From positions 1,029,335 through 1,093,334 of the forward strand of contig JAXLRK010000001.1 of the NCBI GenBank assembly GCA_046331155.1: a DNA stretch of 64,000 nt, in the 5' to 3' direction. Below, piece after piece: positions 1-64,000 of this stretch. Each line of letters opens with the position of its first letter. The first letter of the stretch is position 1. Both the position numbers and the translations under genes were made by a program. The notes below the pieces were generated by a model. The model made no database searches and was not told the DNA's origin. It saw nothing but the letters and a program-made list of their open reading frames with translations. This DNA comes from Acidimicrobiia bacterium (GTDB lineage: Bacteria; Actinomycetota; Acidimicrobiia; IMCC26256; CAWATG01).

Positions 1-328
1 CTACGACGCGTACTACGGCCAGGCGCAACGAGTGCGGACGCTCATCATCCGCGATTTCTCGCGCGCCTACGAGCGTTTCGACGTGCTGCTGTCGCCGACG
101 TCGCCGACGACCGCGTTCGAGCTCGGCGCGAAGACCGCCGACCCCCTCGCGATGTACCTCTCCGACGTCTGCACGATCCCGACGAACCTGGCCGGTCATC
201 CCGCGGTGTCGGTGCCGTTCGGCGTCGCGGGCGACGGCCTGCCGATCGGGGTCCAGGTGCTGGCGCCCACGCTCGGGGAGCGAGTGATGTTCCGCGTGGC
301 CCGGGCGATCGAGCTGGGAGCCCAGTGA
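1..328 (+). CDS. gatA: Glu-tRNA(Gln)/Asp-tRNA(Asn) amidotransferase subunit A, C-terminal fragment (gene starts upstream of window)
   Basis: Frame is open from the window edge. Translation [19 protein letters not shown]...[16 protein letters not shown]...[18 protein letters not shown] is the conserved GatA C-terminus, and gatB follows. Confidence 0.9.
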
Positions 329-426
329 GCGAGCGTGGGGAGGCGGGTATCCCGCCGAGCAGCGAGCGTGGCCTGCCGGCCCGGCGCCGCAGGCGCCAGG
401 AGGCAAGACAGGAGGCAATGGCGTGA
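325..426 (+). repeat. Intercistronic repeat element, family A copy 1, with 33-codon mini-ORF ([33 protein letters not shown])
   Basis: GTG 325-327 overlaps the gatA TGA 326-328 (GTGA). The mini-ORF TGA 424-426 overlaps the gatB GTG 423-425 (GTGA). Near-identical copies lie at 24921-25004 (+) and 59390-59479 (-). Hairpins GGCGGG-TAT-CCCGCC and GGCGCC-GCA-GGCGCC are present, and AGGAGG sits at the 3' end. Confidence 0.85.
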
Positions 427-1880
427 CTGACTGGGAGACGGTCATCGGGCTGGAGGTCCACGCCGAGCTCTCGACCGCGACGAAGTTGTTCTGCTCGTGC
501 GCGAACCAGTTCGGCGCCGAGCCGAACACCAACGTGTGCCCGGTGTGCCTCGGGTTGCCGGGCTCGCTGCCGGTACTCAACGAGCAGGTCGTCGAGTACG
601 CGCTGCGGATCGGCGAGGCGTTGCACTTCGACGTGCCGGAGGACTCGATCTTCCACCGGAAGAACTACTTCTACCCCGACATGCCGAAGGACTACCAGGT
701 CAGCCAGTACGACGCTCCGATCTGCGTCGACGGTTGGCTCGACGTCGAGGGCACGCGCATCGGCATCGAGCGCGCCCACATGGAGGAGGACACCGGCAAG
801 ACGCTGCACGTCGGCGGTGGTGGGCGGATCCACGACGCCGAGTATTCGCTCGTCGACTACAACCGGGCCGGCGTCCCGCTCATGGAGATCGTGAGCCGCC
901 CCGAGATCCGCAGCCCCGAGCAGGCCCGCGCGTACGTCGGGGAGCTCCGTTCGGTGCTCGAGGCGATCGGCGTGTCCGACGTGAAGATGGAGGAGGGTTC
1001 GCTGCGCGTCGACGCGAACGTGTCGGTGCGGCCGGCCGGCACCGAACCGCTCGGTACGCGGACCGAGATCAAGAACATGAACTCGCTGCGATCGCTCGGC
1101 CGCGCGCTCGAGTACGAGGTCGAGCGGCAGATCGGCCTGCTCGAGAACGGCGACCGGGTCGTGCAGGAGACGCGGCACTGGAACGAAGACGACGGCCGTA
1201 CCCACGGCATGCGGTCGAAGGAGGAGGCGTTCGACTACCGGTACTTCCCCGAGCCGGATCTCGTCCCGGTCGCCCCGACCGGCGAGATGAAGGAACGGGC
1301 GCGGGCCGCGATCCCCGAGCTCCCCGCGGCCAAGCGGGCGCGCCTGATCGACGAGTGGGGGATCACGGAAACCGACGCGCGGGTGCTCGTGGGGAACCCC
1401 GGGCTGGTCGCGTTCGCCGAGGTAGCGGTAGCCGAGCTGCGCGGCGGCTCGCCGAAAGAAGTCGTGAACTGGTGCACGGGCGACGTGCAGGCGTACCTGA
1501 ACGAGACCGGGCTGTCCGTCGCCGTGCTGCCGCTCGCGCCCGACGGGCTCGCGGAGCTCGTGGGCCTCGTGGCCGACGGCACGTTGTCGCGCAACCTGGC
1601 CAAGGACGTCCTCGCGGAGTGCCTGCGCCGGCCGAAGCGCCCGAAGGACGTGGTCGACGAACGTGGCCTGGCCCAGGTGAGCGACGAAGGCGAGCTCGGC
1701 GCGGTGATCGACGGAATCCTCGCGGCGAACGCGACCGAGGTCGACGAGTACCGCGCCGGCGACGACAAGGTGAAGAAGAAGAAGCGTGGATTCCTCATGG
1801 GCGAAGCGATGAAGGCCACGAGGGGGAAGGGCAACCCGCAACTGCTCAACCGGTTGCTCGACGAACGCCTGGCAACCTGA
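423..1880 (+). CDS. gatB: Asp-tRNA(Asn)/Glu-tRNA(Gln) amidotransferase subunit B
   Basis: 485 aa. N-terminus WETVIGLEVHAEL...CPVCLGLPGSLPVLN and the C-terminal YqeY-like tail are typical of GatB. GTG start is preceded by AGGAGG. Confidence 0.95.
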   Translation: MTDWETVIGLEVHAELSTATKLFCSCANQFGAEPNTNVCPVCLGLPGSLPVLNEQVVEYALRIGEALHFDVPEDSIFHRKNYFYPDMPKDYQVSQYDAPICVDGWLDVEGTRIGIERAHMEEDTGKTLHVGGGGRIHDAEYSLVDYNRAGVPLMEIVSRPEIRSPEQARAYVGELRSVLEAIGVSDVKMEEGSLRVDANVSVRPAGTEPLGTRTEIKNMNSLRSLGRALEYEVERQIGLLENGDRVVQETRHWNEDDGRTHGMRSKEEAFDYRYFPEPDLVPVAPTGEMKERARAAIPELPAAKRARLIDEWGITETDARVLVGNPGLVAFAEVAVAELRGGSPKEVVNWCTGDVQAYLNETGLSVAVLPLAPDGLAELVGLVADGTLSRNLAKDVLAECLRRPKRPKDVVDERGLAQVSDEGELGAVIDGILAANATEVDEYRAGDDKVKKKKRGFLMGEAMKATRGKGNPQLLNRLLDERLAT

Positions 1881-1900
1881 TCGCGGACGCGGGCGTCGAC

Positions 1901-2884
1901 CTACGACATCGCCTGCTGCAACAGCCCGCTCTCACCGGTCAGCGCGACCCGGTCGACCAGGCCGCCGTACCGCTCCTGGGCGGCGTCCGCGATGGTGGCG
2001 CGGGTCCCGCGGACGGCGAACGCGTCGATCATGTCTTCGGGTACCAGGCGCACCATCTCGGGCCAGCGCCCTTCCTTGGATAGCCGGTTGAGCTCCGGGT
2101 GGAGCTCTCCCCAGCCCATGACGTCGAGCACCGGCGCGTACGCAGGCGTCGAGCCGTAGAAAGCGATGCGGCTGCGGATGTCGCGCTCGGCGGCCGCGGT
2201 CTCCTCGTCGGTGTCGCCGATGACGGTCATGGTCGGGAACGCGATCTCGAACCCGTCGCGAGCCCCGCCGGCCGCGGCGTGCCCGCGTTCCAGGGCCGGC
2301 CGGATGTGCTCCCGGAGGTAGCGCTCGGTACAGAACGGGTGCACGAGGAAACCGTCGGCCACCTCGCCGGCCACCTCGGTCATGCGGGGGCCGACACCGG
2401 CGAGCCAGATGCGGGCTCGGCCGTACGGGTTGGGGCCGGGGTCGAAGAACGGGGTCATCAGCGTGTGGCGGTAGAACTCTCCTTCGAACCGCAGCGGGGT
2501 ACCGTCCTGCCAGGCATCCCAGATGGCGCGGATCGCCTGGGTCATCTCGCGCATCCGGGCCGCCGGGTGCGACCAGGGCATCGAGAACCGCCGCTCGATG
2601 TGCGGCCGGATCTGCGAGCCGAGCCCCAACACGAACCGGCCCTTCGAGAGCAGCTGCAGGTCGTAGCCGATGTTGGCCAGCGTCATCGGGTTGCGTGCGA
2701 ACGCGACCGCGATCGCGGTGGCGAGGTCGATCCGCTCGGTGTGCTCGGCCGCCAGCGCGAGCGGGAAGAAGGGGTCGTGCGGGCCCTCGAAGGTGAACAC
2801 GCCGTCGTACCCGGCGTCCTCGACCTCGCGGGCGTTGCGGGCGGCGTCGGGGAGCGCACCGAGCAGCGGGGCGTCGAACTTCAC
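1901..2884 (-). CDS. LLM-class (luciferase-like) F420-dependent oxidoreductase
   Basis: 327 aa with a GTG start. The luciferase-like TIM-barrel pattern ([27 protein letters not shown]) resembles the TIGR03617-type family; this assignment is from memory. Confidence 0.8.
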
Positions 2885-2971
2885 GGCGTCAGCCTAGGCC
2901 CCCCGAATCTCGGAATCGGCCCGCGTCCCACGACGCAAGACGTTCAGAGATCGCTGCGTAGGATGGGTGGC

Positions 2972-4648
2972 ATGTCCGAGATGAAGCCGCGCAGCCGTGA
3001 CGTGACCGACGGGATGGAGCGGGCGCCGGCCCGAGCCATGCTCCGGGCCGTCGGGATGACCGACGCCGACTGGGGCAAGCCCCAGGTGGGCGTGGCGTCG
3101 AGCTGGAACGAGGTCACGCCCTGCAACCTGCCCCTCGACCGGCTCGCCAAGCGGGCGAAGGTGGGCGTGCGCGACGCGGGCGGGTTCCCGATCGAGTTCG
3201 TGACGATCGCGGTGAGCGACGGCATCGCGATGGGCCACGAAGGGATGCGCGGCTCGCTCGTGAGCCGCGAGATCATCGCCGACTCCGTGGAGTGCGTCAT
3301 GCACTCCGAGCGGCTCGACGCGCTCGTGAGCTTCGCCGGCTGCGACAAGTCGCTGCCGGGAATGCTCATGGCCGCGGCGCGGCTCAACCTCCCGTCGGTG
3401 TTCCTCTACGGCGGGTCGATCCTGCCGGGCCACTACAAGGACCAGACGCTCGACATCGTGAGCGTGTTCGAGGCCGTCGGCGCGTGCGCGGCCGGCACGC
3501 TCAGCGAGAACGAGCTCGGCGAGATCGAGATGCGGGCGTGCCCGACCGAGGGGTCGTGCGCCGGGATGTTCACCGCGAACACCATGGCTTCGGTCAGCGA
3601 GGCGTTGGGGATGGCGCTGCCCGGGAGCGCGTCGCCGCCGGCACCGGACCGTCGCCGCGACGACTTCGCGTACGAGTCGGGCCGCGCGGTCGTGCGCCTC
3701 CTGGAGCTGGACCTCCGGCCCCGGCAGATCATGACGAAGCACGCGTTCGAGAACGCGATCGCGGTCGTGATGGCGCTCGGCGGTTCGACGAACGCGGTCC
3801 TGCACCTGCTGGCGATCGCCAACGAGGCCCACGTCGAGCTCGAGCTCGACGACTTCAACCGCATCGGGGCGCGCGTCCCGCACCTCGCCGACACGAAGCC
3901 GCACGGCAAGTACCACATGACCGACGTCGACCGCATCGGTGGCGTGCCCGTGGTCATGGCGCATCTCTTGGAGGCCGGCTTGCTGCACGGCGACGTGCTG
4001 ACGGTCACCGGCAGGACGATGGCCGAGAACCTCGCCGAGCTCGCGCCGCCCGCACCGGACGGCGACGTGCTCCACCCGTTGTCGGCGCCGATCCACGCGC
4101 AGGGAGGGTTGGCGATCCTCACCGGCTCGCTCGCGCCCAACGGCTCGGTGGTCAAGATCGCGGGTCTCGACACGACGCACTTCGAGGGCACGGCGCGAGT
4201 GTTCGACGGCGAGGACCTCGCCATGGAGGCGATCCTCGCCGAGCACATCGACCCGGGCGACGTGCTCGTCATCCGCTACGAGGGCCCGAAGGGCGGTCCC
4301 GGGATGCGCGAGATGCTCGCGGTCACCGGAGCGCTCAAGGGTGTCGGGCGAGGCGCGGACACGGCGCTGATCACCGACGGCCGATTCTCGGGTGGGACCC
4401 ACGGATTCTGCGTCGGGCACGTCGCGCCCGAGGCCGTCGACGGCGGGCCGATCGCATTCGTCGCCGACGGTGACCGCATCGTGATCGACGCGGTCGAGCA
4501 CACGATCGACCTTCTCGTCGACGACGCCGAGCTCGCTCGGCGCCGTGACGGCTGGAAGCCGCGCGAACCGCGGTACACGAGCGGCTTCCTCGCGAAGTAC
4601 GCGCGCCTCGCGCAGGGCGCGGAGCGAGGCGCGATCACCAACCTGTAG
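2972..4648 (+). CDS. ilvD: Dihydroxy-acid dehydratase
   Basis: Motifs [27 protein letters not shown] and [10 protein letters not shown]. Start taken at ATG 2972; an in-frame ATG at 2963 is also possible. The longer track ORF from 2099 is antisense to the LLM gene. Confidence 0.93.
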
Positions 4649-4651
4649 CCC

Positions 4652-5440
4652 ATGCCGGAGATCCTCGAGGTCGAGCTGTCGAGACGGTTGCTCGAGGCGC
4701 ATGCGCTCGGACGCCGGATCACCGCGGTCGACGCTCCCGACGCGTGGTACCTGAAGCGCGGGCTCGACGCGGGCACCGTGCGCGACGCGCTCGTCGGCTC
4801 GCGGTTCGTCGCGGCACGCCGGCGCGGCAAGCTCCTGCTGCTCGACACCGATCGCGGTGGCCCGGTGCTGGGTCTGCACTTCGGGATGACGGGCCGCGTC
4901 TTCGTCGACGACCGTGCCGCGCACGACCGCCTCTACTACCTCGACCGTGAACCCGACCCCGCGTGGGACCGGTTCGTCGTGCAATTCGGTGCCCGCGGCG
5001 AGCTCCGCCTCAGCGACCCGCGCCGCCTGGGCGCGGTCGAGCTGGACCCCGACGAGGACCGCCTGGGCATCGACGCGTTCGCGCTCACGCGGGCGCAGGT
5101 CGCCGCGATCGTCCGTGCCAGTCGTGCGCCGCTCAAGGCCGTCCTCCTGGACCAGGCTCGGGTGGCCGGCCTCGGCAACCTCCTGGTGGACGAGATCCTC
5201 TGGCGGGCCGGAATCGACCCCGCCCGACCGGCCCGATCGCTCGACGACACCGAGACCGCGGCGTTGGCCCGCGCCGTGCGGGAGACGCTGCGGGTGCTCG
5301 GCCGGCGAGGCGGCAGCCACACCGGCGACCTCATGGAGCAACGGGTGCCCGGCGGCGTGTGCCCGCGTGACGGGGCGCCCCTCACCCGACGGACCGTGGG
5401 CGGGCGGACGACCTACTCCTGCCCGGTGCACCAGCGCTGA
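4652..5440 (+). CDS. Fpg/Nei-family DNA glycosylase/AP lyase
   Basis: 262 aa. The N-terminal MPEILEVE is the catalytic Pro2/Glu3 type. An H2TH region (LLDQARVAGLGNLLVDEILW) and a C-terminal zinc finger (C..C...CPVH) are present. The gene starts 3 nt after the ilvD stop. Confidence 0.85.
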   Translation: MPEILEVELSRRLLEAHALGRRITAVDAPDAWYLKRGLDAGTVRDALVGSRFVAARRRGKLLLLDTDRGGPVLGLHFGMTGRVFVDDRAAHDRLYYLDREPDPAWDRFVVQFGARGELRLSDPRRLGAVELDPDEDRLGIDAFALTRAQVAAIVRASRAPLKAVLLDQARVAGLGNLLVDEILWRAGIDPARPARSLDDTETAALARAVRETLRVLGRRGGSHTGDLMEQRVPGGVCPRDGAPLTRRTVGGRTTYSCPVHQR

Positions 5441-5460
5441 CCGTCCGCGGGCCGGCCGGT

Positions 5461-5516
5461 CCCGCGCATCCCGCGCATCCCGCGCATCCCGCGCATCCCG
5501 CTCATCCCGCTCTCAT
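5461..5516. repeat. 9-bp tandem repeat (CCCGCGCAT x4, then CCCGCTCAT, CCCGCTCTCAT)
   Basis: Read directly from the sequence. It lies in the 94-nt gap between the fpg stop (5440) and the first usable start of the next gene (GTG 5535). Confidence 0.95.
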
Positions 5517-5534
5517 GGAGGTTGTGGCTTCCTG

Positions 5535-6974
5535 GTGTGCGTGCGGAGGAAGCTCGCGGCCACGGCCGGCTCGGTCCGGCAGGTCTTCCGGGACAGCCGG
5601 CCGGCGTCGCCTGCGGTTCCGTACGTAGCCCTGGGGCTCGCCGCCGTCGTGGTCGCCACCGCCTTCGCCACGGGGGTGTTCGCCCACGAGCTCCCGCTGT
5701 CGACGGCCGGTCCCGGATCGTTCGGCTGGCCGGCGCTGCGGGCCGGGCGCTGGTGGACGGTGCTCAGCTCGTTCGCGCTCACGCGGAACTGGTTCATGGC
5801 CGTCACGATGCCGCTCGCGTTGTTCGTCGCCGTCGCGCCGTACGAGCGCCGGGCCGGGCACCGGCGGGCCTTCACCGTCGTCGCCCTCGGCCATGTCACC
5901 GGTTCGGTCGTCGTGGCGCTCGGCTCGGCCGGGCTGGGATGGAGCGGCGTCCCGTTCCTCGTGCGCGCCGCGCAGAACCTCGACTACGGCGGGTCGATGG
6001 CCGTCGCCGCGGCGTGCGGCGCGCTCGCGTCGCGCCTCGGCGACCGGCGCCTACGGTGGGCCGTGCTCGCGTTCGTCGTGCTCGGAGTACCGGTTCACCA
6101 CCAGATGGCGGACTGGGGCCATCTCGTCGCCGCGCCGGCCGGATTCCTCGCCGACCGGGTGCGGCGCCCGTCGAGCATGCGTCTCGGTGTCGTGTTCGCG
6201 GCCGTGCTCACCGCCGCGCTGACCTGGTACGGGCCGATGGCGGTGACGGCCGCGGCGGAGAGGATCCGATTCCACGAGGCGTCGGCGATCCCGATCGTGG
6301 CGTCCCCCACCGGGAGCATCGAGCAGGGCCGCCTCGAGACGATGGCCTACGAAGCGAGCGCACTCGCCCACCGCCCGGAGATCGCGCGCGTGTACGTACC
6401 ACCCCACGCCACCAGCGGTCTGCCAGTGGTCGTGTTCCTCCACGGGATCCCCGGTGCGCCCGAGGACTGGATCGCGGGCGCGGACATCGCCGACCTCCTC
6501 GACCGCGGCATCGCTGCGCACACGTTCCCGCGGGCGATCGCGGTGTTCCCGGAGTTCGACGGCTACCACGACCCCGAAGCGGGCTGGTCCAACGTGCCGG
6601 GGCAGGCGACGCTGGCGTCGGTGCGTGCCGACCTCCTGCCGCAGGTTGCCCACGACTACCGCGCGCGCGTCGCCCGCGGCTCGGTCGCGGTGGTGGGCGT
6701 GGGCCGCGGCGCCGACGGTGCACTCCTGCTCGCCAGGCAGGACGCACGAGTGGGCTACGTCGTCGCCATCCACCCGTGGGAGGCGCCGCCCGCAGCCGAG
6801 GCCCGGTTGCACGCGCTCGTCGCGGAGCGGCAGTCGGTCGCGAGGTACCGGGAGGCGGCCGCCGTGCCGTCGTCGCAGCGATGGGAGCTCTGGAGCCGGG
6901 CGCTGCCCGGCGCGCTCTCATGGCTGCAACGGCAGGGCTTCGGGGCGCAGCGCGAGGCTGGGACCGCAACATGA
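5535..6974 (+). CDS. Membrane protein: N-terminal rhomboid-like polytopic domain fused to C-terminal esterase (esterase D / putative-esterase type alpha/beta hydrolase)
   Basis: High GC3. The N-terminal half has TM segments with rhomboid-like motifs (GRWWTVLSSFAL, GGSMAV, WGHLVAAPAGF). The C-terminal half (LPVVVFLHGIPGAPEDW...AVFPEFDGYH) is paralogous to the esterase at 11711-12916. The start is uncertain: GTG 5535 is the first in-frame start codon after the fpg stop. Confidence 0.7.
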   Translation: MCVRRKLAATAGSVRQVFRDSRPASPAVPYVALGLAAVVVATAFATGVFAHELPLSTAGPGSFGWPALRAGRWWTVLSSFALTRNWFMAVTMPLALFVAVAPYERRAGHRRAFTVVALGHVTGSVVVALGSAGLGWSGVPFLVRAAQNLDYGGSMAVAAACGALASRLGDRRLRWAVLAFVVLGVPVHHQMADWGHLVAAPAGFLADRVRRPSSMRLGVVFAAVLTAALTWYGPMAVTAAAERIRFHEASAIPIVASPTGSIEQGRLETMAYEASALAHRPEIARVYVPPHATSGLPVVVFLHGIPGAPEDWIAGADIADLLDRGIAAHTFPRAIAVFPEFDGYHDPEAGWSNVPGQATLASVRADLLPQVAHDYRARVARGSVAVVGVGRGADGALLLARQDARVGYVVAIHPWEAPPAAEARLHALVAERQSVARYREAAAVPSSQRWELWSRALPGALSWLQRQGFGAQREAGTAT

Positions 6975-7669
6975 CCTCGATCGCCGCCGGCATCGACGTG
7001 CCGGTGACGTCGCGATCGCGCCCGGAGGTCCTGCTCCTCCGCATGACCGGCCTGGCGCTGTTCCTGCTGGTACCCGCCGCGGTGAGCAGCCTGGCCCTGA
7101 GCCGCCCCGGTCACCGCGTGGCGTGGCTGCTCTGCGGCTACTCGCCGGAGCGGTTGGTCCACGGTGAGGTCTGGACCCTCCCGGCGAGCGCGTTCATGCT
7201 GGCGAGGCTGGCCACCATCGGGCCCACCACCATCCTCGTCGCCGTCGTCTTCATGCCGTTCGTGCTGGTCAACGGCCTCCGCAAGGCGGTGTGGACGTTC
7301 ATCGTCGGCCACGTCGGTGCGACGCTCGCGGTCTTCGCCGTCGTCGTCCCGCTCGCGGCGCTGGGAGCCCCGTGGGCGAGGCACGTCTACCTCACCCGCG
7401 ATGTCGGCGCCTCCGCCGGCCTCATGGCCGTCGCCGGCGCGATGTGCGTGGTGCTCGCGCGCCGCGCGCCGGCGCTCGGCGTGGGGCTCGCCGTGCTGCT
7501 GTTCGGGTTCTTCGTCGTATGGGAGGTCGTCCACGGCGAGAACGCGGGTCGGGTGCTCGCCGACGTGGAGCACCTCCTCGCCTTCACGATCGGGGCCGCG
7601 CTCGAGTGGCGGGCGGCGACGCCGAGCGCCCTGCCCCCGAACCCTACGATGGCGGCGTGCGCGTCCTAG
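6971..7669 (+). CDS. Rhomboid-like polytopic membrane protein (degenerate GxSG: VGASAG; EHLLAF histidine motif)
   Basis: 232 aa. The ATG overlaps the upstream stop (ATGA at 6971-6974). There are about 6 hydrophobic segments. GEVWTLPASAFM resembles the rhomboid WR-x-x-T-x-x-F-x-H region. Confidence 0.7.
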   Translation: MTSIAAGIDVPVTSRSRPEVLLLRMTGLALFLLVPAAVSSLALSRPGHRVAWLLCGYSPERLVHGEVWTLPASAFMLARLATIGPTTILVAVVFMPFVLVNGLRKAVWTFIVGHVGATLAVFAVVVPLAALGAPWARHVYLTRDVGASAGLMAVAGAMCVVLARRAPALGVGLAVLLFGFFVVWEVVHGENAGRVLADVEHLLAFTIGAALEWRAATPSALPPNPTMAACAS

Positions 7670-8328
7670 TCGTCGAAGACGAGACGAAGATGGCGGGGCT
7701 GCTCCGCCGGGCGCTCGAGCGGGAGGGCTATGCCGTCGACGTGGCCGGCAACGGCCAGGACGGCCTCTGGCTGGGGACCGAGAACGACTACGACGCGATC
7801 GTGCTCGACGTGATGATCCCGCCGCCGGACGGCTTCGAGGTGTGTCGGCAGCTCCGCGGCGCCGGCCGGTGGGCGCCGATCGTCCTGCTGACCGCGCGCG
7901 ACAGCGTCCACGACCGGGTCACCGGCCTCGACGCCGGTGCCGACGACTACCTCCCCAAACCGTTCTCGTTCGCGGAGCTCTACGCGCGACTGCGCGCGCT
8001 GACCCGGCGCGGGAGCCGCGAGCGTCCGACGATCCTGCGGGTCGGCGACCTCGTGCTCGACCCGGCCGGCCACACGGTGACGCGCGCCGGTACGGAGATC
8101 GAGCTCAGCCCCAAGGAGTTCGCCCTTCTCGAGCTCTTCATGCGCCACCCCGGCGAGGTGGTCACGCGGACCCAGATCCTCGAGCACGTCTGGGACTTCG
8201 CGTACGACGGCACCTCGAACGTCGTCGACGTCTACGTGCGGTACCTGCGCGAGAAGATCGACCGGCCCTTCGGCCGGGAGGCGCTCCTGACGGTGCGGGG
8301 CGTCGGCTATCGCCTGCGGGGCGAGTGA
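7657..8328 (+). CDS. OmpR/PhoB-family response regulator
   Basis: VRVLVVEDE...DAIVLDVMIPPPDG...LTARD...DDYLPKPF receiver domain plus a winged-helix C-terminus (LSPKEFALLELF...VRGVGYRL). The GTG start overlaps the end of the upstream gene. Confidence 0.92.
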   Translation: MRVLVVEDETKMAGLLRRALEREGYAVDVAGNGQDGLWLGTENDYDAIVLDVMIPPPDGFEVCRQLRGAGRWAPIVLLTARDSVHDRVTGLDAGADDYLPKPFSFAELYARLRALTRRGSRERPTILRVGDLVLDPAGHTVTRAGTEIELSPKEFALLELFMRHPGEVVTRTQILEHVWDFAYDGTSNVVDVYVRYLREKIDRPFGREALLTVRGVGYRLRGE

Positions 8329-8329
8329 G

Positions 8330-9730
8330 GTGCTCCGGCCACGAACGCTCCGGGGTCGGCTCACCGTGCTGTTCGGGGTGCTCACGGTGGTCGTCAGTGC
8401 CCTCGTCGGGCTGCTCGTCGACCAGCAGTACCGGGGTGAGCTCCGCAGCGCCCTCGACGAGGGTCTGTCCACGCGGCTCGACGCGCTCCGCCAGGAGCTG
8501 CGGGTGACCGGCGCGTCGCTCCGCCCACCCATACCCGACGACGAGGCGTTCGCGCAGGTGCTCGACAAGCGGGGCCATGTCGTCGCCGCCTCGCCGCGAG
8601 CGCTCGAGACGCGGCCGGTGTTGAGCGACCGCGACCTCGTGAAGGCCGCCCGCCGCGAGGTCACGCTCGTACGCAACGTGCCACGCTCGACGGACCGGGC
8701 CAGGCTGCGTGCCGCTCCGGCCGCCCAGCCGGGCGGCGAGGTCGTGGTCGTCGTCGGCACCTCGCTGCGCGAGACCGACCAGGCGCAGCAGCGGCTGGAG
8801 CTCGCGCTGGGGGTCGGCCTGCCGCTGCTCGCGGCGATCGTCAGCCTCGCGGGGTGGTTCCTCGCCGGCGCCGTGCTGGCACCGGTGCGCGACCTCATCG
8901 AGGAGGCCGACACGATCTCGTCGACGGCGACGAGGGGTGAACGCAAACGCCTCTCGATCCCCGGGGGAGGCGAGGAGCTGGCCGAACTGGCGCGGCGGTT
9001 GAACGCCATGCTCGAACGGATCGAGACGGCGCTCGAGCACGAGCGCGCCTTCCTCGACGACGCCAGCCACGAGCTCCGGACGCCCATCGCCATCGCGCGG
9101 GCCGAGCTCGAGCTGGCGCGCATGCACGTGGAGGGCAGCCCCGAGACGGCGCGGGCGCTCGATTCGTCGCTCGAGGAGATCCAGCGCCTGGACCATCTCG
9201 CCACGAACCTGCTCGTCCTGGCCCGCGTGCGGTCCGCCGGCCCGCCGCCGGCGCGACCGGTCGACCTCGCCGCGGTGGCGCACCGGGCCGCCGAGGATCT
9301 CCGCCGTGTGCACGCGGACGGGGCGGTCGAGATCCTGGTCGAGGGGGCGGCGACGACGTCCGGCGACGAAGCTGCGCTCGAACGCGCGATCACCAACGTC
9401 CTCGACAACGCGGTTCGCTTCGCGCGGTCTCGCGTGTCCGTGCGCGTTGCCGAGTCCGCGGACGCGGCGACGGTCGAGGTCGTCGACGACGGGCCGGGCT
9501 TCGACGACGAGGCGGTCGTCACGGCGTTCGAGCGGTTCGCGCAGGGACCGCGCGGTCACGGCACGGCCGGCCTCGGGCTCGCCATCGTGGACGCGATCGT
9601 CGCCGCCCACGGCGGCCGCGTCTCCGCCGGCGACGCCGACGGCGGCGGCGCGGTCGTGCTGATCTCGTTGCCCGGCGGGCCTCGTGCACCCTCGCGGCCT
9701 CCGGCGGCCGGCGCGGTGCCGTGGGCGTGA
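8330..9730 (+). CDS. Sensor histidine kinase (HAMP-HisKA-HATPase)
   Basis: 466 aa. One N-terminal TM, a second TM plus HAMP, H-box SHELRTPIAIA, N/G boxes (DNAVRFA, DDGPGF, GLGLAIV). Starts 1 nt after the RR stop. Confidence 0.92.
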   Translation: MLRPRTLRGRLTVLFGVLTVVVSALVGLLVDQQYRGELRSALDEGLSTRLDALRQELRVTGASLRPPIPDDEAFAQVLDKRGHVVAASPRALETRPVLSDRDLVKAARREVTLVRNVPRSTDRARLRAAPAAQPGGEVVVVVGTSLRETDQAQQRLELALGVGLPLLAAIVSLAGWFLAGAVLAPVRDLIEEADTISSTATRGERKRLSIPGGGEELAELARRLNAMLERIETALEHERAFLDDASHELRTPIAIARAELELARMHVEGSPETARALDSSLEEIQRLDHLATNLLVLARVRSAGPPPARPVDLAAVAHRAAEDLRRVHADGAVEILVEGAATTSGDEAALERAITNVLDNAVRFARSRVSVRVAESADAATVEVVDDGPGFDDEAVVTAFERFAQGPRGHGTAGLGLAIVDAIVAAHGGRVSAGDADGGGAVVLISLPGGPRAPSRPPAAGAVPWA

Positions 9731-9810
9731 GCGGCGGTCTCGCCGGCGCGGGGGCCCGGGTCGCAGGCGTGGGGGCCTGATTCGCGGGCGCGGCGCGTCG
9801 GCCCGGTACC

Positions 9811-11706
9811 GTGATGGCGACGCGCCGGCCCCCGGAGTGCTCATCTCGCTCTCATGGGCGAGGGGTCACGATGGCGTCGAGCCGATCGGCGACCGGGCCG
9901 ACCGTGCGGGGAGCTCCCATGGTGTCCACCTCGACCGACCAGCCCACCCCGAGCCTTCGCCGGCGTTGGCTGACACCGAAGCGCCAGGCGCGCCTGTTGG
10001 GCCTGGCGGTGGCCCTGGTCGGGGTCGTCAACGTGGTGTCGGCGCTGACGCCCGGGATCCGCGACCGCCTCGACTGGACGCAGGACGCGTTGACCCCCGA
10101 CGTGGCGCACCTCGCGGCCGGCGCCACCGCGCTCCTCGGCGTTGCGTTGCTGCTGCTCGGTCGCGGCCTCGCTCACCGGCGACGCCTGGCGTTCGTCGGT
10201 GCGGTCGTGCTCCTGATCTTCTCGACGTTCACGCACATCCTGAAGGGCCTCGACTTCGAGGAAGCCGTGGCTTCGCTGCTGGTCGCCGTGATGCTGGTCG
10301 CCAGCCGTCGGATCTTCACCGTCGAGACACATCCGGCTCGGTACCGCACTCTCGCCCTGCTGGTGCCCATCATCGTCGGCCTCAACGTCCTCTACGGGCT
10401 CGCGGGATTGCTGTTCGTACGCTCGCACGTGGAACCGGACCTCACCGTCGAGCTCGCGTTCCGCGAGATCGGCGCCCGCGTCGTCGGGATGACGGGGCCG
10501 CTCACCATCACCGGGAGCTTCGGTCACTGGTTCCCCGCTTCGATCACAATCCTCGGGTTCTGCAGCGTGGTGGGCATCGTGCTCGTGGCCTTGGCGCCGA
10601 TCGCCGAGCGTGTCGTCGTGCACCACTCGGAGCGTGATCGCGTCCGGCGCTTGATCAACCGCGCCGACGGCGACTCGCTCGACCCGTTCGCCTTGCGCCA
10701 CGACAAGCAGTACGTGTTCTCGGAGGACGGCACCGCTGCCGTCGCGTACCGCTACGTCAACGGCGTCGGCCTCGCGTCGGGCGACCCGGTCGGCGAGCCG
10801 GAGTCCTTTCCCGACGCGCTCGACCGCTTCATCGCGCTGTGCCAGAAGTGGGGCTGGCGTGTCGGCGTGCTCGGGGTCCGGGGTGACCGGCTCGGCTTGT
10901 ACGAGCACGCCGGCCTGCGGACCCACTACCTCGGCGACGAGGCCCTCATCGACGTGGCCGGGTTCACGCTCGAGGGACGCGCGATGCGGCCTGTCCGTCA
11001 GGCGTACAACCGGACGAAGAACTTCCACATCACCACCGAGATCCATCGTGAGGGGGAGCTCGAGCCGACCCTCCGGCGGGCGTTGATCGGGATCTCCGAC
11101 CGCCACCGTGCGGGTGCTCCCGAGCGCGGGTTCTCGATGGCGCTCGACGAGTTGCTCTCGGGGCGCGACGCGGACTGCGTCGTGGTCGTCGCCCGCGACG
11201 CCGAGGGCGCGCCGATGGCGTTCCAGCGGTACGTGCCCTGCCGGGCCGGTCGTGGCCTCTCGCTCGACGCGATGCGGCGCGACGCCATCGGGCCGAACGG
11301 CGTGAACGAACGCATGATCGTGGAGGCCGTGCTCTGGGCGAAGGAGCACGGCCTCGACTCGGTGTCGCTGAACTTCGCCGCGTTCAAGGGCCTGATCGAG
11401 GAAGGAGCCGACCGCTCGATGCTCCAGTCCGTCGAGGCGTGGTTCATCCGGCGCGTGAACCCGTACTTCCAGATCGAGACGCTGCTCACGTTCAACGCCA
11501 AGTTCCATCCCCGCTGGGTGCCGCGATACCTCGCGTACGAATCGCCGGGCGACCTCGCGCCGGTCGCGATCGCCGCTCTGTCGGCCGAGGCGTTCCTCCC
11601 GTTCGACCGGGGCCCGAGGGTCATGACGAGCGACCACCCGTCCGGCCCCGAGGACGAACCCGAGGGGGAGCCGGCCCCGTTGACCGGGAGCGGCTCCGGC
11701 CGGTAG
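9811..11706 (+). CDS. MprF-type aminoacyl-phospholipid synthase homologue (TM domain plus DUF2156/LPG-synthase C-terminal domain; no flippase or lysyl-tRNA synthetase domain)
   Basis: About 6 TM segments, followed by a cytoplasmic domain with DPFALRHDKQYVF...GDPVG...RPVRQAYNR...FQRYVP...SLDAMRR...SLNFA, typical of aaPGS C-terminal domains. The start may instead be ATG 9814 or ATG 9871. Confidence 0.85.
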   Translation: MMATRRPPECSSRSHGRGVTMASSRSATGPTVRGAPMVSTSTDQPTPSLRRRWLTPKRQARLLGLAVALVGVVNVVSALTPGIRDRLDWTQDALTPDVAHLAAGATALLGVALLLLGRGLAHRRRLAFVGAVVLLIFSTFTHILKGLDFEEAVASLLVAVMLVASRRIFTVETHPARYRTLALLVPIIVGLNVLYGLAGLLFVRSHVEPDLTVELAFREIGARVVGMTGPLTITGSFGHWFPASITILGFCSVVGIVLVALAPIAERVVVHHSERDRVRRLINRADGDSLDPFALRHDKQYVFSEDGTAAVAYRYVNGVGLASGDPVGEPESFPDALDRFIALCQKWGWRVGVLGVRGDRLGLYEHAGLRTHYLGDEALIDVAGFTLEGRAMRPVRQAYNRTKNFHITTEIHREGELEPTLRRALIGISDRHRAGAPERGFSMALDELLSGRDADCVVVVARDAEGAPMAFQRYVPCRAGRGLSLDAMRRDAIGPNGVNERMIVEAVLWAKEHGLDSVSLNFAAFKGLIEEGADRSMLQSVEAWFIRRVNPYFQIETLLTFNAKFHPRWVPRYLAYESPGDLAPVAIAALSAEAFLPFDRGPRVMTSDHPSGPEDEPEGEPAPLTGSGSGR

Positions 11707-11710
11707 CGCC

Positions 11711-12916
11711 GTGTCCGTGCCGGCACCGCATCTGCGCGACCCGGTCCGGGGGTCGGTGCTGCTCTCGGCATGGTTCTTCGCGTTGCTCGTCGCGGTGCCG
11801 TGCGCCGTGCTCGTGGGCACCGCGCTCGTCGAGTGGCGCCGCCGTCGGGCGCGCCGCGCCGGCCGTTCGGTCCGGAGCGGGTGGCAGATGGCCGTGGTTC
11901 GCGCCCTGGCGGTCGTCCTCACCCTGGTGTCGGCGTCGGCCGCGGCGCTCGACGGCGTCAACCGGCACTTCGAGTACATCCCGAGCTTCGCGGCGCTGTT
12001 CGGGCAGGTGTCGCGCGACATGGTGCCGGCGTCCGTCGCCCGCCTCGAGTCGCGCGTCGGAGGAGCCGGCCCGGGGAACAGTGTCGCAACACCGTTACCG
12101 ATGCCGCGTCACGGCGCCGTCGAGCAGGTGTCGATCGCGGGATCGGTGAGCGGGGTGGCGGCACGTACGGGATTCGTGTACCTGCCGAAGCAGTACTTCG
12201 ACCCGGCGCGACGCGGCCGCCGGTTCCCGGTGCTGTACCTCCTCCACGGATCTCCCGGTGTCGCCGCGGACTGGCTGCGCGGCGCGTTCGTGGACCAGGC
12301 GATGGACTCGTTGATCGACGCCGGCGCCGTCGCGCCGTTCATCATCGTGATGCCCGACGTCAACGGCGGGTACGCGCGCGACACGGAGTGCCAGGACATC
12401 GTGAGCGGGCCGCAGGTGCAGACGTACCTCGTGCGCGACGTCGTCGACTGGGTCGATGCCCACTACCGGACCGTCACGGACCGCGGGGCACGGGCGATCG
12501 GCGGCCTGTCGACGGGCGGCTACTGCGCGCTGAACCTCGTGCTCCGGCACCAGGACCGGTTCTCGGCGATCGTCTCGCACTCCGGCACCCTCGACCCGAT
12601 CGAGAGCGCGTATTCGGGCCGCTTGTGGGGCGGCAGCCGGAAGCTCCGGGCCGAGAACTCGCCGTCTGTCTACTTGCCCACGATCCCCATCCCGGCGCCG
12701 ATCGGGGTCTACCTCGACGCCGGTGCCGGTGACCGCGATGCCATCCGGGCCGGGCGGCGGGCGCAGGCGTTGTTCAGGCAGCGGGCCGTGCCGGTCACGT
12801 TCAACGTGGTGAGGGGGGAGGGCCACACGTTCGCCGCCTGGCGGGAGAACCTGGCGCTCTCGCTGCCGTGGGTCTCGAACTGGTTCAAGGTCCACGACCC
12901 GGTGGCCGATCAGTGA
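11711..12916 (+). CDS. Membrane-anchored putative esterase (esterase D/PF00756-like alpha/beta hydrolase)
   Basis: 401 aa with N-terminal TM segments. FPVLYLLHGSPGVAADW...IIVMPDVNGGY...GGLSTGGYCAL (GxSxG-like) ...EGHTFAAW. Starts 4 nt after the synthase stop. Confidence 0.85.
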   Translation: MSVPAPHLRDPVRGSVLLSAWFFALLVAVPCAVLVGTALVEWRRRRARRAGRSVRSGWQMAVVRALAVVLTLVSASAAALDGVNRHFEYIPSFAALFGQVSRDMVPASVARLESRVGGAGPGNSVATPLPMPRHGAVEQVSIAGSVSGVAARTGFVYLPKQYFDPARRGRRFPVLYLLHGSPGVAADWLRGAFVDQAMDSLIDAGAVAPFIIVMPDVNGGYARDTECQDIVSGPQVQTYLVRDVVDWVDAHYRTVTDRGARAIGGLSTGGYCALNLVLRHQDRFSAIVSHSGTLDPIESAYSGRLWGGSRKLRAENSPSVYLPTIPIPAPIGVYLDAGAGDRDAIRAGRRAQALFRQRAVPVTFNVVRGEGHTFAAWRENLALSLPWVSNWFKVHDPVADQ

Positions 12917-12983
12917 GACGGGCCCTTGCGGACGCCGGTGGGCGTTTGCATCGGGTTCGCAGATCCACCAGAATGGACGGACC

Positions 12984-13034
12984 ATGAAGACGGCCACCGA
13001 ATCCCTCGGCACCACCATCCTCGTAGTTACCTAG
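12984..13034 (+). promoter_or_regulatory. ilvB leader peptide ORF (MKTATESLGTTILVVT) of a transcription attenuator
   Basis: 16-codon ORF with a consecutive Ile-Leu-Val-Val run. The hairpin AGCGCACGG/CCGTGCGCT (13033-13063) overlaps its stop, and an intrinsic terminator follows before ilvB. Confidence 0.75.
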
Positions 13035-13068
13035 CGCACGGCGCCCCGCCGCGTCCGTGCGCTTCCCG

Positions 13069-13094
13069 CCCCTCGCCGCAGCGAGGGGTTTTTT
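13069..13094 (+). terminator. Intrinsic terminator of the ilvB attenuator
   Basis: Stem CCCCTCGC (13069-13076) / GCGAGGGG (13081-13088), loop CGCA, followed by TTTTTT (13089-13094). It lies 42 nt upstream of the ilvB ATG. Confidence 0.8.
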
Positions 13095-13135
13095 CTGTCC
13101 CGAGATCGGCAGCATCCCCACTGGGAGCGAACACG

Positions 13136-14860
13136 ATGAAACTCACCGGAGCCCAGGCCCTGATCAAGAGCCTCGAGATGGAGGGGACGGAGGTCATGTT
13201 CGGCCTCCCGGGAGGCGCGATCCTCCCGGTCTACGACCCGCTCATCGAGTCCTCGATCCGTCACATCCTCGTGCGCCACGAGCAGGGCGCGGGCCACATG
13301 GCCGAGGGGTACGCCCACGTCACCGGCAGACCCGGCGTCGCCATGGTCACCAGCGGTCCGGCGGCCACGAACATCGTGACCCCGCTGTGCAACGCCTACA
13401 TGGACTCCACCCCGCTCGTCGTCGTCACGGGGCAGGTGCCGTACGCGGTCATCGGGACCGACGCGTTCCAGGAGGCGGACACCGTCGGCATCACCATGCC
13501 GGTCACGAAGCACAACTGGCTCGTGACGGACGCCAACGACATCCCCGACGTGATCCGCGAGGCGTTCCACGTCGCGACGACCGGCCGGCCCGGCCCCGTG
13601 CTCGTCGACGTGCCGAAGGACGTGTCGAACCAGCAGATGGACTGGCACTGGCCCGAGTCCGTGGACCTTCCCGGCTACAAGCCGTACTCGAAGGGGCACC
13701 CGAAGCAGATCAAGGAGGCGGCGCGGCTCGTCAACGAGTCGCAGCGGCCCGTGATCTACGCGGGCGGCGGCATCCTCAAGGCGCGCGCTGCGCAGACGTT
13801 GCGGCAGCTGGCCGAGCTCACGGGCGCGCACGTCGTGACGACGCTGATGGCGCGGGGCGCGTTCCCCGACGACCACCCGCTGTGCCTCGGCATGCCCGGC
13901 ATGCACGGCAACTACACCGCGATCACCGCGATGCAGCAGGCGGACTTGCTCATCACCCTCGGCGCCCGGTTCGACGACCGCGTCACCGGCAAGGTCAGCG
14001 CGTTCGCGCCCGACGCCAAGATCATCCATGCCGACATCGACCCGGCCGAGCTCGGCAAGGTCCGCCGCCCGGACGTGCCGATCGTGGGCGACTGCCGCCT
14101 CGTGATCGAAGAGCTGGTGAAGGCGGTCAGGGTCGAGCAGGGGAAGAAGGCGAAGCCGGACCTGTCCGCGTGGGACGCGCAGATCGACCAGTGGCGGCGC
14201 GACTTCCCGTTGCGATACGAGCAGAGCCAGGACGGCGGGCCGCTCAAGCCGCAGTTCGTCGTCGAGTGCCTGCGCGACAACACGCCCGACGACACGATCG
14301 TCACGGCGGGCGTCGGCCAGCACCAGATGTGGACGAGCCAGTACTGGAAGTTCAACCACCCGTACACGTTCGTGAACTCGGGTGGTCTCGGCACGATGGG
14401 CTTCTCGGTGCCCGCCGCGATCGGCGCCAAGGTCGGCATGCCCGACCGGATGGTCTGGTCGATCGACGGCGACGGCTGCTTCCAGATGACCGCGCAGGAG
14501 CTGGTGACGGCGTCGGCCGAGCGCATCCCGGTGAAGGTCGCCATCCTCAACAACGCGTACCTCGGGATGGTGCGCCAGTGGCAGGAGCTCTTCTACGAGG
14601 AGCGCTACAGCGAGGTGTACCTGTCGCCCGACCTGCCCGACTACGTGAAGTGGGCCGAGGCGATGGGCTGCGTCGGGTTCCGGGTGGAGACGCCCGAAGA
14701 CGTCGTGCCGACGATCGAGAAGGCCAACGAGATCGACGACCGGCCCGTCGTCGTCGACTTCCGGACCGACTACCGGGAGAAGGTGTACCCGATGGTCGCG
14801 GCCGGCACGTCGAACGACGACGTGATCATGGGCCCCGAGTTCGGCGAAGGCGGCCGGTGA
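13136..14860 (+). CDS. ilvB: Acetolactate synthase (acetohydroxy-acid synthase) large subunit
   Basis: MKLTGAQALIKSLE...HEQGAGHMAEGYA...GLGTMGFSVPAAIGAK...IDGDGCFQM, the ThDP-enzyme signature. The ATG is preceded by GGGAG. Confidence 0.95.
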   Translation: MKLTGAQALIKSLEMEGTEVMFGLPGGAILPVYDPLIESSIRHILVRHEQGAGHMAEGYAHVTGRPGVAMVTSGPAATNIVTPLCNAYMDSTPLVVVTGQVPYAVIGTDAFQEADTVGITMPVTKHNWLVTDANDIPDVIREAFHVATTGRPGPVLVDVPKDVSNQQMDWHWPESVDLPGYKPYSKGHPKQIKEAARLVNESQRPVIYAGGGILKARAAQTLRQLAELTGAHVVTTLMARGAFPDDHPLCLGMPGMHGNYTAITAMQQADLLITLGARFDDRVTGKVSAFAPDAKIIHADIDPAELGKVRRPDVPIVGDCRLVIEELVKAVRVEQGKKAKPDLSAWDAQIDQWRRDFPLRYEQSQDGGPLKPQFVVECLRDNTPDDTIVTAGVGQHQMWTSQYWKFNHPYTFVNSGGLGTMGFSVPAAIGAKVGMPDRMVWSIDGDGCFQMTAQELVTASAERIPVKVAILNNAYLGMVRQWQELFYEERYSEVYLSPDLPDYVKWAEAMGCVGFRVETPEDVVPTIEKANEIDDRPVVVDFRTDYREKVYPMVAAGTSNDDVIMGPEFGEGGR

Positions 14861-14994
14861 GACGAAGCGGAGGCCTGGCCGGAGGCCGGGTGGCCGGAGC
14901 GGAGCTCGAACTGAGGAGGGTGAGACGAAGCGGAGGCCTGGCCGGAGGCCGGGTGGCCGGAGCGGAGCTCGAACTGAGGAGGCAAGACCGATGA
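14857..14994 (+). repeat. 63-bp perfect tandem duplication (14857-14919, 14920-14982) plus a 12-nt tail, forming a 45-codon mini-ORF bridging ilvB and ilvN
   Basis: GTG 14857 overlaps the ilvB TGA 14858-14860. The frame stays open through both units ((VRRSGGLAGGRVAGAELELRR)x2 QDR), and its TGA 14992-14994 overlaps the ilvN ATG 14991. The 3' end GAGGAGGCAAGA matches the tail of family A copies. Confidence 0.9.
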
Positions 14995-15527
14995 CCGACG
15001 GATTTTCGCAGCATCACATCTTCGGCGTGCTGGTGGAGAACAAGTTCGGCGTGCTGTCGCGCGTCGCCGGGCTGTTCTCCCGGCGCGGCTTCAACATCTT
15101 CTCGCTGGCGGTCAGCCCGACGGAGGACGAGCGGTTCTCGCGCATGACGATCGTCGTCGACGCCGAGTCCGCGCCGCTCGAGCAGGTCACGAAGCAGCTC
15201 AACAAGCTGATCCCGGTGATCAAGATCGCCGAGGTCGCGCCGGGCGAGGGCATCGAGCGCGAGCTCATGCTCGTGACGGTCAAGGCGACGGCCGAGTTCC
15301 GCTCGCAGGTCACCGAGCTGGCCGCGATCTTCGACGCCAAGATCGTCGACGTGGGCTTCGACGCGCTCACGCTCACCGTGACCGGTCCGCCCGACACGCT
15401 CGACACGCTGCTCGACCTGCTCCGTCCCTACGGCATCGTCGAGTCGCAGCGCACCGGCCGGATCGCGCTGCCGAAGCTCCAGCGCCAGGCCCCGAAGCTC
15501 CGTTCGGTGAAGCCCAAGAGCGCGTAG
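14991..15527 (+). CDS. ilvN: Acetolactate synthase small (regulatory) subunit
   Basis: 178 aa. ACT domain HIFGVLVENKFGVLSRVAGLFSRRGFNI. Confidence 0.95.
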   Translation: MTDGFSQHHIFGVLVENKFGVLSRVAGLFSRRGFNIFSLAVSPTEDERFSRMTIVVDAESAPLEQVTKQLNKLIPVIKIAEVAPGEGIERELMLVTVKATAEFRSQVTELAAIFDAKIVDVGFDALTLTVTGPPDTLDTLLDLLRPYGIVESQRTGRIALPKLQRQAPKLRSVKPKSA

Positions 15528-15530
15528 CCG

Positions 15531-15713
15531 ATGTCGGTCCGGCCGCCGGCGGTGATCGCGTGCGTCGACTGCGGGGGCGAGTGCCACCTGTTGACGAAGC
15601 CGGCCGAGGACGGCTGGGTGGTCGGCGAGATCGTCAGCTACCGCTGCGTCGACTGCCTCGACCGCTGGGACGTCGAACTTTCGGACGACGACCGCGAGGA
15701 AGGCGGTAGATGA
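15531..15713 (+). CDS. Small four-cysteine (CxxC...CxxC) zinc-ribbon-like protein
   Basis: 60 aa with near-saturated GC3. Contains CVDCGGEC and CVDC pairs. ATG lies 3 nt after the ilvN stop. Confidence 0.65.
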   Translation: MSVRPPAVIACVDCGGECHLLTKPAEDGWVVGEIVSYRCVDCLDRWDVELSDDDREEGGR

Positions 15714-16075
15714 GGGTCCCGATCACCTGCAACGCGGAGGTGCGGCTCTTCGGGTGGCTCGCCGGGATGATCGCACCCGCGTGTTGGGTCGAAGTCGACG
15801 GCGACGTGCTGCGGGCCCAGATGGGGCCGGCCTGCCGGGCCGACATCCCGCTCGCCGCCATCGCCTCGGCCCGCCGGCGAGGCTGGCACTGGTGGTACGG
15901 GTACGGCGGCCGGATCTACGGCCGCAAGGGCGTCGGCTTCGTCGGGACAGGACGGGGAGTGGTCGAGCTCGAGCTGTCGAAGCCGGTCACGGTGCGGGTG
16001 CTGTGGCGCAAGTCCTGCACTCGGTTCGCGGTGTCCGTCGAGGACCCCGACGCGTTCGCGACCCTGATCCAGTGA
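15710..16075 (+). CDS. Hypothetical protein
   Basis: 121 aa with high GC3. ATGA overlap with the upstream small gene. No family recognised from memory. Confidence 0.6.
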   Translation: MRVPITCNAEVRLFGWLAGMIAPACWVEVDGDVLRAQMGPACRADIPLAAIASARRRGWHWWYGYGGRIYGRKGVGFVGTGRGVVELELSKPVTVRVLWRKSCTRFAVSVEDPDAFATLIQ

Positions 16076-16097
16076 TCGTAGCAAATCTGCTACGATC
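16074..16097. promoter_or_regulatory. Perfect inverted repeat GATCGTAGCA-AATC-TGCTACGATC, candidate antitoxin operator
   Basis: 10-bp arms with a 4-bp spacer, ending 5 nt before the antitoxin GTG (16103) and overlapping the upstream stop codon. Confidence 0.55.
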
Positions 16098-16102
16098 CGG
16101 CT

Positions 16103-16351
16103 GTGGAACCCCTCCGTGACATCCCCCAACGAGAGCTGCGCAACCACGTGAGCCGCGTGCTGCGCGAGGTCGAGGCGGGCCGGAGCTTTCGGGTCACCGT
16201 CGACGGGAGGCCTGTCGCCGAGCTGCGCCCAGTCTCCTCGCGACGGACGTTCGTCCCGCGCGACGTGATCGAGCGGATCATCCGCGAGGCGCCGCTCGAC
16301 GCCAACTTCATGCGGGACATCGAAGACGCCCTCGATCAGACGATCGACTGA
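16103..16351 (+). CDS. Type II antitoxin, Phd/YefM-like
   Basis: 82 aa. The N-terminus RELRNHVSRVLREVEAGRSFRVTVDGRPVAEL is the Phd/YefM fold signature. It sits directly upstream of a PIN toxin. Confidence 0.85.
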   Translation: MEPLRDIPQRELRNHVSRVLREVEAGRSFRVTVDGRPVAELRPVSSRRTFVPRDVIERIIREAPLDANFMRDIEDALDQTID

Positions 16352-16353
16352 GC

Positions 16354-16743
16354 ATGAGCGAGAGCGGACTCCTCGACACGTCGGTCTTCATCGCCCAGGA
16401 ACAGGGCCGGTCCGTGAGAGCGCTGCCCGAGGACGGCGCCGTTTCAGTGGTCACGCTGGCCGAATTGCAGCTTGGCGTGCTGGCAGCACCCGACGATGAT
16501 GCCCGTGCGGCCCGGCTCCAGACGGTTTCGCGGCTCGAGCACGAGTTCGAGCCGCTTGGCATCGACAGCGAGATTGCCCGTACCTTTGCCGCCCTGGTTC
16601 ACGCGGCTCGGCGATCCGGGCGCCAGCCGAAGGCCATGGGTGCCTGGATAGCGGCAACGGCCGTGACGCTCGGGCTTCCTCTCTACACCCAAGATCGCGA
16701 TTTTCGAGCCTTCGGCGACCGCTTGCGCGTCGTCGAGGTCTGA
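16354..16743 (+). CDS. vapC: Type II toxin, PIN-domain ribonuclease VapC
   Basis: 129 aa. LLDTSVFI (first Asp), TLAEL (Glu), TQDRDF (distal Asp). There is more A/T at codon third positions than in neighbouring genes. Confidence 0.88.
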
Positions 16744-16759
16744 CTCAAGGAGCACCGCG

Positions 16760-17788
16760 ATGCCCGCGACCATCTACTACGACGACGACGCCGACCTCGG
16801 CCTGCTCCAGGGCAAGAAGGTCGCGATCCTCGGCTACGGCTCGCAGGGCCACGCCCACGCGCTGAACCTGCGCGACTCGGGCGTCGACGTGCGCGTCGGC
16901 CTGCGGGAAGGGTCGAAGTCGCGCCAGAAGGCGGAAGAAGCGGGGCTGCCGGTGCTCTCGGTGGCCGACGCCACCGCCGAAGCCGACATCGTGATGGTCC
17001 TCCTGCCCGACACCGAGCAGGCGAGCGTCTACGAGAGCGAGATCGCGAAGAACCTCCAGCCGGGCGACTCGCTCGCGTTCGCCCACGGCTTCAACATCCA
17101 CTTCGAGCAGATCACGCCGCCCGAGGGTGTCGACGTGTGGATGATCGCACCCAAGGGCCCCGGCCACCTCGTGCGCCGTACCTACGAGGAGGGTGGCGGC
17201 GTGCCGGCGCTCGTCGCGGTGGCCGTCGACGCGACCGGCAAGGCGAAGCAGACCGCACTCGCGTACGCCAAGGGCATCGGCTCGACGCGCGGCGGCGTAC
17301 TCGAGACGGACTTCCGCGAGGAGACCGAGACCGACCTGTTCGGCGAGCAGGTCGTGCTCTGCGGCGGGCTCGTCGAGCTGATCAAGAACGGGTTCGAGAC
17401 GTTGGTCGAGGCCGGTTACCAGCCCGAGTCGGCCTACTTCGAGACGCTGCACGAGGTGAAGCTCATCGTCGACCTCATCTACGAGGGCGGCATCTCGAAC
17501 ATGCGCTACTCGATCTCCGACACCGCCGAGTACGGCGACATGACCCGCGGCCCGCGCGTCGTCACGAGCGCGACGAAGACCGAGATGAAGAAGATCCTCG
17601 ACGAGATCCAGTCCGGGAAGTTCGCCGAGGAGTGGATCGCCGAGAACCGGGCCGGGCGGCCGAACTTCAACCGGCTGCGCGAGGAGGGCATGTCCCACCC
17701 GATCGAGCGGGTCGGCGAGAGGCTCCGGTCGATGATGCCGTGGATCTCGGCCGGCAAGAAGAGGCCCCAGGACGTCTCCGGCGGCTGA
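16760..17788 (+). CDS. ilvC: Ketol-acid reductoisomerase
   Basis: 342 aa. [17 protein letters not shown] Rossmann motif. AAGGAG lies upstream of the ATG, and the gap to vapC is only 16 nt. Confidence 0.96.
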
Positions 17789-17801
17789 CGCCTCCCGACA
17801 A

Positions 17802-17849
17802 CAGCTGCGTTCGACGGCAGCTGCGTTCGACAGCAGCTGCGTTCTTTCG
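17802..17849. repeat. 16-bp direct tandem repeat x3 (CAGCTGCGTTCGACGG / CAGCTGCGTTCGACAG / CAGCTGCGTTCTTTCG)
   Basis: Read directly from the sequence. It begins 14 nt after the ilvC stop. The third unit runs into an 11-bp-stem hairpin (17840-17850 / 17880-17890). Confidence 0.9.
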
Positions 17850-17988
17850 AGGGAATCCCCCAATAATCCGGGGAAAGCATCGAAAGAACGAGGAAAGGGC
17901 ATCGGGCGGTTGGGCCGATAGCGCGGAAATGGGTAGGATTGTCAGCCTGGTCGCGGGCACGACCATGTCGGGCAACAGGGGAGGAACC

Positions 17989-19887
17989 ATGCGCAGAGCC
18001 CTCATGGCGTTCGCGCTCGTCGCGGCCGTGGCCGGTTGCGTCCCGGCGGCGAAGCCGGCCCCGGAGCAGGCGTGGCAGCCGCCGCTACCCCAGGTGAACG
18101 TGCCGCTGCCGTCGAGCGAGCGGGTCTACCCGCCCGAGTGCAACCCCGTGGGCGAGACCACGTGCGCGCTGCCGTTCCCGAGCAACCACTGGACCCGGCC
18201 CGACGCGACGTCGGCGACCGGGCTGCGCCTGAACGTGCCGGACAGCCTCGTGTCGGGATCCGTGCTCGCCGAGCTGCCCGCATCGCTGCGGGCGTCGGCG
18301 GTCTTCAACGCGTCCGACGGCTTCTCCGCCGCGGGGCCGATCGTCTTCGAGCTGGGCAAGCCCGTCCGCGCCGGTTCGCTGCCCGTCGACGGCGGCAACG
18401 CGTTCGTCGTCTACGACCTCGACACCGGTGCCCGCGTCCCGATCCGCGCGCTCGTCGACGTCGAGGCCGGTCTGCGCGGCGCCGGTGGCACGATCGTGCG
18501 CGCGTACCCGCGCAGCCGGTTCCCGTGGGGTCACCATCTCGTTGGCGCGGTCACCACCTGGCTCCAGGACAGCGCGGGCGCTCCGGAGACGCCGTCGCCC
18601 GGGATGCGCGCGTTGCTGCGCGCGAGCTCGCGCCCGACCGTCGACTTCCTCAACGCCCACGGCATCGGCTCCGACAGCCTGGTCTCGGTCACCGACTTCA
18701 CGGTCCGCACCGAGGCCGACGCCACGGCGGCGACCGCCGCCAAGATGCAGACCGCCCTCGCCCAGGACCATCCGGTGCGCAACCTCTCGGTGCAACCCAA
18801 CCTCCTGTACGGGCCGGACGTGAGCCGCGTCGTCACCGGCCAGGTGCTCGTCACCGACTTCCGCGACGCGGCCGGCGAGATGGACCGGTCGGCGACCGCG
18901 ACCGGGCACCCCGAATGGGTCGACTTCATGCTGACGATCCCCAAGCAGGCCCCGGCGTCGGGTGCCCCCGTCGTCGTGTACGGGCACGGCATCGGCATCT
19001 TCAAGGAGACGTCGATCATCGTCGACAACATGAACGCGCGCCACGGTGCGGCGACGCTCGCGATCGACCAGCCCAACCACGGCAGCCGCGCCGCCCGCGA
19101 GGGCGGCTTCGTGTTCGACCTCACGAAGCCCGCGCAGGCCGGAAGGCTGTTCGCGATGGTCAGCCAGTCGAGCCTCGACCAGGCGTCGGTGGTGAAAGCG
19201 GTCGAGACCTCGCTCGCCGACCTCGACACCGAGACGCCCGTCCTGTTCGGGAACCCGGCGCCGGCCGACGGCGTGCCGGACCTCGACCCGTCACGTATCT
19301 ACTACGAGGGAACCTCGCTCGGCGGTGTGCTCGGCTCGACCGGCGTGTCCCTCCTGCCGCAGTACCAGGGCGCGATGTTCCAGGTGACCGGGGCGGGCAT
19401 CACGAACGACCTCGCCGACACGCTCTTCTGGCACTTCGGGTTCAACGCCACCGGCACCGGATTCCGGGGCGTGATCCCGAAGAGTGCGACGGCCGGTGAA
19501 GCCGCGTTCCTCGTGGCCGCGACCCAACAGGTGATCGACCAGGGCGACGCGGTCAACTACGTCGACCGGCTCCACGCCAAGGGGCTCCCGGTGCTCATTC
19601 CCTACGCGCTCGACGACGGCACCGTGAACAACCGCACGACCGAGGCCTTCGCCGAGCTCGCACGGCTCCCGATCCTCGGGAACGTCCGGCGTCCGCTGCC
19701 GTTCCTGCCCGCGTCGTCGAACATCCCCGACAACGGGATCGTGCAGCTCCCGACCGACTCGCTCGCGTGGATGCACGCCACGCCACTGGCACCGCTCGGC
19801 GACTTGCTCACGCACGCCAGCGGGGTGGGCGGCGAGGCCACGACCGCGATGGACTCCTGGCTCGCCGACCGGATCGGGACGCCGTAG
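17989..19887 (+). CDS. Secreted lipoprotein, alpha/beta-hydrolase (lipase/esterase-like)
   Basis: The signal peptide MRRALMAFALVAAVAGC contains a lipobox. GHGIG and GTSLGG nucleophile-elbow motifs are present. GGGGAGGA SD lies upstream of ATG 17989; the alternative ATG 17965 is less likely. Confidence 0.8.
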   Translation: MRRALMAFALVAAVAGCVPAAKPAPEQAWQPPLPQVNVPLPSSERVYPPECNPVGETTCALPFPSNHWTRPDATSATGLRLNVPDSLVSGSVLAELPASLRASAVFNASDGFSAAGPIVFELGKPVRAGSLPVDGGNAFVVYDLDTGARVPIRALVDVEAGLRGAGGTIVRAYPRSRFPWGHHLVGAVTTWLQDSAGAPETPSPGMRALLRASSRPTVDFLNAHGIGSDSLVSVTDFTVRTEADATAATAAKMQTALAQDHPVRNLSVQPNLLYGPDVSRVVTGQVLVTDFRDAAGEMDRSATATGHPEWVDFMLTIPKQAPASGAPVVVYGHGIGIFKETSIIVDNMNARHGAATLAIDQPNHGSRAAREGGFVFDLTKPAQAGRLFAMVSQSSLDQASVVKAVETSLADLDTETPVLFGNPAPADGVPDLDPSRIYYEGTSLGGVLGSTGVSLLPQYQGAMFQVTGAGITNDLADTLFWHFGFNATGTGFRGVIPKSATAGEAAFLVAATQQVIDQGDAVNYVDRLHAKGLPVLIPYALDDGTVNNRTTEAFAELARLPILGNVRRPLPFLPASSNIPDNGIVQLPTDSLAWMHATPLAPLGDLLTHASGVGGEATTAMDSWLADRIGTP

Positions 19888-19951
19888 CCGCCGCAGCCCG
19901 GCGCGGGATCCGCCGGGCAGGCGCATCGGCGCCCGCAGGCCGTCGAGCCGG

Positions 19952-20305
19952 TCAGCCCGCCGACGCGTCGCCGGCGTCCGCGGCGGTGGCTTCACCGGCG
20001 GTGGCTTCACCGGCGGTGGTGTCGCCCGCGGGGTCACCGGCGGGACCCTCCGACGCCGCGAGCTCGGCGAGCTGGGCCTCGATCACCTGGATCTCGCCGA
20101 CGAGGCGCGCCACCTCGGCGTCGGCGTCCGCGCCCGCGGCACCGGTGCGCTGGGCGTAGACCACGCCGCCGAGCTCCTGCTTCAGCTCGCCGGCCCCCTT
20201 TTCGAGCTTGTGCGCCTCGTACTTGTCCTTGCCGGCCTCACCGACCTGCTGGGCCTTCTCGCCCACCTGCTTCGCGGTGTCCTTGACCTTGTCGAGGAAT
20301 CCCAT
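19952..20305 (-). CDS. Small coiled-coil protein with acidic, repeat-containing C-terminus (hypothetical)
   Basis: 117 aa, MGFLDKVKDTAKQVGEKAQQ..., with high GC3. An in-frame 15-bp tandem repeat (19981-20025) encodes TAGEA units. Confidence 0.7.
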   Translation of the reverse strand: MGFLDKVKDTAKQVGEKAQQVGEAGKDKYEAHKLEKGAGELKQELGGVVYAQRTGAAGADADAEVARLVGEIQVIEAQLAELAASEGPAGDPAGDTTAGEATAGEATAADAGDASAG

Positions 20306-20408
20306 GGTGCGCTCCCGTTCCCCGTGCCGCGCGGGCGCGCGACCGACCCTCGGAGCGTACCGAAACGGCTTCGCCGGTTCCCGGCCGGCGGTACCTGCGG
20401 CGCGCCGG

Positions 20409-23400
20409 TCAGCGCCGGAACCGCAGCCCGCGTGGGACATCCTGGAATCCGGCGGCACGCAGCGGCTCGGCGAGGGGCGACTCGCGGGCGGGCGTACCGT
20501 CGACGTGGCGCAGCTCGAGCGTGCGGATGCGTCCGTCCTTCACGAGCCCGGTCAGCGCATCGATCCACGCGGCCGGCTCGACGGTCGACGGGAAGGTCAG
20601 GAGGGTGCGCCCGCCGCGTTCGAGGAAGGCGACGAGCTCGCCGTCGACCATGACCACCGACGCGCCCGCGGCCCGCGCCGGGCGCCCCGGCGACTCCGGC
20701 CAGGCGAGTGCGGACCCGTAGGGCTGGGCCGGGTCCGTGGCCGCGAGGACGAGGACCGACGGGTGTTCGCGCTCGGGTGCGCGTTCGGCGCGCAAGCGGT
20801 CGACGGCACCGGGCAGTGCGAACTGCGCGGCGCCGAGGCCGGCGACGAAGTAGCCGCGCCGCGCCCGCCCCGACTCCTCGAGCGCGCGCAGCACGCCGTA
20901 CACGCCGGCGAACCCGCCGGGGGTCGCTTCCGCGCGTACCGCTTCGCGGGTCACCACGCCGTGACGCTCGAGCATCTGGACGGCCCGGGCGTGCGCGCGC
21001 TCGGTGTCGCCCGGCTCGGGGACGCGCAGCGGTGCCACGAGCGACCACCGGCCTTGCCCTGCGGGGGGTCCGAGGCGCGTGAGCCGGCCCGGGCGCGGCC
21101 GGCCCCGCGGCGCGCGTGGCCGGCCGGCGAGGCGGGCGCGCACGGGCGCGAACGAGTCGTTGGTGACCTCACCGGACCAGGCGAGCTCCCAGAGCGCGTC
21201 GAGCAGGACGCGGTCGTCGTGCTGTCCGGTGGCCGCGACGAGGTCGAGCCAGAACGACGCGCCGCGCGCCGCGAGGTGCTCGCGGATCGCGTCGACCACC
21301 GGCCCGGAGGGTGGGTCGGCGGCCGGAACCGGTGCGGGCGCGAGGAGGCGGGCCCGGTCGCGGAAGACGAGGGCGACGCGCCCGTCGGTCGCGCCGATGG
21401 CGCCGGCGCCGATCCACACGACCTCACCGCCCGCGCAGAGCGCGTCGAGGTCGGCGCTGCGATACGGCGCGAGCCTCGAAGCGAGCACGTCGACCTCGAG
21501 GGACGAGGCCGGGAGAGGGATCCCTTCGAGCCGGCCGATCACGTCGACCAGGCCTTCGGGCCCGCGACGGTCGGAGCCGACGCCCTGCCAGGCGGGGAGG
21601 AAACGAGCGTACGTCGCCGGGTCGACGGGCTCGATCTCGTGGCGGAGCGCGGCGAGCGAACGCCGCCGCAACGAGCGGAGCACCTCGGGGTCGCACCACT
21701 CCCGTTCCGCTCCCCCGGGCCGGAACTCGCCCTGGACCACGCGGCCGGCCGACTCCAGGTCGATCAGCACCCGGCGGACCACGTCTGCTTCGACGCCGAA
21801 GCGACGGGCCGGCTCGTCGGTCGTGAACGGGACGTGCGTGCGCGCGTACCGGGCGACCAGGTCGCGCATCGGGGCGTCGACCGGGTCGGTGAACACCGAG
21901 GGGAGTCCGGGTGGGATCGCGACGCCCAGCGCGTCGCGGTAGCGGGCCGCGTCGTCGACCGCGATCACGCGGCGCTCGCCCGCGATCGAGGTCCGCAACG
22001 CCCTGCGGTCGGCGACGAGCTCGTCTATCCAGTCGCCCGGCGGGTCGCAGGACCGGGCGGCGAGGTCGGAATCGGAGAGGTCGCCGAGCGTGCGGAGGAG
22101 ATCGTGCAGGTCGTCGGCATGACGGGCCCGGCGTGACGACGTGAGGTGCTGGAGGTCGAGCTCGAGGTCCGCGAGCGCCGACGGGTCGATGAGCTCGCGC
22201 AGCTCCTCCGCACCGAGCAGGTCGCGCAGCAGGTCGCGGTCGAGCGAGAGCGCGGCTGCGCGTCGCTCGGCGAGGGGTGCGTCACCCTCGTACATGTAGT
22301 TCGCGATCCAGCCGAACAGCAGCGACTGCGCGAACGGGGACGCGGTGCGGGTCTCGACCGGGACCATGCGGATTCGTCGCGCCCGAAGGTCCGTCATCAC
22401 CTCGCGCAGCGCGGGCACGTCGAACACGTCACGCAGGCACTCACGCGTCGTCTCGAGGAGGATCGGAAACGTCGGGTACCGCGCCGCGACCTCGAGCAGG
22501 TCCGCGGCGCGCTGGCGCTGCTGCCAGAGCGGTGTCCGCTGGCCCGGCCGGCGGCGGGGGAGGAGCAGGGCGCGGGCCGCGGCCTCGCGGAACCGGGCCG
22601 CGAAGAGTGCCGTCGCCGGGAGCTGTTCGACCACGAGCTCGTCGACGTCCTCCGGTTCGATCACGAGGTCGTCGGTGGGGATGGACTCGACGGACTCCGG
22701 GAGGCGGAGCACGATGCCGTCGTCGCTCCACAGCACCTGCACCGCGCTGTCGAACCGTTGCGCGAGCCGGGCTTCGATGGCCAGCGCCCACGGTGCGTGC
22801 ACCCGGGAGCCGAACGGCGAGAGGATGCACACCCGCCAGTCGCCGATCTCGTCCGGGAACCGTTCGACGACGATGGTGCGGTCGTCGGGCACGACGCCGG
22901 TGGCCGCGGCCTGCTCGTCGAGGTACGACAGCACGTTGCGCGCCGCGAGGTCGTCGAGGCAGCTTCGTTCGTGCAGAAGCGCCTGCGCCTGCACGGGCGA
23001 AGCGTGGCGCAGCTCGCGCAAGGTCGCGCCGAGCGCACGGCCGAGCTCGAGCGGCCGGCCGGGCTTGTCGCCGTGCCAGAACGGCATCCGGGCCGGTTCG
23101 CCGGGCGCGGGCACGACGATCACGCGGTCGTGGGTGATCTGGTCGATGCGCCACGTCGACGCGCCGAGCGTGAACGCCTCGCCGGGTCGGCTCTCGTACA
23201 CCATCTCCTCGTCGAGCTCGCCGACGCGGGTGCCGTCGGGAAGGAACACGCCGAACAGCCCGCGGTCGGGGATGGTGCCACCGTTGGTGATGGCGATCCG
23301 CTGGGCGCCCTCGCGGGCGCGCACGCGACCGTGCACCCGGTCCCACACGACGCGCGGACGCAACTCGGCGAAGTCGTCCGACGGGTACCGACCGGACAGG

Positions 23401-24881
23401 AGGTCGAGGACCGCGCTGAAGGTGTCGTCGGTGAGGTCGGCGAAGTTCGCGCTGCGGCGGACGAGCGCCAGCAGGTCGTCGACCGCCCACTCGTCGACCG
23501 CGCAGGCGGCCACGATCTGTTGTGCGAGCACGTCGAGCGGGTTGCGCGGGTAACGGGTCTCCTCGACGAGCCCGTCGCGCATCCGTGCGGTGACGACCGC
23601 GGCCTCGACGAGGTCGCCCCGGTACTTCGGGAAGATCGTGCCGCGGCTGGGCTCGCCCACGTGATGGCCGGCGCGGCCGATGCGCTGAAGGCCGCGGGCG
23701 ACCGATCCGGGGGACTCGACCTGGATCACGAGGTCGACCGTGCCCATGTCGATGCCGAGCTCGAGCGAGCTGGTGGCGACGAGCGCCCGCAACCGGCCGA
23801 CCTTGAGGTCGTCCTCGATCTGCAGCCGCTGCTCGCGCGCCAGCGACCCGTGGTGGGCGCGCACGAGGTCGGGCTTCCCGGTGCCGGGGCCGCAGCCGGC
23901 CAGCTCGTTGAGTCGGGCGGCCAGGCGTTCGGCGAGACGGCGGGCGTTGACGAAGATCAGCGTCGTGCGGTGGGACTCGATGAGCTCGAGGATCCGTGGG
24001 TGTACGTGGGGCCAGATGCTCGCCCGCGCTTCGCCGGGTACGGCCCCGCTGCCGGTGGGCGGTTCGTGGGTGCCGAGCTCGCCGAGGTCCTCGACGGGGA
24101 CGACCACGTCGAGGTCGAGGGGCTTGCGGGCGCCGGCGTCGACGATCGTGACCGGTCGTGGACCCGCCGCGGTCATCCCGCCCAGGAACCGGGCGATCTC
24201 GTCGAGTGGTCGTTGGGTGGCCGACAGGCCGATGCGCTGCGGTGGGCGGCGCGTGATGGCTTCGAGCCGCTCGAGGCTGAGCGAGAGGTGCGCGCCGCGT
24301 TTCGTGCCGGCCACCGCGTGGATCTCGTCGACGACGACGCATTCGACGGAGCGGAGGAGCTCGCGCGCCTGTGAGGTGAGCATGAGGTAGAGGGACTCGG
24401 GGGTCGTGATGAGGATGTCGGGTGGGGTGCGCAACATCCGCTGGCGGTCCCGCGACGGCGTGTCGCCGGTGCGCATCCCGACGGTCGGTTCGTGCCCGGC
24501 CGGGTCGAGCCCGAGCCGGTCCGCGGCCAGCCGGATACCGGTGAGCGGAGCGCGCAGGTTCTTCTCCACGTCGACCGCGAGGGCCTTGAGCGGCGACACG
24601 TACAGCACGCGGCAGCGGTCGGCCTTGGCCGGGACCGGTTGCGTGATCAGCCGGTCGATCGCCCAGAGGAACGCCGCCAGCGTCTTACCGGAGCCGGTCG
24701 GGGCCAGGAGGAGGGTGTGGTCGCCGCGGGCGATCGGGGGCCAGCCCGCGGCCTGAGCGTCGGTCGGCGCGGGGAACGACGTCTCGAACCAGGCGGCGAC
24801 GGGCGGGGAGAAGCGGTCGAGCCCCACCGCGCAACGGTACCCCGCCTCGAGAGGTGGCGATCTTCGTGGTCTCGCGTTCAT
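20409..24881 (-). CDS. lhr: Lhr-family ATP-dependent DNA/RNA helicase (large helicase-related protein)
   Basis: 1490 aa. Walker A APTGSGKT, DEIH box (VVVDEIHAV), helicase C motifs, and a long C-terminal extension typical of Lhr. The start could be slightly downstream. Confidence 0.93.
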   Translation of the reverse strand: MNARPRRSPPLEAGYRCAVGLDRFSPPVAAWFETSFPAPTDAQAAGWPPIARGDHTLLLAPTGSGKTLAAFLWAIDRLITQPVPAKADRCRVLYVSPLKALAVDVEKNLRAPLTGIRLAADRLGLDPAGHEPTVGMRTGDTPSRDRQRMLRTPPDILITTPESLYLMLTSQARELLRSVECVVVDEIHAVAGTKRGAHLSLSLERLEAITRRPPQRIGLSATQRPLDEIARFLGGMTAAGPRPVTIVDAGARKPLDLDVVVPVEDLGELGTHEPPTGSGAVPGEARASIWPHVHPRILELIESHRTTLIFVNARRLAERLAARLNELAGCGPGTGKPDLVRAHHGSLAREQRLQIEDDLKVGRLRALVATSSLELGIDMGTVDLVIQVESPGSVARGLQRIGRAGHHVGEPSRGTIFPKYRGDLVEAAVVTARMRDGLVEETRYPRNPLDVLAQQIVAACAVDEWAVDDLLALVRRSANFADLTDDTFSAVLDLLSGRYPSDDFAELRPRVVWDRVHGRVRAREGAQRIAITNGGTIPDRGLFGVFLPDGTRVGELDEEMVYESRPGEAFTLGASTWRIDQITHDRVIVVPAPGEPARMPFWHGDKPGRPLELGRALGATLRELRHASPVQAQALLHERSCLDDLAARNVLSYLDEQAAATGVVPDDRTIVVERFPDEIGDWRVCILSPFGSRVHAPWALAIEARLAQRFDSAVQVLWSDDGIVLRLPESVESIPTDDLVIEPEDVDELVVEQLPATALFAARFREAAARALLLPRRRPGQRTPLWQQRQRAADLLEVAARYPTFPILLETTRECLRDVFDVPALREVMTDLRARRIRMVPVETRTASPFAQSLLFGWIANYMYEGDAPLAERRAAALSLDRDLLRDLLGAEELRELIDPSALADLELDLQHLTSSRRARHADDLHDLLRTLGDLSDSDLAARSCDPPGDWIDELVADRRALRTSIAGERRVIAVDDAARYRDALGVAIPPGLPSVFTDPVDAPMRDLVARYARTHVPFTTDEPARRFGVEADVVRRVLIDLESAGRVVQGEFRPGGAEREWCDPEVLRSLRRRSLAALRHEIEPVDPATYARFLPAWQGVGSDRRGPEGLVDVIGRLEGIPLPASSLEVDVLASRLAPYRSADLDALCAGGEVVWIGAGAIGATDGRVALVFRDRARLLAPAPVPAADPPSGPVVDAIREHLAARGASFWLDLVAATGQHDDRVLLDALWELAWSGEVTNDSFAPVRARLAGRPRAPRGRPRPGRLTRLGPPAGQGRWSLVAPLRVPEPGDTERAHARAVQMLERHGVVTREAVRAEATPGGFAGVYGVLRALEESGRARRGYFVAGLGAAQFALPGAVDRLRAERAPEREHPSVLVLAATDPAQPYGSALAWPESPGRPARAAGASVVMVDGELVAFLERGGRTLLTFPSTVEPAAWIDALTGLVKDGRIRTLELRHVDGTPARESPLAEPLRAAGFQDVPRGLRFRR

Positions 24882-24920
24882 GTCGCTGCCTCTTGGGGGC
24901 CGGTCGGTACCATCCGGCGC

Positions 24921-25004
24921 GTGAGTGAGCGTCGGGAGGCGGGTATCCTGCCGAGCAGCGAGCGTGGCCCAGCGGCCCGGCGCCGAAGGCGCCAGGAGCG
25001 GTAG
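24921..25004 (+). repeat. Repeat element, family A copy 2 (27-codon mini-ORF VSERREAGILPSSERGPAARRRRRQER)
   Basis: Aligns end to end with 325-426 and 59390-59479. It lies in the divergent lhr/acyltransferase intergenic region. TAG 25002-25004 ends 2 nt before the acyltransferase GTG 25007, and a GGAG motif lies at its 3' end. Confidence 0.85.
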
Positions 25005-25006
25005 GC

Positions 25007-26122
25007 GTGGAGACCACCGAGCCTCGACCGACCGTGGAGCGGTTCCGGCTCGGCTACCGGCCCGCGCTCGACGGCATCCGCGGCGTCTCCGTGCTCGCCG
25101 TCATGGCCTACCACGTCGGGCTGTCGTGGATGAGCGGTGGATTCCTCGGCGTCGACGCGTTCTTCGTGCTGTCCGGTTTCCTCATCACGAGCCTGCTCCT
25201 CGAGGAATGGCACGACCGGGGCCGGATCAACCTCCGCAACTTCTACGCGCGCCGCCTCTTGCGGTTGACACCTGCGCTGCTGCTCGTGCTCGCGGTCGTG
25301 GGCAGCTACGCGGTGTTCCTCGAGCGCGGTGCGGTACGCGACGCGATCTACCCGGAGGCCGCGTCGACGATCCTGTACTCGGCGAACTGGTTCGCGGCGA
25401 CGGGATCGCAGTTCCCCTTCCATCTCGCGCACACCTGGTCGCTCGCGATCGAGGAACAGTTCTACCTGGTGTGGCCGCTGGCGGTCGTCGCCATCCTCTC
25501 GTGGTCGGGCCGGGTGCGCTCACTGCTGTGGACGACCGTGGGCATCGCGTGCGCATCGGCGTTGCTCATGCCGATGATGACGGGCTTCGGCGATCACCGC
25601 GTCGAGCGCGCCTACTTCGGGACCGACACCCGCGCCCAGTCCCTTCTGATCGGTTGTGCCATCGCGTGCGTGGCCTTCCTCGGCGATCTCCCGCGTTCGA
25701 CCGCGGCCGTTGCGAGGGTCCGTGCCGGTGCCGTGGCCTCGGCCGTGTTCGTCGTCGGGCTGTGGGTCCTGCTGGACGGCACGGGCAGCGCGTTCCTCTT
25801 CGCGGGTGGATTCGCCCTCGAGGGCCTCGCCGTGGGCGTGATCGTCGTGCACGTGCTGCTCGAGCCCGGCGCGCCGATCCCGCGGGCCCTCGCAGCCCGT
25901 TCCGCCCGCTGGGTCGGCCGGATCTCGTACGGCCTGTACCTCTGGCACTGGCCGGTCTTCACCGTGGTCGACCGGTGGGGCCTGGCCTTCTGGCCGGGCG
26001 TGGTCGTGAAGTTCGCCCTGACGTTCGGGTTCGCGACCGCCTCCTTCTACGGGTTGGAGCAGCCGGTCCTGGCCCTGAAGCGCCGGTTCCGTGGTGCGGG
26101 CTCGGGCCGGTCCGCTCCGTGA
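25007..26122 (+). CDS. Acyltransferase family 3 (OafA/YrhL-type membrane O-acyltransferase)
   Basis: 371 aa. LDGIRGVSVLAVMAYH...GVDAFFVLSGFLIT signature; polytopic. Confidence 0.9.
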   Translation: METTEPRPTVERFRLGYRPALDGIRGVSVLAVMAYHVGLSWMSGGFLGVDAFFVLSGFLITSLLLEEWHDRGRINLRNFYARRLLRLTPALLLVLAVVGSYAVFLERGAVRDAIYPEAASTILYSANWFAATGSQFPFHLAHTWSLAIEEQFYLVWPLAVVAILSWSGRVRSLLWTTVGIACASALLMPMMTGFGDHRVERAYFGTDTRAQSLLIGCAIACVAFLGDLPRSTAAVARVRAGAVASAVFVVGLWVLLDGTGSAFLFAGGFALEGLAVGVIVVHVLLEPGAPIPRALAARSARWVGRISYGLYLWHWPVFTVVDRWGLAFWPGVVVKFALTFGFATASFYGLEQPVLALKRRFRGAGSGRSAP

Positions 26123-26193
26123 CCACGCCGCGTGGTCCGATATCGCCGAAAAACGCCTACACCAGCCCGCCGCGGCCGCCGATACAGGCAGGA

Positions 26194-27048
26194 ATGATCG
26201 AACAGACCGACTCCGCCGGCTCGGGCAAGGCGCAGACCGACGCGCTCATCGAGGAGTTCACCCAGCTCCCGGTCCGCCCGGGCGTCGGAATGCAGCTGCT
26301 GTGGATGCTCGACGACGAGAACAGCTCGGCCGCGATGCTCGGCGCCCTCGTCGAGACCGACCCAGCCCTGTCGACCCGCATGATCAGGCTGGCGAACTCC
26401 TCGTACTACGGCATGCGCGGCCGGGTCGCCTCGGCTCAGCGCGCCGTGATCGTGATCGGCCTCGCCACCGTCCGGGCCCTGGCCACCTCGGCGATCTTCG
26501 ACCTCTTCGCCGAGAAGGGCCGCGCCGTCCCGGACGACTTCTGGCCGCACTCGCTCACCACCGCGGCAGCGGCGTCGACCCTTGCCGGCCGGGTCGGCCT
26601 CGACGTCAGCGACGCGTTCAGCACCGGGCTGCTGCTCAACCTCGGGACGGCGCTCGTGTTCCGGCGGGCTCGCCGCCGCTACGAAGGTGTCGTGCAACGG
26701 GTCGCCGAGGAGGGCATCACGCTCACGCAGGCCGAGCGCGAGGAGTTCGGCCTGTCGCACGCCGAGGTCGGCGCGGCGGCGCTCGACCTGATGAGCTTCC
26801 CGATCGATGCCGTGCGAGCCGTCCGCGACCACCACAGCACGCCGGTTCTCGACACGCCGATGTTCACCAGGGTCTGCGCCGGCGCGAGCCTCCTCGCCCA
26901 CCTCGTCGAGAACTCGCCGCAGGAGTCCGACGAGGTGCCGATGGCCCTGCTCCAGGAGTTCGGCGTCGGCGAGGACAACCTGGCCGCCGTGGTCGACGAG
27001 GTGCGTCTGCACGTGGAGGCGCTAACCGGCTTCATGACCGTCGGCTGA
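26194..27048 (+). CDS. HDOD domain protein
   Basis: LPVRPGVGMQLLWML...DPALSTRMIRLANSSYYG...VIGLATVRAL... matches the HDOD pattern. An alternative in-frame GTG at 26119 overlaps the acyltransferase stop (GTGA). Confidence 0.8.
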   Translation: MIEQTDSAGSGKAQTDALIEEFTQLPVRPGVGMQLLWMLDDENSSAAMLGALVETDPALSTRMIRLANSSYYGMRGRVASAQRAVIVIGLATVRALATSAIFDLFAEKGRAVPDDFWPHSLTTAAAASTLAGRVGLDVSDAFSTGLLLNLGTALVFRRARRRYEGVVQRVAEEGITLTQAEREEFGLSHAEVGAAALDLMSFPIDAVRAVRDHHSTPVLDTPMFTRVCAGASLLAHLVENSPQESDEVPMALLQEFGVGEDNLAAVVDEVRLHVEALTGFMTVG

Positions 27049-27063
27049 ATCAGACGGTCGCCC

Positions 27064-27540
27064 TCACTCGGCCGCAGGGTGCCTGCGACCGCCCTGCGCG
27101 ACGTTCGGGACTCCGTGCTCGCTCGCCTGCGCTCGCTCGCCTGGTCGAGGGGCCTGCGGGAGGCCGTCCAGGATCTGGTCAGTCCAGCTGACGTCGGGTC
27201 GGGGCCGCCGACGCGCCGCGAGCTCGTCGGGAACCTCGATCTCCATGCGAACGAGCGCGCCGCCGAGGGTCTTGCCGAGGTTGTCCGAACGAAGCGACAA
27301 CGGTCCACCGCCGCCGAGCGCGCCGTCCATCACGAAGTTGAGCGCCAGGACGTTTCGTGCCTCGTAGCGCACGACGGCGCCCCGCACCATCGTCGCGAAG
27401 TGCGCCTTGACCCGTTCCGGCGTCACCTCACGGGCGAGCAGGTCGTAGACCTCGTCGTCGTACGCGAACAGCGCGACGTTGGAGATGTCGCCCTTGTCGC
27501 CGGCGCGGTAGGCGCACAGCTCGTGGAGGCGGAGCTTCAC
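27064..27540 (-). CDS. Small partner protein of AtuA-like/DUF1446 enzymes (DUF4387-like, assignment from memory)
   Basis: The GTG overlaps the upstream stop (GTGA at 27537-27540). The conserved core is LCAYRAGDKGDISNVALFAYDDEVYDLL...VRYEARNVLALNFVM. Confidence 0.65.
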   Translation of the reverse strand: MKLRLHELCAYRAGDKGDISNVALFAYDDEVYDLLAREVTPERVKAHFATMVRGAVVRYEARNVLALNFVMDGALGGGGPLSLRSDNLGKTLGGALVRMEIEVPDELAARRRPRPDVSWTDQILDGLPQAPRPGERAQASEHGVPNVAQGGRRHPAAE

Positions 27541-28913
27541 GCGACCTCCTCGACCGTGACGGTGACCCCGGCGTCGACGAGCGACTTGTCGACGAGCGTC
27601 GGCCAGATGCCGAGCAGCTCGCTGGTGGAGCCGCCCATCCCACGACCCATGCCGGTCATGCCGGCCGGTGCCGCCGACAGCGTGAGCGGCACGAGCTCGC
27701 GCGGCACCGCGGCCGCCGCGGCGCGGTCCGAGCATCGCCATGCGGCCCGGAGCGCGACCTCGGGGGGCTCGGCCGCGCCGCGGTCGGGTACCGTCGGGCC
27801 GCCCAGTGCGTCGACGCCCCAGTACTCGAAGCACCACTCGTCGACCGTGATGCCGGCCATCTCGACCCGCTTCGCGAAGAGCGCCGCGGTGACCCGTGCC
27901 TTCTCGTACGCGTCGGGCCACGAGAACGCGACCCGTGCCTCCCCCGCCCAGCCGGCGTGGTACGCGAAGAGCGCCTTGTAGGAATCGGTGGCGGGCGCGC
28001 CCCGGGTGTCCGTCACGCGCACGCGGTCGTCGCCCAGGTCCTCGAACCTCGCGGCGGTGAAGTCGCTCACGACGTCGGGGCCGAGGTAGCGGGTCGGGTC
28101 GTGCACCTCGTACAGCAGTTGGTGGCGCACGGTGTCGACGCTCACCCGTCCCCCCGACGCCCGGGGTTTCGTGACGACCGCGGTTCCGTCGGCCTCCACC
28201 TCGGCGATGGGATACGGGAGGTCCCACGGGTGCGGGAGCTCCCACCACCCGTCGCCGCTGAAGTTGCCGCCGGCGACCTGGCCCGAGCACTCGAGCAGAT
28301 GGCCGACGAGCATCCCGGAGGCCAGGCGGTCCCAGTCGTCCCAGGCCCAGCCGTGCTCGTGGACCAGCGGGGCGAGGAACAGGGCCGCGTCCGCGCAGCG
28401 GCCGGTGACGACGACGTCCGCCCCCTGTGCGAGCGCGTCGACGATGGGCCGGGCCCCGAGGTACGCGGCGGCGAAGAGCGGCGCGGACGGCATCGAGTCG
28501 AGCGGCGCACCGGTGTCGAGATGGGCGAGCGGGGCACCGGCCTCACGCAACGCCGGGAGCCTCGTCATGAGGTCGTCGCCGAGGACGGTCGCGACCTTGA
28601 TGCCGGTCACGCCGAGTTGCCTCGCGGTGTCGATCGCGGCGCGGGCCGCGCCGGCCGGGTTGATGCCGCCGGCGTTGGTGATCACCTTGGTGCGGCCGGC
28701 GGCGATCGCGGGGAGCGCGGCACCGAGGTAGAAGGGGAGGTCCTTGGTGTAGCCGCGGGTCTCGTCGCGCTGGCGGTCCTTCTGGAGGATCGCCAACGTC
28801 AGCTCGGCCAGGGCCTCGAGGCACAGGTAGTCGACGCCGTCGTCGACCAACCCGGCGACGGACCGCGGCGTGTCGCCGTAGAACCCCTGCCCGCCCGCGA
28901 CGCGGATCGTCAT
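27537..28913 (-). CDS. AtuA-like protein (DUF1446, acyclic terpene utilisation family)
   Basis: 458 aa. N-terminus IRVAGGQGFYGD and the CLEALAELT...VITNAGGINP pattern. Confidence 0.8.
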   Translation of the reverse strand: MTIRVAGGQGFYGDTPRSVAGLVDDGVDYLCLEALAELTLAILQKDRQRDETRGYTKDLPFYLGAALPAIAAGRTKVITNAGGINPAGAARAAIDTARQLGVTGIKVATVLGDDLMTRLPALREAGAPLAHLDTGAPLDSMPSAPLFAAAYLGARPIVDALAQGADVVVTGRCADAALFLAPLVHEHGWAWDDWDRLASGMLVGHLLECSGQVAGGNFSGDGWWELPHPWDLPYPIAEVEADGTAVVTKPRASGGRVSVDTVRHQLLYEVHDPTRYLGPDVVSDFTAARFEDLGDDRVRVTDTRGAPATDSYKALFAYHAGWAGEARVAFSWPDAYEKARVTAALFAKRVEMAGITVDEWCFEYWGVDALGGPTVPDRGAAEPPEVALRAAWRCSDRAAAAAVPRELVPLTLSAAPAGMTGMGRGMGGSTSELLGIWPTLVDKSLVDAGVTVTVEEVA

Positions 28914-28923
28914 CGTCGTGTCG

Positions 28924-30360
28924 TCACGCGTGGACGACGGGCCGGCGATCGGCCCAGGGGCGGGCGCGCTCGAGCTGGGCCGCCACGCGGAACAGGACGT
29001 CCTCGCGACCGTAGGCCGCGGTCAGCTGCACGCCGATCGGGAGGTTGCTGGTCGAGAAGTAGAGCGGGACCGACATCGACGGCTGTCCCGTCACGTTGAA
29101 CGGCGCCGTGTACACCGCGTACGACACGGCCCGTCCGGCGCTCTCGAGCGGGTTGTCCCGATCGGCCAGGAACCCGAGTGGCGCGGGCGGCGCGGCCATG
29201 GTGGGCGTGAGGAGCAGGTCGAATTGGTCGTCGCTCCACCACGAGGCCATGCGCCGCGTCCACGCCCGGGCCGCGTCGAGCGATTCCAGGTACTGCACGC
29301 CGGTGATGCTTCGCCCGGTCTCCGCGTACGTCCACGTGAGCGGCTCGACGTCGTCCGCGGTCACCGGCCGCCCGGCCCGCTGCCCGATCGCGTCGAGGTC
29401 GGCGAGCAGCGAGGTCATGAGGATCACCATGAACCAGTCGAGCAGGCCGGGATCGTCGAGCGCGGCCGGGGACGTGACCTCGACGGTGTGCCCGAGGTCC
29501 TGCAACAAGCGGGCGGCGTCCTCGGCCGCGGCGGCGCACTCGACGTCGGTCTCGGCGACCCCCGAGGGCGTGTGCACGCGCAGGCCGACGCGAAGCCGGC
29601 CCGGTTCGGCGCCCACCTCCTGCACGTAGGCGCGTTCGGGTTCCGGTGCCGTGTACGGGTCGCCGGGCATGTACCCGCGCACGGCGTCGAGGAGCGCCGC
29701 GCTGTCACGGACCGACCGGGTGAGGACGTGGCGGTTGACCAGCCCGGCCCAGGCCTCGTGCTCGTCGGGCCCGAACGAGACCCGCCCCCGGGACGGCTTG
29801 AGGCCGAACAGCCCGCACGCGCTCGCCGGGATGCGGATCGAGCCCCCACCGTCGCCCGCGTGGGCGACCGGCACCATGCCGGAGGCGACCGCGGCGGCAC
29901 TGCCGCCGCTCGACCCGCCCGGGCTGTGGTCGGTGCTCCACGGGTTGCGGGTGGCGCCCTTCACGACCGGCTCGGTGGTGGGCTGGAGACCGAACTCGGG
30001 CGTGTTGGTCTTGCCGACGATGACGAAGCCGGCCTGCTCGAACTTCCCGAACAGGTAGCTCGACCGGTCGGGATGCCAGTCGATCGCCTCGAGCAGCCGG
30101 TTGCCCTGGTGGCACGGCGCGCCGGCGAGGTAGCCGTCGAGGTCCTTGACGAGCATCGGCACGCCCCGGAACGGGCCGTCCGCCGGGTTGGCGCTCGCCG
30201 CCCGGGCCCGGTCGAAGAGCGGGTGGACGACCGCGTTGAGCTCCGGGTCGAGCGTCTCGATACGGGCGATCGCGGCGCCGACCAGCTCCCCGGGCGACAC
30301 GCCGCCGGAACGGACCAGCTCCGCCTGCGCGGTGGCGTCGAGGAACGCGAGGTCGGTCAT
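28924..30360 (-). CDS. Amidase (amidase-signature family)
   Basis: 478 aa from ATG 30360. The [14 protein letters not shown] signature and Lys/Ser-cisSer context (KDL...GKTN) are present. Confidence 0.9.
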
Positions 30361-30415
30361 GGCGCCGAACGCTAGGGCTCGTCGCGGCGCGCCGTCCAAG
30401 TGCGAGGATGTCGGC

Positions 30416-30787
30416 ATGCCCGTGCCCGCCGAGGACCGGCCGCCCGTGGAGCACGACATCCACACCGGCGACCTCCCACCGCTGCCGCAGCGCGATTCCT
30501 TGATTCCGGCGACGCGCTGGGTCGAGGCTCCACCGGAGCTGCTGGCGCTCGGTGCGGACTTCGGCGTGCATCTCGTCACGTACAAGCGCCGCATCGGCCG
30601 CTTCCTGCTGTGGCGCGCGGGCCCGGCCGCGAAGGCCGACGCGCGGTACATGGCCTTCGACGCCGACAACCTGTCGGTGCGCTACACGTTTCGCCTGTGG
30701 CCCGACGGCCGCGGCGAGGGCCTCGGTGCCGACGGCGAGGTGCACGACCGGTTCCGTACGTGGAAGGAGTCGTTGCGCGACGCCTGA
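30416..30787 (+). CDS. Hypothetical protein
   Basis: 123 aa from ATG 30416, mostly GC3-rich. No family recognised. Confidence 0.5.
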   Translation: MPVPAEDRPPVEHDIHTGDLPPLPQRDSLIPATRWVEAPPELLALGADFGVHLVTYKRRIGRFLLWRAGPAAKADARYMAFDADNLSVRYTFRLWPDGRGEGLGADGEVHDRFRTWKESLRDA

Positions 30788-30855
30788 CCATGGACGGCGA
30801 GCGCGCCGGTTGTTACGTTCGCGGCGCGAGTTGGATCCGAGCGGAGGTGGAGATC

Positions 30856-31260
30856 ATGGCGGCGATCGAAGAAGTCGAGGGGATCGGCCCGGCCTACGCC
30901 GAGAAGCTTCGGGCCGCGGGTGTCGCGACCACCGACGCGCTCCTGGAGCTCGGAGCGTCGTCGAAGGGACGTGAGGAGCTCGCGACGAAAGCGGGGGTCT
31001 CGGCCAAGCTCATCCTCGAATGGGTCAACCACGTCGATCTCTTCCGCGTGAAGGGCGTCGGCTCTGAATACGCCGACCTGCTCGAGGCGGCCGGCGTGGA
31101 CACGGTGCCGGAGCTCGCGCAGCGGAATGCGGCGAACCTCGTGGCGAAGATGGCCGAGGTGAACGCGGCGAAGTCGCTCGTCCGGCAAGTTCCGTCGGAG
31201 AAATCCGTGGCCGGCTGGATCGAGCACGCCAAGACGCTGCCGAGCGTCGTCACGCACTGA
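30856..31260 (+). CDS. DUF4332-like helix-hairpin-helix protein
   Basis: 134 aa. GGAGGTGGAG SD. Repeated HhH-like segments IEGIGPAYAEKLRAAGV and VKGVGSEYADLLEAAGV. Confidence 0.75.
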   Translation: MAAIEEVEGIGPAYAEKLRAAGVATTDALLELGASSKGREELATKAGVSAKLILEWVNHVDLFRVKGVGSEYADLLEAAGVDTVPELAQRNAANLVAKMAEVNAAKSLVRQVPSEKSVAGWIEHAKTLPSVVTH

Positions 31261-31266
31261 CGGCGT

Positions 31267-32439
31267 TCACCGCAGCTCGCGCCGGAGGATCTTCCCTCCG
31301 GGCGATCGGGGGATCGACTCCACGAACCGGAGCTCGCGGGGCAGCTTCGGGGCGGCGAGCCGGTCGCGCGCGAACGAGCGGAGCTCCTCGAGTCCGAGCG
31401 GTGCGAGGTGGTCCGCGGTCACCACGTAGGCGACGACGCGTTCACCCCACTCGTCGTCCGCGACTCCTCCGACGCACACGTCGCGGATGGCCGGGTGCTC
31501 GGCGAGCACGTGCTCGACCTCGGTCGGGCTCACGTTGACGCCACCGCTCTTGATCATCTCCTTCTTGCGGTCGACGATCGTCAACGTGCCGTCGCCGATC
31601 TCGCCGATGTCGCCCGTGCGGAACCAGCCGTCGTCGGCGAACGCGGCCGCGGTGTCGTCGGGCGCCAGCCGGTACCCACGCGTCACCATCGGGCCACGCA
31701 ACAGCACCTCGGCGTCGTCCTTGACCAGACGAACGTCGAGTCCCCGGATCGGCCGTCCGTCGAGCACACACCCGCCCCAGGTCTCGCTCAGGCCGTACGT
31801 CTCGACGACGCGCGCGCCGCGTGCGTCGGCCCGGGCGCGTACTGCTGATGGGGTCGGCGCGCCGCCGACGACGATGCGCCGGAACTCCTCGATCGGCGCC
31901 CCGGCCTCGAGCATCCGGTGGAGGGTGGTCGGCACGAGGGAGACGATCGTGGTGCCGTCGTCACGAGCGGAGCGCGCCACGGCGTCGAGGTCGAAGCCGT
32001 CGTGCACGGTGACCGGGTTGCCGGTGACCATGGCGCGGGCGAGGATCGCCAGGCCGGCGACGTGATGGAAGGGCAGGCACGCGAGCCACCGGTCGTCGGG
32101 CGTCACCCCGAGCACTTCCGAGACGCCATGACCCATCGCGTCGAGGCCGTCGCGCGTGAGCTCCACGCCGCGCGCCTCGCCGGTGGTCCCCGACGTCGCG
32201 ACGACCGCGGCCGTGCCGGCCGGCACGGGCACGCCACCCTCGAGCGGCCGGCGGCCGCCCTCGTCGAGCAGCTCCGTGGGGCGCAGTCGGGCCAGGAGCC
32301 GGTCGGTCTCGGCGGCGGGCGCGGCGGGGTCGAGCGGCAGCACCGCCTCGCCGTCCTGCCAGGCCCGGGTGATGGCGGGTGCGGCGAGCCGGGGGCGGAG
32401 GCGGACGGCCAGGAGGGTGGTTTCGGCTGGTCCGGGCAT
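31267..32439 (-). CDS. menE: O-succinylbenzoate-CoA ligase
   Basis: 390 aa from ATG 32439. AMP-binding motifs [19 protein letters not shown] and KSGGVNV. Short actinobacterial MenE form in a men cluster. The longer track ORF is an upstream read-through. Confidence 0.85.
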
Positions 32440-32505
32440 CGACCGCCACGGTACCGTAGGAGCGATCACTCCCACAGTTCGGCCGCCGTCCCGCCCGTGG
32501 GCCGC

Positions 32506-33387
32506 ATGCCAGGAGACGCCGTGAAGCAGCTGCCCCGCCTCGAAGAGACCCGAACCGTCCGCCCGGGCGCCGATTGGAAGCCCGGTTCCGACCGGGAATG
32601 GTCGGACATCCGCTACGAGACGGCGGAGGGCATCGCCAAGATCACGATCAACCGGCCCGAGGTCCACAACGCCTTCCGGCCGCGGACGCTCTTCGAGCTG
32701 CGCGATGCCTTCGAACTCGCTCGCGACGACCCCGAGGTCGGAGTGGTGATCCTCACCGGCGAGGGACCGGAGGCGTTCTGCTCGGGTGGCGACCAGCGGA
32801 TCCGCGGCGACGACGGGTACGTCGGCGACGACGGCATCGGCCGGCTCAACGTCCTCGACCTCCAGGTGCAGATCCGCCGGTGCCCGAAGCCGGTCGTCGC
32901 GATGATCGCGGGCTACGCGATCGGCGGTGGTCACATCCTCCATCTGGTGTGCGACCTGTCGATCGCCGCCGACAACGCGCGCTTCGGCCAGACCGGTCCC
33001 AAGGTCGGCTCGTTCGACGGCGGTTACGGCTCGGGCCTGCTCGCGCGCGTCGTCGGGCAGAAGAAGGCGCGCGAGATCTGGTTCCTCTGCGAGCAGTACG
33101 ACGCCGACGAGGCGCGCGACATGGGGCTGGTGAACACGGTGGTGCCCCTGCCCGAGCTCGAGGAGGTGACCGTCGACTGGTGCCGGCGCATGCTCGAGCA
33201 CTCGCCGCTCGCGCTGCGGATGATCAAGGCGGGGATGAACGCGGCCGACGACGGGCTCGCGGGCATCCAGCAGCTCGCCGGCGACGCCACGCTGCTCTAC
33301 TACATGAGCGAGGAGGCCCAGGAGGGCAAACGGGCCTACCTCGAGAAGCGCCGCCCGGAGTTCGACCGCTTCCCCAAGCGCCCGTGA
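32506..33387 (+). CDS. menB: 1,4-dihydroxy-2-naphthoyl-CoA synthase
   Basis: Crotonase fold with [32 protein letters not shown] and [14 protein letters not shown]. The start at ATG 32506 is tentative. Confidence 0.92.
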
Positions 33388-33539
33388 GGATGGATGAAAC
33401 GGGCATCAACCGACTCCCGAGACGATGGTCGGCTGGAGCGGCGAGCGGCCCGCAGGGCGGGCGCAGGTACCCTGCGCCCGAGCGAGCGCGACCGGAAGGT
33501 CAGATGCCTCTTTCACGAGACATCGGGCGTAGCGCGTGA
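33384..33539 (+). repeat. Intercistronic element with 51-codon mini-ORF bridging menB and menA (family-A-related architecture)
   Basis: GTG 33384 overlaps the menB TGA 33385-33387. Its TGA 33537-33539 overlaps the menA GTG 33536. It has a 10-bp hairpin CGGGCGCAGG-TAC-CCTGCGCCCG (33458-33480) and a GAGCGAGCG motif shared with family A. Confidence 0.7.
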
Positions 33540-34399
33540 AGTTGTGGATCGCGGGTGCAAGGCCGCGGACGCTCGGGGCGGCGCTGGCGCCGGTCGTGGT
33601 CGGGACGGCCGCCGCGTACCAGGACTCGGGGTCGATGGTCTGGTGGCGGGCGGGTGCGGCCCTCGTCGTCGCGCTCGCGATGCAGGTGGGCGTCAACTAC
33701 GCGAACGACTACTCCGACGGCGTGCGCGGCACCGACCGCGAGCGCAAGGGCCCGGTGCGCCTCACCGCAACGGGTCTCAAGTCGCCCGCCGCGGTGCGCA
33801 ACGCGGCGGCGATCTCGTTCGGCGTCGCGGCGATCACCGGCCTCGCACTGGCGGTCGCGGTGGATCTGCGGCTCCTGGTCGTCGGTGCGCTCGCGATCGC
33901 GGCCGCGGTCCTCTACACCGGTGGGCCGAAGCCGTACGGCTACTCCGGGTTCGGCGAGGTCTCCGTGCTGGTGTTCTTCGGCTTCGTCGCCACCGCAGGC
34001 TCGGCGTACGTCCAGCACGCGTACGTGCCCGCCGCAGGATGGTGGGGGTCGCTGGTCGTCGGCCTCCTCGCGTGCGCGATCCTGCTCGCGAACAACATCC
34101 GCGACGTGCCGACCGATCGCGAGACCGGTAAGCGGACGCTCGCCGTACGCATCGGCGCCGACCGAGCCGCGCGGCTGTACGCCGCGTGCGTCGCCGGGTC
34201 GTACCTCGCGATCGTCGCGATCGGCGTGTCCGTCCCGTGGGCGCTCCTCGGGCTCGTGACCGCGCCGCTCGCGGTCCGGCCCGTCCGTGTCGTGTGGACC
34301 CGTCGCGACCCGCCGTCGCTCGTCGCCGCGCTCGTCGCCACCTCGCGCCTGGAGATCCTGACCGCGCTCGCCCTCGCGACCGGGCTCGTGGTCTCGTGA
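33536..34399 (+). CDS. menA: 1,4-dihydroxy-2-naphthoate polyprenyltransferase
   Basis: 287 aa. UbiA-family polytopic protein with NYANDYSDGVRG (NDxxD) motif. Confidence 0.92.
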   Translation: MKLWIAGARPRTLGAALAPVVVGTAAAYQDSGSMVWWRAGAALVVALAMQVGVNYANDYSDGVRGTDRERKGPVRLTATGLKSPAAVRNAAAISFGVAAITGLALAVAVDLRLLVVGALAIAAAVLYTGGPKPYGYSGFGEVSVLVFFGFVATAGSAYVQHAYVPAAGWWGSLVVGLLACAILLANNIRDVPTDRETGKRTLAVRIGADRAARLYAACVAGSYLAIVAIGVSVPWALLGLVTAPLAVRPVRVVWTRRDPPSLVAALVATSRLEILTALALATGLVVS

Positions 34400-35232
34400 G
34401 TTGGCGTGGGAACGAGCATCGGCTCCGCATCGGCGAGCGGGCCGTCACGCTGATCGACGGTCCGGCCGGCTGGGGCGAGTGCTCGCCGCTGCCGGGCTAC
34501 CCGTGCGACCCGGACCGGGCCCGCCGGGCGGCGGACGAGGCGGCCACCGTCGAGTTCCCGCCGCCGGTTCGGGACCGGGTGGCGGTCAACGCGCTCGTGA
34601 CGGATCGCGTCGAGCCGTCCGCGCTGCTCGGTTACTCCTGCGTCAAGGTCAAGGTGCGGACGGCAGCGGATCTGGACCTGGTCGCCGAGGTGCGAGACAC
34701 CGTCGGCCCGCGCGTCGGCATCCGCGTCGACGCCAACGGCGCGTGGGACGTCGACACCGCGGTCGAGATGGTCGGGCGGCTCCGGCGATTCGGCCTCGAG
34801 CTCGTGGAGCAGCCCGTCGCCACCATCGAGGATCTCGCTCGGGTACGACGGCGGGTCGGCGTCCCGATCGCCGCCGACGAGTCCGTCCGGTCGGTCGACG
34901 ACGCGCGTGAGCTCCGCCGGCTCGACGCGGCCGACGCGGTGGTGCTCAAGGTGCAGCCGCTCGGCGGGGTGCGCGCCGCGCTCGAGATCGCGCTCGCGGC
35001 CGGCGTGCCGGCCGTCGTGACGTCGATGTACGAGACGTCCGTGGGGCTGTCCGCCGGGCTCGCGTTGGCCGCGGCGCTGCCCGAGCTCCCCTTCGCGTGC
35101 GGGCTGGCGACGCTCGACCGGATCGCGGGCGACGTCGTGCGCGCCCCGCTGCGGCCCGTCGACGGCGTGCTCGCCGTTCGCCGGCCGGTGCCCGACCCCG
35201 AGCTGCTCGCCCGCTACGAGGTGGCGCCGTGA
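34396..35232 (+). CDS. menC: o-Succinylbenzoate synthase (enolase superfamily)
   Basis: The GTG overlaps the menA stop (GTGA). KVKV...VDANGAW...LVEQP...IAADES metal-ligand pattern. Confidence 0.85.
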   Translation: MSWRGNEHRLRIGERAVTLIDGPAGWGECSPLPGYPCDPDRARRAADEAATVEFPPPVRDRVAVNALVTDRVEPSALLGYSCVKVKVRTAADLDLVAEVRDTVGPRVGIRVDANGAWDVDTAVEMVGRLRRFGLELVEQPVATIEDLARVRRRVGVPIAADESVRSVDDARELRRLDAADAVVLKVQPLGGVRAALEIALAAGVPAVVTSMYETSVGLSAGLALAAALPELPFACGLATLDRIAGDVVRAPLRPVDGVLAVRRPVPDPELLARYEVAP

Positions 35233-35912
35233 GCCCAGCTTCCCAGCAGCTCGGCGATCGCGTCGGGGTGTTCGAGGTGCGCGGCGTGGCCCGCGCCCTG
35301 CACGACGGCGACCTCGGCGTCGGGGATCGCGTCGTAGAAACGGCGCGCCAGACCGGTGAACTTCGTGTCGAGCGAGCCGGCCACGATCAGCACGGGCATC
35401 GACAGCTCGCCGAGGCGGTTCCACAGCGGCTCCTGCAACCCGGAGCTCAGCGTGCGCAGCATCGACGCCAGCTCCTCGGCCGTGTGGCGATGACGATCCT
35501 CGAGATCGGAGTCCTCGATGGTGAGCGAGGCGAACAGGGGCTGGGCGAGCCAGCGCAACAGGAACGCGTCGACCCCGTCGCGCTCGATCTCCTTGGCGAG
35601 CTGGCAGTCGGCCTCGTACCGGGTGAGGCGTTCGGCCGGGTCGTCGATGCCGGCCGAGGTGCTCACGAGCACGAGACCCCGCACCAGGTCGGGGCGGTCG
35701 AGCGCCAGGCGGAGGCAGAGGCGCCCGCCCATCGAGTACCCCACGTAGATCCCCTCACCGCCGGCGTCGCCGAGCGCGCTCGCGGTGGCGGCGAACTCGA
35801 GGCCGACGGGAATGTCGAGCGCGGTTGGCTCGACCTCTTCGGGAAGTCGCATCATCACCGGTGCCCACGACTTGGCGGTCTGGGTGAATCCGTGCACGAG
35901 TATCAGCCGCAT
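35214..35912 (-). CDS. menH: 2-succinyl-6-hydroxy-2,4-cyclohexadiene-1-carboxylate synthase (alpha/beta hydrolase)
   Basis: 232 aa. LVHGFTQ, GYSMGG and GHAAHLE triad context, in a men cluster. Confidence 0.8.
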   Translation of the reverse strand: MRLILVHGFTQTAKSWAPVMMRLPEEVEPTALDIPVGLEFAATASALGDAGGEGIYVGYSMGGRLCLRLALDRPDLVRGLVLVSTSAGIDDPAERLTRYEADCQLAKEIERDGVDAFLLRWLAQPLFASLTIEDSDLEDRHRHTAEELASMLRTLSSGLQEPLWNRLGELSMPVLIVAGSLDTKFTGLARRFYDAIPDAEVAVVQGAGHAAHLEHPDAIAELLGSWAHGATS

Positions 35913-35923
35913 ACCGGGATCCT

Positions 35924-37651
35924 ATGAGCCGCGACGCCACGACCGCTTGTGCCCGAACGCTCGTCGACGAGTGGGCGCGCTGCGGGATCGCCGACCTGTG
36001 CCTGGCGCCGGGCTCGCGGTCCACGCCGTTGGCGCTCGCGGCCACCGCGGACGACCGCATCCGAACCCACGTGCACCTCGACGAGCGGTCGGCGTCGTTC
36101 TTCGGGCTCGGGCTGGCGAAGGCAACCGACCGTCCCGTCGTCCTGCTGTGCACCTCGGGCACCGCAGCGACGAACTTCCACCCGGCGGTGGTCGAGGCCC
36201 ATCACGGTCGAGTGCCGCTGATCGTGTGCACGGCCGACCGCCCGCCCGAGCTCCGCGACACCGGCGCGCCCCAGACGATCGACCAGTTGCAGCTCTACGG
36301 GAGCGCGGTCAACTGGTTCGTCGACGTGGCCACGCCCACCGATCGCCCTCGCGTGGGCGAGTACTGGCGGTCGATCGCGTCGCGGGCCGTCGGCGAGGCC
36401 CTCGGCCAGCCGCGCGGGCCCGTGCACGTGAACCTGCCGCTTCGCGAGCCCCTGGTCCCGACGGGTGAGCCGCTCGTCGACGCGCCCGGGCGCCCGAACG
36501 GGCGCCCCTGGACCGCGGTCACGCATGGCCGCTCGAGCCCTGATCCCGCGCTGGTCGACCGCATCACCGACGACGTGCTCGCCAACCCCCGCGGGTTCCT
36601 CGTGGCCGGCTGGGGTGCCGGCGTCACGCCCGAGACGGCGCGGCGGTTCGCCCACGCGGCCGGCTGGCCCATCCTGGCCGACCCGTTGTCGGGGCTCCGG
36701 ACGGGCGACCACGCGGTGTCCACCTACGAGGCGCTGCTCCGGGCCGAGGGGTTCGCCGACGCCGCCCAGCCCGATCTCGTGGTGCGGCTCGGCGCGTCGG
36801 TCACGAGCAAGGTCGCCACCGAGTGGCTCGACCTCTCGGTACCGCAGCTCCTCGTCGATCCCGACGCCGGCGCGCTCGACCCGAAGCGGGCGGTGAGCGA
36901 GCGCATGGTCGTGGATCCCGAGCTGTTGCTCTCCGCGGTCGCCAACCAGCTCGTGCCGCCGGTGGAGTCGCCGTGGTTGCACGGCTGGACCGAAGCCGAA
37001 GCCGTCGCGCGCGAAGCGATCGACCAGCTCCTCGACACGTGGGCCGACCCGTTCGAGGGCCGCATCGCGCGAGACGTCGTTGCGGCGCTGCCCGACGGCG
37101 CGACGCTCGCGGTCGCGTCGAGCATGCCGGTGCGCGACGTCGAGTCCTTTGCAGCACCGCGCGACGGGGTGCGGTTCCTCGCGAACCGCGGCGCCAACGG
37201 CATCGACGGCTTCGTGTCGACCGTCCTCGGGGCGGCTGCCGGCGCGAGCTCGCCCGCGACCGGTGACGGTCCGGTCGTCGGGCTGCTCGGGGACCTGTGC
37301 TTCCTGCACGACTCGAACGGGCTGCTCGGCGCGACCGAGCGGGGGATCGACGCCACCCTCGTGGTGGTCGACAACGACGGCGGTGGCATCTTCTCGTTCC
37401 TGCCGCAGGCCGACCGCCCCGAGCGCTTCGAGCAGCTGTTCGGCACACCGCACGGGCTCGACCTCGTGGCGCTGTGCGACGCCTACAAGGTACCGGCATC
37501 ACGGGTCGAGAAGGCGACCGACCTCGTCGTGGCCCTCGGGGAGTCGATCGCCGCGGGTGGCGTGCACGTCGTCGTCGTCCCGACCCATCGGGCCGAGAAC
37601 GTCGCCCGTCACCGCGAGGTGTGGAAGGTCGTGGCGCGCGCGCTCGACTGA
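35924..37651 (+). CDS. menD: 2-succinyl-5-enolpyruvyl-6-hydroxy-3-cyclohexene-1-carboxylate (SEPHCHC) synthase
   Basis: 575 aa. ThDP enzyme: PGSRSTPLALA, LCTSGTAATNFHPAVVEA, GANGIDG. Confidence 0.92.
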   Translation: MSRDATTACARTLVDEWARCGIADLCLAPGSRSTPLALAATADDRIRTHVHLDERSASFFGLGLAKATDRPVVLLCTSGTAATNFHPAVVEAHHGRVPLIVCTADRPPELRDTGAPQTIDQLQLYGSAVNWFVDVATPTDRPRVGEYWRSIASRAVGEALGQPRGPVHVNLPLREPLVPTGEPLVDAPGRPNGRPWTAVTHGRSSPDPALVDRITDDVLANPRGFLVAGWGAGVTPETARRFAHAAGWPILADPLSGLRTGDHAVSTYEALLRAEGFADAAQPDLVVRLGASVTSKVATEWLDLSVPQLLVDPDAGALDPKRAVSERMVVDPELLLSAVANQLVPPVESPWLHGWTEAEAVAREAIDQLLDTWADPFEGRIARDVVAALPDGATLAVASSMPVRDVESFAAPRDGVRFLANRGANGIDGFVSTVLGAAAGASSPATGDGPVVGLLGDLCFLHDSNGLLGATERGIDATLVVVDNDGGGIFSFLPQADRPERFEQLFGTPHGLDLVALCDAYKVPASRVEKATDLVVALGESIAAGGVHVVVVPTHRAENVARHREVWKVVARALD

Positions 37652-37662
37652 TCGCTCGATCG

Positions 37663-38877
37663 CTACGAGGGCACGCGCTCGTCGAGTGCGTGGGGGGACC
37701 CGTAGTCCGCGAGGAGGTCGAGGAAGGGCACGGCGTCGAACGCCTCGGGCCCGACGACACCGGCGCCCGCCCACGCTCCGTCGCTGAGCAGCTCGAGCGC
37801 GACGACCGGGTTGATCGCCGTCTGCCACACGACCGCCTGCGATCCGTACCGGCCCATCACCTCGTCGTTGTCCACGACATGGTGCAGGTACAGCTCCCGC
37901 GGGTTGCCGTCGGCGCCGGTGCCACGCACCCAGGTGCCCGCGCACGTCAGGCCGTGCATGCGGCTGCCGAGGTCGGCGGGGTTGGGCAGCACGGCGGCGA
38001 CGACGTCACGCGGCGAGACCTCGGCGTTCCCGACCCGCACCGTGTCGGTCCGGTCGAGGCCCAGCTTGTGCAGGGTCTTGAGCACCTCGATGAACTCGTC
38101 GCCGAGCCCGTACTTGAACGTCACCCGGTTGCACTCGACCCACCGCGGGATGAGCAGCACCTCCTCGTGCTCGACGTTCACGCACTCGACGTCGCCGATG
38201 CCTGCGGGGAAGTGGAACGTCTCCGGTTCGGAGAACGGTGGTGTGGTGAACCAGCCGCGGTCGCGTTCCCAGACCACCGGCGGGTTGAGGCACTCCTCGA
38301 TCGTCGTCCAGATCGAGAAGGTGGGCGCGAAGTCGAAGCCGTCGACCGAGAGGTTGGCCCCGTCGCGCACACCGATCTCGTCGATGCTCTCGAACAGGTG
38401 GTCGGCCGCGTAGCGAGCGAAGACGTCGGACAGCCCCGGCTCCACGCCGACGCCGCACAGTGCGAGGAGCCCGGCTGCGCGCCACTGGGCGTCCTGGGCG
38501 AACTGGAGATCGCCGAGCTTCACGCCGCACGCCTCGTGGGGGAGGACTCGGTGCGGGCTGGACAACGTCATCGCGAGGTCGAGGTACGTGCACCCGGCTC
38601 CGAACGCGGCGTCGAAGATGGGCGGGTTGAGCCGTGGATCACACGCGTTGACGATGACGTCGACCCGCTGTCCCCGCGCCAGCTCCACGAGCTCGCTCGC
38701 GTTCGACGCGTCGACGCACTCCGCGGTGATCTTGGGACTGTTCGCGGACTCCGCGGCGCGGCGAGCCCGCACGTCGTCGACGTCCGCCACGACGAGGTGC
38801 TCGAAGAAGTCGCGATGGGCGGCGATCGCCGCGATCGCCCGCCCGACACCGCCGGCACCCACCACGAGGATCCGCAT
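37663..38877 (-). CDS. Saccharopine dehydrogenase-family NAD(P) oxidoreductase
   Basis: 404 aa from ATG 38877. MRILVVGAGGVGRAIA Rossmann motif and the C-terminal saccharopine-DH-like domain. Confidence 0.8.
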   Translation of the reverse strand: MRILVVGAGGVGRAIAAIAAHRDFFEHLVVADVDDVRARRAAESANSPKITAECVDASNASELVELARGQRVDVIVNACDPRLNPPIFDAAFGAGCTYLDLAMTLSSPHRVLPHEACGVKLGDLQFAQDAQWRAAGLLALCGVGVEPGLSDVFARYAADHLFESIDEIGVRDGANLSVDGFDFAPTFSIWTTIEECLNPPVVWERDRGWFTTPPFSEPETFHFPAGIGDVECVNVEHEEVLLIPRWVECNRVTFKYGLGDEFIEVLKTLHKLGLDRTDTVRVGNAEVSPRDVVAAVLPNPADLGSRMHGLTCAGTWVRGTGADGNPRELYLHHVVDNDEVMGRYGSQAVVWQTAINPVVALELLSDGAWAGAGVVGPEAFDAVPFLDLLADYGSPHALDERVPS

Positions 38878-38905
38878 GTGGGCACGATACGCCTCGGCGG
38901 AGCGC

Positions 38906-40123
38906 TCAGCCGGTGAGGACCCCGAGCACGGTGGCGAGCTTCGCCTCGGTCTCCCGCCACTCGGCGCCCGGGTCGGAGCCCTCGACGATGCCGGCGCCGG
39001 CGCGCACGATCGCCCGGCCGCCCTCGACCTCGGCACCGCGGAGCGCGACCGCCCACTCGCCGTTGCCCGTGGCGTCCACCCACCCGACCGGGCCCGCGTA
39101 CCGACCTCGGTCGAAGCCCTCGAGCTCGGCGAGTGCGGCGAGCGCGGCATCGGTCGGACATCCGCCCACGGCGGGCGTGGGGTGCAGGGCGAGCGCGAGG
39201 TCGAGCGCCGAGTGGTCGTCGGTGCCGACCCGGGCCGTGATGGTCGTCGCGAGGTGCGCGACGTCGGGAAGCCGCGCGATCTCCGGAACGGGCGATGCGG
39301 TCACGTCCGTGCAGTGCTTCTCCAGGACTCCGACGACGTCGTCGACGACGAGCCGGTGCTCGAGGGCGTCCTTCGCCGACGCCGCGAGCTCGGTGAGCGC
39401 GACCGCGTCGGCCGCGCCGTCGACCCCGCGGGCAACGGTGCCGGCCATCGGACGCGACCAGACCCGTGCGCCGTTCCGCGCCACGAGGAGCTCGGGGCTG
39501 GCGCCGACGAACCGAGGCGCGGCGTACACGAAACAGCCGGGCTGGGTGGCCGCGAGCTTGGCGAGCAGAGCGGGGGCGTCGAAGGTCCGGGTCGCGTCGA
39601 CGACGACCTGACGCGCGAGTACGAGCTTGCTCAGCTCGCCTCGGCGAATGCGCTCGAGCGCGACGCGTACCTTCGCCTCCCACGACTCGCGATCGGCGAC
39701 GACGAACGCCTCCGCGGGAACCGGCGCGGCGGGTTCGCGTACGGGTCCGTCGGGTGCGGGCACCGTCGCCGTTGCCGCACCGGTGATCTCGGTGGCCCAA
39801 CGGGTGCCGTCGGCCGCGATGCCGACGACGCGAGCGGGGACGACGAGCGACGCACGCGACGGATCGGCGAACGGCAGCGCGCCGACCGCGATGGGGCCGG
39901 TGCCGGGCCGGCGGACGGGATCGTCGGCGCGGACCGAGCGCAGGAAACGGGTGGCGTCGGTGGCCGGCACGACGGCGGCCACGCCGGCGGTGACGAATCC
40001 GACGCCATCGCGGATCCACGCGTGGCCACGTGCGCCGAGGTGATCGAGCACCGGCCGGTCGTCGGCGGCGAAGCGTGTCCGGGCGACGAGCCCCGGGACG
40101 CCGACGGGTTCCGCGACCGTCAT
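38906..40123 (-). CDS. menF: Isochorismate synthase
   Basis: 405 aa from ATG 40123 (ATGA overlap with the menG stop). Chorismate-binding motifs FVGASPELLV, HPTPAVGG and GRYAGPVGW. Confidence 0.88.
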   Translation of the reverse strand: MTVAEPVGVPGLVARTRFAADDRPVLDHLGARGHAWIRDGVGFVTAGVAAVVPATDATRFLRSVRADDPVRRPGTGPIAVGALPFADPSRASLVVPARVVGIAADGTRWATEITGAATATVPAPDGPVREPAAPVPAEAFVVADRESWEAKVRVALERIRRGELSKLVLARQVVVDATRTFDAPALLAKLAATQPGCFVYAAPRFVGASPELLVARNGARVWSRPMAGTVARGVDGAADAVALTELAASAKDALEHRLVVDDVVGVLEKHCTDVTASPVPEIARLPDVAHLATTITARVGTDDHSALDLALALHPTPAVGGCPTDAALAALAELEGFDRGRYAGPVGWVDATGNGEWAVALRGAEVEGGRAIVRAGAGIVEGSDPGAEWRETEAKLATVLGVLTG

Positions 40124-40812
40124 CGCCGGGTCCCCGTCAGGAGTTGCACGGCCCCGCCCGTGAAGGTGGTGCGCACGACGTCCGCGAACCCCGCGCGCTC
40201 GACGAGGGCGACGAGTTCGCGGGGAGAGGGGAGGTACGCGGTCGACGCCGGAAGGTACGCGTAGGCCTCGCGGTCGTGGGCGAGCACCCGCCCGAGCGCG
40301 GGGACGGTCCACCGGAACCAGACGTGGTGGCCGGCACGCATGAGCGCCCGTTCGGGCACAGCCGCGTCGAGCGAGGCGAGCCGCCCACCGGGGCGTAGCA
40401 CGCGTGCGCACTCGGCGAAGAACGCGACGAGGTCCGCGAAGTTGCGCAGCGCGAAACCGCAGACGACGCCGTCGACCGACGCGTCGGGGACGGGCAGGTT
40501 GGTGGCGTCGCCGCGGACGAGCGGTGCGGTCGTACGCGCGCTCGCGAGCATGCCGGCCGAGAAGTCGACCCCGACGGGCCGGTAGCCGCGGGCGGTCGCG
40601 TCGTTGCAGAGGTCGCCCGTGCCGCACGCGAGGTCGAGCACGGTGGCGCTGCCGGGGAGGCCGAGCGCGTCGATCGCGTGGCGGCGCCACCGCCGGTCCT
40701 GGCCCAGCGAGATGACGCGGTTCATGCGATCGTAGCGGCCGGAGATGCGGTCGAACATCGCTTCGACCGCGGGGGCCTTCGCCGCGCCGGCCGGCAGCTC
40801 GGCCGTCTTCAT
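40120..40812 (-). CDS. menG: Demethylmenaquinone methyltransferase
   Basis: 230 aa. FDRISGRYDRMN and DLACGTGD SAM motifs (UbiE/MenG family). Confidence 0.9.
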   Translation of the reverse strand: MKTAELPAGAAKAPAVEAMFDRISGRYDRMNRVISLGQDRRWRRHAIDALGLPGSATVLDLACGTGDLCNDATARGYRPVGVDFSAGMLASARTTAPLVRGDATNLPVPDASVDGVVCGFALRNFADLVAFFAECARVLRPGGRLASLDAAVPERALMRAGHHVWFRWTVPALGRVLAHDREAYAYLPASTAYLPSPRELVALVERAGFADVVRTTFTGGAVQLLTGTRR

Positions 40813-41555
40813 CGCGCGACCTCGCGCAGCCGTTCCGTGACGTCGTTGGCCTCGAGGTGCTCCTGCGCGACCTCGAGGAGCACGCGCCGGAAGTGGTTGG
40901 CCACGATTGCCGTGACGGCCGGGAGTAGGCGGTCGAACGCGTCGACGAGCCGGCGCGCCTTCTCGTCGTCGGTCGCGTCGGACGATCGGAGTGGCCGGCG
41001 AACGTGTTCGTCGAACATCTCGACGGCGTCGCGTGCGATGTCGACGGTCGTGTCGTGATGGCGCCGGGCCAGCGCGAGGAGCTCCGGGAGCGGCAGCCCG
41101 ACCTCGAGGAGTCGCAACCCCGCGGCCACGAGCTCCGCGTCGGCCGCCGTGTACCGCGCCTCGCCGTCGACGGGCCGGGCCGGCAGGAGCCCCTGCGCCA
41201 CGACGGCCTCGAGCAACGGAGCGGGAGCTCCCGACCGGTCGGCGAGCTCGGTGAGCGTGAGCGGGTGGTCGTGGGCCGGGAGGTCGTGGCGGGCCTCGGC
41301 GACCGCGGCGGCCAGCGGGACGTCGGCGGCGTCGAGCTCGCCCGCGAACACCCGGTGGATCACCCGGAGCGAGAAGCCCTGCTGCTGGAGGTCGCGGATC
41401 CGCGCCAGACGCTCGACGTGTTCCGGTCCGTACCAGCCGATCCGGCCCTCCCGCGCCGGGGGCTCGAGCAGGCGACGCTTCTGGTAGAAGCGGATCGTGT
41501 CGACCGACGTGTCGCTGCGCCGGGCCAGCTCCTCGATGCGCAGCCGCTCGTCCAC
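40809..41555 (-). CDS. MerR-family transcriptional regulator with a second MerR-like domain
   Basis: 248 aa with a GTG start. LRIEELARRSDTSVDTIRFYQKRRLL HTH, and a second segment LTLTELADRSGAPAPLLEAVV. No cysteines. Its stop overlaps the menG start (ATGA). Confidence 0.85.
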   Translation of the reverse strand: MDERLRIEELARRSDTSVDTIRFYQKRRLLEPPAREGRIGWYGPEHVERLARIRDLQQQGFSLRVIHRVFAGELDAADVPLAAAVAEARHDLPAHDHPLTLTELADRSGAPAPLLEAVVAQGLLPARPVDGEARYTAADAELVAAGLRLLEVGLPLPELLALARRHHDTTVDIARDAVEMFDEHVRRPLRSSDATDDEKARRLVDAFDRLLPAVTAIVANHFRRVLLEVAQEHLEANDVTERLREVAR

Positions 41556-41561
41556 GACCCG

Positions 41562-41591
41562 ATTGTAGGAGTGATCACTCCCGCGGTTCTA
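41562..41591 (-). promoter_or_regulatory. Candidate MerR-type promoter: -35 TAGAAC, 18-nt spacer containing perfect palindrome GGAGTGATCACTCC, -10 TACAAT
   Basis: On the minus strand TACAAT (41567-41562) ends 6 nt before the regulator GTG, which implies a leaderless or near-leaderless mRNA. The palindrome at 41568-41581 abuts the -10. Confidence 0.45.
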
Positions 41592-41671
41592 CTCGCCCGG
41601 AACCCCCCTCTTACGAACTGGACTGTGTGGCGGTACCCGTAGGGGCCCGCGGTGCGGACCAGTTCGGTGTC

Positions 41672-42439
41672 TCAGGGGTTGGTCCATCGAGGCGGGCGCT
41701 TCTCGGCGAAGGCGCGAGCGCCCTCGATCGAGTCCTCGGATGCGAACACGTCGACGGCGAGCTCGCCGGAACGGGTCCAGGCGTCGACCTCAGTGAGGTC
41801 GACGGCCTCGCGCAGCATGTGCCGGGCCGCGCGCGTCGCGGTGGGTGGGTTCGCGCAGACGGCGTCGGCCAGGGCGAGCGCCTCGTCGAGGACGCGCTCC
41901 CTCGGGACGACCCGGTTGACGATCCCGAGCTCGTGCGCGCGGGCGGCGGAGATGCGGTGGCCGACCATCCCGATCTCCATCGCCGCCGCGCGGGGCAGCA
42001 TCTTCGGGAGCCGGACGAGCCCGCCTGCGGCCGCGAACAGGCCACGGGTGACTTCGGGCAGGCCGAACTCCGCGTTCTCGGCCGCCACCACGAGGTCGCA
42101 GGTGAGGACGATCTCGAAACCCCCGGCCAGCGCGGAACCGTTGACCGCGGCGATGAGCGGCTTCCCGATGTCGCGGCTCGTGAACCCCCCGAATCCGCCC
42201 CGCCGGGTGAACAGGTCGTTCATCTCCCCGGCGGCGATCTTCTTGAGGTCCGCACCGGCGCAGAACACGTCGCCCGTTCCCGTCACGACGATCGCCCAGA
42301 CGTCGCGGTCCTCCTCCAGCCGGTCGAGCGCGGCCTCGAAGCCCTGCGTGACGTGGCCGTCGACGGCATTGCGCGCTTCGGGTCGGTTGATGCGCAGGAT
42401 CTCGACGTGGCCGCGCCGCTCCCGTTCGATCGCTCCCAT
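41672..42439 (-). CDS. Enoyl-CoA hydratase/isomerase (crotonase family)
   Basis: 255 aa from ATG 42439 (GCGAGGTG SD). ILRINRPEARNAV, FCAGADLK and AAVNGSALAGG motifs. Confidence 0.9.
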   Translation of the reverse strand: MGAIERERRGHVEILRINRPEARNAVDGHVTQGFEAALDRLEEDRDVWAIVVTGTGDVFCAGADLKKIAAGEMNDLFTRRGGFGGFTSRDIGKPLIAAVNGSALAGGFEIVLTCDLVVAAENAEFGLPEVTRGLFAAAGGLVRLPKMLPRAAAMEIGMVGHRISAARAHELGIVNRVVPRERVLDEALALADAVCANPPTATRAARHMLREAVDLTEVDAWTRSGELAVDVFASEDSIEGARAFAEKRPPRWTNP

Positions 42440-42536
42440 CGTGTGCACCTCGCCTGCTCGGTCGACCGCCGGGTGACGCCGGCAATCAGGCGACGCTACC
42501 AATCAGGCCACGCCTGCGATCAGGTGACGGCAGCGA

Positions 42537-43772
42537 TCAGGGGGCGTGCACGACCGGCTCGTCGAGCGCGTCGGCGAACCGGGGCCACGCGATGCGCATG
42601 CCGACCAGCGCGACGGCCATGAGCACGCCGGCGCCCGCGGTCGTGACCCGCAGGCCGGTGACCGTCGCGATCGCGCCCTGGACGATCAGCCCGAGCGGGT
42701 ACATCGTGCCGAGGATCACCGTGAAGACGCTGAGGGTCCGGCCCCGCACCTGGCTGGGGGCGCGCAACTGGGCGACGGTCGTGAAGCTCGATAGCGCCCC
42801 GAGGTAGAGGAAGCCGACCGCGAAGATGGCGAGCGCGCTCGCGGGCACCGTCGGTGCCGCCGCGTAGAGGACGAGCGCGATCGGCAACACGGCGAGCACG
42901 AACAGCAGCACACGGCGGAGACCGAACCGGTGTACGAGGCTGCCGAGCGAGAAGGCCATGAGCACGGCGCCGACGCCTTGGGCCGTGACGAGCACCGCGA
43001 CGCCGGCCGTCCCGCCGCCGAGCACGTCGAGCGCCATCTTCGACACCAGAGCGATGAAGGGTGCCGCCAGCAACGAGTTCACGACCATGAGCGTGATCGC
43101 GGCTCGGATCCCCGGCTCTCGGCGTGCGAACCGGAACCCGGCCCGCATCGACTCCCTGATCGACGTGCCGTCGTGCGGCGCGGGTGGCGGCAGCACCAAT
43201 GGGACCACGACCGCGATTACCGCGAAGAAGCTCAGGGTGTTGATCCCGAACGCCCACGCGTACCCGCCGAAGGCGATGACGATCCCCGCGAGTGCCGGGC
43301 CGATGACGCGACCGAGGTTCCATTGCGCGGCCGACAGCGCGACGGCGGCCGGGAGATCCTCGACGGGTACGAGGTCGGGGAGGATCGACATGTACGTCGG
43401 GAAGCCGATCGCGGCGGCGCACCCGGCGCCGAACATGATGACGAGCACCAGCCCCGGCCGCGCGTCGCCGATCACCGCGAGGAACGTGAGCATGCCCGCG
43501 AACACCGTCTGCACCGCGGTGGTCGTCAGGATGATCGTGCGCCGCTCGTGACGGTCGGCCAGCGCGCCGCCGACGGGCCCGAGGAACGCGGTCGGTACGA
43601 AGCCGGCGGCCATCACCAGGCTCAACCACAGCGAGCTGTGCGTCGCTTCGGTGATCAGGATGCCGACGGCGATGGACTCCATCCAGGTGCCGATGTTCGA
43701 CACGAACGCCCCGGTCCAGAGCAGCGCGTACGCGCGATGGCCGAATGGGGAGAACGAGCGTGGTAGCGGCAT
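42537..43772 (-). CDS. MFS transporter (EntS/MFS_3-like)
   Basis: 411 aa with 12 predicted hydrophobic segments and the GGALADRHERR loop motif. Confidence 0.88.
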   Translation of the reverse strand: MPLPRSFSPFGHRAYALLWTGAFVSNIGTWMESIAVGILITEATHSSLWLSLVMAAGFVPTAFLGPVGGALADRHERRTIILTTTAVQTVFAGMLTFLAVIGDARPGLVLVIMFGAGCAAAIGFPTYMSILPDLVPVEDLPAAVALSAAQWNLGRVIGPALAGIVIAFGGYAWAFGINTLSFFAVIAVVVPLVLPPPAPHDGTSIRESMRAGFRFARREPGIRAAITLMVVNSLLAAPFIALVSKMALDVLGGGTAGVAVLVTAQGVGAVLMAFSLGSLVHRFGLRRVLLFVLAVLPIALVLYAAAPTVPASALAIFAVGFLYLGALSSFTTVAQLRAPSQVRGRTLSVFTVILGTMYPLGLIVQGAIATVTGLRVTTAGAGVLMAVALVGMRIAWPRFADALDEPVVHAP

Positions 43773-43930
43773 CCCGTCGCCAAACCTACCGCTACGCCCC
43801 TAGCGCACCGACCGGCCCGCGGCGGGCCACCACCTGCGGTCCGGATGGGTCTTGCCTGCGGGCGCTCCGCCTGGCACCGTTCGTGGGTCGTTCCGGTCGG
43901 GGGGATCGGAGCACCGAGGAGGGGTCAGAG

Positions 43931-45574
43931 ATGCTCGAGAGCACGATGCAGGACTTCCCGATCACGATCCCGATGATCCTGCGCCACGGTGCCCGCGTGT
44001 TCGCGGACAGCCGGGTGCTGACCTTCACCGGCGACGGGAGCCGCCGCGCCACCTTCGCCGAGGTCGCGACCCGGGCCGAACAGCTCGCCGCCGCCCTCGT
44101 CGCCCTCGGCATCGGACCGGGCGATCGGGTCGGCACGTTCCAGTGGAACAACCAGGAGCACCTCGAGGCGTACCTCGCCATCCCCTGCATGGGCGCAGTC
44201 ATGCACACCGTCAACATCCGTCTGTTCGCGGAGCAGATGGCGTACGTGGTCAACCACGCCGAGGACCGGATCGTGATCGTCGACGACACGTTGGTGCCGC
44301 TGCTCGCCCGCGTGGCGTCCGAGTTGAAGACCGTCGAGGCGTACCTCGTCGTGGGTGCGGGGGAAACGTCCGCGCTCGAGGCCGCCGCCGGGTCGTCCGC
44401 ACGGGTGATGCGCTACGAAGACGCAATCGCCGCGCAATCACCGGGCTTCGAATGGCCGGAGATCGACGAACGGGCCGCGGCCGCGATGTGCTACACGAGC
44501 GGCACGACGGGGAATCCGAAGGGTGTGGTGTACTCGCATCGCTCGACGTTCCTGCACTCGATGGCCGTGCTCGCGGCCAACGTCGTCGGGCTCGTGGAGT
44601 CGGATCGCGTGCTGCCGATCGTGCCGATGTTCCACGCCAACGCGTGGGGCCTGCCGTACGCCGCCTGGCTCGCCGGTTCGGACTTCGTCATGCCGGACCG
44701 CTTCCTCCAGGCGGAGCCGCTGTGCCGGCTGATCGAGCTGGAGCGGCCGACGCTCTCGGGCGCGGTGCCGACGATCTGGTCCGACGTGTTGCGCTACGGC
44801 GAGGACCACCCGGTCGACTTCTCCTCCTTGCGGCTGGTCATGTGCGGCGGCGCGGCCGTGCCGCGCTCGTTGATGGAGCGGTTCCAGGAGCGTCACGGCG
44901 TCCGCATCCTCCAGGGGTGGGGGATGACCGAGACGTCGCCGCTCGCCGCGGTGGCCTCCCCGCCGAAGGGCGTCGAGCCGGGGACGACCGAGGACTTGGA
45001 CTGGCGCTCGAAGACGGGCCGGGTCATCCCGGGCGTGGAGCTGCGCATCGTGGAGGACGACGGGACCGTGCAGCCCTGGGACGGCGACGCCGTCGGCGAG
45101 ATCGAGGTCCGCGGCCCCTGGATCACCGGCTCGTACTACCTCGACCCGTCGCACGAGAAGTTCGGCGACGGGTACCTGCGTACCGGCGACGTCGGCTCGG
45201 TCACCCCGAACGGCTTCATACAGATCACCGACCGGGCCAAGGACGTGATCAAGTCCGGCGGCGAGTGGATCTCGTCGGTCGAGCTCGAGAACCTCTTGAT
45301 GGCGCACCCGGCCGTGGCCGAGGCGTCGGTGATCGCCGTGCCGGACCCGAAGTGGAGCGAACGGCCGCTCGCGTGCGTGGTGCGCAAGGCCGGCTCCGAC
45401 GTCACGGCCGACGAGCTGCGTGAGTTCCTCGCCCGGGATCTCGCCCGGTGGCAGCTGCCCGAGCGGTGGACGTTCGTGGACGAGATCCCGAAGACCTCCG
45501 TCGGCAAGTTCGACAAGAAGGTGCTGCGCGCGCGGTACGCGGACGGCGATCTGAGCGTCGAGGAGCTCGCGTAA
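43931..45574 (+). CDS. Long-chain fatty-acid-CoA ligase (AMP-binding)
   Basis: 547 aa from ATG 43931 (GAGGAGG SD). YTSGTTGNPKGV, GWGMTE, LRTGDVG and KSGGEWISS motifs. Confidence 0.92.
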   Translation: MLESTMQDFPITIPMILRHGARVFADSRVLTFTGDGSRRATFAEVATRAEQLAAALVALGIGPGDRVGTFQWNNQEHLEAYLAIPCMGAVMHTVNIRLFAEQMAYVVNHAEDRIVIVDDTLVPLLARVASELKTVEAYLVVGAGETSALEAAAGSSARVMRYEDAIAAQSPGFEWPEIDERAAAAMCYTSGTTGNPKGVVYSHRSTFLHSMAVLAANVVGLVESDRVLPIVPMFHANAWGLPYAAWLAGSDFVMPDRFLQAEPLCRLIELERPTLSGAVPTIWSDVLRYGEDHPVDFSSLRLVMCGGAAVPRSLMERFQERHGVRILQGWGMTETSPLAAVASPPKGVEPGTTEDLDWRSKTGRVIPGVELRIVEDDGTVQPWDGDAVGEIEVRGPWITGSYYLDPSHEKFGDGYLRTGDVGSVTPNGFIQITDRAKDVIKSGGEWISSVELENLLMAHPAVAEASVIAVPDPKWSERPLACVVRKAGSDVTADELREFLARDLARWQLPERWTFVDEIPKTSVGKFDKKVLRARYADGDLSVEELA

Positions 45575-45577
45575 GCG

Positions 45578-45626
45578 GTTTTGGCTAGCAGACAGTCGGA
45601 ATTGCCGACCGCTCACCAGCCAAAAC
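45578..45626. terminator. Candidate bidirectional terminator hairpin between convergent fadD-like and acyl-CoA dehydrogenase genes
   Basis: GTTTTGGCT (45578-45586) pairs with AGCCAAAAC (45618-45626), with an inner GTCGG/CCGAC stem. The region is locally AT-richer. There is no clean U-tract. Confidence 0.35.
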
Positions 45627-45656
45627 GGGAAGGGGACGCGGGGCGACGGCGCCACA

Positions 45657-46871
45657 TCATGCCCGCCACGCTTCGTACTTGCGGAGCTCCCGCCGGGCGA
45701 TCTGCATCTTGTGCACTTCGTCGGGGCCGTCCACGAGGTGGAGCGTACGGGCGTGCGTGTACATGTCGGCCAGCGGCCAGTCGCCGGTGAGACCGGCCCC
45801 GCCGAAGAGCTGGATCGCCCGGTCGGTGACCGTCGTCGCGACGCGGGCCGCCACCACCTTGATCGCCGAGATCTCGAAGCGGGCGCCCTTCGCCCCGACC
45901 GTGTCCATGAGCCACGCGGCCTTCATCGTGAGCAGGCGCGCCTGCTCGATCTCCATGCGTGACTCCGCGATGCGGTCCTGCACGACGCCCTGATCGGCCA
46001 GCGGTCTGCCGAACGCGACCCGCAGCTGCGAACGCTGGCACATCAGTTCGAGGGCCCGTTCGGCGAGCCCGATCGCGCGCATGCAATGGTGGATGCGTCC
46101 GGGACCGAGGCGGGCCTGCGCGATCGCGAAGCCGTCGCCCTCGTTGCCGAGCATGTTCGCGGCCGGGACGCGTACGTCCTCGAACAGGGTCTCGCAGTGC
46201 CCGCCGCCCTCGTCGTGCCCGAACACGGGGAGCGTGCGCACGACGCGCGCGCCCGGTGTGTCCATCGGAACGAGGATCATCGAGTGCCGGTGGTACGGAT
46301 CGGCGTCGGGGTTCGACACGCCCATGACGATGGCGATCTTGCAGCGCGGTGACGCGGCACCGGTCGTCCACCACTTGTGCGCGTTGACGACGTAGTGGTC
46401 GCCGTCGCGTTCGATACGGCTCGAGATGTTGGTCGCGTCGGAGCTCGCGACCCATGGCTCGGTCATCGCGAAGCACGAGCGGATCTCGCCTTCGAGCAGC
46501 GGGTCGAGCCAGTCGGCTTGCTGCGCCGGGGTGCCGAACATGGCGAGGATCTCCATGTTGCCGGTGTCGGGCGCGGCGCAGTTCGTGGCCTCCGCGGCAA
46601 GTGGCGCGTACCCCATGAGCTCGCACAGCGGGGCGTACTCCGCGTTGGTCAGTCCGGCGCCACGCGGGTCGTGCGGGAGGAAGAGGTTCCACAGGCCGCG
46701 CCGGCGTGCCTCGGCCTTCAGCTCCTCGACGACGGGCGGGTGCGAGTGGGAGTCGCCCGACGCCCGGAGCTGCTCGTGGTAGGCGGTCTCGGCGGGCAGC
46801 GCGTGCTGCCGCACGAAGTCCTCGAGGCGGCCCCGCAGATCCTCGGCGCGGGCACTCGGGGTGAAGTCCAT
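45657..46871 (-). CDS. Acyl-CoA dehydrogenase (ACAD10/11-FadE type)
   Basis: 404 aa. CFAMTEP, GDHYVVNAHKWWTTGA and the C-terminal DGPDEVH pattern. Confidence 0.92.
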   Translation of the reverse strand: MDFTPSARAEDLRGRLEDFVRQHALPAETAYHEQLRASGDSHSHPPVVEELKAEARRRGLWNLFLPHDPRGAGLTNAEYAPLCELMGYAPLAAEATNCAAPDTGNMEILAMFGTPAQQADWLDPLLEGEIRSCFAMTEPWVASSDATNISSRIERDGDHYVVNAHKWWTTGAASPRCKIAIVMGVSNPDADPYHRHSMILVPMDTPGARVVRTLPVFGHDEGGGHCETLFEDVRVPAANMLGNEGDGFAIAQARLGPGRIHHCMRAIGLAERALELMCQRSQLRVAFGRPLADQGVVQDRIAESRMEIEQARLLTMKAAWLMDTVGAKGARFEISAIKVVAARVATTVTDRAIQLFGGAGLTGDWPLADMYTHARTLHLVDGPDEVHKMQIARRELRKYEAWRA

Positions 46872-46969
46872 GGTCCGCTCCTCCGTGCCGTCACGGCCCT
46901 CGGCATCGTGCGCACCCTACTGCCCGACCCGCTTGCCCGACGATGCGCACGCTGGGCTAGAAACACGGC

Positions 46970-47608
46970 GTGACCTCGGCGGCCTGGACCCTGCTGGCGC
47001 TCGCGGCGGTGGCCGCGGTCGTCGACTGGTACGCGGTCGCCCGTGGCGCGGCGGGTCTCGAGTACGTCGCCAAACCGGCGACCCTGTTGCTGCTGATCGG
47101 TGTCGCCATCACGCTCGACCCGACTCACGCGGATCAGCGGGCGTGGTTCGCCGTCGCGCTCGTCTGCTCGCTTGCCGGCGACGTGTTCCTCATGTTGCCG
47201 AGTGATTGGTTCGTCGCGGGCCTGGCATCGTTCTTCCTGGCGCACGTTGCCTACGTCGGCGGGTTCTCGCGACACGGTGGGTCGGCCGGGTCGGTGGCGC
47301 TCGCCACCGTTCCGGTCGTCGTGGTCGCGGCCTTCCTCGCGGTGAAGTACGTGCGCGCGCTGCGCGCCCGGGACGAAGCGCGGCTCGTCGGCCCGGTGCT
47401 CGCGTACGTCGCGGTGATCGCGGCGATGGTGGCGTCCGCGCTCGCATGGGGTGACACGGTTGCCGCGCTGGGCGCGCTCCTGTTCATGGCTTCCGACGCG
47501 ATGATCGGGTGGAACCGGTTCGTCCGCGCGTTCTCCTGGGCTCCTGTCGCCATCATCGTCACGTACCACCTCGGCCAGACAGGCCTGGTGCTCTCGCTCG
47601 TGCGCTGA
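46970..47608 (+). CDS. YhhN-family membrane protein (lysoplasmalogenase-like)
   Basis: 212 aa with a GTG start. KPATLLLL, SLAGDVFLM and FFLAHVAY motifs. Confidence 0.85.
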   Translation: MTSAAWTLLALAAVAAVVDWYAVARGAAGLEYVAKPATLLLLIGVAITLDPTHADQRAWFAVALVCSLAGDVFLMLPSDWFVAGLASFFLAHVAYVGGFSRHGGSAGSVALATVPVVVVAAFLAVKYVRALRARDEARLVGPVLAYVAVIAAMVASALAWGDTVAALGALLFMASDAMIGWNRFVRAFSWAPVAIIVTYHLGQTGLVLSLVR

Positions 47609-47744
47609 GCGACGAGGACCCGCTCGCCCGCCGTTCCCCGTCGTGGGCGTGCCGAAGCCCCCACGGGACCCTCGCCCCCGGGACTTCCGCCTCTTTGACG
47701 TCGGGCCCATCGCTCCGACAATCGAAAGAGACGAGGAGGCCGAC

Positions 47745-47957
47745 ATGAAGGTCTGTCGGGAGTGCGGAACGGATGTCGACGTCCATCGCGGGTGGTGTCG
47801 GCACTGTCGTGCCCGCGCGCGGGGCCGGACGATCGGGACCGTGGGTCCCACTTCCGAGCGGGTTCCCAAGGCACCCGACCTGGAGCCGTTGCACGATCGA
47901 CCCTGGGTGGCGCGGAGCGCGTTCACGGATGGCATCCGCCGTTCGCCCCGCCGGTGA
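47745..47957 (+). CDS. Small zinc-ribbon-like protein (CRECG...CRHC)
   Basis: 70 aa. A strong GAGGAGG SD ends 5 nt upstream of the ATG. GC3 is lower than in its neighbours, so coding status is moderate. Confidence 0.5.
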   Translation: MKVCRECGTDVDVHRGWCRHCRARARGRTIGTVGPTSERVPKAPDLEPLHDRPWVARSAFTDGIRRSPRR

Positions 47958-47983
47958 GCGGTCGTTCACGAGGGGGAGCCGAG

Positions 47984-48772
47984 ATGATCGGGACGGAGCC
48001 ACTTCAGGCGTTGCAGGTCTCGACGCACGGTCCGGTCGAACGCAACGACTTGGCCTACGCGAAGGACAAGGTTTCACACCTCTTCCGCATGGCCGCGGGG
48101 CCCGTGTTGCACGCGACGGTCCGGTTGACCCAGGAGGCGGATCCCGCCCGTGAGCGGCGGGCGGTCGCAGAGGCGACGCTCGACGTCGACGGGCGTTTCG
48201 CGCGGGCGCACGTCTCCGCACCGACGATGCACGAGGCCGTCGACCTGCTCGAGGCGCGGTTGCGTCGCCGGCTATTGATGCTGGCCGAGCGAGCGGAGTC
48301 GAAACGCCTTCGGCACCGGGGCGGTCGCGAGCACGAGTGGCGGCGCGGCGACGCCCGCACCCATCGGCCGCAGTACTACGAGCGGCCCATCGACGAGCGC
48401 GAGATCGTCCGGCGGAAGTCGTTCGAGCTCGACGAGCTGACGGTCGACGAGGCGGCCTTCGAGATGGAGCTGCTGGCCCACGACTTCTTCCTCTTCTCGG
48501 AGTTGGCCACGGGTGTCGACAGCGTGGTCTACCGGCGCCGCGACGGCAGCTTCGGACTGCTGCAACCCGCGGGGACCCGCGCCGACCTGACGGCGTGTGT
48601 CGCGTCCGTGCACCACGGCGACCGCGTGGCAGGGAACCTCACCGACGCGGAGGCCGTCGAACTGCTCGATCTCACCGACGACCCGTTCGTGTTCTACGTC
48701 GACGAGGCGACCGGCCGGGGCCGGGTGCTGTACCGCCGGTACGACGGGCACTACGGCCTGGTGGCCTGCTGA
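47984..48772 (+). CDS. HPF/RaiA-family ribosome hibernation factor-like protein with duplicated C-terminal domain
   Basis: 262 aa with AGGGGGAG SD. N-terminal S30AE-like fold, then two copies of the HPF C-terminal motif (IVRRKSFELDELTVDEAAFEMELLAHDFFLF...; LTDAEAVELLDLTDDPFVFYVD...). From memory this resembles mycobacterial Rv0079. Confidence 0.75.
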   Translation: MIGTEPLQALQVSTHGPVERNDLAYAKDKVSHLFRMAAGPVLHATVRLTQEADPARERRAVAEATLDVDGRFARAHVSAPTMHEAVDLLEARLRRRLLMLAERAESKRLRHRGGREHEWRRGDARTHRPQYYERPIDEREIVRRKSFELDELTVDEAAFEMELLAHDFFLFSELATGVDSVVYRRRDGSFGLLQPAGTRADLTACVASVHHGDRVAGNLTDAEAVELLDLTDDPFVFYVDEATGRGRVLYRRYDGHYGLVAC

Positions 48773-48824
48773 CGCCCTGGTGACCTGCTGACGCACTGGT
48801 GACCTGCTGACGCGTGGTGTGACC
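48758..48824. repeat. 19-bp tandem repeat x3 plus partial (CTGGTG[G/A]CCTGCTGACGC[C/A/G]) spanning the HPF-like stop codon
   Basis: Units at 48758-48776, 48777-48795 and 48796-48814, plus a partial TGGTGTGACC. The first unit encodes the last residues LVAC plus the TGA. Confidence 0.9.
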
Positions 48825-48845
48825 GCGGCGCGCTGGGGCCCGCGC

Positions 48846-49694
48846 TCAGCTCGGGACGGCCGTGTCCCAGAACTCCTTGAGCTCCTTCGGGAGCACGGCG
48901 CGGACGTCGCGTGCCTCCTCGGGCACCAGCGAGCGCAACGCCCCGATGATCGATTCGGCGATGACGGTGGCGTGGCCCGGGTCGACGCCGCCCCGTGCCG
49001 TCGCCGACGCCACGAGCTCGGGCACGGTACGGACCCGTGATGCCGACCGGCCCCGCCGCCGCGGTGGACCGGCGAGCGCGACGACGTCGGCGGGGAGGTG
49101 CGAGAGCAGGTGGTCGACCTGGTTGCCGGGAAGCCGGTCGGCGAAGGCGCTGAGCACGGAGCGCACCGCTGCGAGCGACGACCGTTCGGCCGCGCCGCCC
49201 GCGACGGCGGCGTCGAGCAGGCGCCGAAGTGCGGGCGAGGCCTCGGCCTGGTGCCCCTCCGATGGTCGAGTGTCGCCTTTGGCCAGCCCGACGTGCAGAT
49301 AGGACTCGACCGCCATGACGCCCGACACGTCGAGCACGGCTTCGGCGATCGTGTCGGCGTCCTCGATGGTCGGGACTTCGCCGTGGAGCAACGCGACCCG
49401 GTCCTCGACCATCACGTGCACGCGCGGAACGTCGAGGCGCTTCTCGAGCGGTCCGAGCTCGGAACGGATCCGGTCGGCGAGGATGTCGTCGGAGACGTGC
49501 TCGTCCGGGTGTCCGCCGCGGAACTGGTACCGCACCCCCCGCATGCGGCCACGGACGTGTCGAACGCGGCGTTGGACCTCCGCGCCGGCCTGTCCGACGA
49601 CCCGGCCCGGCAGACTGCTCCGGCTCGTCGCCAGCACCACGCCGGCGACGCCGACTGCCAGACCTCCCACGCGTACCACCGTCCTGCGAACCAT
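48846..49694 (-). CDS. BON-domain / DUF2267-domain stress protein with N-terminal membrane anchor
   Basis: 282 aa from ATG 49694 (AAGGAGG SD). BON-like VHVMVEDRVALLHGEVPTIEDADTI, and C-terminal DUF2267-like helices; these assignments are from memory. Confidence 0.7.
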   Translation of the reverse strand: MVRRTVVRVGGLAVGVAGVVLATSRSSLPGRVVGQAGAEVQRRVRHVRGRMRGVRYQFRGGHPDEHVSDDILADRIRSELGPLEKRLDVPRVHVMVEDRVALLHGEVPTIEDADTIAEAVLDVSGVMAVESYLHVGLAKGDTRPSEGHQAEASPALRRLLDAAVAGGAAERSSLAAVRSVLSAFADRLPGNQVDHLLSHLPADVVALAGPPRRRGRSASRVRTVPELVASATARGGVDPGHATVIAESIIGALRSLVPEEARDVRAVLPKELKEFWDTAVPS

Positions 49695-49852
49695 GGCGGC
49701 CTCCTTCTCTCGACCCAACCTTTGTCGTGTCGGTGTGCCGCGCCCAGGGTCGAAGGTCACGCCCTCGGCGGGCGATCCCTACCCGCAGGGACCTCGGTCC
49801 CTTGCCCGCGTGTGGCCCGTCGACCCATGATGACGGCGAGGAGGTTGCGACG

Positions 49853-50050
49853 ATGAAGGCGAAGGTGGGAGACGAGATCGTGGTGGACAGCGTCGATCTG
49901 GGTGGGCCGACGCGCCGGGGCCAGATCCTCGAGGTGCGCAGCTCCGACGGCGACGAGCACTACCTGGTGCGATGGGACGACAACGGGCACGAGACCATCT
50001 TCTACCCGGGCAGTACGTCCCACGTCATCCATCCCGGCCAGAGCCGCTGA
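49853..50050 (+). CDS. DUF1918-like small protein
   Basis: 65 aa with GAGGAGG SD. MKAKVGDEIVV...GQILEVRSSDGDEHYLVRWDDNGHETIFYPG matches the family pattern. Confidence 0.75.
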   Translation: MKAKVGDEIVVDSVDLGGPTRRGQILEVRSSDGDEHYLVRWDDNGHETIFYPGSTSHVIHPGQSR

Positions 50051-50068
50051 CCGCACCAGGACCACTTC

Positions 50069-50114
50069 AAAAGGTAGCGATCGGTAACGTATTCGTTACC
50101 GATCGCTACCTTTT
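50069..50114. terminator. Bidirectional intrinsic terminator: perfect 21-bp stem, 4-nt loop, A4/T4 flanks
   Basis: AAAAGGTAGCGATCGGTAACG-TATT-CGTTACCGATCGCTACCTTTT lies between the convergent DUF1918 (+) and ribB (-) genes. It is an AT-rich island in a GC-rich background. Confidence 0.85.
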
Positions 50115-50126
50115 GTGAGGCGAGGG

Positions 50127-50786
50127 TTACAGGAGGAGCGGGGCGGGCGAGCGAAGGTCGACGTCGCCGGCGTCGTCCAGCGTGTCGCGGTGCGCCGCGA
50201 CCTGCTCGACCGAGATCATGGCGATGCGGTGCTCGGACGCGAACATCTCGAGATACGGGAGGCGCGCCGCCGAACCGTCGTCGTGGAGGACCTCGCAGAT
50301 GACCGCGATCGGCGACAGTCCGGCGAGTCGCGCCAGGTCCACCGCGGCCTCGGTATGGCCGCGCCGCTCCAGGACACCGCCCGGCCGGGCGCGCAGCGGG
50401 AACACATGGCCCGGTCGGTCGAAATCGTGAGCACGTGACGCCGGGTCGAGCACTCGCTTGATCGTCTCGGCGCGATCGTGCGCGGAGATGCCGCTGCCGA
50501 CGCTCACGTGGTCGATCGACACGGTGAACGCGGTGTCGTTGGTCGCGTGGCCGGTCGGCACCATGGGGCCGATCTCGAGCTCGGCCAGCCGGCTCGTCTC
50601 GCAGGGCATGCACACCAGCCCCCGCGCCCAGCGCAGCATGAAGTTGATCGCCTCGGGGGTGACCCACTCGGCGGCCATGGTGAGGTCCCCCTCGTTCTCG
50701 CGGTCCTCGTCGTCGACGACGAGGACCATCTCGCCGCGCCGGATCCGCTTGAGTGCCTCCTCGACCGAGGACAGCGTGCTCGTCAT
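50127..50786 (-). CDS. ribB: 3,4-dihydroxy-2-butanone 4-phosphate synthase
   Basis: 219 aa. VVDDEDRENEGDL and RRGHTEAAVDLARLAG motifs. There is no GTP cyclohydrolase II domain. Confidence 0.92.
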   Translation of the reverse strand: MTSTLSSVEEALKRIRRGEMVLVVDDEDRENEGDLTMAAEWVTPEAINFMLRWARGLVCMPCETSRLAELEIGPMVPTGHATNDTAFTVSIDHVSVGSGISAHDRAETIKRVLDPASRAHDFDRPGHVFPLRARPGGVLERRGHTEAAVDLARLAGLSPIAVICEVLHDDGSAARLPYLEMFASEHRIAMISVEQVAAHRDTLDDAGDVDLRSPAPLLL

Positions 50787-50831
50787 GGGTGGTTCCTCTC
50801 TGCGTTCGGTGGGTCGGTGGTCACGGCTTGG

Positions 50832-51845
50832 TCACGACGACGCCCCGGGGAGCGTGACGACCATCCGGCAGCCGTGCGGCCGCCGCGATTCGGGATGGAT
50901 GTCGCCGCCGTGCAGGTCGACGATCCACCGGGCGATGGCGAGACCCAGCCCGGCGCCGCCGTCGCTCGTGCTCCGAGCCGCGTCGGCGCGGTAGAAGCGC
51001 TCGAAGACGCGTTCCGCCTGGTCGTCGGGGATGCCGGGACCCTCGTCGGCCACCTCGATGCGCACGTGCCCGTTTGTGCGGGCCGCCCGCACCTCGATCG
51101 TGCCGCCCGCCGGCGAGTAGCGCACGGCGTTCTCGAGGAGGTTGGCGACGACCTGGTGGACGCGCTCGGGGTCACCATCGGCCGCGAGGCCCGGTGACTC
51201 CACGATCACGTCCACGGCGACGTCGGGAGCGTGCAACTGCGACTCGCGCACGGCGTGCTCGAGCATCGGCACCACGTCGAACGCGCACCGTTCGAGCGGC
51301 AGCGTGCCCGACTCGAGCCGCGAGAGGTCGAGCAGCTGGGTGACGAGGCGCCCGAGCCGTTCGACCTGGGCGAGCATCGTCCGCAGGGTCTCGGGGTCCG
51401 GCGGCTCGACGCCGTCGACGAGGTTCTCGAGCACGACCTGGAGGGCGGTGATCGGGGTGCGGAGCTCGTGCGAGACGTTGGCGACGAGGTCGCGCCGGAC
51501 CCGGTCCGTCTCGGCGAGCTCGGCGGCCATCTTGTTGAACGCGACCGCGAGCCGGCCCACCTCGTCGTGGGACGTGGCGGTGACCCGCTTGCTGTAGTCG
51601 CCACGCGCCATGGCGTTCGTCGCGTCGACCATGTCGCGCAGCGGGGAGGTCATGCCGCGGGCGAGGAACCGCACCATCACCAGCGCGAGCGACGCCGCGA
51701 TGATGCCACTCACCGACGGCCAGATCCCGATCTTGGTCCCCAGCCAGAACACCATCACGGTCACCGAGACGGCGGCGAAGATGACCGCACCGAGCTTGAT
51801 CTTGAGCGACGGGAGCTGGTCGAGGGGGCGGACGTGGTTCCTCAT
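50832..51845 (-). CDS. Sensor histidine kinase (TM-HAMP-HisKA-HATPase)
   Basis: 337 aa. H-box SHELRTPITAL, NLLENAVRYS, DEGPGI, GLGLAIAR. Confidence 0.92.
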   Translation of the reverse strand: MRNHVRPLDQLPSLKIKLGAVIFAAVSVTVMVFWLGTKIGIWPSVSGIIAASLALVMVRFLARGMTSPLRDMVDATNAMARGDYSKRVTATSHDEVGRLAVAFNKMAAELAETDRVRRDLVANVSHELRTPITALQVVLENLVDGVEPPDPETLRTMLAQVERLGRLVTQLLDLSRLESGTLPLERCAFDVVPMLEHAVRESQLHAPDVAVDVIVESPGLAADGDPERVHQVVANLLENAVRYSPAGGTIEVRAARTNGHVRIEVADEGPGIPDDQAERVFERFYRADAARSTSDGGAGLGLAIARWIVDLHGGDIHPESRRPHGCRMVVTLPGASS

Positions 51846-52555
51846 GCCGCGTCACCTCCGAGCCCGTCGTCGACCGCGTAGCCCACGCCGTGCACGGTCC
51901 GCACGACCGACGACCCGAGCTTGCGCCGCAGCGCGCGCACGTGGGAGTCGACGGTCCGGACACCCGCGCCGTCGCGGTAGCCCCAGACCTCGGCGAGCAA
52001 CTGCTCTCGCGTGGCGACGGCACCCGGACGCGCGGCGAGGAACAGCAGGAGGTCGAACTCGGTGGGCGTGAGGTGGACGAGGTCGTGGTCGCGCCGGACG
52101 CGCCGCGTCGTCGGGTCGATCTCGACCGCGCCGACGCGAACGGGCCGGTCGGGTGTCGCGGCGGCCGCGGCCGCGCGGTCGACGCGACGGAGGATGGTCT
52201 GCACGCGCGCGACGAGCTCGCGCGCGCTGAACGGTTTCGTCATGTAGTCGTCGGCGCCGACCGCGAGCCCGACCAGTAGGTCGGTCTCCGAGTCCCGCGC
52301 CGTGAGCATCAGGACCGGCACGGCGCGCTCGCGCTGGACGCGCCGGCACACCTCGAGGCCGTCGATGCCCGGAAGCATGAGGTCGAGGACGACGAGGTCG
52401 GGCCGGACGCGATCGCAGAGCTCGACTCCGGCGAGACCGTCGGCTGCGATCTCGACGTCGAAACCCTCACTGCGCAGGCGCGCCGCAACGGCGTTCGCGA
52501 TCGAGGCCTCGTCCTCGACGACGACGATGGTGCGGGTCGCCACGGCCGTGTCCAC
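51842..52555 (-). CDS. OmpR/PhoB-family response regulator
   Basis: IVVVEDE...DLVVLDLMLPGIDG...LTARD...DDYMTKPF plus a winged helix. Its stop overlaps the kinase ATG (ATGA). GTG 52555 was chosen as the start, which is tentative. Confidence 0.9.
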   Translation of the reverse strand: MDTAVATRTIVVVEDEASIANAVAARLRSEGFDVEIAADGLAGVELCDRVRPDLVVLDLMLPGIDGLEVCRRVQRERAVPVLMLTARDSETDLLVGLAVGADDYMTKPFSARELVARVQTILRRVDRAAAAAATPDRPVRVGAVEIDPTTRRVRRDHDLVHLTPTEFDLLLFLAARPGAVATREQLLAEVWGYRDGAGVRTVDSHVRALRRKLGSSVVRTVHGVGYAVDDGLGGDAA

Positions 52556-52625
52556 ACCCTCAGGATACGGACCATTCGGTGCAGGAGTCCCCCCGGCGAC
52601 GTGGAGATTCCGTGCAGAGACGGCC

Positions 52626-53633
52626 TCAGAGCAGGGGGAACAGGACCATTCCGTCCGGGTGGAGCCGCAGATGGACGGGCGCGCCGACCGGCGGGACGTC
52701 ACCGGCGCCGACGGCCACCCGGAGGGGGCCCGACGCGGTGTCGACCCGGACGAGGAAGCGGTCGCGGCGGAACTCGTGGTCGGCGACGGCGCCCTCGATC
52801 CGGCCGTCGGCCGCGATGGAGAAGGCGGTGGCCCGGGCGGCGACGAGCGCCGGGCCGTCGGGGATCCCGGGCGCGGGGAGATCCCCCCAGGCCGACGCCG
52901 CGGTCCCGGCCGCGACGGCGGCCGTGGTCGTCGTGTCGAAGCCGAGGAACGTCGCGGCGAACGGGGTGCGGGGGTGGTTCCACACCCGCTCGGCGGGTCC
53001 GTCGTCCTCGACGCGGCCGGCGCGCAGGACGAGGACCCGGTCGGCCAGCGCGAACGCCTCCTCGTGGTCGTGGGTGACCGCGAGCACGGTGATGCCGAGA
53101 TCGCGGAACAAGGCGCGCAGCTCGCGTACGAGACGTTCGCGCAGGACGCGATCGAGGGAGCCGAGCGGTTCGTCGAGCATCAACACCCTCGGGCGCGGCG
53201 CGAGCGCCCGGGCGAGCGCGACGCGTTGTTGCTCACCGCCCGAGAGCTCGAAGACGCGTCGGTGCTCGTAGCCGGCGAGCCCGGTCATGGCGAGGACCTC
53301 CCGGCATCGGGTGTCGACGTCGGTGTCGCCCCGCATCCGCAGACCGAACGCGACGTTGCCGAGGACGTCGCGGTGCGGGAACAGCGCGTGGTCCTGGAAC
53401 ATCAGCCCGAATCCCCGCCGGTGCACCGGCACGTCTCGCAGGTCGACGCCGTCCCAGGCGACCCGGCCCGACGTGAGCGGCTCGAGTCCCGCGACCGCGC
53501 GCAGCAAGGTGCTCTTGCCCGAGCCGCTCGGCCCGAGCACCGACACGATCGTGCCCGGTTCGACGGCGAGGTCGATGCCGTCGATGGCGAGCGTGGCGCC
53601 GTAGTGCACCCGCACGTCGTCGAGCTCCAGCAT
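52626..53633 (-). CDS. thiQ: Thiamine-type ABC transporter ATP-binding protein
   Basis: 335 aa. Walker A GPSGSGKST, signature LSGGEQQR, Walker B LMLDEP. Last gene of the riboswitch-controlled operon. Confidence 0.85.
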   Translation of the reverse strand: MLELDDVRVHYGATLAIDGIDLAVEPGTIVSVLGPSGSGKSTLLRAVAGLEPLTSGRVAWDGVDLRDVPVHRRGFGLMFQDHALFPHRDVLGNVAFGLRMRGDTDVDTRCREVLAMTGLAGYEHRRVFELSGGEQQRVALARALAPRPRVLMLDEPLGSLDRVLRERLVRELRALFRDLGITVLAVTHDHEEAFALADRVLVLRAGRVEDDGPAERVWNHPRTPFAATFLGFDTTTTAAVAAGTAASAWGDLPAPGIPDGPALVAARATAFSIAADGRIEGAVADHEFRRDRFLVRVDTASGPLRVAVGAGDVPPVGAPVHLRLHPDGMVLFPLL

Positions 53634-55276
53634 CAGAAGGTCCCGACCTCGCCGACGCGGAAGCGGTCGAAGACGAGGATGGCGCCGCCGGCCAGGAGCA
53701 TCAGGATGGTGCTCGCGGCCATCGCCTGCCCGAAGTTCGACGCCCCCGGCAACCCGAGCAGGCGTTGGATGACGATGGGGAGGGTGGGGAAGTCGGGACG
53801 GGCGAGGAACGCCGTCGCCCCGAACTCGCCGAGCGAGATCGCGAACGCGAACCCCGCCGCCACGCCGAACGCACGGGCCGTGATCGGTAGGTCGATCGCG
53901 CGCCAGGTACGGGCCGGCGATGCGCCCAGTACGGCGGCCGCCTCGCGGAGCCGCGGGTCGATGGCGCGGACGGTCGGTGCCACCACCCGGACCACGAACG
54001 GGACGGCGATCAGCGCGTGCGCGATCGGGAGGATCAACGGCGACGTGCGGAGGTCGAGGACGCCACGATCGAGCGCGACCAGGAAGCCGAAGCCGATGGT
54101 CACCGCGGATGCGCCGAGGGGAAGCATGAGCGTCCGGTCGACGGTGCGCTCCACGTGCCCGGCCTCGCGGCGGGTCACCGCGAGCGCGGCGATCCCGCCG
54201 ACGGCGAGCGCGAGGACCGTGGTGATCGAGGCGATCACGAGTGAGTTGCGGATGGCCGTCGTGGGGGCGGGGAAGGCGCTGCTGCCTGCGTGCACCGTGC
54301 CGAGCGCCCGGTAGGAGTCGAAGCCGATCCCGTCGGCGGTCGACAGCGATCTCGCCACGAGCACGACGAGAGGGGCGGCGAGGAACGTCACGAACGGGAC
54401 GAGGATCGCGACCAGCACGAGGCGCGTGCGAGCGTCCCGCGGCCGGCGGGCGAGCTCGCGTTCGGCGCGGAGCCGGGCCGGTGGGAGCCGGCGATCGGCG
54501 CGGCCGAACCAGAGGACCGCGACGGTCACCGCGAGGAGCTGCACGATCGAGAGCACCGCCGCGGTTCGCAGGTCGAGGAGCTGAGAGGTGCGACGGTAGA
54601 TCTCGACCTCCAACGTGGTCGTGGCCGGACCGCCGAGGAACAGCACGACGCCGAACGACGTGAACGTGAACAGGAACACGATCGACGCGGCCGCGGTGAT
54701 CGCGGGGCGTAGCGCCGGGAGCGTCACCGAGGTGAACGCACGGAACGGCCCCGCCCCGAGGACGCGTGCCGCCTCGGAGGGGCGCCGGTCCAGGCGCGCC
54801 CAGGTGCCGCCGACCACACGCACGACGATGGCCAGGTTGAAGAAGACGTGGGCGAGCAGGATCGGGACGAGCCCGTGGTCGATTCCCAGCGCACCGAGCG
54901 GCCCGTTCGGTCCGAGCAAGGCGAGGAAGGCGGAGGCCACGACGATCGTCGGCAGGACGAACGGCACGGTCACCACGGCGCGCAGCAGCCGTTTGCCCGG
55001 GAAGTCGAAGCGGGCGACGGCGAACGCGGCCGGCAGGCCGATCACGAGGGTGAGCGCGGTCGACAACGTCGCCTGCCAGAGTGTGAACCAGGCGACGTGC
55101 CGGTAGTACGCGTCGCCGAGGACGTCCGCGAACGCACCGGTGTCGACGTGGCCGTCGACGACCAGGCTGCGTCCGAGGATCGTGGCGAGCGGGTACGCGA
55201 AGAAGACCACGAAGAAGCCCACGGGCACGACGAGCGGCAGCAGCCGTCGCCACAACCGGGTCGAGGTCGACGTCAC
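53633..55276 (-). CDS. thiP: Thiamine-type ABC transporter permease (duplicated MetI-like domains)
   Basis: 547 aa from GTG 55276 (GTGA overlap with the SBP stop). Two EAA-loop regions (EAARVLGAGPFRAF; EAAAVLGASPARTW). Confidence 0.85.
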   Translation of the reverse strand: MTSTSTRLWRRLLPLVVPVGFFVVFFAYPLATILGRSLVVDGHVDTGAFADVLGDAYYRHVAWFTLWQATLSTALTLVIGLPAAFAVARFDFPGKRLLRAVVTVPFVLPTIVVASAFLALLGPNGPLGALGIDHGLVPILLAHVFFNLAIVVRVVGGTWARLDRRPSEAARVLGAGPFRAFTSVTLPALRPAITAAASIVFLFTFTSFGVVLFLGGPATTTLEVEIYRRTSQLLDLRTAAVLSIVQLLAVTVAVLWFGRADRRLPPARLRAERELARRPRDARTRLVLVAILVPFVTFLAAPLVVLVARSLSTADGIGFDSYRALGTVHAGSSAFPAPTTAIRNSLVIASITTVLALAVGGIAALAVTRREAGHVERTVDRTLMLPLGASAVTIGFGFLVALDRGVLDLRTSPLILPIAHALIAVPFVVRVVAPTVRAIDPRLREAAAVLGASPARTWRAIDLPITARAFGVAAGFAFAISLGEFGATAFLARPDFPTLPIVIQRLLGLPGASNFGQAMAASTILMLLAGGAILVFDRFRVGEVGTF

Positions 55277-56370
55277 CCGCGGTAGCGCGCCGTCCACTGC
55301 TCGACCCACCGGTCGCGGTTGCGGGCGATCGTCGCGGGGTCGAGCCGCAGTGGTTGCTTCGCGATCGACGAGAACTTCACGAACACGTCCGGCAGCGCGG
55401 CGTCCCCACGTGCCGGGTAGACGAACATCTGCAACGGCACGTCCTCCTGGAACTGCCTCGAGAGGAGGAAGTCGACGAGTGCCTCGGCGGCGGCACGGTG
55501 CTTCGTGCCGTGCAGGATCCCGGCGTACTCGACCTGGCGGAAGCAGCTCGCGGTCACGACGCCGGTCGGCGCGGATGCCGGTCGTGGCTTCGCGAAATAG
55601 ACCTCGGCCGGCGGGCTCGAGGCGTACGAGACCACGAGCGGCCGCGGGCCCTTGCCCGCGCTGCCCGAGAACTCGGTGTTGTACGCCTGTTCCCAGCCGT
55701 CGACGGCCTCGACGTCGTTCGCGAAGAGCTGCTTCCAGTAACCCTCCCAGCCCCGCGTGCCGTACTTCGCCACCGTGGCGAGGAGGAACGCGAGGCCCGG
55801 CGACGACGTGGCCGGGTTCTCGACCACCAGGAGCCCCCGGTACCGCGGCCGGGCGAGGTCGGCGAGCGTCGCCGGCGGCGCGAGGTGCTTCGACGCGAAG
55901 AACTTGCGGTCGTAGTTGACGCAGACGTCGCCGAAGTCCACCGGTGTCAGCACCGAGGCGGTGCCGCCGCGCAGCTCGGGGCGAACCGTTGCGAGGCGTG
56001 GGGACCGGTAGTGCTCGAAGATGCCCGCCTGCACCGCCCGCGACAACAGCGTGTTGTCGACGCCGAAGAACGCGTCGGCGAGCGGGTGGCCCTTGCTGAG
56101 GATGGCCTTGTTGAGCGCCTGCCCCGCGTCCCCCGAGGGCAGGAGCTTCACCGTGATCCCGGTCCCGCGGGTGAAGGACCGGAGCACGGACTTCGACACG
56201 GCAAAGGAGTCGTGCGTCATCAACGTGATCGTGACCGGTCGTGTCGTCGGACGGGGCCGGGTCGACGCCGCCGCCGAAGGCACGGCGATCGCGAGGCCCG
56301 TGGCCGCAGCGACCGCGACGACCGCGGTGAGGGTCGTCGAGAGTCGGCGCGCCCGAGGGAGGCAGATCAT
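55273..56370 (-). CDS. thiB: Thiamine-binding periplasmic/solute-binding protein
   Basis: 365 aa. Signal peptide, TbpA/ThiB-like core (TLMTHDSF...VDFGDVCVNYD...SSPGLAFLL). ATGA overlap with the upstream gene. Confidence 0.8.
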   Translation of the reverse strand: MICLPRARRLSTTLTAVVAVAAATGLAIAVPSAAASTRPRPTTRPVTITLMTHDSFAVSKSVLRSFTRGTGITVKLLPSGDAGQALNKAILSKGHPLADAFFGVDNTLLSRAVQAGIFEHYRSPRLATVRPELRGGTASVLTPVDFGDVCVNYDRKFFASKHLAPPATLADLARPRYRGLLVVENPATSSPGLAFLLATVAKYGTRGWEGYWKQLFANDVEAVDGWEQAYNTEFSGSAGKGPRPLVVSYASSPPAEVYFAKPRPASAPTGVVTASCFRQVEYAGILHGTKHRAAAEALVDFLLSRQFQEDVPLQMFVYPARGDAALPDVFVKFSSIAKQPLRLDPATIARNRDRWVEQWTARYRG

Positions 56371-57026
56371 CGGCTCCTCCCGAACTCGGGCTGGACGGCG
56401 AGCACGGTGCCGCGCTCCAGGGACACGGACGCCCTCGGCGCCGCGAGCTCGTTGCTGATCCCGCGAGTGGACCCGGGTTCGAGCACCGCGCCGTCGAGCG
56501 CGAAACGCAGACCGATGGTGCGCACGCCGCGCGCCGGGCCGCCGACGGCGAGCAGCGAGCAGAGATCGCCCACCGCACCCGTGAGGTCGACCGGGAATCC
56601 CGGCCGCGCGACGGCGAGCCGCGCGTCGCCCACGTATGCCTCGATCGCGAGGTGTGCGAACGCCGGCGCACTCAGGACCAGCGCGTTGGCCAGGAGGTGG
56701 TCGAGGCGCCCACCGGCCCCGCCCACGACGACCACCCTGCGCGCTCCCCGAGCCGACGCCTCGAGGAGCGCGAGCTCGAGGTCGGTGTGGTCCTTGTCGA
56801 CCGGGTGGCGCACGGTTGTCGTGCCGCTCCGTTCGGCGCGCGCGACCGCCGCCGGGTCGGCCGAGTCGAGGTCGCCCACGAGGACGTCGACGGTCAGGCC
56901 GAGAGGCCCGGCGTTGGCGAGCCCGGAGTCGGCCGCGACGACGACCGACGGTTCGGGCAGGAACGAGCGAAGTGTCGGACTTGCCGGATCTCCTCCGGCG
57001 AGCACGACCGCGGTGGGTACGGCCAT
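56367..57026 (-). CDS. thiN: Thiamine pyrophosphokinase
   Basis: 219 aa from ATG 57026 (GGAGGGAGGA SD). VLAGGD...GDLDS...HPVDKDHTDLELAL...GGAGGRLDH motifs. The upstream ATG 57047 lies inside the riboswitch core. Confidence 0.85.
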   Translation of the reverse strand: MAVPTAVVLAGGDPASPTLRSFLPEPSVVVAADSGLANAGPLGLTVDVLVGDLDSADPAAVARAERSGTTTVRHPVDKDHTDLELALLEASARGARRVVVVGGAGGRLDHLLANALVLSAPAFAHLAIEAYVGDARLAVARPGFPVDLTGAVGDLCSLLAVGGPARGVRTIGLRFALDGAVLEPGSTRGISNELAAPRASVSLERGTVLAVQPEFGRSR

Positions 57027-57029
57027 GGT

Positions 57030-57115
57030 TCCTCCCTCCGCTGGCATTACCCAGTGCAGGTTCAGCGGGTCGGTGACGGATCGCGGTCACCCTCTCAGCC
57101 CGGCGCCCCGAGCTC
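57030..57115 (-). promoter_or_regulatory. TPP (THI-box) riboswitch
   Basis: The minus-strand read is GGGGCGCCGGGCUGAGAGGGUGACCGCGAUCCGUCACCGACCCGCUGAACCUGCACUGGGUAAUGCCAGCGGAGGGAGG. It contains the conserved CUGAGA, ACCC..UGAACCUG and UAAUGCCAGCG blocks. Its 3' end contains the SD of thiN. Confidence 0.9.
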
Positions 57116-57180
57116 CCCGAAACGGTCGACCCGTCAGGGTACCGGCGCCCGCCCGCTGCCGCCCGTCGCGGGTCGGTCGT

Positions 57181-57218
57181 GGCGTATCTGAGGGGCGCTA
57201 TGCGCCCTCAGATACGCC
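57181..57218. other. 38-nt near-perfect palindrome/hairpin (17 bp, one bulge, TAT loop)
   Basis: GGCGTATCTGAGGGGCGC-TAT-GCGCCCTCAGATACGCC lies in the divergent region between the riboswitch operon (-) and the HDOD gene (+). Confidence 0.8.
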
Positions 57219-57319
57219 ACGGGGTCCGGGGGAGGGCTCAAGTCCGGGCGGAGGGCGCCCGAGAATTCGGGTGTGAAGACCTTGCTGGGCGCTGGGCGCG
57301 CCGTGCCGGAACGCTGCCA

Positions 57320-58153
57320 GTGATCGATCTCGACGCGCTCGCGCAGGCCGCGTCGGGCCTGGACCCGCTCCCGATGAGCTCCGTGCGCCTCGCGCAGCTC
57401 GCGGCGCGTGACGACGTCCAGATCACCGAGATCGTCGAGATCGTCGAGTACGACCAGGCGATCACCGGACGCCTCCTGAAGACGGCCAACTCCTCCTGGA
57501 GTGCGAGCAGCCGTGCGATCACGACGGTGCGCGACGCGGTGGTCCGCCTCGGCACGGGGACGGTCGTCTCGGTCGCGTTGGCGTCGAACGTCCGCGCCCA
57601 GATGCACCGGGCCGTGCCCGAGTACGGGTTGGCCGAGGGCGACCTGTGGCGCCACTCGGTCGCGTCGGCGCTGGCCGCCGAGCTGATGCCGCGGCACTGC
57701 GGCGTGGCCGTCCCGCCCGAGACGGTGTCCGCGGCGCTGCTCCACGACATCGGCAAGCTCCTGATGAGCCGGTTCCTCGACCCCGACCTCCTCGGGCAGC
57801 TCACCGAGGCCCAGGCCCGGACCGGTGAGTGGATCGAAGCGGAGCGCGAGCTCCTCGGTGTGCACCACGCGGAGCTCGGGGGTCTGATCACGCAGACCTG
57901 GGGGCTGCCCGAGTCGATGGTGCGCGGGATCTGCTACCACCACGAGCCCGACGTGTGGCCGGAGCCGATCGCGCACGCCGTGTTCCTCGCCGACGCGGTC
58001 GCGAAGATCGTCGGCCTCGGTATCGGCGAGAGCCCCGGTGTCGAGTCGTTCGTGCACGCCGTCGAGGCGCTCCGGATGCGACCGGAGGCCTTCGACGTGA
58101 TCTGCGAGCTCACCGCCGAGCGGCTCGCCGAGGTCGCGGCTCGTTACGAGTGA
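57320..58153 (+). CDS. HDOD domain protein (second copy in window)
   Basis: LPMSSVRLAQLAARDD...DQAITGRLLKTANSS...LLHDIGKLLM...GVHHAELGG matches the HDOD/HD-like pattern. The start is uncertain: GTG 57320 is preferred because the in-frame region upstream has poor GC3. Confidence 0.75.
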   Translation: MIDLDALAQAASGLDPLPMSSVRLAQLAARDDVQITEIVEIVEYDQAITGRLLKTANSSWSASSRAITTVRDAVVRLGTGTVVSVALASNVRAQMHRAVPEYGLAEGDLWRHSVASALAAELMPRHCGVAVPPETVSAALLHDIGKLLMSRFLDPDLLGQLTEAQARTGEWIEAERELLGVHHAELGGLITQTWGLPESMVRGICYHHEPDVWPEPIAHAVFLADAVAKIVGLGIGESPGVESFVHAVEALRMRPEAFDVICELTAERLAEVAARYE

Positions 58154-58190
58154 CGCCGGTCGAACCCGGCTGACGCCGGTGAGACGGTGG

Positions 58191-59393
58191 TCAGCGCGTC
58201 GCCCCCAGCGCGGCGAGCGCGGTGCCCACGAGCACACGGATCCCGACGCCGATGGCGCGCTCGTCCACGTCGAACGTGCTCGCGTGGAGGTCGAGCTTGG
58301 GTCCGTCGGACGACGGGTCGTGCACACCGAGCCGCGCGTAGGAGCCGGCGACCGCGTCGAGGTACCACGAGAAGTCGTCGCCGCCTGCGCTCTGCTCGGT
58401 GGGGACCACCTGGTCGCCACCGAGCACGCGGCGGGCGGTGGTCGCGAGCAGCTCCGTTGCGGCCGGGTCGTTCACCACGGGCGGAACGCCGGGCGAGTGG
58501 TGCACTTCCACGGTGGCGCCGAACGGCGTCGCCATCTCCGAGAGCAGCTCCTGGACGAGCGCGGGTGCGACCCGCCAGGTGTCGTGGTCCGGCGCCCGCA
58601 AGGTGCCCCGCAACACCGCCAGCGACGGGATGACGTTGGCGGCGCCGCCTGCGTGGATCGCGCCGAACACGAGGTTGGGCTCGCCGGGCGAGCAACGCTC
58701 GCGCAGTCGGGTCGGGAGCTCCGCGGCGATGCGACCGGCGACGGCGACGAGGTCGGCGGTCCGGTGCGGTCGGGCCGTGTGCCCGCCGGGCCCGTGCAAC
58801 CGAACCTCGAGCAAGTCGGAGGCCGACGTGATGGCCCCGGCGCGCACGCCCAGGTACCCGACGTCGAGCTTCGGATCGCAGTGCAGGCCGAAGATCCAGT
58901 CGACGTCGGCGAGCCCGCCGTCGGCGATGACGTCCACCGCACCGCCGGGCGCAGTCTCCTCGGCGGGCTGGAAGATCAGGCGGATCCGCCCCGACGCGCG
59001 CGAGCCGGCGGGGTCGTCGCCGGCGAGGCGCGCGAGCGCGAGCCCGGCCCCGAGGACGACGGTCGTGTGGACGTCGTGCCCGCAGGCGTGCGCGAGGCCC
59101 GGTACCTGCGACCGGTAGTGGACGGTCTTCTCGTCGTCCATGGCGAGCGCGTCGATGTCGGCGCGCAGAGCGACCGTCGGGCCGTGACCGTCGCCGACGA
59201 CGATGTCGCACAACAGCCCCGTCCCGCTCGCGAGCACGCGAAGGGGCAGCCCGGCGACGTCGAGTCTCGCGGCGACGAGCTCCGTGGTCTCGTGCTCGGC
59301 GCCGCTGCGCTCGGGGTGGGCGTGGAGATGGCGCCGGAACGCGATCAGCTCCTCGCCGTGGGCGTCGAGGAACGTGTCGAGGGGCTTACTCAA
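58191..59393 (-). CDS. M20-family amidohydrolase (N-acyl-L-amino acid amidohydrolase/hippurate hydrolase type)
   Basis: 400 aa from TTG 59393 (AGGAGG lies 6 nt upstream). FRRHLHAHPE, ALRADIDAL, HACGHD and FQPAEE motifs. The track ORF extension to 59561 runs through the repeat element. Confidence 0.88.
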   Translation of the reverse strand: MSKPLDTFLDAHGEELIAFRRHLHAHPERSGAEHETTELVAARLDVAGLPLRVLASGTGLLCDIVVGDGHGPTVALRADIDALAMDDEKTVHYRSQVPGLAHACGHDVHTTVVLGAGLALARLAGDDPAGSRASGRIRLIFQPAEETAPGGAVDVIADGGLADVDWIFGLHCDPKLDVGYLGVRAGAITSASDLLEVRLHGPGGHTARPHRTADLVAVAGRIAAELPTRLRERCSPGEPNLVFGAIHAGGAANVIPSLAVLRGTLRAPDHDTWRVAPALVQELLSEMATPFGATVEVHHSPGVPPVVNDPAATELLATTARRVLGGDQVVPTEQSAGGDDFSWYLDAVAGSYARLGVHDPSSDGPKLDLHASTFDVDERAIGVGIRVLVGTALAALGATR

Positions 59394-59479
59394 CCTCTTG
59401 CCTCCTGGCGCCTGCGGCGCCGGGCCGGCAGGCCACGCTCGCTGCTCGGCGGGATACCCGCCTCCCGACGCTCGCTCAT
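59390..59479 (-). repeat. Intercistronic repeat element, family A copy 3 (29-codon mini-ORF MSERREAGIPPSSERGLPARRRRRQEARG)
   Basis: On the minus strand, ATG 59479-59477 overlaps the GCS2 TGA 59478-59476 (ATGA). Its TGA 59392-59390 overlaps the amidohydrolase TTG 59393-59391 (TTGA). It is nearly identical to 325-426. Confidence 0.85.
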
Positions 59480-60618
59480 GCCGGCTCCGCTTCGTCGTGT
59501 TCGAGCTCACGGACCAGATGGTGCACGATGTCCTCGGGCGAACCGCCGCGGTCGACGACACGCCGCTGGCGCGCGTAGCTCGGCCCGGTTCCGAGGATCC
59601 GTTCGACGTCGTGGAGCTCGTCGAGACAACCGAGCGACTCGGCTGCGGGTTCGAGCTCGGCGACGAGCTCGCGCACGAGCTCGATCGTCGGCCGGCTCGA
59701 CCCGCGGTCGTCGACGATGAGGGAACCGTCGATGCCGTGGCGCGTCGCGAGCCACTTGTTCTCGCGTACGACCCACTCGCGCACGGTGGGAAGCGGCGCG
59801 CCCGCGTCGAGACGCGCGTCGAACGTGTGGACGAGGCTCTGCGCGACGGCCGCGAGGGCCATGGCCTCGCGGATCGTCGGGATCCCGTCGCACATCCGGA
59901 ACTCCACGGTCCCGAAGTCGGGGTGGGGGCGGATGTCCCACCAGACCTCGCGGATCGACTTGATCGCCTGCGCGTTCACGAGCGTCTCCATGAACGCCTC
60001 GAAGTCCTCCCAGCCGGCCAGCCGGTGGGGAAGCCCGGCGGTCGGCAGCCCCTCGAACACCTTGGTGCGGCAGGAGGCGAGGCCGGTGTCGTGGCCCTGC
60101 CAGTACGGGCTCGACGCCGAGAGCGCGAGCAGGTGCGGGAGGTAGGTGGTGAGCGCGTTGGCGATGGCCACGGCCTTCTCGCCGGAGCGGACGCCCACGT
60201 GGTAGTGGACACCGAAGATCTGCAGGCGCTGGGCGGTCCACTGCATCTGCTCGACCAACTCGATGTACCGCGCTTTCGGGCTCACGATCTGGTCGCGCCA
60301 CTGCGAGAACGGGTGCGTCCCGACGCAGATCAGCGCGAGGCCGCGCCGGGCCGCCGCGTCCGCGATCTCGCGGAGCGTGGTGCTGATGTCGGCATGGGCC
60401 TCGGCCGGCGTGGACGTGATGCCGGTGATGACCTCGATCGTGCACTCGAAGAGCTCGTGCTTGGCCTTCGGGTGCTCGCCCCCCGGATGGCCGGCGCCGA
60501 TCTCGCGGAGAATGTCGGATCCGACGCTCGCGAGCACGCCTGTCGCCCGGTCGACGAGTGCGAACTCCATCTCCACCCCGAGGGTGGCCCGCTCGGAGCG
60601 GTGGAAGTCGATGCGCAC
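59476..60618 (-). CDS. Carboxylate-amine ligase, glutamate-cysteine ligase family 2 (YbdK-like)
   Basis: 380 aa from GTG 60618 (GAGGAGG SD). LGVEMEFALVD, HELFECTIE, GTHPF and SSPYW motifs. Confidence 0.88.
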   Translation of the reverse strand: MRIDFHRSERATLGVEMEFALVDRATGVLASVGSDILREIGAGHPGGEHPKAKHELFECTIEVITGITSTPAEAHADISTTLREIADAAARRGLALICVGTHPFSQWRDQIVSPKARYIELVEQMQWTAQRLQIFGVHYHVGVRSGEKAVAIANALTTYLPHLLALSASSPYWQGHDTGLASCRTKVFEGLPTAGLPHRLAGWEDFEAFMETLVNAQAIKSIREVWWDIRPHPDFGTVEFRMCDGIPTIREAMALAAVAQSLVHTFDARLDAGAPLPTVREWVVRENKWLATRHGIDGSLIVDDRGSSRPTIELVRELVAELEPAAESLGCLDELHDVERILGTGPSYARQRRVVDRGGSPEDIVHHLVRELEHDEAEPA

Positions 60619-60702
60619 GTGGCCTCCTCGTTCTCCGGGCAGCGTAGCGAGCCCCCGGCCGGCGATCGGGAGTCGGGCGGGGCGTGTGGTAGCAACTCGG
60701 GC

Positions 60703-61722
60703 GTGTTCCGAACGCCCGCCGTGATGGCCGCCGTGGTACTGCTGGCGGCCTCGCCCGCCTGCTCCGGCGGTGGCTCGGCGCGCGCCCGCCCCGCGGCCGG
60801 GCGGAGCACGACGACCGGGGCGCCCGGCGGGCGGAGCACGACGACGACATCGAGGAGACGTGACACCGGTGTCGCGCCGGCAGCGGTGGCCCCGGCCGGC
60901 TGGCAGCTCCCCGAGGCCCTCGACCGAGAGGTCGTGCTCGCCGACGGGACCGGCCTGCTCGTGCTCGGCGGACGCAACGCGGCGAAGGTCTCGACCGCCG
61001 CCGTCCGGCGACTCGATGCGACGACCGGCCGCGTCGCCGGTTCGGGCACGCTCGCCGTTGCGGTGCACGACGCGGCGGGCGCGTCGCTGGGAGGTTCGCA
61101 CTTCGTGTTCGGCGGCGGGAACTCGTCGACCGTGGCGGCGGTGCAGCAGGACACGAACGACGGCGCGCGGGTGACCGGGCGGCTCCCACAGCCCCGGTCC
61201 GATCTGGTCGCTGCCGTGCACGGCGGGCGCGTCTACCTCGCCGGTGGCTACGACGGTGCGCACGACGTCGCGGCGGTCCTCGCCACGACGGACGGCACGA
61301 CGTTCACGACGACCGGTTCGCTGGCCCAGCTCGTGCGGTACCCGGCCATGGCGAGCGCCTACGGCGCGCTGTGGGTGATCGGCGGCGAGACCCGGTCGGG
61401 GGACACCGCGGTGATCCAGCGCATCGACCCGTCGACGGGCGCGGTGACCGTCGCCGCGCACTATCCCGACACGATCTCGCACGAAGGCGTCGTGGTGCTC
61501 GGCGGGCGCGTGTACGTGATCGGCGGCCGGGTCGGCGGCGCGATCTCGGACCACGTCGTCGAGCTCGACCCGCGCACCGGAGCCGCGACGGTCGTCGCGC
61601 ACCTGCCCGCGCCGCTGTCCGACATGGGAGTCGCGGTCGTCGGCGACGCCGCCTACGTCGTGGGCGGCGAGAGCGCGGCGTCGGCCCCCACTTCCGGCGT
61701 CAGCGTGCTCCGGGCCGGGTGA
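60703..61722 (+). CDS. Secreted Kelch-repeat beta-propeller protein (probable lipoprotein)
   Basis: N-terminal hydrophobic signal ending in SPAC. Repeated ...GG..-type Kelch blades (LVLGGRN, FVFGGGN, VYLAGGYDG, LWVIGGE, VYVIGGRV, AYVVGGE). The start is GTG 60703 or ATG 60724. Confidence 0.75.
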   Translation: MFRTPAVMAAVVLLAASPACSGGGSARARPAAGRSTTTGAPGGRSTTTTSRRRDTGVAPAAVAPAGWQLPEALDREVVLADGTGLLVLGGRNAAKVSTAAVRRLDATTGRVAGSGTLAVAVHDAAGASLGGSHFVFGGGNSSTVAAVQQDTNDGARVTGRLPQPRSDLVAAVHGGRVYLAGGYDGAHDVAAVLATTDGTTFTTTGSLAQLVRYPAMASAYGALWVIGGETRSGDTAVIQRIDPSTGAVTVAAHYPDTISHEGVVVLGGRVYVIGGRVGGAISDHVVELDPRTGAATVVAHLPAPLSDMGVAVVGDAAYVVGGESAASAPTSGVSVLRAG

Positions 61723-61737
61723 CGCGCCGCGGGCCCG

Positions 61738-62874
61738 CTACCGGTAGTTGCCGGTGTGCCCCATGCTGAACCGGCCCGGCTGCGGGAAGAGGCAGAGCCC
61801 GTGGGCGCCGGCCCCGACCTCGACGACGTGCGTCACCTTGCCCGTCGCCGTGTCGATCACCGAGACCGAGGCGTTGTAGCGGTTGCTCAGCCACAGCTCC
61901 CTGCCGTCGGCGCTCACGCCGCCCATGTCCGGCGACCCGCCGACCTTCCAGGTGACCAGCACTTTGCGGGTCGCGAAGTCGATGACCGAGACGGAGCCGC
62001 CGGCCCGGTTGCTCGCGTACAGCTTCGTGCCGTCACGGCTCGGGTACAGACCGTGCGTGCCCTTGCCGGTCGGGATGAAGCCGACCTCGGTGAACGACGA
62101 CGGGTCGATGACCGACACACCGTCGCGACCCTGGTTGGCGACGAAGAACACGGTGCCGTCGGGCGCGAGCTTCACGTCGATGGGCATACCGCCCACGTGG
62201 AGCTTGTGGGTGATCGCGCGGTCGACCACGTCGAGCTCCATGAGCCAGCCGTTGAACTCGCAGCCGAAGACCGCGGTCCGGCCGTCGGCGGAGAAGTCGA
62301 GGTGGTTCGGGCCGCGGCACGGTGGGACCGGGAGGTGCTTCAGGACCTTCCACGTGTGGGGGTCGCGGAAGTCGAGGGAGTTGTTCCGTTCGGTCATCAC
62401 GATCGCGGTCGTGCCGTCGGGCGTGAAGTACAGGTTGTACGGGTCGTCGACGGGGATCGGCGGGCCCGGCTTGCCCGTCTTGGGATCGATCGGCGTCAAC
62501 GTGTTCCCGCGGTTGTCGTTGACGTAGAGCGTGTGGAGGTCCCACGCGGGGACGACGTGCTGGGGAAGGCGGCCGACCGCGTAGTGGCCGACCACCTTGT
62601 ACGTCGCCGGGTCGATGACGTCGACGGTGTCGGCCTGGCTGTTGGGCACGTAAACGCGGGTCGGAACCCCCGCGACGGCGGGGCTCATGTCGCCCGTGTG
62701 GGTGTGGGCGTACACGTCGACGGCCGCTCCGGGCCGCGTCGGCGCCGCGGCGGCTCGGGCCGACGTGACCTTCGTGGAGCCGACGGCCGGTTTGCCCGAG
62801 CCCGAGCTCGAACAGGCTGCCGGGGCGAACACCGCGACGACCAGTATCGATGACACGAGGATTCGGGATCGCAT
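61738..62874 (-). CDS. YncE/YVTN-type beta-propeller lipoprotein
   Basis: 378 aa. The signal MRSRILVSSILVVAVFAPAAC contains a lipobox. Repeated blades (VYVPNSQADTVDVID, LYVNDNRGNTLTPID, FFVANQGRDGVSVID, LYASNRAGGSVSVID, LWLSNRYNASVSVID). Confidence 0.85.
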   Translation of the reverse strand: MRSRILVSSILVVAVFAPAACSSSGSGKPAVGSTKVTSARAAAAPTRPGAAVDVYAHTHTGDMSPAVAGVPTRVYVPNSQADTVDVIDPATYKVVGHYAVGRLPQHVVPAWDLHTLYVNDNRGNTLTPIDPKTGKPGPPIPVDDPYNLYFTPDGTTAIVMTERNNSLDFRDPHTWKVLKHLPVPPCRGPNHLDFSADGRTAVFGCEFNGWLMELDVVDRAITHKLHVGGMPIDVKLAPDGTVFFVANQGRDGVSVIDPSSFTEVGFIPTGKGTHGLYPSRDGTKLYASNRAGGSVSVIDFATRKVLVTWKVGGSPDMGGVSADGRELWLSNRYNASVSVIDTATGKVTHVVEVGAGAHGLCLFPQPGRFSMGHTGNYR

Positions 62875-62989
62875 GATTCACCGTCCGCGGAGGGGCGGGA
62901 CACCGCCGGAGAGCTTGGCAGCTCGTGGGTCCCGGCCTGGCGTCGGGGCGGCGAGTTTGGGCGAATCTTTGTGATCGTGCGGCTCCGGG

Positions 62990-63029
62990 CGACGACCGCG
63001 TCAGTCCAGTGCCGACGACCGCGTCAGTC
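62990..63029. repeat. 17-bp direct repeat CGACGACCGCGTCAGTC x2 (62990-63006, 63013-63029) duplicating the phosphatase stop region
   Basis: Read directly from the sequence. The second copy contains the stop codon (63024-63026) of the minus-strand phosphatase gene. Confidence 0.9.
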
Positions 63030-63572
63030 TGCTCCCGGGTGCCGGGCCACATGCGGCGCACAGGCCCGGACCGTCTCCGCCTGCCACGGATGCTCGGGCC
63101 AACCCTTCTTGTTGCGAACCCGTTGGACCTCGTGCAGGTGGTCGATGACCGCCTCGGGATCGTGGCCGAGCATCACGAGCGCACACCCGATGACCGTGCC
63201 CGCACGGCCGCGGCCACCGTGGCAGTGCACGACGACGCCTTCACCCCGCTCGAGATGTCCGACGACGGCGCGCGCCGCGACGGCGACCCGTTCGCGCTCG
63301 TGCACCGGGTCGAGCGGGCCGCGTGTGAGCAGGTCCTGCAGCCCGACGGCGACGAGCGCGAGCGGAGCGGGGTCGTACGGCGGGTCGTCATGGGTGAGGC
63401 ACACGACCACCCGCAGGCCGGCGTCGAACAGCTCGTCCCAGTCGACGCGGTGCGGGTAGGACATCCCGGCGAGCACAGGCTCGCGTGTCACCCAGTACAG
63501 CTCGCCGGGCATCAAGAGGCCGCCGAGCCGCCCGGCCAGCGCGGCCGGCGCGACGAGGGCAGGTGGATACAC
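63024..63572 (-). CDS. Protein tyrosine/dual-specificity phosphatase (CX5R)
   Basis: The active-site loop VVHCHGGRGRAGT matches HCX5R(S/T). The true start may be the internal Met (MPGELYW). Confidence 0.8.
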   Translation of the reverse strand: MYPPALVAPAALAGRLGGLLMPGELYWVTREPVLAGMSYPHRVDWDELFDAGLRVVVCLTHDDPPYDPAPLALVAVGLQDLLTRGPLDPVHERERVAVAARAVVGHLERGEGVVVHCHGGRGRAGTVIGCALVMLGHDPEAVIDHLHEVQRVRNKKGWPEHPWQAETVRACAPHVARHPGAD

Positions 63573-63585
63573 CTGCGCGGTCGGC

Positions 63586-64000
63586 TCAGCCGCGGGCTGC
63601 GGCCAGGATCGGACGCACGCCCTCGAGCTCGAACGGCGGGCCGACCATGACGATGAGGTGTTGCGCGCCGGCCTCCAGGTACGCGTCCAACGACGCGAGC
63701 TCGTTGGTGTTGATCGCGACGGTGCGCTCGATTTCGGCCGGGTCGCGCCCGATCCTCTCGCACCACTCGTCGAGAACCGCGTTCTTGTGCGCGAAGTTCT
63801 CCGGCGGCCCGAACGTGTTCCAGCCGTCGGCGTGCTCCGCGACGAGCTTCAAGGTGACGCGCTCACCACTGCCGCCGACGAGGATGGGGAGCCGGCCGAC
63901 GGGCGGCGGATTGAGCTTCCCGAGCCGCGCTCTGATGATCGGCAGCGCGTCGCGCAGCGCCCGCAGTCGTTCGCCGGCGGTGCCGAAGTCGTAGCCGTAC
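63586..64000 (-). CDS. LLM-class F420-dependent oxidoreductase, C-terminal part (gene continues beyond window end)
   Basis: The frame is open to the window edge (YGYDFGTAGERLRALRDALPIIRARL...PILVGGSGERVTLKLVAEHADGWN...), the typical LLM C-terminal half. Confidence 0.8.
   Translation of the reverse strand, partial: YGYDFGTAGERLRALRDALPIIRARLGKLNPPPVGRLPILVGGSGERVTLKLVAEHADGWNTFGPPENFAHKNAVLDEWCERIGRDPAEIERTVAINTNELASLDAYLEAGAQHLIVMVGPPFELEGVRPILAAARG

Follow-up and report, generated by a model that had tools for sequence, protein, structure and literature searches.

What occupies the spacer between gatA and gatB in this genome, and what would a ribosome do on meeting it? Within the 64,000-nt stretch of DNA analysed here (the window), which comes from an Acidimicrobiia MAG, the original prediction had singled out this spacer as one copy of a dispersed repeat resembling the mycobacterial MIRUs, with a small open reading frame (mini-ORF) locked onto the gatA stop and the gatB start.

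Copies of the repeat in the window

Alignment identified three copies of one repeat in the window, near-identical over ~80 nt and embedded in unrelated flanks. Their 36-nt core was matched three times at ≤1 mismatch as against 0 expected (100 shuffles), and chance similarity among GC-rich sequences was rejected as an explanation of the repeat. The two further copies that had been predicted, at 24921-25004 (+) and 59390-59479 (-), were present, giving the core three times in all, and a relaxed profile search of the window for degenerate copies returned nothing beyond the three known ones. The copies and their component parts are listed below.

325..422, + strand: copy 1, 98 nt (86 nt plus a 12-nt internal duplication), between gatA and gatB, starting with the G of the first GTGA and ending immediately before the gatB GTG
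325..426, + strand: mini-ORF of copy 1, GTG start, 33 codons, TGA stop
328-338 and 361-371, + strand: direct repeat AGCGAGCGTGG of copy 1, flanking hairpin 1
342..356, + strand: hairpin 1 of copy 1, GGCGGG-TAT-CCCGCC
370..381, + strand: hairpin 2 of copy 1, GGCC-TGCC-GGCC
383..397, + strand: hairpin 3 of copy 1, GGCGCC-GCA-GGCGCC, directly 5' of the Shine-Dalgarno motif
397..420, + strand: 12-nt tandem duplication of copy 1, CAGGAGGCAAGA (397-408) / CAGGAGGCAATG (409-420)
24921..25006, + strand: copy 2, 86 nt, located between two divergent genes, one for an Lhr-like helicase and one for an acyltransferase-3
59394..59479, - strand: copy 3, 86 nt, between the genes for a GCS2/YbdK-like carboxylate-amine ligase and an M20 amidohydrolase
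59390-59479, - strand: mini-ORF of copy 3, 29 codons, overlapping both flanking genes

In copy 1, the gatA stop TGA (326-328) lies inside GTGA 325-328 and is overlapped by the start of the mini-ORF, and the gatB GTG (423-425) is overlapped by the mini-ORF stop TGA (424-426), both junctions being GTGA. The chaining of a 33-codon ORF to the gatA stop and the gatB start was thereby confirmed at the predicted positions, and the GatB start is identical in the NCBI annotation of the same MAG (485 aa, P0001, 100% identity). The 12-nt duplication, the AGGAGG Shine-Dalgarno motif, the three hairpins and the direct repeat were likewise all found in copy 1 where they had been placed. The duplication carries two AGGAGG motifs (398-403 and 410-415), the second of them 7 nt before the gatB GTG; it is private to copy 1 and keeps the 3n+2 phase described below (86 + 12 = 98).

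The prediction that the copies are intercistronic and locked by stop/start overlaps held for copies 1 and 3, which lie between same-strand genes with RTGA or TTGA junctions, and failed for copy 2, which sits unlocked between divergent genes. The GTGA junctions themselves are a property of copy 1. Copy 3 differs, the ligase stop falling inside ATGA 59479-59476 upstream and the junction downstream being TTGA, formed with the TTG start of the M20 amidohydrolase (59393-59391), which is also the start chosen by NCBI (P0121). The upstream neighbour of copy 2 is the divergent Lhr-like helicase gene (20409..24881, minus strand), so this copy has no upstream gene on its own strand; its ORF (24921-25004) closes at a TAG (25002-25004) 2 nt before the acyltransferase-3 GTG at 25007, and there is no overlap at either end. 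A scan for sigma-70 promoters and terminators around copy 2 found nothing. A TACCAT hexamer lies 7 nt upstream of the copy-2 GTG; a leaderless transcript was considered here from reading the sequence alone and is not claimed. All three copies are sense-oriented relative to the gene they precede, as had been predicted.

A repeat family, its orientation and its junctions

We scanned species-representative genomes with an exact 24-nt core pattern, a design that leaves divergent copies outside the sample, and found the core in 94 stretches from 30 MAG assemblies. The carriers, mostly from soil, were labelled as Acidimicrobiia, Actinomycetes or Actinomycetota MAGs, save two labelled Bifidobacteriaceae. 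A profile built from the window copies resolved 128 units forming 104 arrays, with a mean column identity among copies of 81%. Two forms could be told apart. The long form, like the window copies, has the consensus nTGAGCGAGCGTCGSGAGGCGGGTATCCCGCCGAGCAGCGAGCGKGGCCCGAGCGGCCCGGCGCCGNAGGCGCCRRGAGCGGGAAnnRTGA, and its 5' end reads TGAGCGAGCG. The short form consists of the 5' half only, with hairpin 1, has a different 5' and 3' context and occupies non-operon sites; it is often tandem, with periods of 55, 60 and 62 nt and up to 5 copies, and in three loci it follows closely on the 3' end of a tRNA gene. A CRISPR array was rejected as a reading of the tandem short form, in which whole 55-62-nt units are repeated, the inter-repeat segment included. 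Arrays of the long form were found at loci L036 (2 units), L032 (2 units) and L072 (4 units), and the one difference in copy number between strains was a 21-nt remnant that distinguishes L039 from L064.

Searches for known relatives gave little. At the gathering score, Rfam returned only a TPP riboswitch elsewhere in the window, and at permissive thresholds the best E-values for the element were 1.5-9; a riboswitch or leader reading was rejected. A plasmid collection searched with blastn in distant mode yielded no match to the element, and no terminal inverted repeats were found, inverted complementarity of the terminal 22 nt being 0.43 as against 0.43 in shuffles. In the searchable literature, outside which most subscription journals lie, we found no prior description of the element sequence or of such a repeat in Acidimicrobiia. 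The element thus apparently represents a family without a known earlier description, dispersed in uncultured Acidimicrobiia.

Orientation and junctions were assessed in 48 long-form arrays with a complete 5' end, flanking frames being called from stop-free frames with a GC3>GC1>GC2 signature, a heuristic used in place of a trained gene finder, which left 13 arrays unclassifiable on each side. Wherever it could be classified, the downstream gene lay on the strand of the element (35 arrays, as against 0 on the opposite strand). An upstream gene on the same strand had its stop exactly at the element TGA in 28 arrays and in another frame in 3, and was on the opposite strand in 4. In 25 of the 48 arrays, the element had a clear gene on its own strand to either side, and the upstream one stopped at the element TGA. 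Where that TGA stops the upstream gene, the base before it (position 1) was A or G in 27 of 28 copies, and at the other end the great majority of operon copies have their mini-ORF stop overlapping the start of the downstream gene. Random orientation and indifference to stop/start overlaps, the pattern that was to speak against the original prediction, were not seen across genomes, which gave instead the 35:0 bias and the 28 upstream stops coinciding with the element TGA.

The distance between the two junctions, counted from position 1 to the next [AGT]TGA, was 86 nt in 21 units over all contexts. Among the 23 measurable single-copy operon cases, it was 86 nt in 17, 89 nt in 3 and 98 nt in 1, all of them 3n+2, and fell off phase in two (84 and 85 nt, one case each), so that 21/23 conform. 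Because 86 is 3n+2, an ORF opened by the RTG that lies on the upstream stop closes on the TGA that overlaps the downstream RTG, giving 29 codons and a -4 overlap at both ends. In two-copy arrays such as L036 (2 × 86 nt), the same geometry gives a chain of three putative re-initiations, and L001 and L071 have an additional ATGA-chained ORF of 6-7 codons. There are exceptions: the four tandem units of L072 are 88 nt long and rely on an alternative stop; in L004, L021, L032, L042-minus and L062b, the ORF of the element continues in frame into the downstream gene; and copy 2 of the window, with about ten further copies, lies outside operon junctions.

Insertion sites, conserved length and hairpins

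Relatives without the repeat indicate what the operon sites looked like before. A metagenome scan with the GatB N-terminus recovered 80 relatives at ≤82% identity, of which 69 had gatA adjacent and 36 of these an exact 4-nt ATGA/GTGA overlap between gatA and gatB; none of them had the element. In the closest GatB relatives in the protein database, at loci L175 (87%) and L176 (86%), the two genes overlap by 4 nt in a single ATGA. The aligned junctions read ...GCGCC ATGA CCGATTGGGAG... and ...GCGCA ATGA CTGCGTGGGAA... in these two relatives, and ...AGCCCA GTGA [94 nt] GTGA CTGACTGGGAG... in the window. At the copy-3 site, ATGA [element] TTGA in the window, an 82% relative (L178) has ...GAACC ATGA GCC..., and relatives at 70-71% have TGATG. 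A third pair is provided by L006 (occupied) and L066 (empty, GCGGCGTGAAG). A single RTGA is thus present at three empty sites. Both operon sites are plain ATGA overlaps in relatives at 82-87% protein identity, and the operon copies of the window are therefore insertions. No family copy was found in loci L175-L177 of the closest relatives, and these loci are therefore uninformative on the age of the family.

Of 30 single-copy units, 23 had the same base before TGA at their two ends, where 17 were expected (p=0.0014 by permutation), a figure confounded by selection on start codons. Such matching ends are compatible with a 4-nt NTGA target duplication, albeit an imperfect one (23/30).

Length is held more tightly than the segments that make it up. 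Units of 86 nt come in four combinations of internal segment lengths, (18,27,28,13), (18,27,29,12), (17,27,29,13) and (17,27,28,14), all of which total 86 through compensated 1-nt indels. These indels switch the frame in which the central peptide is read, which is EAGIPPSSERG in one subfamily and RGGYPAEQRAW in another, and the C-terminal third differs as well; conservation hence acts on nucleotide sequence and total length, and not on the protein. This is the pattern expected if only the in-phase passage of ribosomes matters. Descent from 86-nt master copies could account for part of this constancy, and the case for compensation is built on four length configurations.

An SD-like tetramer occurs at -16..-4 of the mini-ORF start in 15/28 operon copies, copies 1 and 3 of the window among them, as against 5/28 and 0/28 in control windows, and an SD-like motif precedes the downstream start in 17/25. 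We read this as suggesting that the mini-ORF inherits the old ribosome-binding site embedded in the upstream gene, and that the element brings a new one for the gene it has displaced.

Evidence on structure was divided between the whole element and its helices. RNA folding of whole copies gave no advantage over shuffled sequence (z -0.35 to -1.5). Pair counts in an alignment of 31 sequences (A2) gave 98.3% of cells paired across the three hairpins, versus 28-56% with the partners slid. Hairpin 1 was paired in 100% of cells in the 31 sequences, with one compensatory variant (L006), an invariance that is largely an artefact of the scan pattern having covered that helix; hairpin 2 was paired in 97.6%, with no covariation. 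Hairpin 3 had compensatory double changes at 4 of its 6 pairs, such as a GC-to-CG exchange in 9 sequences, a level of covariation reached by 0/500 shuffles. Its role would lie either in propagation of the element or at the RNA level.

At one site occupied in L010, L064 and L039, where the flanking proteins are 83-99% identical, the element was 92-95% identical. In the downstream gene, identity at third codon positions was 65-69% between L010 and L064/L039, and 91% between the close pair L064/L039. Purifying selection, gene conversion among copies and repeated insertion would each give such high identity of the element, and these data cannot separate them. The 21-nt remnant of a second copy in L039 is fused to the C-terminus of the upstream gene.

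Proposed function, rival explanations and known counterparts

We consider it probable that the element is a short dispersed repeat specific to Acidimicrobiia, mobile now or formerly, that lands in RTGA overlaps and relays ribosomes to the next gene. According to this proposal, the element would land in the 4-nt RTGA stop/start overlap joining two co-transcribed genes, leaving two NTGA junctions. The 5' junction would continue to terminate the upstream gene, and its RTG, usually with the old ribosome-binding site before it, would open the 29-codon ORF; at the 3' junction, this ORF would terminate on the downstream start codon, 7-9 nt before which the element would supply a new Shine-Dalgarno motif (RRGAGSGG). 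Ribosomes leaving the upstream gene would then re-initiate twice, on the mini-ORF and on the downstream gene, so that the insertion would leave translational coupling in place and translating ribosomes would open the hairpins of the element. Translation of the mini-ORF is what we infer from this geometry, and the 3n+2 phase rule may likewise reflect selection for coupling.

The covariation in hairpin 3 invites a different emphasis, namely that the element serves mainly as a REP/BIME-type structured module, in RNA or DNA, whose hairpins stabilise the mRNA, form a processing site or act as a partial transcription barrier that sets an expression ratio, the ORF being a by-product. Pairing kept by compensatory changes at 4/6 pairs speaks for it, as do the stronger conservation of the element relative to neighbouring synonymous sites and the existence of the hairpin-1-half short form outside operons, in tandem arrays and past tRNA 3' ends. 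We nevertheless regard it as unlikely as the main explanation: folding of the whole element is no better than in shuffles, there is neither a terminator-like T-run nor an Rfam family, and the 3n+2 lengths, the RTGA at both ends and the 35:0 orientation are left unexplained, while a mobile element would need hairpins for its own propagation too. The two explanations, structure and ribosome relay, are not mutually exclusive. It is harder still to credit a purely selfish repeat that is never translated, in which 86 nt and RTGA ends merely record a master copy and a target-site preference, even though similarity among most copies is high (mean column identity 81%), NTGA at both ends is compatible with target duplication, and chance open frames are common in 70% GC DNA. 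The four internal length configurations all total 86, and with 3 or 12 nt more the longer variants (89, 98) stay in phase; the upstream stop comes with A or G at position 1 in 27/28 copies; SD-like motifs are over-represented ahead of the mini-ORF start; and an untranslated hairpin spacer of 82-94 nt would be expected to uncouple genes once joined by a -4 overlap. That the mini-ORF encodes a functional small protein, Arg-rich and of 29-33 aa, we find scarcely credible. It does have a start codon in nearly all operon copies, but its amino-acid sequence is unconserved, the central frames and the C-terminal third differing by subfamily, conservation is at the level of nucleotides and length, and each genome has dozens of paralogous copies beside unrelated genes.

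The closest counterparts of a repeat that relays ribosomes are the MIRUs, which a 2025 review describes as mobile, inserted at start codons and containing an ORF coupled at -4, an arrangement that "likely facilitates insertion with minimal impact" (PMC12548453); the review cites no other natural case of a mobile repeat that exploits termination-reinitiation. MIRUs are known from a single genus, and how they move and behave in translation is poorly understood. Judged by the account of Supply et al. (1997) as relayed by that review, the likeness covers a 40-100-nt dispersed repeat between co-transcribed genes (86 nt per unit here), an orientation shared with the flanking genes (35:0, and 3/3 in the window), a small ORF overlapping the flanking stop and start by 4 nt (copies 1 and 3 of the window, not copy 2), apparent insertion at start codons and occasional head-to-tail arrays. 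The hosts differ, being Acidimicrobiia represented by uncultured soil and freshwater MAGs and not Mycobacterium, and so do the fixed 86 nt (3n+2), the three hairpins, the Shine-Dalgarno motif carried by the element itself, the TGAGCGAGCG 5' end and the non-operon short form. Orientation, the shared TGA, 3n+2 spacing (21/23) and the plain RTGA overlaps of relatives together support the MIRU-like interpretation of the original prediction, in the sense that the element appears to work like a MIRU: this is a functional analogy, compared by description, and not membership of one sequence family.

Other known systems share single features. Synthetic bicistronic designs (BCD) have a short leader ORF that holds the Shine-Dalgarno motif of the target gene and whose stop overlaps the target start, and in them the elongating ribosome opens up local structure and passes translation on to the downstream start (PMC12548453, ref. 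78); the present element is instead natural, repeated and apparently mobile, and is also coupled 5' to the stop of the upstream gene. REP/BIME sequences (e.g. PMC2817692, on REP and RAYT transposases) are likewise short, GC-rich, hairpin-forming dispersed intergenic repeats, with hairpins kept by compensatory change, but REPs typically follow genes, alternate in orientation and have no ORF, Shine-Dalgarno motif or reading phase, whereas the element is sense-oriented and phase-locked. With MITEs and the palindrome-associated derivatives of IS200/IS605 it shares a non-autonomous size, many copies and a short target (TGA/NTGA) at both ends, and its subterminal hairpins near both ends would suit single-strand transposition. 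It differs from MITEs in lacking terminal inverted repeats and an identified partner transposase, and its putative 4-nt duplication is imperfect (23/30 units). Subterminal hairpins, a fixed short target and the lack of terminal inverted repeats are the reasons for which we considered a single-strand (HUH/Y1-type) or RNA-mediated route, a conjecture that is worth testing.

A more ambitious reading, to which we give somewhat less than even chances, is that the family is an independently evolved counterpart of the MIRUs, unrelated to them in sequence: a mobile, natural bicistronic-design cassette that would target the TGA of RTGA overlaps, be held at 3n+2 by selection while its peptide drifts freely, and propagate without terminal inverted repeats through its subterminal hairpins (e.g. 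by an HUH-type or RNA-mediated route). The principle is not categorically new, having been described in 1997; what is added is a widespread and apparently undescribed family in an uncultured class, together with unusually clear comparative evidence that reading phase and not the peptide is maintained.

For annotation, the mini-ORFs and in-frame fusions can give wrong starts or spurious N-terminal extensions in Acidimicrobiia MAGs, and for operon engineering in high-GC hosts the element is a compact natural part (86 nt, its own Shine-Dalgarno motif, overlap junctions). With dozens of copies in 30 species-level genomes, clean empty sites and length compensation, selection on coupling becomes a question that comparative genomics can answer. 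If the family is indeed an independent counterpart of the MIRUs, its lengths would provide a sequence-only read-out of the strength of selection on translational coupling, and stealth insertion into stop/start overlaps would be a recurrent strategy, not a mycobacterial oddity.

A short-form relative of the element, in arrays and beside tRNA genes

A relative of the element, here called the short form, consists of the 5' half with hairpin 1 only. In the following loci from the scanned genomes, 2-5 units follow one another head to tail, repeating every 55, 60 or 62 nt:

L015 6707-6856, short-form tandem array
L080 6866-7075, short-form tandem array
L068 4930-5215, short-form tandem array
L023 6-171, short-form tandem array
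L063 3415-3511, short-form tandem array

Because many single short-form copies have a conserved 5' extension (…GAGCTCGCCGGAGCGGCGAGCGGC…) in common, the short form is probably a separate element that shares the hairpin-1 module with the long form found in the window. Some copies adjoin tRNA genes, lying within about 5-12 nt of the tRNA 3' end and antisense relative to the neighbouring tRNA:

L007 4770-4812, short-form copy adjoining tRNA-Thr 4824-4898 (minus)
L034 3785-3872, short-form copy adjoining tRNA-SeC 3877-3971 (minus)
L050 1860-1958, short-form copy adjoining tRNA-Ser 1965-2052 (minus)

These tRNA-adjacent copies might be terminators or, alternatively, remnants of integration sites.

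Remnants, and rearrangement at the gatA-gatB junction

At about 6150-6172 (minus) of locus L039, a 21-nt remnant resembling the 3' end of a second element copy (…GGGAGCAGGAGCGGAGAC) is fused in frame to the upstream gene at its C-terminal end, whereas the 99%-identical orthologue in L064 (1490-1496) is devoid of it. This difference is evidence that element arrays decay into coding sequence.

In more distant relatives, the gatA-gatB spacers of L110 (70 nt before position 2501), L132 and L162 all start with TGAGCGAGCG and are GCGAGCG-rich; hairpin 1 is absent from these three spacers and none matches the element profile. They may represent degenerate or related element families. In several relatives (L095, L096, L106 and L177), an alpha/beta-hydrolase gene on the opposite strand, roughly 0.9 kb long, lies between gatA and gatB, and the junction is therefore a site of recurrent rearrangement in this lineage.

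The copy 3 junction and gene calling across the element

Copy 3 of the window separates a GCS2/YbdK-like ligase gene from an M20 amidohydrolase gene. Both domains (Pfam PF04107 and PF01546, respectively) occur in one product in database protein P0129 (600 aa), which either is a genuine fusion or results from gene calling that read through the corresponding junction. In the window, the amidohydrolase gene after copy 3 has a riboswitch about 1 kb further downstream:

57015-57129 (-), TPP riboswitch (RF00059), with 59.8 bits exceeding the gathering score

In the relatives L179 and L180, the amidohydrolase gene is followed by thiamine pyrophosphokinase and ABC-transporter solute-binding genes.

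Within the window, mechanically called ORFs run through copy 3 (58191-59561, -) and copy 2 (24492-25004, +) in other frames; one such ORF extends the amidohydrolase by 56 aa at its N-terminus, to 456 aa. Copies of this element family can mislead start-codon calling in high-GC MAGs.

What the first reader, a model, noticed from the sequence alone, without database searches (positions are those of the whole stretch)
14857..14994. Perfect 63-bp tandem duplication between ilvB and ilvN forms an in-frame bridging ORF (VNTR-like)
Two identical 63-bp units (21 codons each) plus a 12-nt tail fill the ilvB-ilvN gap. The GTG at 14857 overlaps the ilvB TGA. The frame stays open through both units ((VRRSGGLAGGRVAGAELELRR)x2 QDR), and its TGA overlaps the ilvN ATG (ATGA). 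Each unit begins with GTGA and ends with GAGGAGG, so any integer copy number would keep both the overlaps and a Shine-Dalgarno in place. The tail GAGGAGGCAAGA is the same 3' module seen in family A copies 1 and 3, which links the two repeat families. The units are perfectly identical, which implies a recent duplication or ongoing homogenisation, so this is a candidate copy-number-variable locus.
Basis: seen in the sequence. Interest (0 to 1): 0.7.

Follow-up and report, generated by a model that had tools for sequence, protein, structure and literature searches.

The report
MIRU-like coupled repeat between ilvB and ilvN
The perfect 2 x 63-bp repeat between the two acetolactate-synthase genes is real; it belongs to a family of short hairpin-bearing repeats in soil Acidimicrobiia that sit at gene junctions and are built like the mycobacterial MIRU repeats used for TB typing, though they show no detectable sequence similarity to them.

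Summary
There are two identical 63-bp units at 14857-14919 and 14920-14982. A GTG overlaps the ilvB TGA, one open frame runs through both units, and its TGA overlaps the ilvN ATG.

In 11 related assemblies, ilvB and ilvN overlap or lie at most 3 nt apart, so the array sits in a normally coupled junction.

The same 63-bp element occupies this junction in three independent assemblies of sister lineages. At least two units are present wherever copy number can be judged. Homologous 61-65-nt elements occur elsewhere in relatives:
- one copy at ilvB/ilvN in another MAG
- one copy between ilvN and ilvC
- a 4.9 x 61-nt array downstream of fpg

A central hairpin is kept by compensatory changes. Units are more alike within a genome (100%, 95%) than between genomes (about 89%), which indicates array turnover.

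The bridging ORF is not ordinary coding sequence. Its GC3 is 0.70 against 0.97, it uses rare codons, and a distant homologue is read in a different frame.

The architecture matches a real M. tuberculosis senX3-regX3 MIRU array fetched here, but profiles detect no sequence similarity.

Verdict: a MIRU-like intercistronic repeat that is compatible with translational coupling, and a new variant of a known kind. Copy-number variation between strains is not yet shown.

The parts
13136..14860 (+). ilvB, the acetolactate synthase large subunit. Its TGA (14858-14860) is overlapped by the GTG of the repeat.
   Evidence: ORF list. Pfam TPP_enzyme_N/M/C, E 1e-38 to 4e-53. GC3 0.97.
14857..14919 (+). B unit 1 (63 nt). 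It starts with GTGA and ends with GAGGAGG.
14920..14982 (+). B unit 2 (63 nt), identical to unit 1. Its last six bases, AGGAGG (14977-14982), lie 8 nt upstream of the ilvN ATG and serve as its Shine-Dalgarno.
14872..14895 (+). Central hairpin of unit 1 (GGCCT GGCC GGA GGCC GGG TGGCC). The same hairpin lies at 14935-14958 in unit 2.
   Evidence: Covariation count on alignment A1: 97.8% of cells paired, 4 of 9 pairs with changes on both sides, and none in the slid controls. MFE folds agree.
14935..14958 (+). Central hairpin of unit 2.
   Evidence: Identical to the unit 1 hairpin.
14983..14990 (+). Unduplicated 8-nt tail, CAAGACCG. It acts as the spacer between the SD and the ilvN ATG. It may be ancestral ilvN 5' sequence rather than part of the element.
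   Evidence: The tail is ACAGCC or ACAGTC in sister lineages. Compared by eye with the L202 empty site.
14857..14994 (+). Bridging reading frame of 45 codons. Its GTG overlaps the ilvB stop and its TGA overlaps the ilvN start. It is probably translated only as a coupling device.
   Evidence: GC3 0.70 with 8 of 21 codons per unit rare. No Pfam match.
14991..15527 (+). ilvN, the acetolactate synthase small subunit.
   Evidence: Pfam ACT_AHAS_ss and ALS_ss_C. Identical protein in an NCBI Acidimicrobiia MAG with a 2.63-Mb contig.
325..426 (+). Family A copy 1, between gatA (TGA 326-328) and gatB (GTG 423). It carries a 33-codon ORF bounded by GTGA at both ends.
24919..25004 (+). Family A copy 2 (91% identical to copy 1). 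It lies in the divergent spacer between lhr (minus strand) and an acyltransferase gene (GTG 25007). Its 3' end is degenerate: the ORF ends in TAG 2 nt before the start codon.
59390..59479 (-). Family A copy 3, between a GCS2 ligase gene and an M20 peptidase gene. It carries a 29-codon ORF bounded by ATGA and TTGA.

Best explanation
The array consists of two copies of a short, non-autonomous, hairpin-bearing repeat element (family B). The element lies exactly in the normally overlapping ilvB stop / ilvN start junction of an Acidimicrobiia genome. It is tolerated, and has persisted, because its layout keeps ilvN translation coupled to ilvB.

Proposed mechanism (inferred, not measured):
1. A ribosome terminating at the ilvB TGA can restart at the overlapping GTG.
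2. It reads 44 codons through both units. The 63-nt unit, being 3 x 21, keeps the frame for any copy number, and translation melts the two hairpins.
3. It terminates at a TGA that overlaps the ilvN ATG.
4. The end of the last unit also supplies an AGGAGG 8 nt upstream of that ATG. This replaces the SD that in relatives lies inside the last ilvB codons.

The peptide itself is not the selected product. Copy number changes by slippage or unequal exchange between units, and this also keeps the units homogeneous.

Shown: the anatomy, the empty and filled sites, family membership, hairpin covariation and concerted evolution.
Inferred: actual translation and coupling, the way the element spreads, and the slippage mechanism.
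For: 1. Empty sites. In 8 GTDB relatives the gap between the ilvB stop and the ilvN start is -1 to +3 nt, with GGAGG inside the ilvB 3' end. L202 and L203 have a gap of 0, and in L207 the genes overlap by 10 nt. The window has a gap of 130 nt.
2. Same element, same site, in independent assemblies. L204 (JGI 3300060671) shows at least 2 units of 63 nt, and a called ORF whose TGA overlaps the ilvN GTG. L205 and L206 start inside the unit. Logan contig L205 starts exactly at the 31-mer that ends on the first position where the two L204 units differ. L001 starts at window 14953, the first 31-mer unique to the last unit. Both starts imply at least 2 units in those read sets.
3. Homologues at other sites. 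L006 has one unit at ilvB/ilvN with its own ATGA...ATGA ORF. L004 has one unit between ilvN and ilvC. L052 has 4.9 x 61 nt downstream of fpg. nhmmer E-values run from 4e-15 to 8e-8 and CM E-values from 3e-16 to 7e-12.
4. The hairpin is conserved through compensatory changes.
5. Concerted evolution of the units.
6. Not ordinary coding sequence. GC3 is 0.70 against 0.97, with rare codons. In L006 the homologous nucleotides are read in a different frame (one search compared).
7. The neighbouring family A shows the same design. Of 31 complete canonical copies, 21 carry a 28-33-codon ORF bounded by NTGA...NTGA, and there are tandem arrays of 86-91 nt.
8. A real M. tuberculosis MIRU array has the same layout, as described in the literature (PMC3184786; PMC12548453).
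Against: - No expression, ribosome-profiling or reporter data exist, so coupling is inferred from geometry only.
- Five of the six frames of the unit are open, so the open frame could be partly a by-product of GC-rich composition.
- The relatives L004 and L052 carry B-like units that are not arranged as coupled ORFs. The coupling layout is therefore not universal in the family.
- The conserved hairpin suggests selection on structure, which a purely passive element would not need, unless the hairpin serves mobilisation.
- No transposase or mobilisation mechanism was identified.
- Thermodynamic z-scores of the window unit are unremarkable, at -1.6.
Confidence: 0.72

Rival explanations
1. The units are a selected cis-regulatory RNA. 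The conserved hairpins in the ilvBN mRNA would set the IlvB:IlvN ratio or the transcript's stability or processing, as REP/BIME sequences do in some enterobacterial operons. The open frame would be incidental.
For: The hairpin is maintained by compensatory substitutions across subfamilies. The element has been retained at this junction across lineages whose IlvN is about 88-89% identical. Intercistronic REP elements are known to affect differential expression (reference listed in PMC3184786).
Against: The same hairpin family occurs at unrelated junctions and in different copy numbers. It is absent from most relatives, including L202, which by IlvN identity nests among the filled lineages. There is no Rfam match and no terminator-like or promoter-like signal. 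Folding z-scores are weak for the window and L204 units.
Confidence: 0.17
2. The bridging ORF is a genuine small-protein gene encoding a 44-residue repeat peptide.
For: The frame is open and has a start codon. In the sister lineage L204 the same frame is kept, giving MTRSAGLAGGREAGAELELRRQP.
Against: GC3 is 0.70 against 0.97 in ilvB, ilvN and ilvC. Eight of the 21 codons per unit are codons used at most 7 times in 1,094. There is no Pfam match. In L006 the homologous element is read in another frame and gives an unrelated peptide. Five of the six frames are open anyway. Of the differences between the window and L204 units, 3 are non-synonymous and 2 synonymous.
Confidence: 0.04
3. The duplication is an assembly or polishing artefact, and only one unit exists in the real genome.
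For: Perfectly identical tandem copies are a classic product of mis-assembly. No reads were available here.
Against: The source contig is 2.63 Mb long, which suggests a long-read-scale assembly. Logan unitig L001 breaks exactly where two different continuations of ...GAGGAGG are required, although L001 may come from the same sample. An independent JGI contig (L204) shows two consecutive units with 3 differences between them, and a further contig with the identical IlvN has a 136-nt gap.
Confidence: 0.04

Closest known systems
Mycobacterial interspersed repetitive units (MIRUs; Supply et al. 1997), e.g. the senX3-regX3 array of M. tuberculosis
   Same: Both are 40-100-bp units in intercistronic regions, oriented like the flanking genes and often tandem. 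Each holds an ORF whose start overlaps the upstream stop and whose stop overlaps the next start, and an SD sits in the last unit. This was checked on real sequence. In L208 the senX3 TGA is overlapped by an ATG (ATGA). There are 3.1 x 77-bp units, each with a 25-codon ORF ending TGATG, and GGAGGAGGAG lies before the regX3 ATG. Literature: PMC3184786; PMC12548453.
   Different: There is no detectable sequence similarity: the family A and B HMMs and CM R1 give nothing significant on the MIRU array. The host is an Acidimicrobiia MAG, not Mycobacterium. The 63-nt unit is a multiple of three, so the whole array is one read-through ORF rather than one ORF per unit. The element has a central hairpin flanked by AGCGGAG direct repeats. 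Strain-level copy-number polymorphism, the hallmark use of MIRU-VNTR, is not demonstrated here.
REP / BIME elements of Enterobacteriaceae and Pseudomonas
   Same: Both are short, GC-rich, hairpin-forming repeats dispersed in intergenic regions of operons. They sometimes occur in clusters and can lie between cistrons.
   Different: REPs are about 35-bp imperfect palindromes. They usually lie downstream of stop codons, are not arranged as translated bridging ORFs, and are linked to RAYT transposases. No such arrangement or partner gene was examined or seen here.
MITEs (e.g. Correia/NEMIS, RUP, ERIC)
   Same: Both are small non-autonomous elements with filled and empty sites, flanked by short direct repeats. 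Here those are CCGGTGA/CCGATGA in the window, ATGAC/ATGAC in L006 and AGGAGAC/AGGAGAC in L004.
   Different: No terminal inverted repeats of at least 8 nt were found in the B unit. Tandem amplification and the start/stop-overlap design are not typical of MITEs.
Rickettsia palindromic elements
   Same: Both are short repeats whose insertion is tolerated because the reading frame is preserved.
   Different: RPEs insert inside protein-coding genes and become part of the protein. Here the element sits between two genes in a frame of its own.

Membership tests
MIRU (mycobacterial interspersed repetitive units) | Unit of about 40-100 bp | tested here: met
   The unit is 63 bp. Homologues are 61-65 nt.
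MIRU (mycobacterial interspersed repetitive units) | Lies between co-oriented genes of an operon, in the same orientation as them | tested here: met
   It lies between ilvB and ilvN on the + strand. Family A copies 1 and 3 lie between gatA/gatB and between GCS2/M20.
MIRU (mycobacterial interspersed repetitive units) | Internal ORF whose start overlaps the upstream stop and whose stop overlaps the downstream start | tested here: met
   GTGA at 14857-14860 and ATGA at 14991-14994. The same holds in L006 and at the 3' end in L204. The layout was verified on a real MIRU array.
MIRU (mycobacterial interspersed repetitive units) | Tandem arrays whose copy number varies between strains | tested here: inconclusive
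   At this junction there are 0 copies in 11 relatives, 1 in L006, 2 in the window, at least 2 in L204 and L205, and a gap of about 2 units in a second contig encoding the same IlvN as L204. These are species-level comparisons. No two strains of one species were compared.
MIRU (mycobacterial interspersed repetitive units) | Dispersed at tens of loci in one genome | not testable with these tools
   Only 64 kb of the 2.63-Mb contig is available, and it holds one B locus. B-like copies at other loci are seen only in other genomes: L004, L052, L116, L157 and L172.
MIRU (mycobacterial interspersed repetitive units) | Sequence similarity to the mycobacterial MIRU consensus | tested here: not met
   nhmmer with the family A and B profiles, and cmsearch with R1, against the M. 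tuberculosis senX3-regX3 locus. The best match inside the array has E = 16, and R1 has no hit.
MIRU (mycobacterial interspersed repetitive units) | Host is a Mycobacterium | tested here: not met
   The identical IlvN is named 'MAG... [Acidimicrobiia bacterium]'. The nearest genomes are Acidimicrobiia or uncultured Actinomycetes MAGs.
MITE | Terminal inverted repeats | tested here: not met
   No inverted repeat of at least 8 nt (seed 6) in 14845-14925.
MITE | Target-site duplication flanking the insertion, with empty sites in relatives | tested here: inconclusive
   Empty sites are clear. The flanking direct repeats are CCGGTGA/CCGATGA (6 of 7 identical), ATGAC/ATGAC in L006 and AGGAGAC/AGGAGAC in L004. 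They could equally be start-codon or SD motifs recurring by function.
REP/BIME | About 35-bp imperfect palindrome, extragenic and untranslated, associated with a RAYT transposase | not tested
   A hairpin is present, but the unit is 63 nt and lies in a bridging ORF. No search for a RAYT gene was made.
Curated RNA families (Rfam 15) | Match to a covariance model | tested here: not met
   No relevant match at E <= 1 in 12500-17000, nor at E <= 0.1 in 10 loci carrying A or B elements.

The most novel reading that the evidence does not exclude
Families A and B may be parts of one modular, widespread class of mobile intercistronic elements in soil Actinomycetota. Such elements would target translation start/stop junctions (NTGA or SD-proximal sites) and carry their own coupling ORF and SD. 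They would be recognised through conserved hairpins by an as-yet-unidentified mobilising enzyme. This would be an independent, far larger counterpart of the mycobacterial MIRUs. With hundreds of insertion sites, it would make the unresolved question of how MIRU-type elements move and why they are tolerated directly testable.
Probability: 0.4. Interest if true: 0.7.

Novelty: new variant of a known kind. Interest (0 to 1): 0.5.

Why it matters
MIRUs have been described as essentially restricted to mycobacteria (one paper says M. leprae and the M. tuberculosis complex only: PMC4213456), and how they spread is unknown. Here a repeat family with no detectable sequence similarity to MIRUs, in a different actinobacterial class, shows the same solution: insert at a gene junction and preserve translational coupling through a throw-away ORF plus an SD.

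This suggests the design is a general way for small repeats to colonise operons. It also offers many filled and empty sites for studying the targeting, turnover and expression effects of such elements.

Practically, these units break short-read assemblies at operon junctions and cause gene callers to add false N-terminal extensions or small ORFs.

Tried and rejected
- Rfam scans of the locus and of 10 element-bearing loci gave nothing relevant.
- An exact 24-mer of unit B had 0 hits in JGI metagenome contigs.
- An exact look-up of the IlvB protein found no record. The look-up of IlvN returned only a 1.9-kb Logan contig.
- Full-text searches for the family A core motif and for 'MIRU-like' repeats in other Actinobacteria found no description.
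- The promoter/terminator scan of 14500-15300 found none. An internal promoter or terminator role is therefore not supported, although the scan covers only sigma-70-type consensus.
- The terminal inverted repeat search found none, so a MITE is not supported.
- Folding energy of the array or of a single unit against shuffles gave z about -1.6, which is not significant on its own. The structure argument rests on covariation instead.
- CM R1 searched over about 1.44 Mb of held loci found no further B copies beyond the seeds and L204-L206.
- The family A HMM searched on about 150 kb of the closest relatives' loci gave no hits.
- Homology to true MIRUs was rejected.
- I considered that the tail shared with family A proves a common 3' module. 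I downgraded this, because the tail differs in the sister lineage and by eye resembles ancestral ilvN codons.
- Whether the empty site in L202 is a precise loss or whether the filled sites are independent gains is left unresolved. By IlvN identity, L202 nests between the window and L204-L206.
Full report
**1. The observation**

The window holds two identical 63-bp units at 14857-14919 and 14920-14982. TRF gives period 63, 2.0 copies, 100% matches and score 254. An exact search finds the two copies and none in 100 shuffles. ilvB (13136-14860) ends CGG TGA, and the G of CGG plus TG forms a GTG at 14857 (GTGA). The frame from that GTG reads (VRRSGGLAGGRVAGAELELRR)x2 QDR and stops at TGA 14992-14994, which overlaps the ilvN ATG at 14991. 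Pfam confirms both genes.

Two caveats apply. The bridging frame is open from 13057, as one of the long spurious ORFs of this GC-rich DNA. Five of the six frames of the unit lack stops. The open frame alone therefore says little; the precise overlaps matter.

**2. Where the window comes from**

The identical IlvN is on record as 'acetolactate synthase small subunit [Acidimicrobiia bacterium]', from an NCBI MAG whose longest contig is 2.63 Mb. The nearest species representatives are Acidimicrobiia or uncultured Actinomycetes MAGs, with 74-76% IlvN identity, or 87% in the best segment of L052.

**3. The junction in relatives: empty sites**

In eight GTDB relatives the ilvB stop and ilvN start are -1 to +3 nt apart, and a GGAGG lies inside the last ilvB codons. 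Two closer metagenomic relatives are also empty. L202 and L203 (IlvN 90%, 20 kb syntenic with the window) read ...GGGGGAGATAGATGGAC, a gap of 0. In L207 (86%) the genes overlap by 10 nt. The usual state is thus a tightly coupled junction, and the 130-nt spacer of the window is an insertion into it.

**4. The same element at the same site in independent data**

- L204 (JGI 3300060671, IlvN 92%) begins inside the repeat. It shows one nearly complete and one complete 63-nt unit, then ACAGCC and the ilvN GTG. The gene caller placed an ORF at 1..132 whose TGA overlaps that GTG.
- A second contig with the identical IlvN (JGI 3300067032, no DNA available) has a 136-nt gap, about two units.
- L206 (JGI 3300067036) and the Logan contig L205 (ERR4998638) start inside the last unit.
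- L205 starts exactly at the 31-mer whose last base is the first position at which the two L204 units differ.
- The Logan contig L001 is 100% identical to window 14953-16807. It starts at the first 31-mer unique to unit 2 plus the tail.

Both Logan starts are what a k = 31 graph (assumed for Logan; not stated by any tool output here) gives when at least two units are present. An assembly artefact confined to the window is therefore unlikely. L001 may, however, derive from the same sample as the MAG.

**5. Turnover**

In alignment A2 the window units are identical to each other. The L204 units differ at 3 of 60 positions. Window and L204 units differ at 7 of 63 positions, and at 5 of these both units of each genome share the same state. 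The unit boundaries are the same in both lineages. This is the signature of concerted evolution, meaning repeated contraction and expansion or conversion, or of re-duplication.

Strain-level copy-number variation is not shown, because both countable lineages have about two units. By IlvN identity the empty-site lineage P0005/L202 is closer to L204-L206 (92-93%) than the window is (88-89%). So either the array was lost precisely in that lineage or it was gained twice. A single 178-aa protein cannot decide this.

**6. A family, not a one-off**

A profile built from the unit finds homologues in three relatives (nhmmer E 4e-15 to 8e-8; CM R1 E 3e-16 to 7e-12).

- L006, another Acidimicrobiia MAG, has one unit at the same ilvB/ilvN junction: TGAcATGAcgtcg...gcgaccATGAcaacg. 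It has its own 20-codon ORF (MTSNAVEPCSESGTAERRRP), whose TGA overlaps the ilvN ATG, and ATGAC on both sides.
- L004 has one unit between the ilvN stop and the ilvC GTG, flanked by AGGAGAC on both sides.
- L052 has 4.9 x 61 nt at 99% identity, between an fpg/nei-type glycosylase gene and a response-regulator gene. The orthologous place in the window has no such array.
- Looser B-like modules (5' GAGACGA..., 3' GGAGTCGACC) occur in soil metagenome contigs. One lies next to a family A core (L172). Another is nested in a family A element while keeping its frame, giving an ORF of 48 = 29 + 19 codons (L157).

**7. Structure**

All B units share a central hairpin of two stems (5 + 4 bp), a GGA(G) loop and a 3' GGG bulge. 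On alignment A1, 97.8% of cells pair, and 4 of 9 pairs show changes on both sides; for example GCTC/GAGC, GCCC/GGGC and GGCC/GGCC. Sliding the partners by 1-3 columns gives no such pairs and 33-58% pairing.

Single-sequence folds recover the hairpin, but z-scores are modest, from -0.4 to -2.75. The hairpin is flanked by an AGCGGAG direct repeat. There is no Rfam match, no terminator-like or sigma-70-like site, and no terminal inverted repeat.

**8. The ORF is a device, not a gene**

GC3 is 0.97 in ilvB, ilvN and ilvC but 0.70 in the bridging frame. Eight of the 21 codons per unit (AGA, CGA, GGA x3, GAA, AGG x2) are each used at most 7 times in 1,094 codons. There is no Pfam match. In L006 the homologous nucleotides are read one position out of register and give an unrelated peptide (one search compared).

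What is conserved is the geometry: NTGA at the upstream stop, no stop in the frame, and NTGA at the downstream start. In addition, an AGGAGG sits 8 nt before the ilvN ATG, about the spacing that the SD inside ilvB has in the empty-site relatives.

**9. Family A in the same window**

Three copies exist: 325-426 between gatA and gatB, 24919-25004, and 59390-59479 on the minus strand between a GCS2 ligase gene and an M20 peptidase gene. Copies 1 and 3 carry ORFs of 33 and 29 codons, bounded by GTGA...GTGA and ATGA...TTGA.

Of 31 complete copies that begin NTGA, 21 have a 28-33-codon ORF ending in [A/G/T]TGA. There are tandem arrays with periods of 55-56 and 86-91 nt. In L101, 3 x 86 nt, each unit has its own 29-codon ORF overlapping the next ATGA. 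The family has three hairpins, and position 9 covaries with position 39 (GC 6, AU 5, GU 3).

The 11-mer AGGAGGCAAGA is shared by A copies 1 and 3 and by the B tail: 3 matches against 0.5 expected. However, the tail is ACAGCC in L204, and by eye it resembles ilvN codons 2-4 of L202. The proposed 'shared 3' module' is therefore uncertain. The adjacency and nesting of A-like and B-like modules in metagenome contigs is better evidence that the families are related parts of one modular system.

**10. Comparison with the known kind**

Reviews describe MIRUs as 40-100-bp units at about 40-50 intergenic sites. They are transcribed within operons, have tetranucleotide direct repeats at filled sites, and carry ORFs whose ends overlap the adjacent genes (PMC3184786). 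They appear to 'insert themselves at start codons' so that a MIRU ORF is coupled to the gene with a -4 spacing (PMC12548453).

To test this on sequence, I retrieved the M. tuberculosis senX3-regX3 region (RegX3 query; locus L208 = CP012506.2 577509-581279). The senX3 TGA is overlapped by an ATG. There are 3.1 units of 77 bp, each with a 25-codon ORF whose TGA overlaps the next ATG (TGATG), and GGAGGAGGAG precedes the regX3 ATG.

The architecture is the same as here. Sequence similarity is not: the family A and B profiles and CM R1 give nothing significant on the MIRU array, and the host is a different class. So the element works like a MIRU but is not a member of the MIRU sequence family. One difference in design is that the 63-nt unit makes the whole array one read-through ORF, instead of one ORF per unit.

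**11. Verdict**

The finding is real, and its structural description is right. The best explanation (confidence about 0.7) is a MIRU-like intercistronic repeat whose layout preserves ilvB-ilvN translational coupling, with tandem turnover of its units.

A selected RNA-structure role for the hairpin is the main rival (about 0.17). A micropeptide gene and an assembly artefact are each unlikely (about 0.04). Coupling, mobility and strain-level variability remain inferences, and the tests are listed under next steps.

Noticed in passing
window 325-426 (+), 24919-25004 (+), 59390-59479 (-); metagenome loci L082-L201: Family A is an 86-90-nt three-hairpin repeat with the core AGGCGGGTATCCCGCCGAGC. 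Of 31 complete canonical copies, 21 carry a 28-33-codon ORF bounded by NTGA...NTGA. There are tandem arrays with periods of 55-56 and 86-91 nt. Alignment positions 9 and 39 covary. No Rfam family or paper describes it.
   Followed up: partly
L157 about 2262-2410 (+); L172 about 1000-1110 (-); L116 about 700-770 (+): B-like modules (5' GAGACGA..., 3' GGAGTCGACC) occur adjacent to or nested within family A elements. In L157 a 57-nt module sits inside an A element and the NTGA-bounded ORF stays open (48 = 29 + 19 codons).
   Followed up: partly
window 27055-27107 (-) and 33442-33494 (+): A third small repeat (family C) has two copies 85% identical in inverted orientation, rich in GCGAGCGAGC motifs. 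It has a hairpin CGCAGGGCGG.CGCAGG.ACCCTGCG. Both copies appear intergenic.
   Followed up: no
window 50068-50115 (also 50702-50727 and 57178-57221): A 48-nt near-perfect palindrome (96%), AAAAGGTAGCGATCGGTAACG/CGTTACCGATCGCTACCTTTT, is strikingly AT-rich for this genome. Two shorter palindromes lie nearby. It may be an operator or a bidirectional terminator.
   Followed up: no
window 5460-5510; L052 1399-1696: A 9-nt tandem repeat (TCCCGCGCA x 5.7) starts 20 nt after the stop of the fpg/nei-type glycosylase gene (4652-5440). In relative L052 the orthologous gene is followed by the 4.9 x 61-nt B-like array. A paper title links the M. tuberculosis fpg homologue to variable tandem repeats (PMC2734929; only the title and the start of the abstract, as listed, were seen).
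   Followed up: partly
window 15531-16743: The ilvN-ilvC spacer is 1.2 kb long. It holds two small ORFs (60 and 121 aa) plus a PhdYeFM-like antitoxin / PIN (VapC-like) toxin pair. The syntenic relative L202 has three small ORFs there but no called PIN-domain gene. A toxin-antitoxin module therefore sits inside the ilvBNC cluster.
   Followed up: no
L208 (M. tuberculosis CP012506.2) and proteins P0121-P0126; L204 1-132: Database RegX3 entries of 245-347 aa, against the true 227 aa, show that gene callers extend the N-terminus through MIRUs. Likewise the bridging ORF of L204 was called as a gene. Such elements systematically distort annotation.
   Followed up: no
L002 5940-6050: In MAG MFD04944.bin.2.123 both the ilvB 3' end (…RPRARPSGRA*) and the ilvN 5' end (MATSEMSGHAPHPHGA) read as frame-shifted relative to their close relatives. 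These are probably indel errors of the assembly.
   Followed up: no
window 17796-17844, 19981-20019, 42475-42541, 48753-48813: Further short tandem repeats were found: 16 nt x 3.1, 15 nt x 2.6 (100% identical), 17 nt x 3.9 and 19 nt x 3.2. They were not examined for position relative to genes.
   Followed up: no

Follow-up and report, generated by a model that had tools for sequence, protein, structure and literature searches.

A short G+C-rich element separates the divergently transcribed lhr helicase and acyltransferase genes in the 64-kb window (the whole stretch of DNA analysed here, G+C = 72%). Its position raises the question of whether it serves as a structured 5' leader of the acyltransferase gene, encodes a small protein, or is one copy of a mobile sequence that came to rest at a start codon.

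The flagged locus

The original prediction described the element as a repeat copy lying between lhr and an acyltransferase-3 gene, with a TAG stop (25002-25004) placed 2 nt before the acyltransferase GTG. Pfam domains confirmed both genes at these positions, and the TAG was found in the sequence as described. The element, copy 2 of the Family A repeat, spans 24921..25006 on the plus strand (GTGAGTGAGCGTCGGGAGGCGGGTATCCTGCCGAGCAGCGAGCGTGGCCCAGCGGCCCGGCGCCGAAGGCGCCAGGAGCGGTAGGC) and scores 92.8 bits against our covariance model over its full length (model positions 1-95). It is followed at 25007 by the GTG of the acyltransferase gene (25007..26122, plus strand; 371 aa; Acyl_transf_3, Pfam E=9e-27). 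From start codon to start codon, copy 2 and the acyltransferase gene are 86 nt apart, which is the canonical unit length of the family.

Copy 2 contains a mini-ORF (24921..25004, plus strand) that opens with GTG, comprises 27 codons (VSERREAGILPSSERGPAARRRRRQER) and closes with the TAG at 25002-25004, followed by GC. Its stop is thus 2 nt ahead of the downstream GTG, and the TGA/ATG overlap usual in the family is absent because the downstream start reads GTGG. An SD-like AGGAG supplied by the element (24994..24998, plus strand) lies 8 nt upstream of the acyltransferase GTG; across the family, this position reads AGGAG, GAGAG or AAGAG. The Logan contig for the acyltransferase gene begins 34 nt upstream of the gene, within the repeat.

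On the minus strand, the divergent ORF of 1490 aa encodes Lhr (DEAD, WH_Lhr and DEAD_assoc domains). Its mechanical ORF reaches ATG 24881, 54 nt beyond the probable true start at GTG 24827 (24827-24825), which gives gene coordinates of 20409..24827. We prefer the internal start, and regard ATG 24881 as less likely, because TACCGT (24839-24834) followed by 6 nt precedes GTG 24827 and the same TACCGT-N6-GTG arrangement is conserved in an orthologous locus (L130). With this lhr start, 93 nt separate the two divergent start codons in the window, as against 105 nt in L130. Copy 2 has no co-directional gene upstream and is in this respect an exception to the usual co-directional setting of the family.

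A dispersed repeat family in uncultured Actinomycetota

The window carries three copies of a ~78-nt core, at 325-402 (plus strand), 24921-24998 (plus strand) and 59479-59402 (minus strand), each site holding Family A as a single unit. A pattern scan of the window returned 3 matches against 0.01 expected by chance, and nhmmer detected the window copies with E ~2e-22. Covariance-model scores of the three copies range from 79 to 94 bits, with the next best match in the window at 17.9 bits. Copy 1 (325..422, plus strand), to which copy 2 is 91% identical, occupies the gatA/gatB junction: its GTGA overlaps the gatA stop, and the TGA closing its 33-codon ORF overlaps the gatB GTG at 423. Copy 3 (59394..59479, minus strand) lies at the junction of a GCS2-family gene and an M20 peptidase gene, where its ATGA overlaps the upstream stop and the TGA of its 29-codon ORF overlaps the downstream TTG (59393-59391).

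Further copies were collected in two scans, one for the exact central 20-mer in GTDB species genomes and one for an exact anchor pair, with all three hairpins unconstrained, in JGI metagenomes, followed by nhmmer and covariance-model searches. This collection comprised 128 matches (126 distinct) in 98 sources (97 contigs and the window), a sample biased toward conserved cores because both scans required exact anchor motifs. Almost all copies came from Acidimicrobiia or 'uncultured Actinomycetes/Actinomycetota' MAGs and from soil metagenomes, and the window too belongs to an Acidimicrobiia MAG. Tandem arrays of 2-3 units occur at L093, L107, L004, L017, L076 and L119.

No Rfam family matched the element at gathering or relaxed thresholds (best relaxed match E=4.1), and BLAST against PLSDB plasmids gave no match. 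A full-text literature search for the core motif GAGCAGCGAGCG returned nothing relevant, and searches for MIRU-like elements outside mycobacteria and for repeats in Acidimicrobiia found no description. The sole Rfam match in the window at gathering score was a TPP riboswitch elsewhere.

Lying directly upstream of a gene, with conserved hairpins beside an SD, copy 2 resembles a gene-specific cis-regulatory RNA leader for the acyltransferase (a riboswitch, attenuator or thermosensor), a reading close to the 5' leader of the original prediction. We consider this very improbable, given that the same element fronts unrelated genes, among them gatB, the M20 peptidase, a UDP-glucose dehydrogenase-like gene, enolase and many others. 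Orthologues of the acyltransferase gene lack it, Rfam offers no counterpart and no terminator-like structure was found between 24500 and 25300. The distribution over unrelated genes effectively refutes a riboswitch or attenuator.

Empty and filled sites

Comparison with relatives revealed sites with and without the element. At gatA/gatB, three related loci (L133, L134 and L135; GatB 80-87% identical) have a single ATGA or GTGA overlap and no element, whereas the window reads GTGA, element, GTGA, with the tetranucleotide on both sides. Acyltransferase orthologues of 77%, 72% and 55% identity likewise have no element; the empty acyltransferase starts are those of L129, L130 and L132. Because relatives have empty sites, the family copies are insertions, in the case of gatA/gatB at the 4-nt stop/start overlap. 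Neither these insertions and their empty sites nor the family architecture described below was part of the original prediction.

Phasing of the mini-ORF

The distance between the element's start codon and that of the next gene is ~86-89 nt across the family. Among 112 non-redundant complete copies, most start with ATGA or GTGA, and the mini-ORF has 29 codons in 45 and 30 codons in 19. At the 5' end, a long upstream ORF with high GC3 closes within the element's RTGA in 60 of the 112 copies. At the 3' end, 86 of 97 short-ORF copies have a TGA stop that overlaps a downstream ATG, GTG or TTG, and in 62 of 79 copies the next gene is read in the -1 frame relative to the element ORF, against an expectation of one third. 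Only a few copies (for example L009, L070 and L071) form an in-frame fusion with the downstream gene.

Such uniformity might suggest a functional, conserved small protein and a repeat that is in fact a small gene family: the ORF is open, begins with ATG or GTG, is very uniform in length, starts with MSER in all versions and is Arg-rich. The middle of the element tells otherwise. Its core, GAGGCGGGTATCCCGCCGAGCAGCGAGCGTGGCC, is nearly invariant in nucleotides, and the distance of this core from the start codon is 34 nt in 55 copies and 35 nt in 53. The shift stems from an indel of 1 nt close to the 5' end, and length changes further downstream compensate for it. The frame in which the core is read therefore differs between copies, giving MSERREAGIPPSSERG... 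or MSERPRGGYPAEQRAWP... (...REAGIPPSSERG... or ...RGGYPAEQRAWP...), with ORF length and end overlaps retained. Since the two frames are used about equally often and give unrelated middle sequences, the peptide is not conserved. Changes between copies are also non-synonymous, and conservation resides at the nucleotide and pairing level. We accordingly give the small-protein reading hardly any credence; a sequence-specific peptide function is ruled out by the two-frame reading of the core.

Phasing is the conserved property: RTGA lies over the upstream stop as the start, an open frame of ~29 codons follows, and a TGA lies over the downstream ATG. Selection, or survivorship, acts on the openness and phase of the ORF. 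Openness alone is weak evidence because high-GC sequence has few stop codons, and the argument for the mini-ORF is carried by the phase and overlap statistics.

Covariation of three hairpins

Three predicted hairpins follow one another in copy 2, all on the plus strand: hairpin 1 at 24938..24952 (GGCGGG-TAT-CCTGCC, with a G24941-U24949 wobble), hairpin 2 at 24966..24977 (GGCC-CAGC-GGCC) and hairpin 3 at 24979..24993 (GGCGCC-GAA-GGCGCC). Measured from the 5' end, hairpin 1 begins at 18 nt in the family; on the other side, ~13-16 nt separate the end of hairpin 3 from the start codon of the next gene. Folding of single sequences was uninformative in DNA of 72% GC, stability on either strand not exceeding that of shuffles (z = -0.2 to -1.7).

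RNAalifold recovered the same three hairpins unaided from a MAFFT alignment of 72 typical copies, in which 97.4% of cells are paired. Shuffles gave 88.4%, none of the 500 attaining the observed figure. Double-sided changes affect 11 of the 16 pairs against 3.8 expected, with 68 compensated cells. A model-based alignment of 126 copies gave 96.5% paired cells versus 85.6% in shuffles, double-sided change in 16 of 16 pairs and 140 compensated cells; slid controls reached at most 51% pairing in both alignments.

Individual helices differ in how they vary. Hairpin 1 covaries at 6 of 6 pairs, and its second pair switches between GC and CG in 35 copies. Read from anchors, with no alignment or structure fitting, its arms occur as GGCGGG/CCCGCC, GCCGGG/CCCGGC, GGCCGG/CCGGCC, GCCCGG/CCGGGC and GGCAGG/CCTGCC. 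The stem of hairpin 2 is nearly invariant family-wide and its loop is variable. Hairpin 3 is the strongest covarying helix, with arms such as GGCGCC, GGCGGC/GCCGCC, GCCGCC/GGCGGC, GGCCC/GGGCC, GGTGC/GCACC, AGTGCC/GGCACT and others. The original prediction had favoured selection on structure over selection on the peptide and proposed a covariation analysis of many aligned copies; pair counting in the 72- and 126-copy alignments, together with the two-frame core, bears it out for all three hairpins.

The three window copies on their own could not have carried this conclusion. All differences listed for copy 2 are present: TGCC to CAGC in the loop of hairpin 2, GCA to GAA in the loop of hairpin 3, CCCGCC to CCTGCC with its G24941-U24949 wobble and, in translation, IP to IL and LP to PA; a further difference is C to T at element position 6. 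With three copies, the pattern of spared stems is not significant, as 1 of 7 differences falls in the 32 stem positions out of 78 (binomial P ~0.15). The three loop changes of hairpin 2 neighbour one another. Because the CAGC loop and the GAGCGG tail are common to copies in other genomes (for example L020 and L018), the loop and tail of copy 2 mark a subfamily rather than independent local substitutions.

The wobble had also been used to argue for a sense-strand RNA, a G-U pair forming only if the transcript is read in that orientation. This argument did not hold across the family. Counting A·C cells as G·U on the antisense strand, we found 18 G·U and 18 A·C cells in the full set, 7:3 in the MAFFT set and 4:9 among unique hairpin-1 sequences, and rejected G·U/A·C asymmetry as evidence for sense-RNA selection, the signal being absent (18:18). 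The density of rare variants in stems versus loops was abandoned as a test of in-situ selection, the metric being too crude. Close orthologous copies upstream of the UDP-glucose dehydrogenase-like gene (L018, L003, L031 and L125) differ mostly by uncompensated single stem changes. The differences between distant 'orthologues' at a GGYLLV* junction are compensatory, and gene conversion or re-insertion is possible there. A direct sign of sense-RNA selection at each locus is absent because G·U equals A·C and close orthologues carry single-sided changes. Covariation does not distinguish RNA from DNA hairpins, nor selection in situ from selection on source copies; it could reflect selection on source copies for mobility.

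These observations bring in a different account, in which the repeat is a selfish DNA element whose hairpins are single-stranded DNA recognition structures for a transposase or recombinase, as in REP/RAYT systems or IS200/IS605-derived PATEs. Copy 2 would then have no RNA-structural role, and its ORF, SD and phasing would be a mere filter that lets start-codon insertions survive. IS200/IS605 ends carry subterminal hairpins, and the derived PATEs insert beside a specific tetranucleotide. Family A is compatible with PATE-type geometry: hairpin 1 starts at position 18, RTGA stands at the junctions, and the subterminal placement of the outer hairpins recalls IS200/IS605 ends. Mobility is evident in the existence of empty sites alongside filled ones that RTGA flanks on either side, and tandem arrays of 2-3 units fit as well. 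Equal G·U and A·C counts, the uncompensated stem changes that accumulate in close orthologous copies and the location of the hairpins within a translated frame, where ribosomes would melt them, point the same way. Against this, the stem sequence of hairpin 3 varies freely with pairing kept, which would be unusual for a protein-recognised DNA hairpin, and the consensus has neither a GTAG-type REP signature nor terminal inverted repeats. The account largely overlaps with the coupling cassette that we favour below and differs from it only on the purpose of the hairpins; as a full explanation of copy 2 we rate it as possible, though on the unlikely side.

Comparison with known repeats

By inspection, the consensus runs from ATGAGCGAGCG... 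to ...GAGCGGGAAAC(ATGA), lacks terminal inverted repeats and shows no GTAG-type REP head; GAGCG motifs recur in it as direct, not inverted, repeats. The absence of terminal inverted repeats from this consensus speaks against a MITE. REP/BIME sequences of Proteobacteria, associated with RAYT transposases, are comparable in that they are short, abundant, G+C-rich hairpin repeats inside transcription units that can affect mRNA fate and whose hairpins are kept by compensatory change. They are, however, single imperfect palindromes of ~35 nt (20-40) with a conserved 5' tetranucleotide (GTAG-like), untranslated, extragenic and mostly 3' of genes, whereas Family A is a ~87-nt unit that lacks the GTAG head and has start and stop codons at its limits, its three distinct hairpins of 4-6 bp lying in a phased ORF. 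Identity with REP/BIME was rejected on these grounds. Rickettsia palindromic elements (RPEs) are also mobile hairpin repeats that persist by keeping reading frames open; they insert in frame within protein-coding genes and join the protein, whereas Family A forms its own mini-cistron between genes.

The closest likeness is to mycobacterial interspersed repeats of the MIRU type. MIRUs are used worldwide for tuberculosis typing, and their biology is, to our knowledge, barely understood. As summarised in PMC3184786, MIRUs (Supply et al. 1997) are dispersed, sometimes tandem units of 40-100 bp. The same summary places them between co-directional operon genes and in the same orientation, with small ORFs whose ends overlap the flanking stop and start codons and with G+C-rich internal inverted repeats, and it describes a tetranucleotide direct repeat from the comparison of filled and empty sites (PMC3184786). 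Judged by this published description, Family A agrees in unit size, dispersed copies, co-directional setting, ORF overlaps and the tetranucleotide at filled sites; G+C-rich inverted repeats lie inside it, and some copies form tandem arrays. It differs in its hosts, Acidimicrobiia and other uncultured Actinomycetota rather than Mycobacterium, MIRUs being stated to occur only in the M. tuberculosis complex and M. leprae (PMC4213456). The architecture is thus known from MIRUs; as far as our literature searches show, the host clade is new, and neither the depth of covariation across three hairpins, nor the core read in two frames, nor the proposed occupation of a leaderless +1 start has been described for MIRUs.

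We regard copy 2 as one member of a ~87-nt dispersed repeat of MIRU-type architecture, which occupies start codons and probably behaves as a mobile 'translational-coupling cassette'. Canonical copies consist of an RTGA start, a ~29-codon frame with free amino-acid sequence, three short G+C-rich hairpins, an SD-like purine run and a TGA over the downstream ATG. In operon copies, a ribosome leaving the upstream gene would re-initiate on the overlapping RTG of the mini-ORF, read through the hairpins and then be handed to the overlapping downstream start.

This abundant family of MIRU architecture, found in a distant, uncultured class of Actinomycetota and represented by >100 diverged copies with clear empty and filled sites, allows a comparative approach to what a repeat of this kind needs in order to persist: mini-ORF phase and overlap, three maintained hairpins and no peptide constraint. 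There is a practical side too, as the repeats break short-read assemblies and can mislead gene callers into extending start codons.

Probable leaderless context of copy 2

Copy 2 has no upstream cistron from which a ribosome could arrive, and its surroundings suggest what takes that place. Actinobacterial leaderless genes are marked by a TANNNT hexamer that stands 6-8 nt ahead of an RTG. In the window, TACCAT (24908..24913, plus strand) lies 7 nt upstream of the element's GTG as a -10-like hexamer; the upstream sequence reads ...cggTACCATccggcgcGTG, in which the GTG is the element's first codon and C is at -1. This arrangement matches TACGAT-N7-8-ATG at element-free orthologous loci, where the sequence immediately upstream of the acyltransferase ATG is ...cgaTACGATcccgcccgATG in L132, ...cggTACGATcccgccgATG in L129 and ...cggTACGATccgcctccATG in L130 and L131. 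From this correspondence between TACGAT-N7-8-ATG in the orthologues and TACCAT-N7-GTG in the window, copy 2 most likely begins at the +1 of a leaderless mRNA, with a predicted transcription start at or beside its GTG. The element would accordingly lie downstream of the acyltransferase -10 box, outside the shared promoter space, where the ancestral start codon was.

A sigma-70 two-hexamer promoter scan and a terminator scan of 24500-25300 found neither feature; the promoter scan needs a -35 hexamer, and for this reason we relied on -10-only logic and conservation among orthologues. The basis of that argument is what is known of actinobacterial promoters, together with the conservation seen at three to four orthologous loci. 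On the other strand, lhr carries a signature of this kind as well, the TACCGT-N6-GTG shared by the window and L130. Leaderless organisation appears common in this genome, because ten TANNNT-N6-8-RTG sites in the window open long, genuine coding frames (ORFs of at least 100 codons, each with GC3 of at least 0.91).

In the mechanism we propose, the acyltransferase gene was leaderless when the element entered at its start codon, and the ancestral -10 box TACCAT would set the transcription start at or beside the element's GTG. The leaderless +1 GTG and its mini-ORF would then stand in for the upstream gene of the operon copies. We envisage leaderless initiation by 70S ribosomes on the 27-codon mini-ORF, termination at the TAG (25002-25004) and, aided by the AGGAG of the element, re-initiation at GTG 25007, 2 nt further on. 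Hairpin 3, which abuts the SD, may limit independent loading of 30S subunits and would in that way make downstream initiation depend on the incoming ribosome. Transcription start, mini-ORF translation, coupling and the role of hairpin 3 are all inferred from sequence. Should copy 2 indeed begin at +1, a leaderless mRNA would have become one with a leaderless mini-ORF to which an SD-led gene is coupled. The 5' leader role originally proposed is refined accordingly: the element is probably transcribed ahead of the acyltransferase gene, but as a mini-ORF at the probable +1 rather than as a conventional untranslated leader in a promoter region. Overall, the observation itself and the preference for structure over peptide have stood, while the strand argument from the G-U pair has not.

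The proposed arrangement resembles the leaderless small ORFs of mycobacteria (Shell et al. 2015, PMC4633059), in which the RTG at +1 comes directly after a -10 box and begins a small ORF (<50 codons) that ends just before, or overlaps by a tetramer, an annotated gene start. It differs in that the small ORF of copy 2 comes from an inserted repeat, not from a locus-specific sequence, and in that its transcription start is predicted.

A bolder extension holds that Family A is a start-codon-seeking mobile element that targets RTG(A), both at operon stop/start overlaps and at leaderless +1 RTG codons, and that its mini-ORF, SD and structured RNA actively set the coupling ratio between cistrons. We consider this speculative and, as a whole, unlikely. 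If true, the spread of the element across soil Acidimicrobiia would rewire operon stoichiometry, and leaderless genes would become SD-led, uORF-coupled genes.

Copy 2 has counterparts in this setting. Among copies without a coupled upstream gene, TANNNT stands 6-8 nt before the element in 3 of 35 against 0.26 expected (~12-fold, P=0.002), and 4-10 nt before it in 6 of 34 (P=2e-5). At L078 the sequence is TACGCT-N8-ATG, and the upstream gene is probably divergent. L108 is a likely further case with TACGAT-N6-ATG, scored as coupled by our ORF heuristic, and its upstream gene is also probably divergent. At L002, the element follows TTGACA-N18-TATTTT-N7-ATG, and similar arrangements occur at L084 and L073.

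Variant copies of the Family A element

Several collected copies of Family A, the dispersed MIRU-like repeat with a mini-ORF and three hairpins seated at gene start codons, depart from the basic design. In five contigs (L009 at 6360, L070 at 7041, L071 at 916, L096 at 479 and L115 at 8662), the element ORF shares the frame of the gene that follows, with no stop codon between them. The element may be translated here as an N-terminal extension; alternatively, gene callers may over-extend the downstream gene. Other copies carry extra hairpin modules inserted between hairpin 2 and the tail (L080 944-1032, L068 9590-9682, L023 5589-5705 and L082 1975-2079), for example GCCGTCGC-TTGC-GCGACGGC followed by GGCGC-GAA-GCGCC, which suggests modular growth of the element.

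A second repeat family of the same design lies at 14856-14981 (+) of the window, where a 63-nt (21-codon) unit is perfectly duplicated in tandem and a single ORF spans both units. It is bordered on one side by the end of an acetolactate-synthase-large-subunit-like gene (ggcGGTGA) and downstream by the ATG (cgATGA) of a gene whose start reads MTDGFSQHHIFGVLVENKFGVLS. The 3′ tail of this repeat, GGAGGCAAGAC, is common to Family A copies 1 (325-422, +) and 3 (59394-59479, -) and absent from copy 2 (24921-25006, +).

The lhr-acyltransferase region

Copy 2 occupies the intergenic region between the divergent lhr and acyltransferase genes, which is a recurrent insertion site. L129 is the closest of the relatives with long contigs, and there the two genes are separated by a DUF222 gene (1884-2921); DUF222 is the 13E12-repeat/HNH-type family in mycobacteria. 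The Logan contig SRR26348421_238149 (L052), assembled from short reads, carries an acyltransferase gene identical to that of the window and begins 34 nt upstream of it, within the repeat (locus position 1-34), so Family A elements fragment assemblies.

The lhr gene probably starts at GTG 24827 (-) rather than at ATG 24881, the first in the ORF. TACCGT and 6 nt precede this GTG (24825-24839, -), an arrangement kept at 2893-2907 (-) in L130, from a relative with a 55% identical acyltransferase.

Elsewhere in the window, TANNNT-N6-8-RTG sites open long high-GC3 ORFs at 2884 (-) and 2971 (+), a divergent pair, and at 7656, 30360, 32439, 35912, 38877, 41555 and 52555; this sequence pattern suggests leaderless organisation for many genes of the source genome. 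A TPP riboswitch at 57015-57129 (-) (Rfam RF00059, 59.8 bits) bears no relation to the Family A finding.
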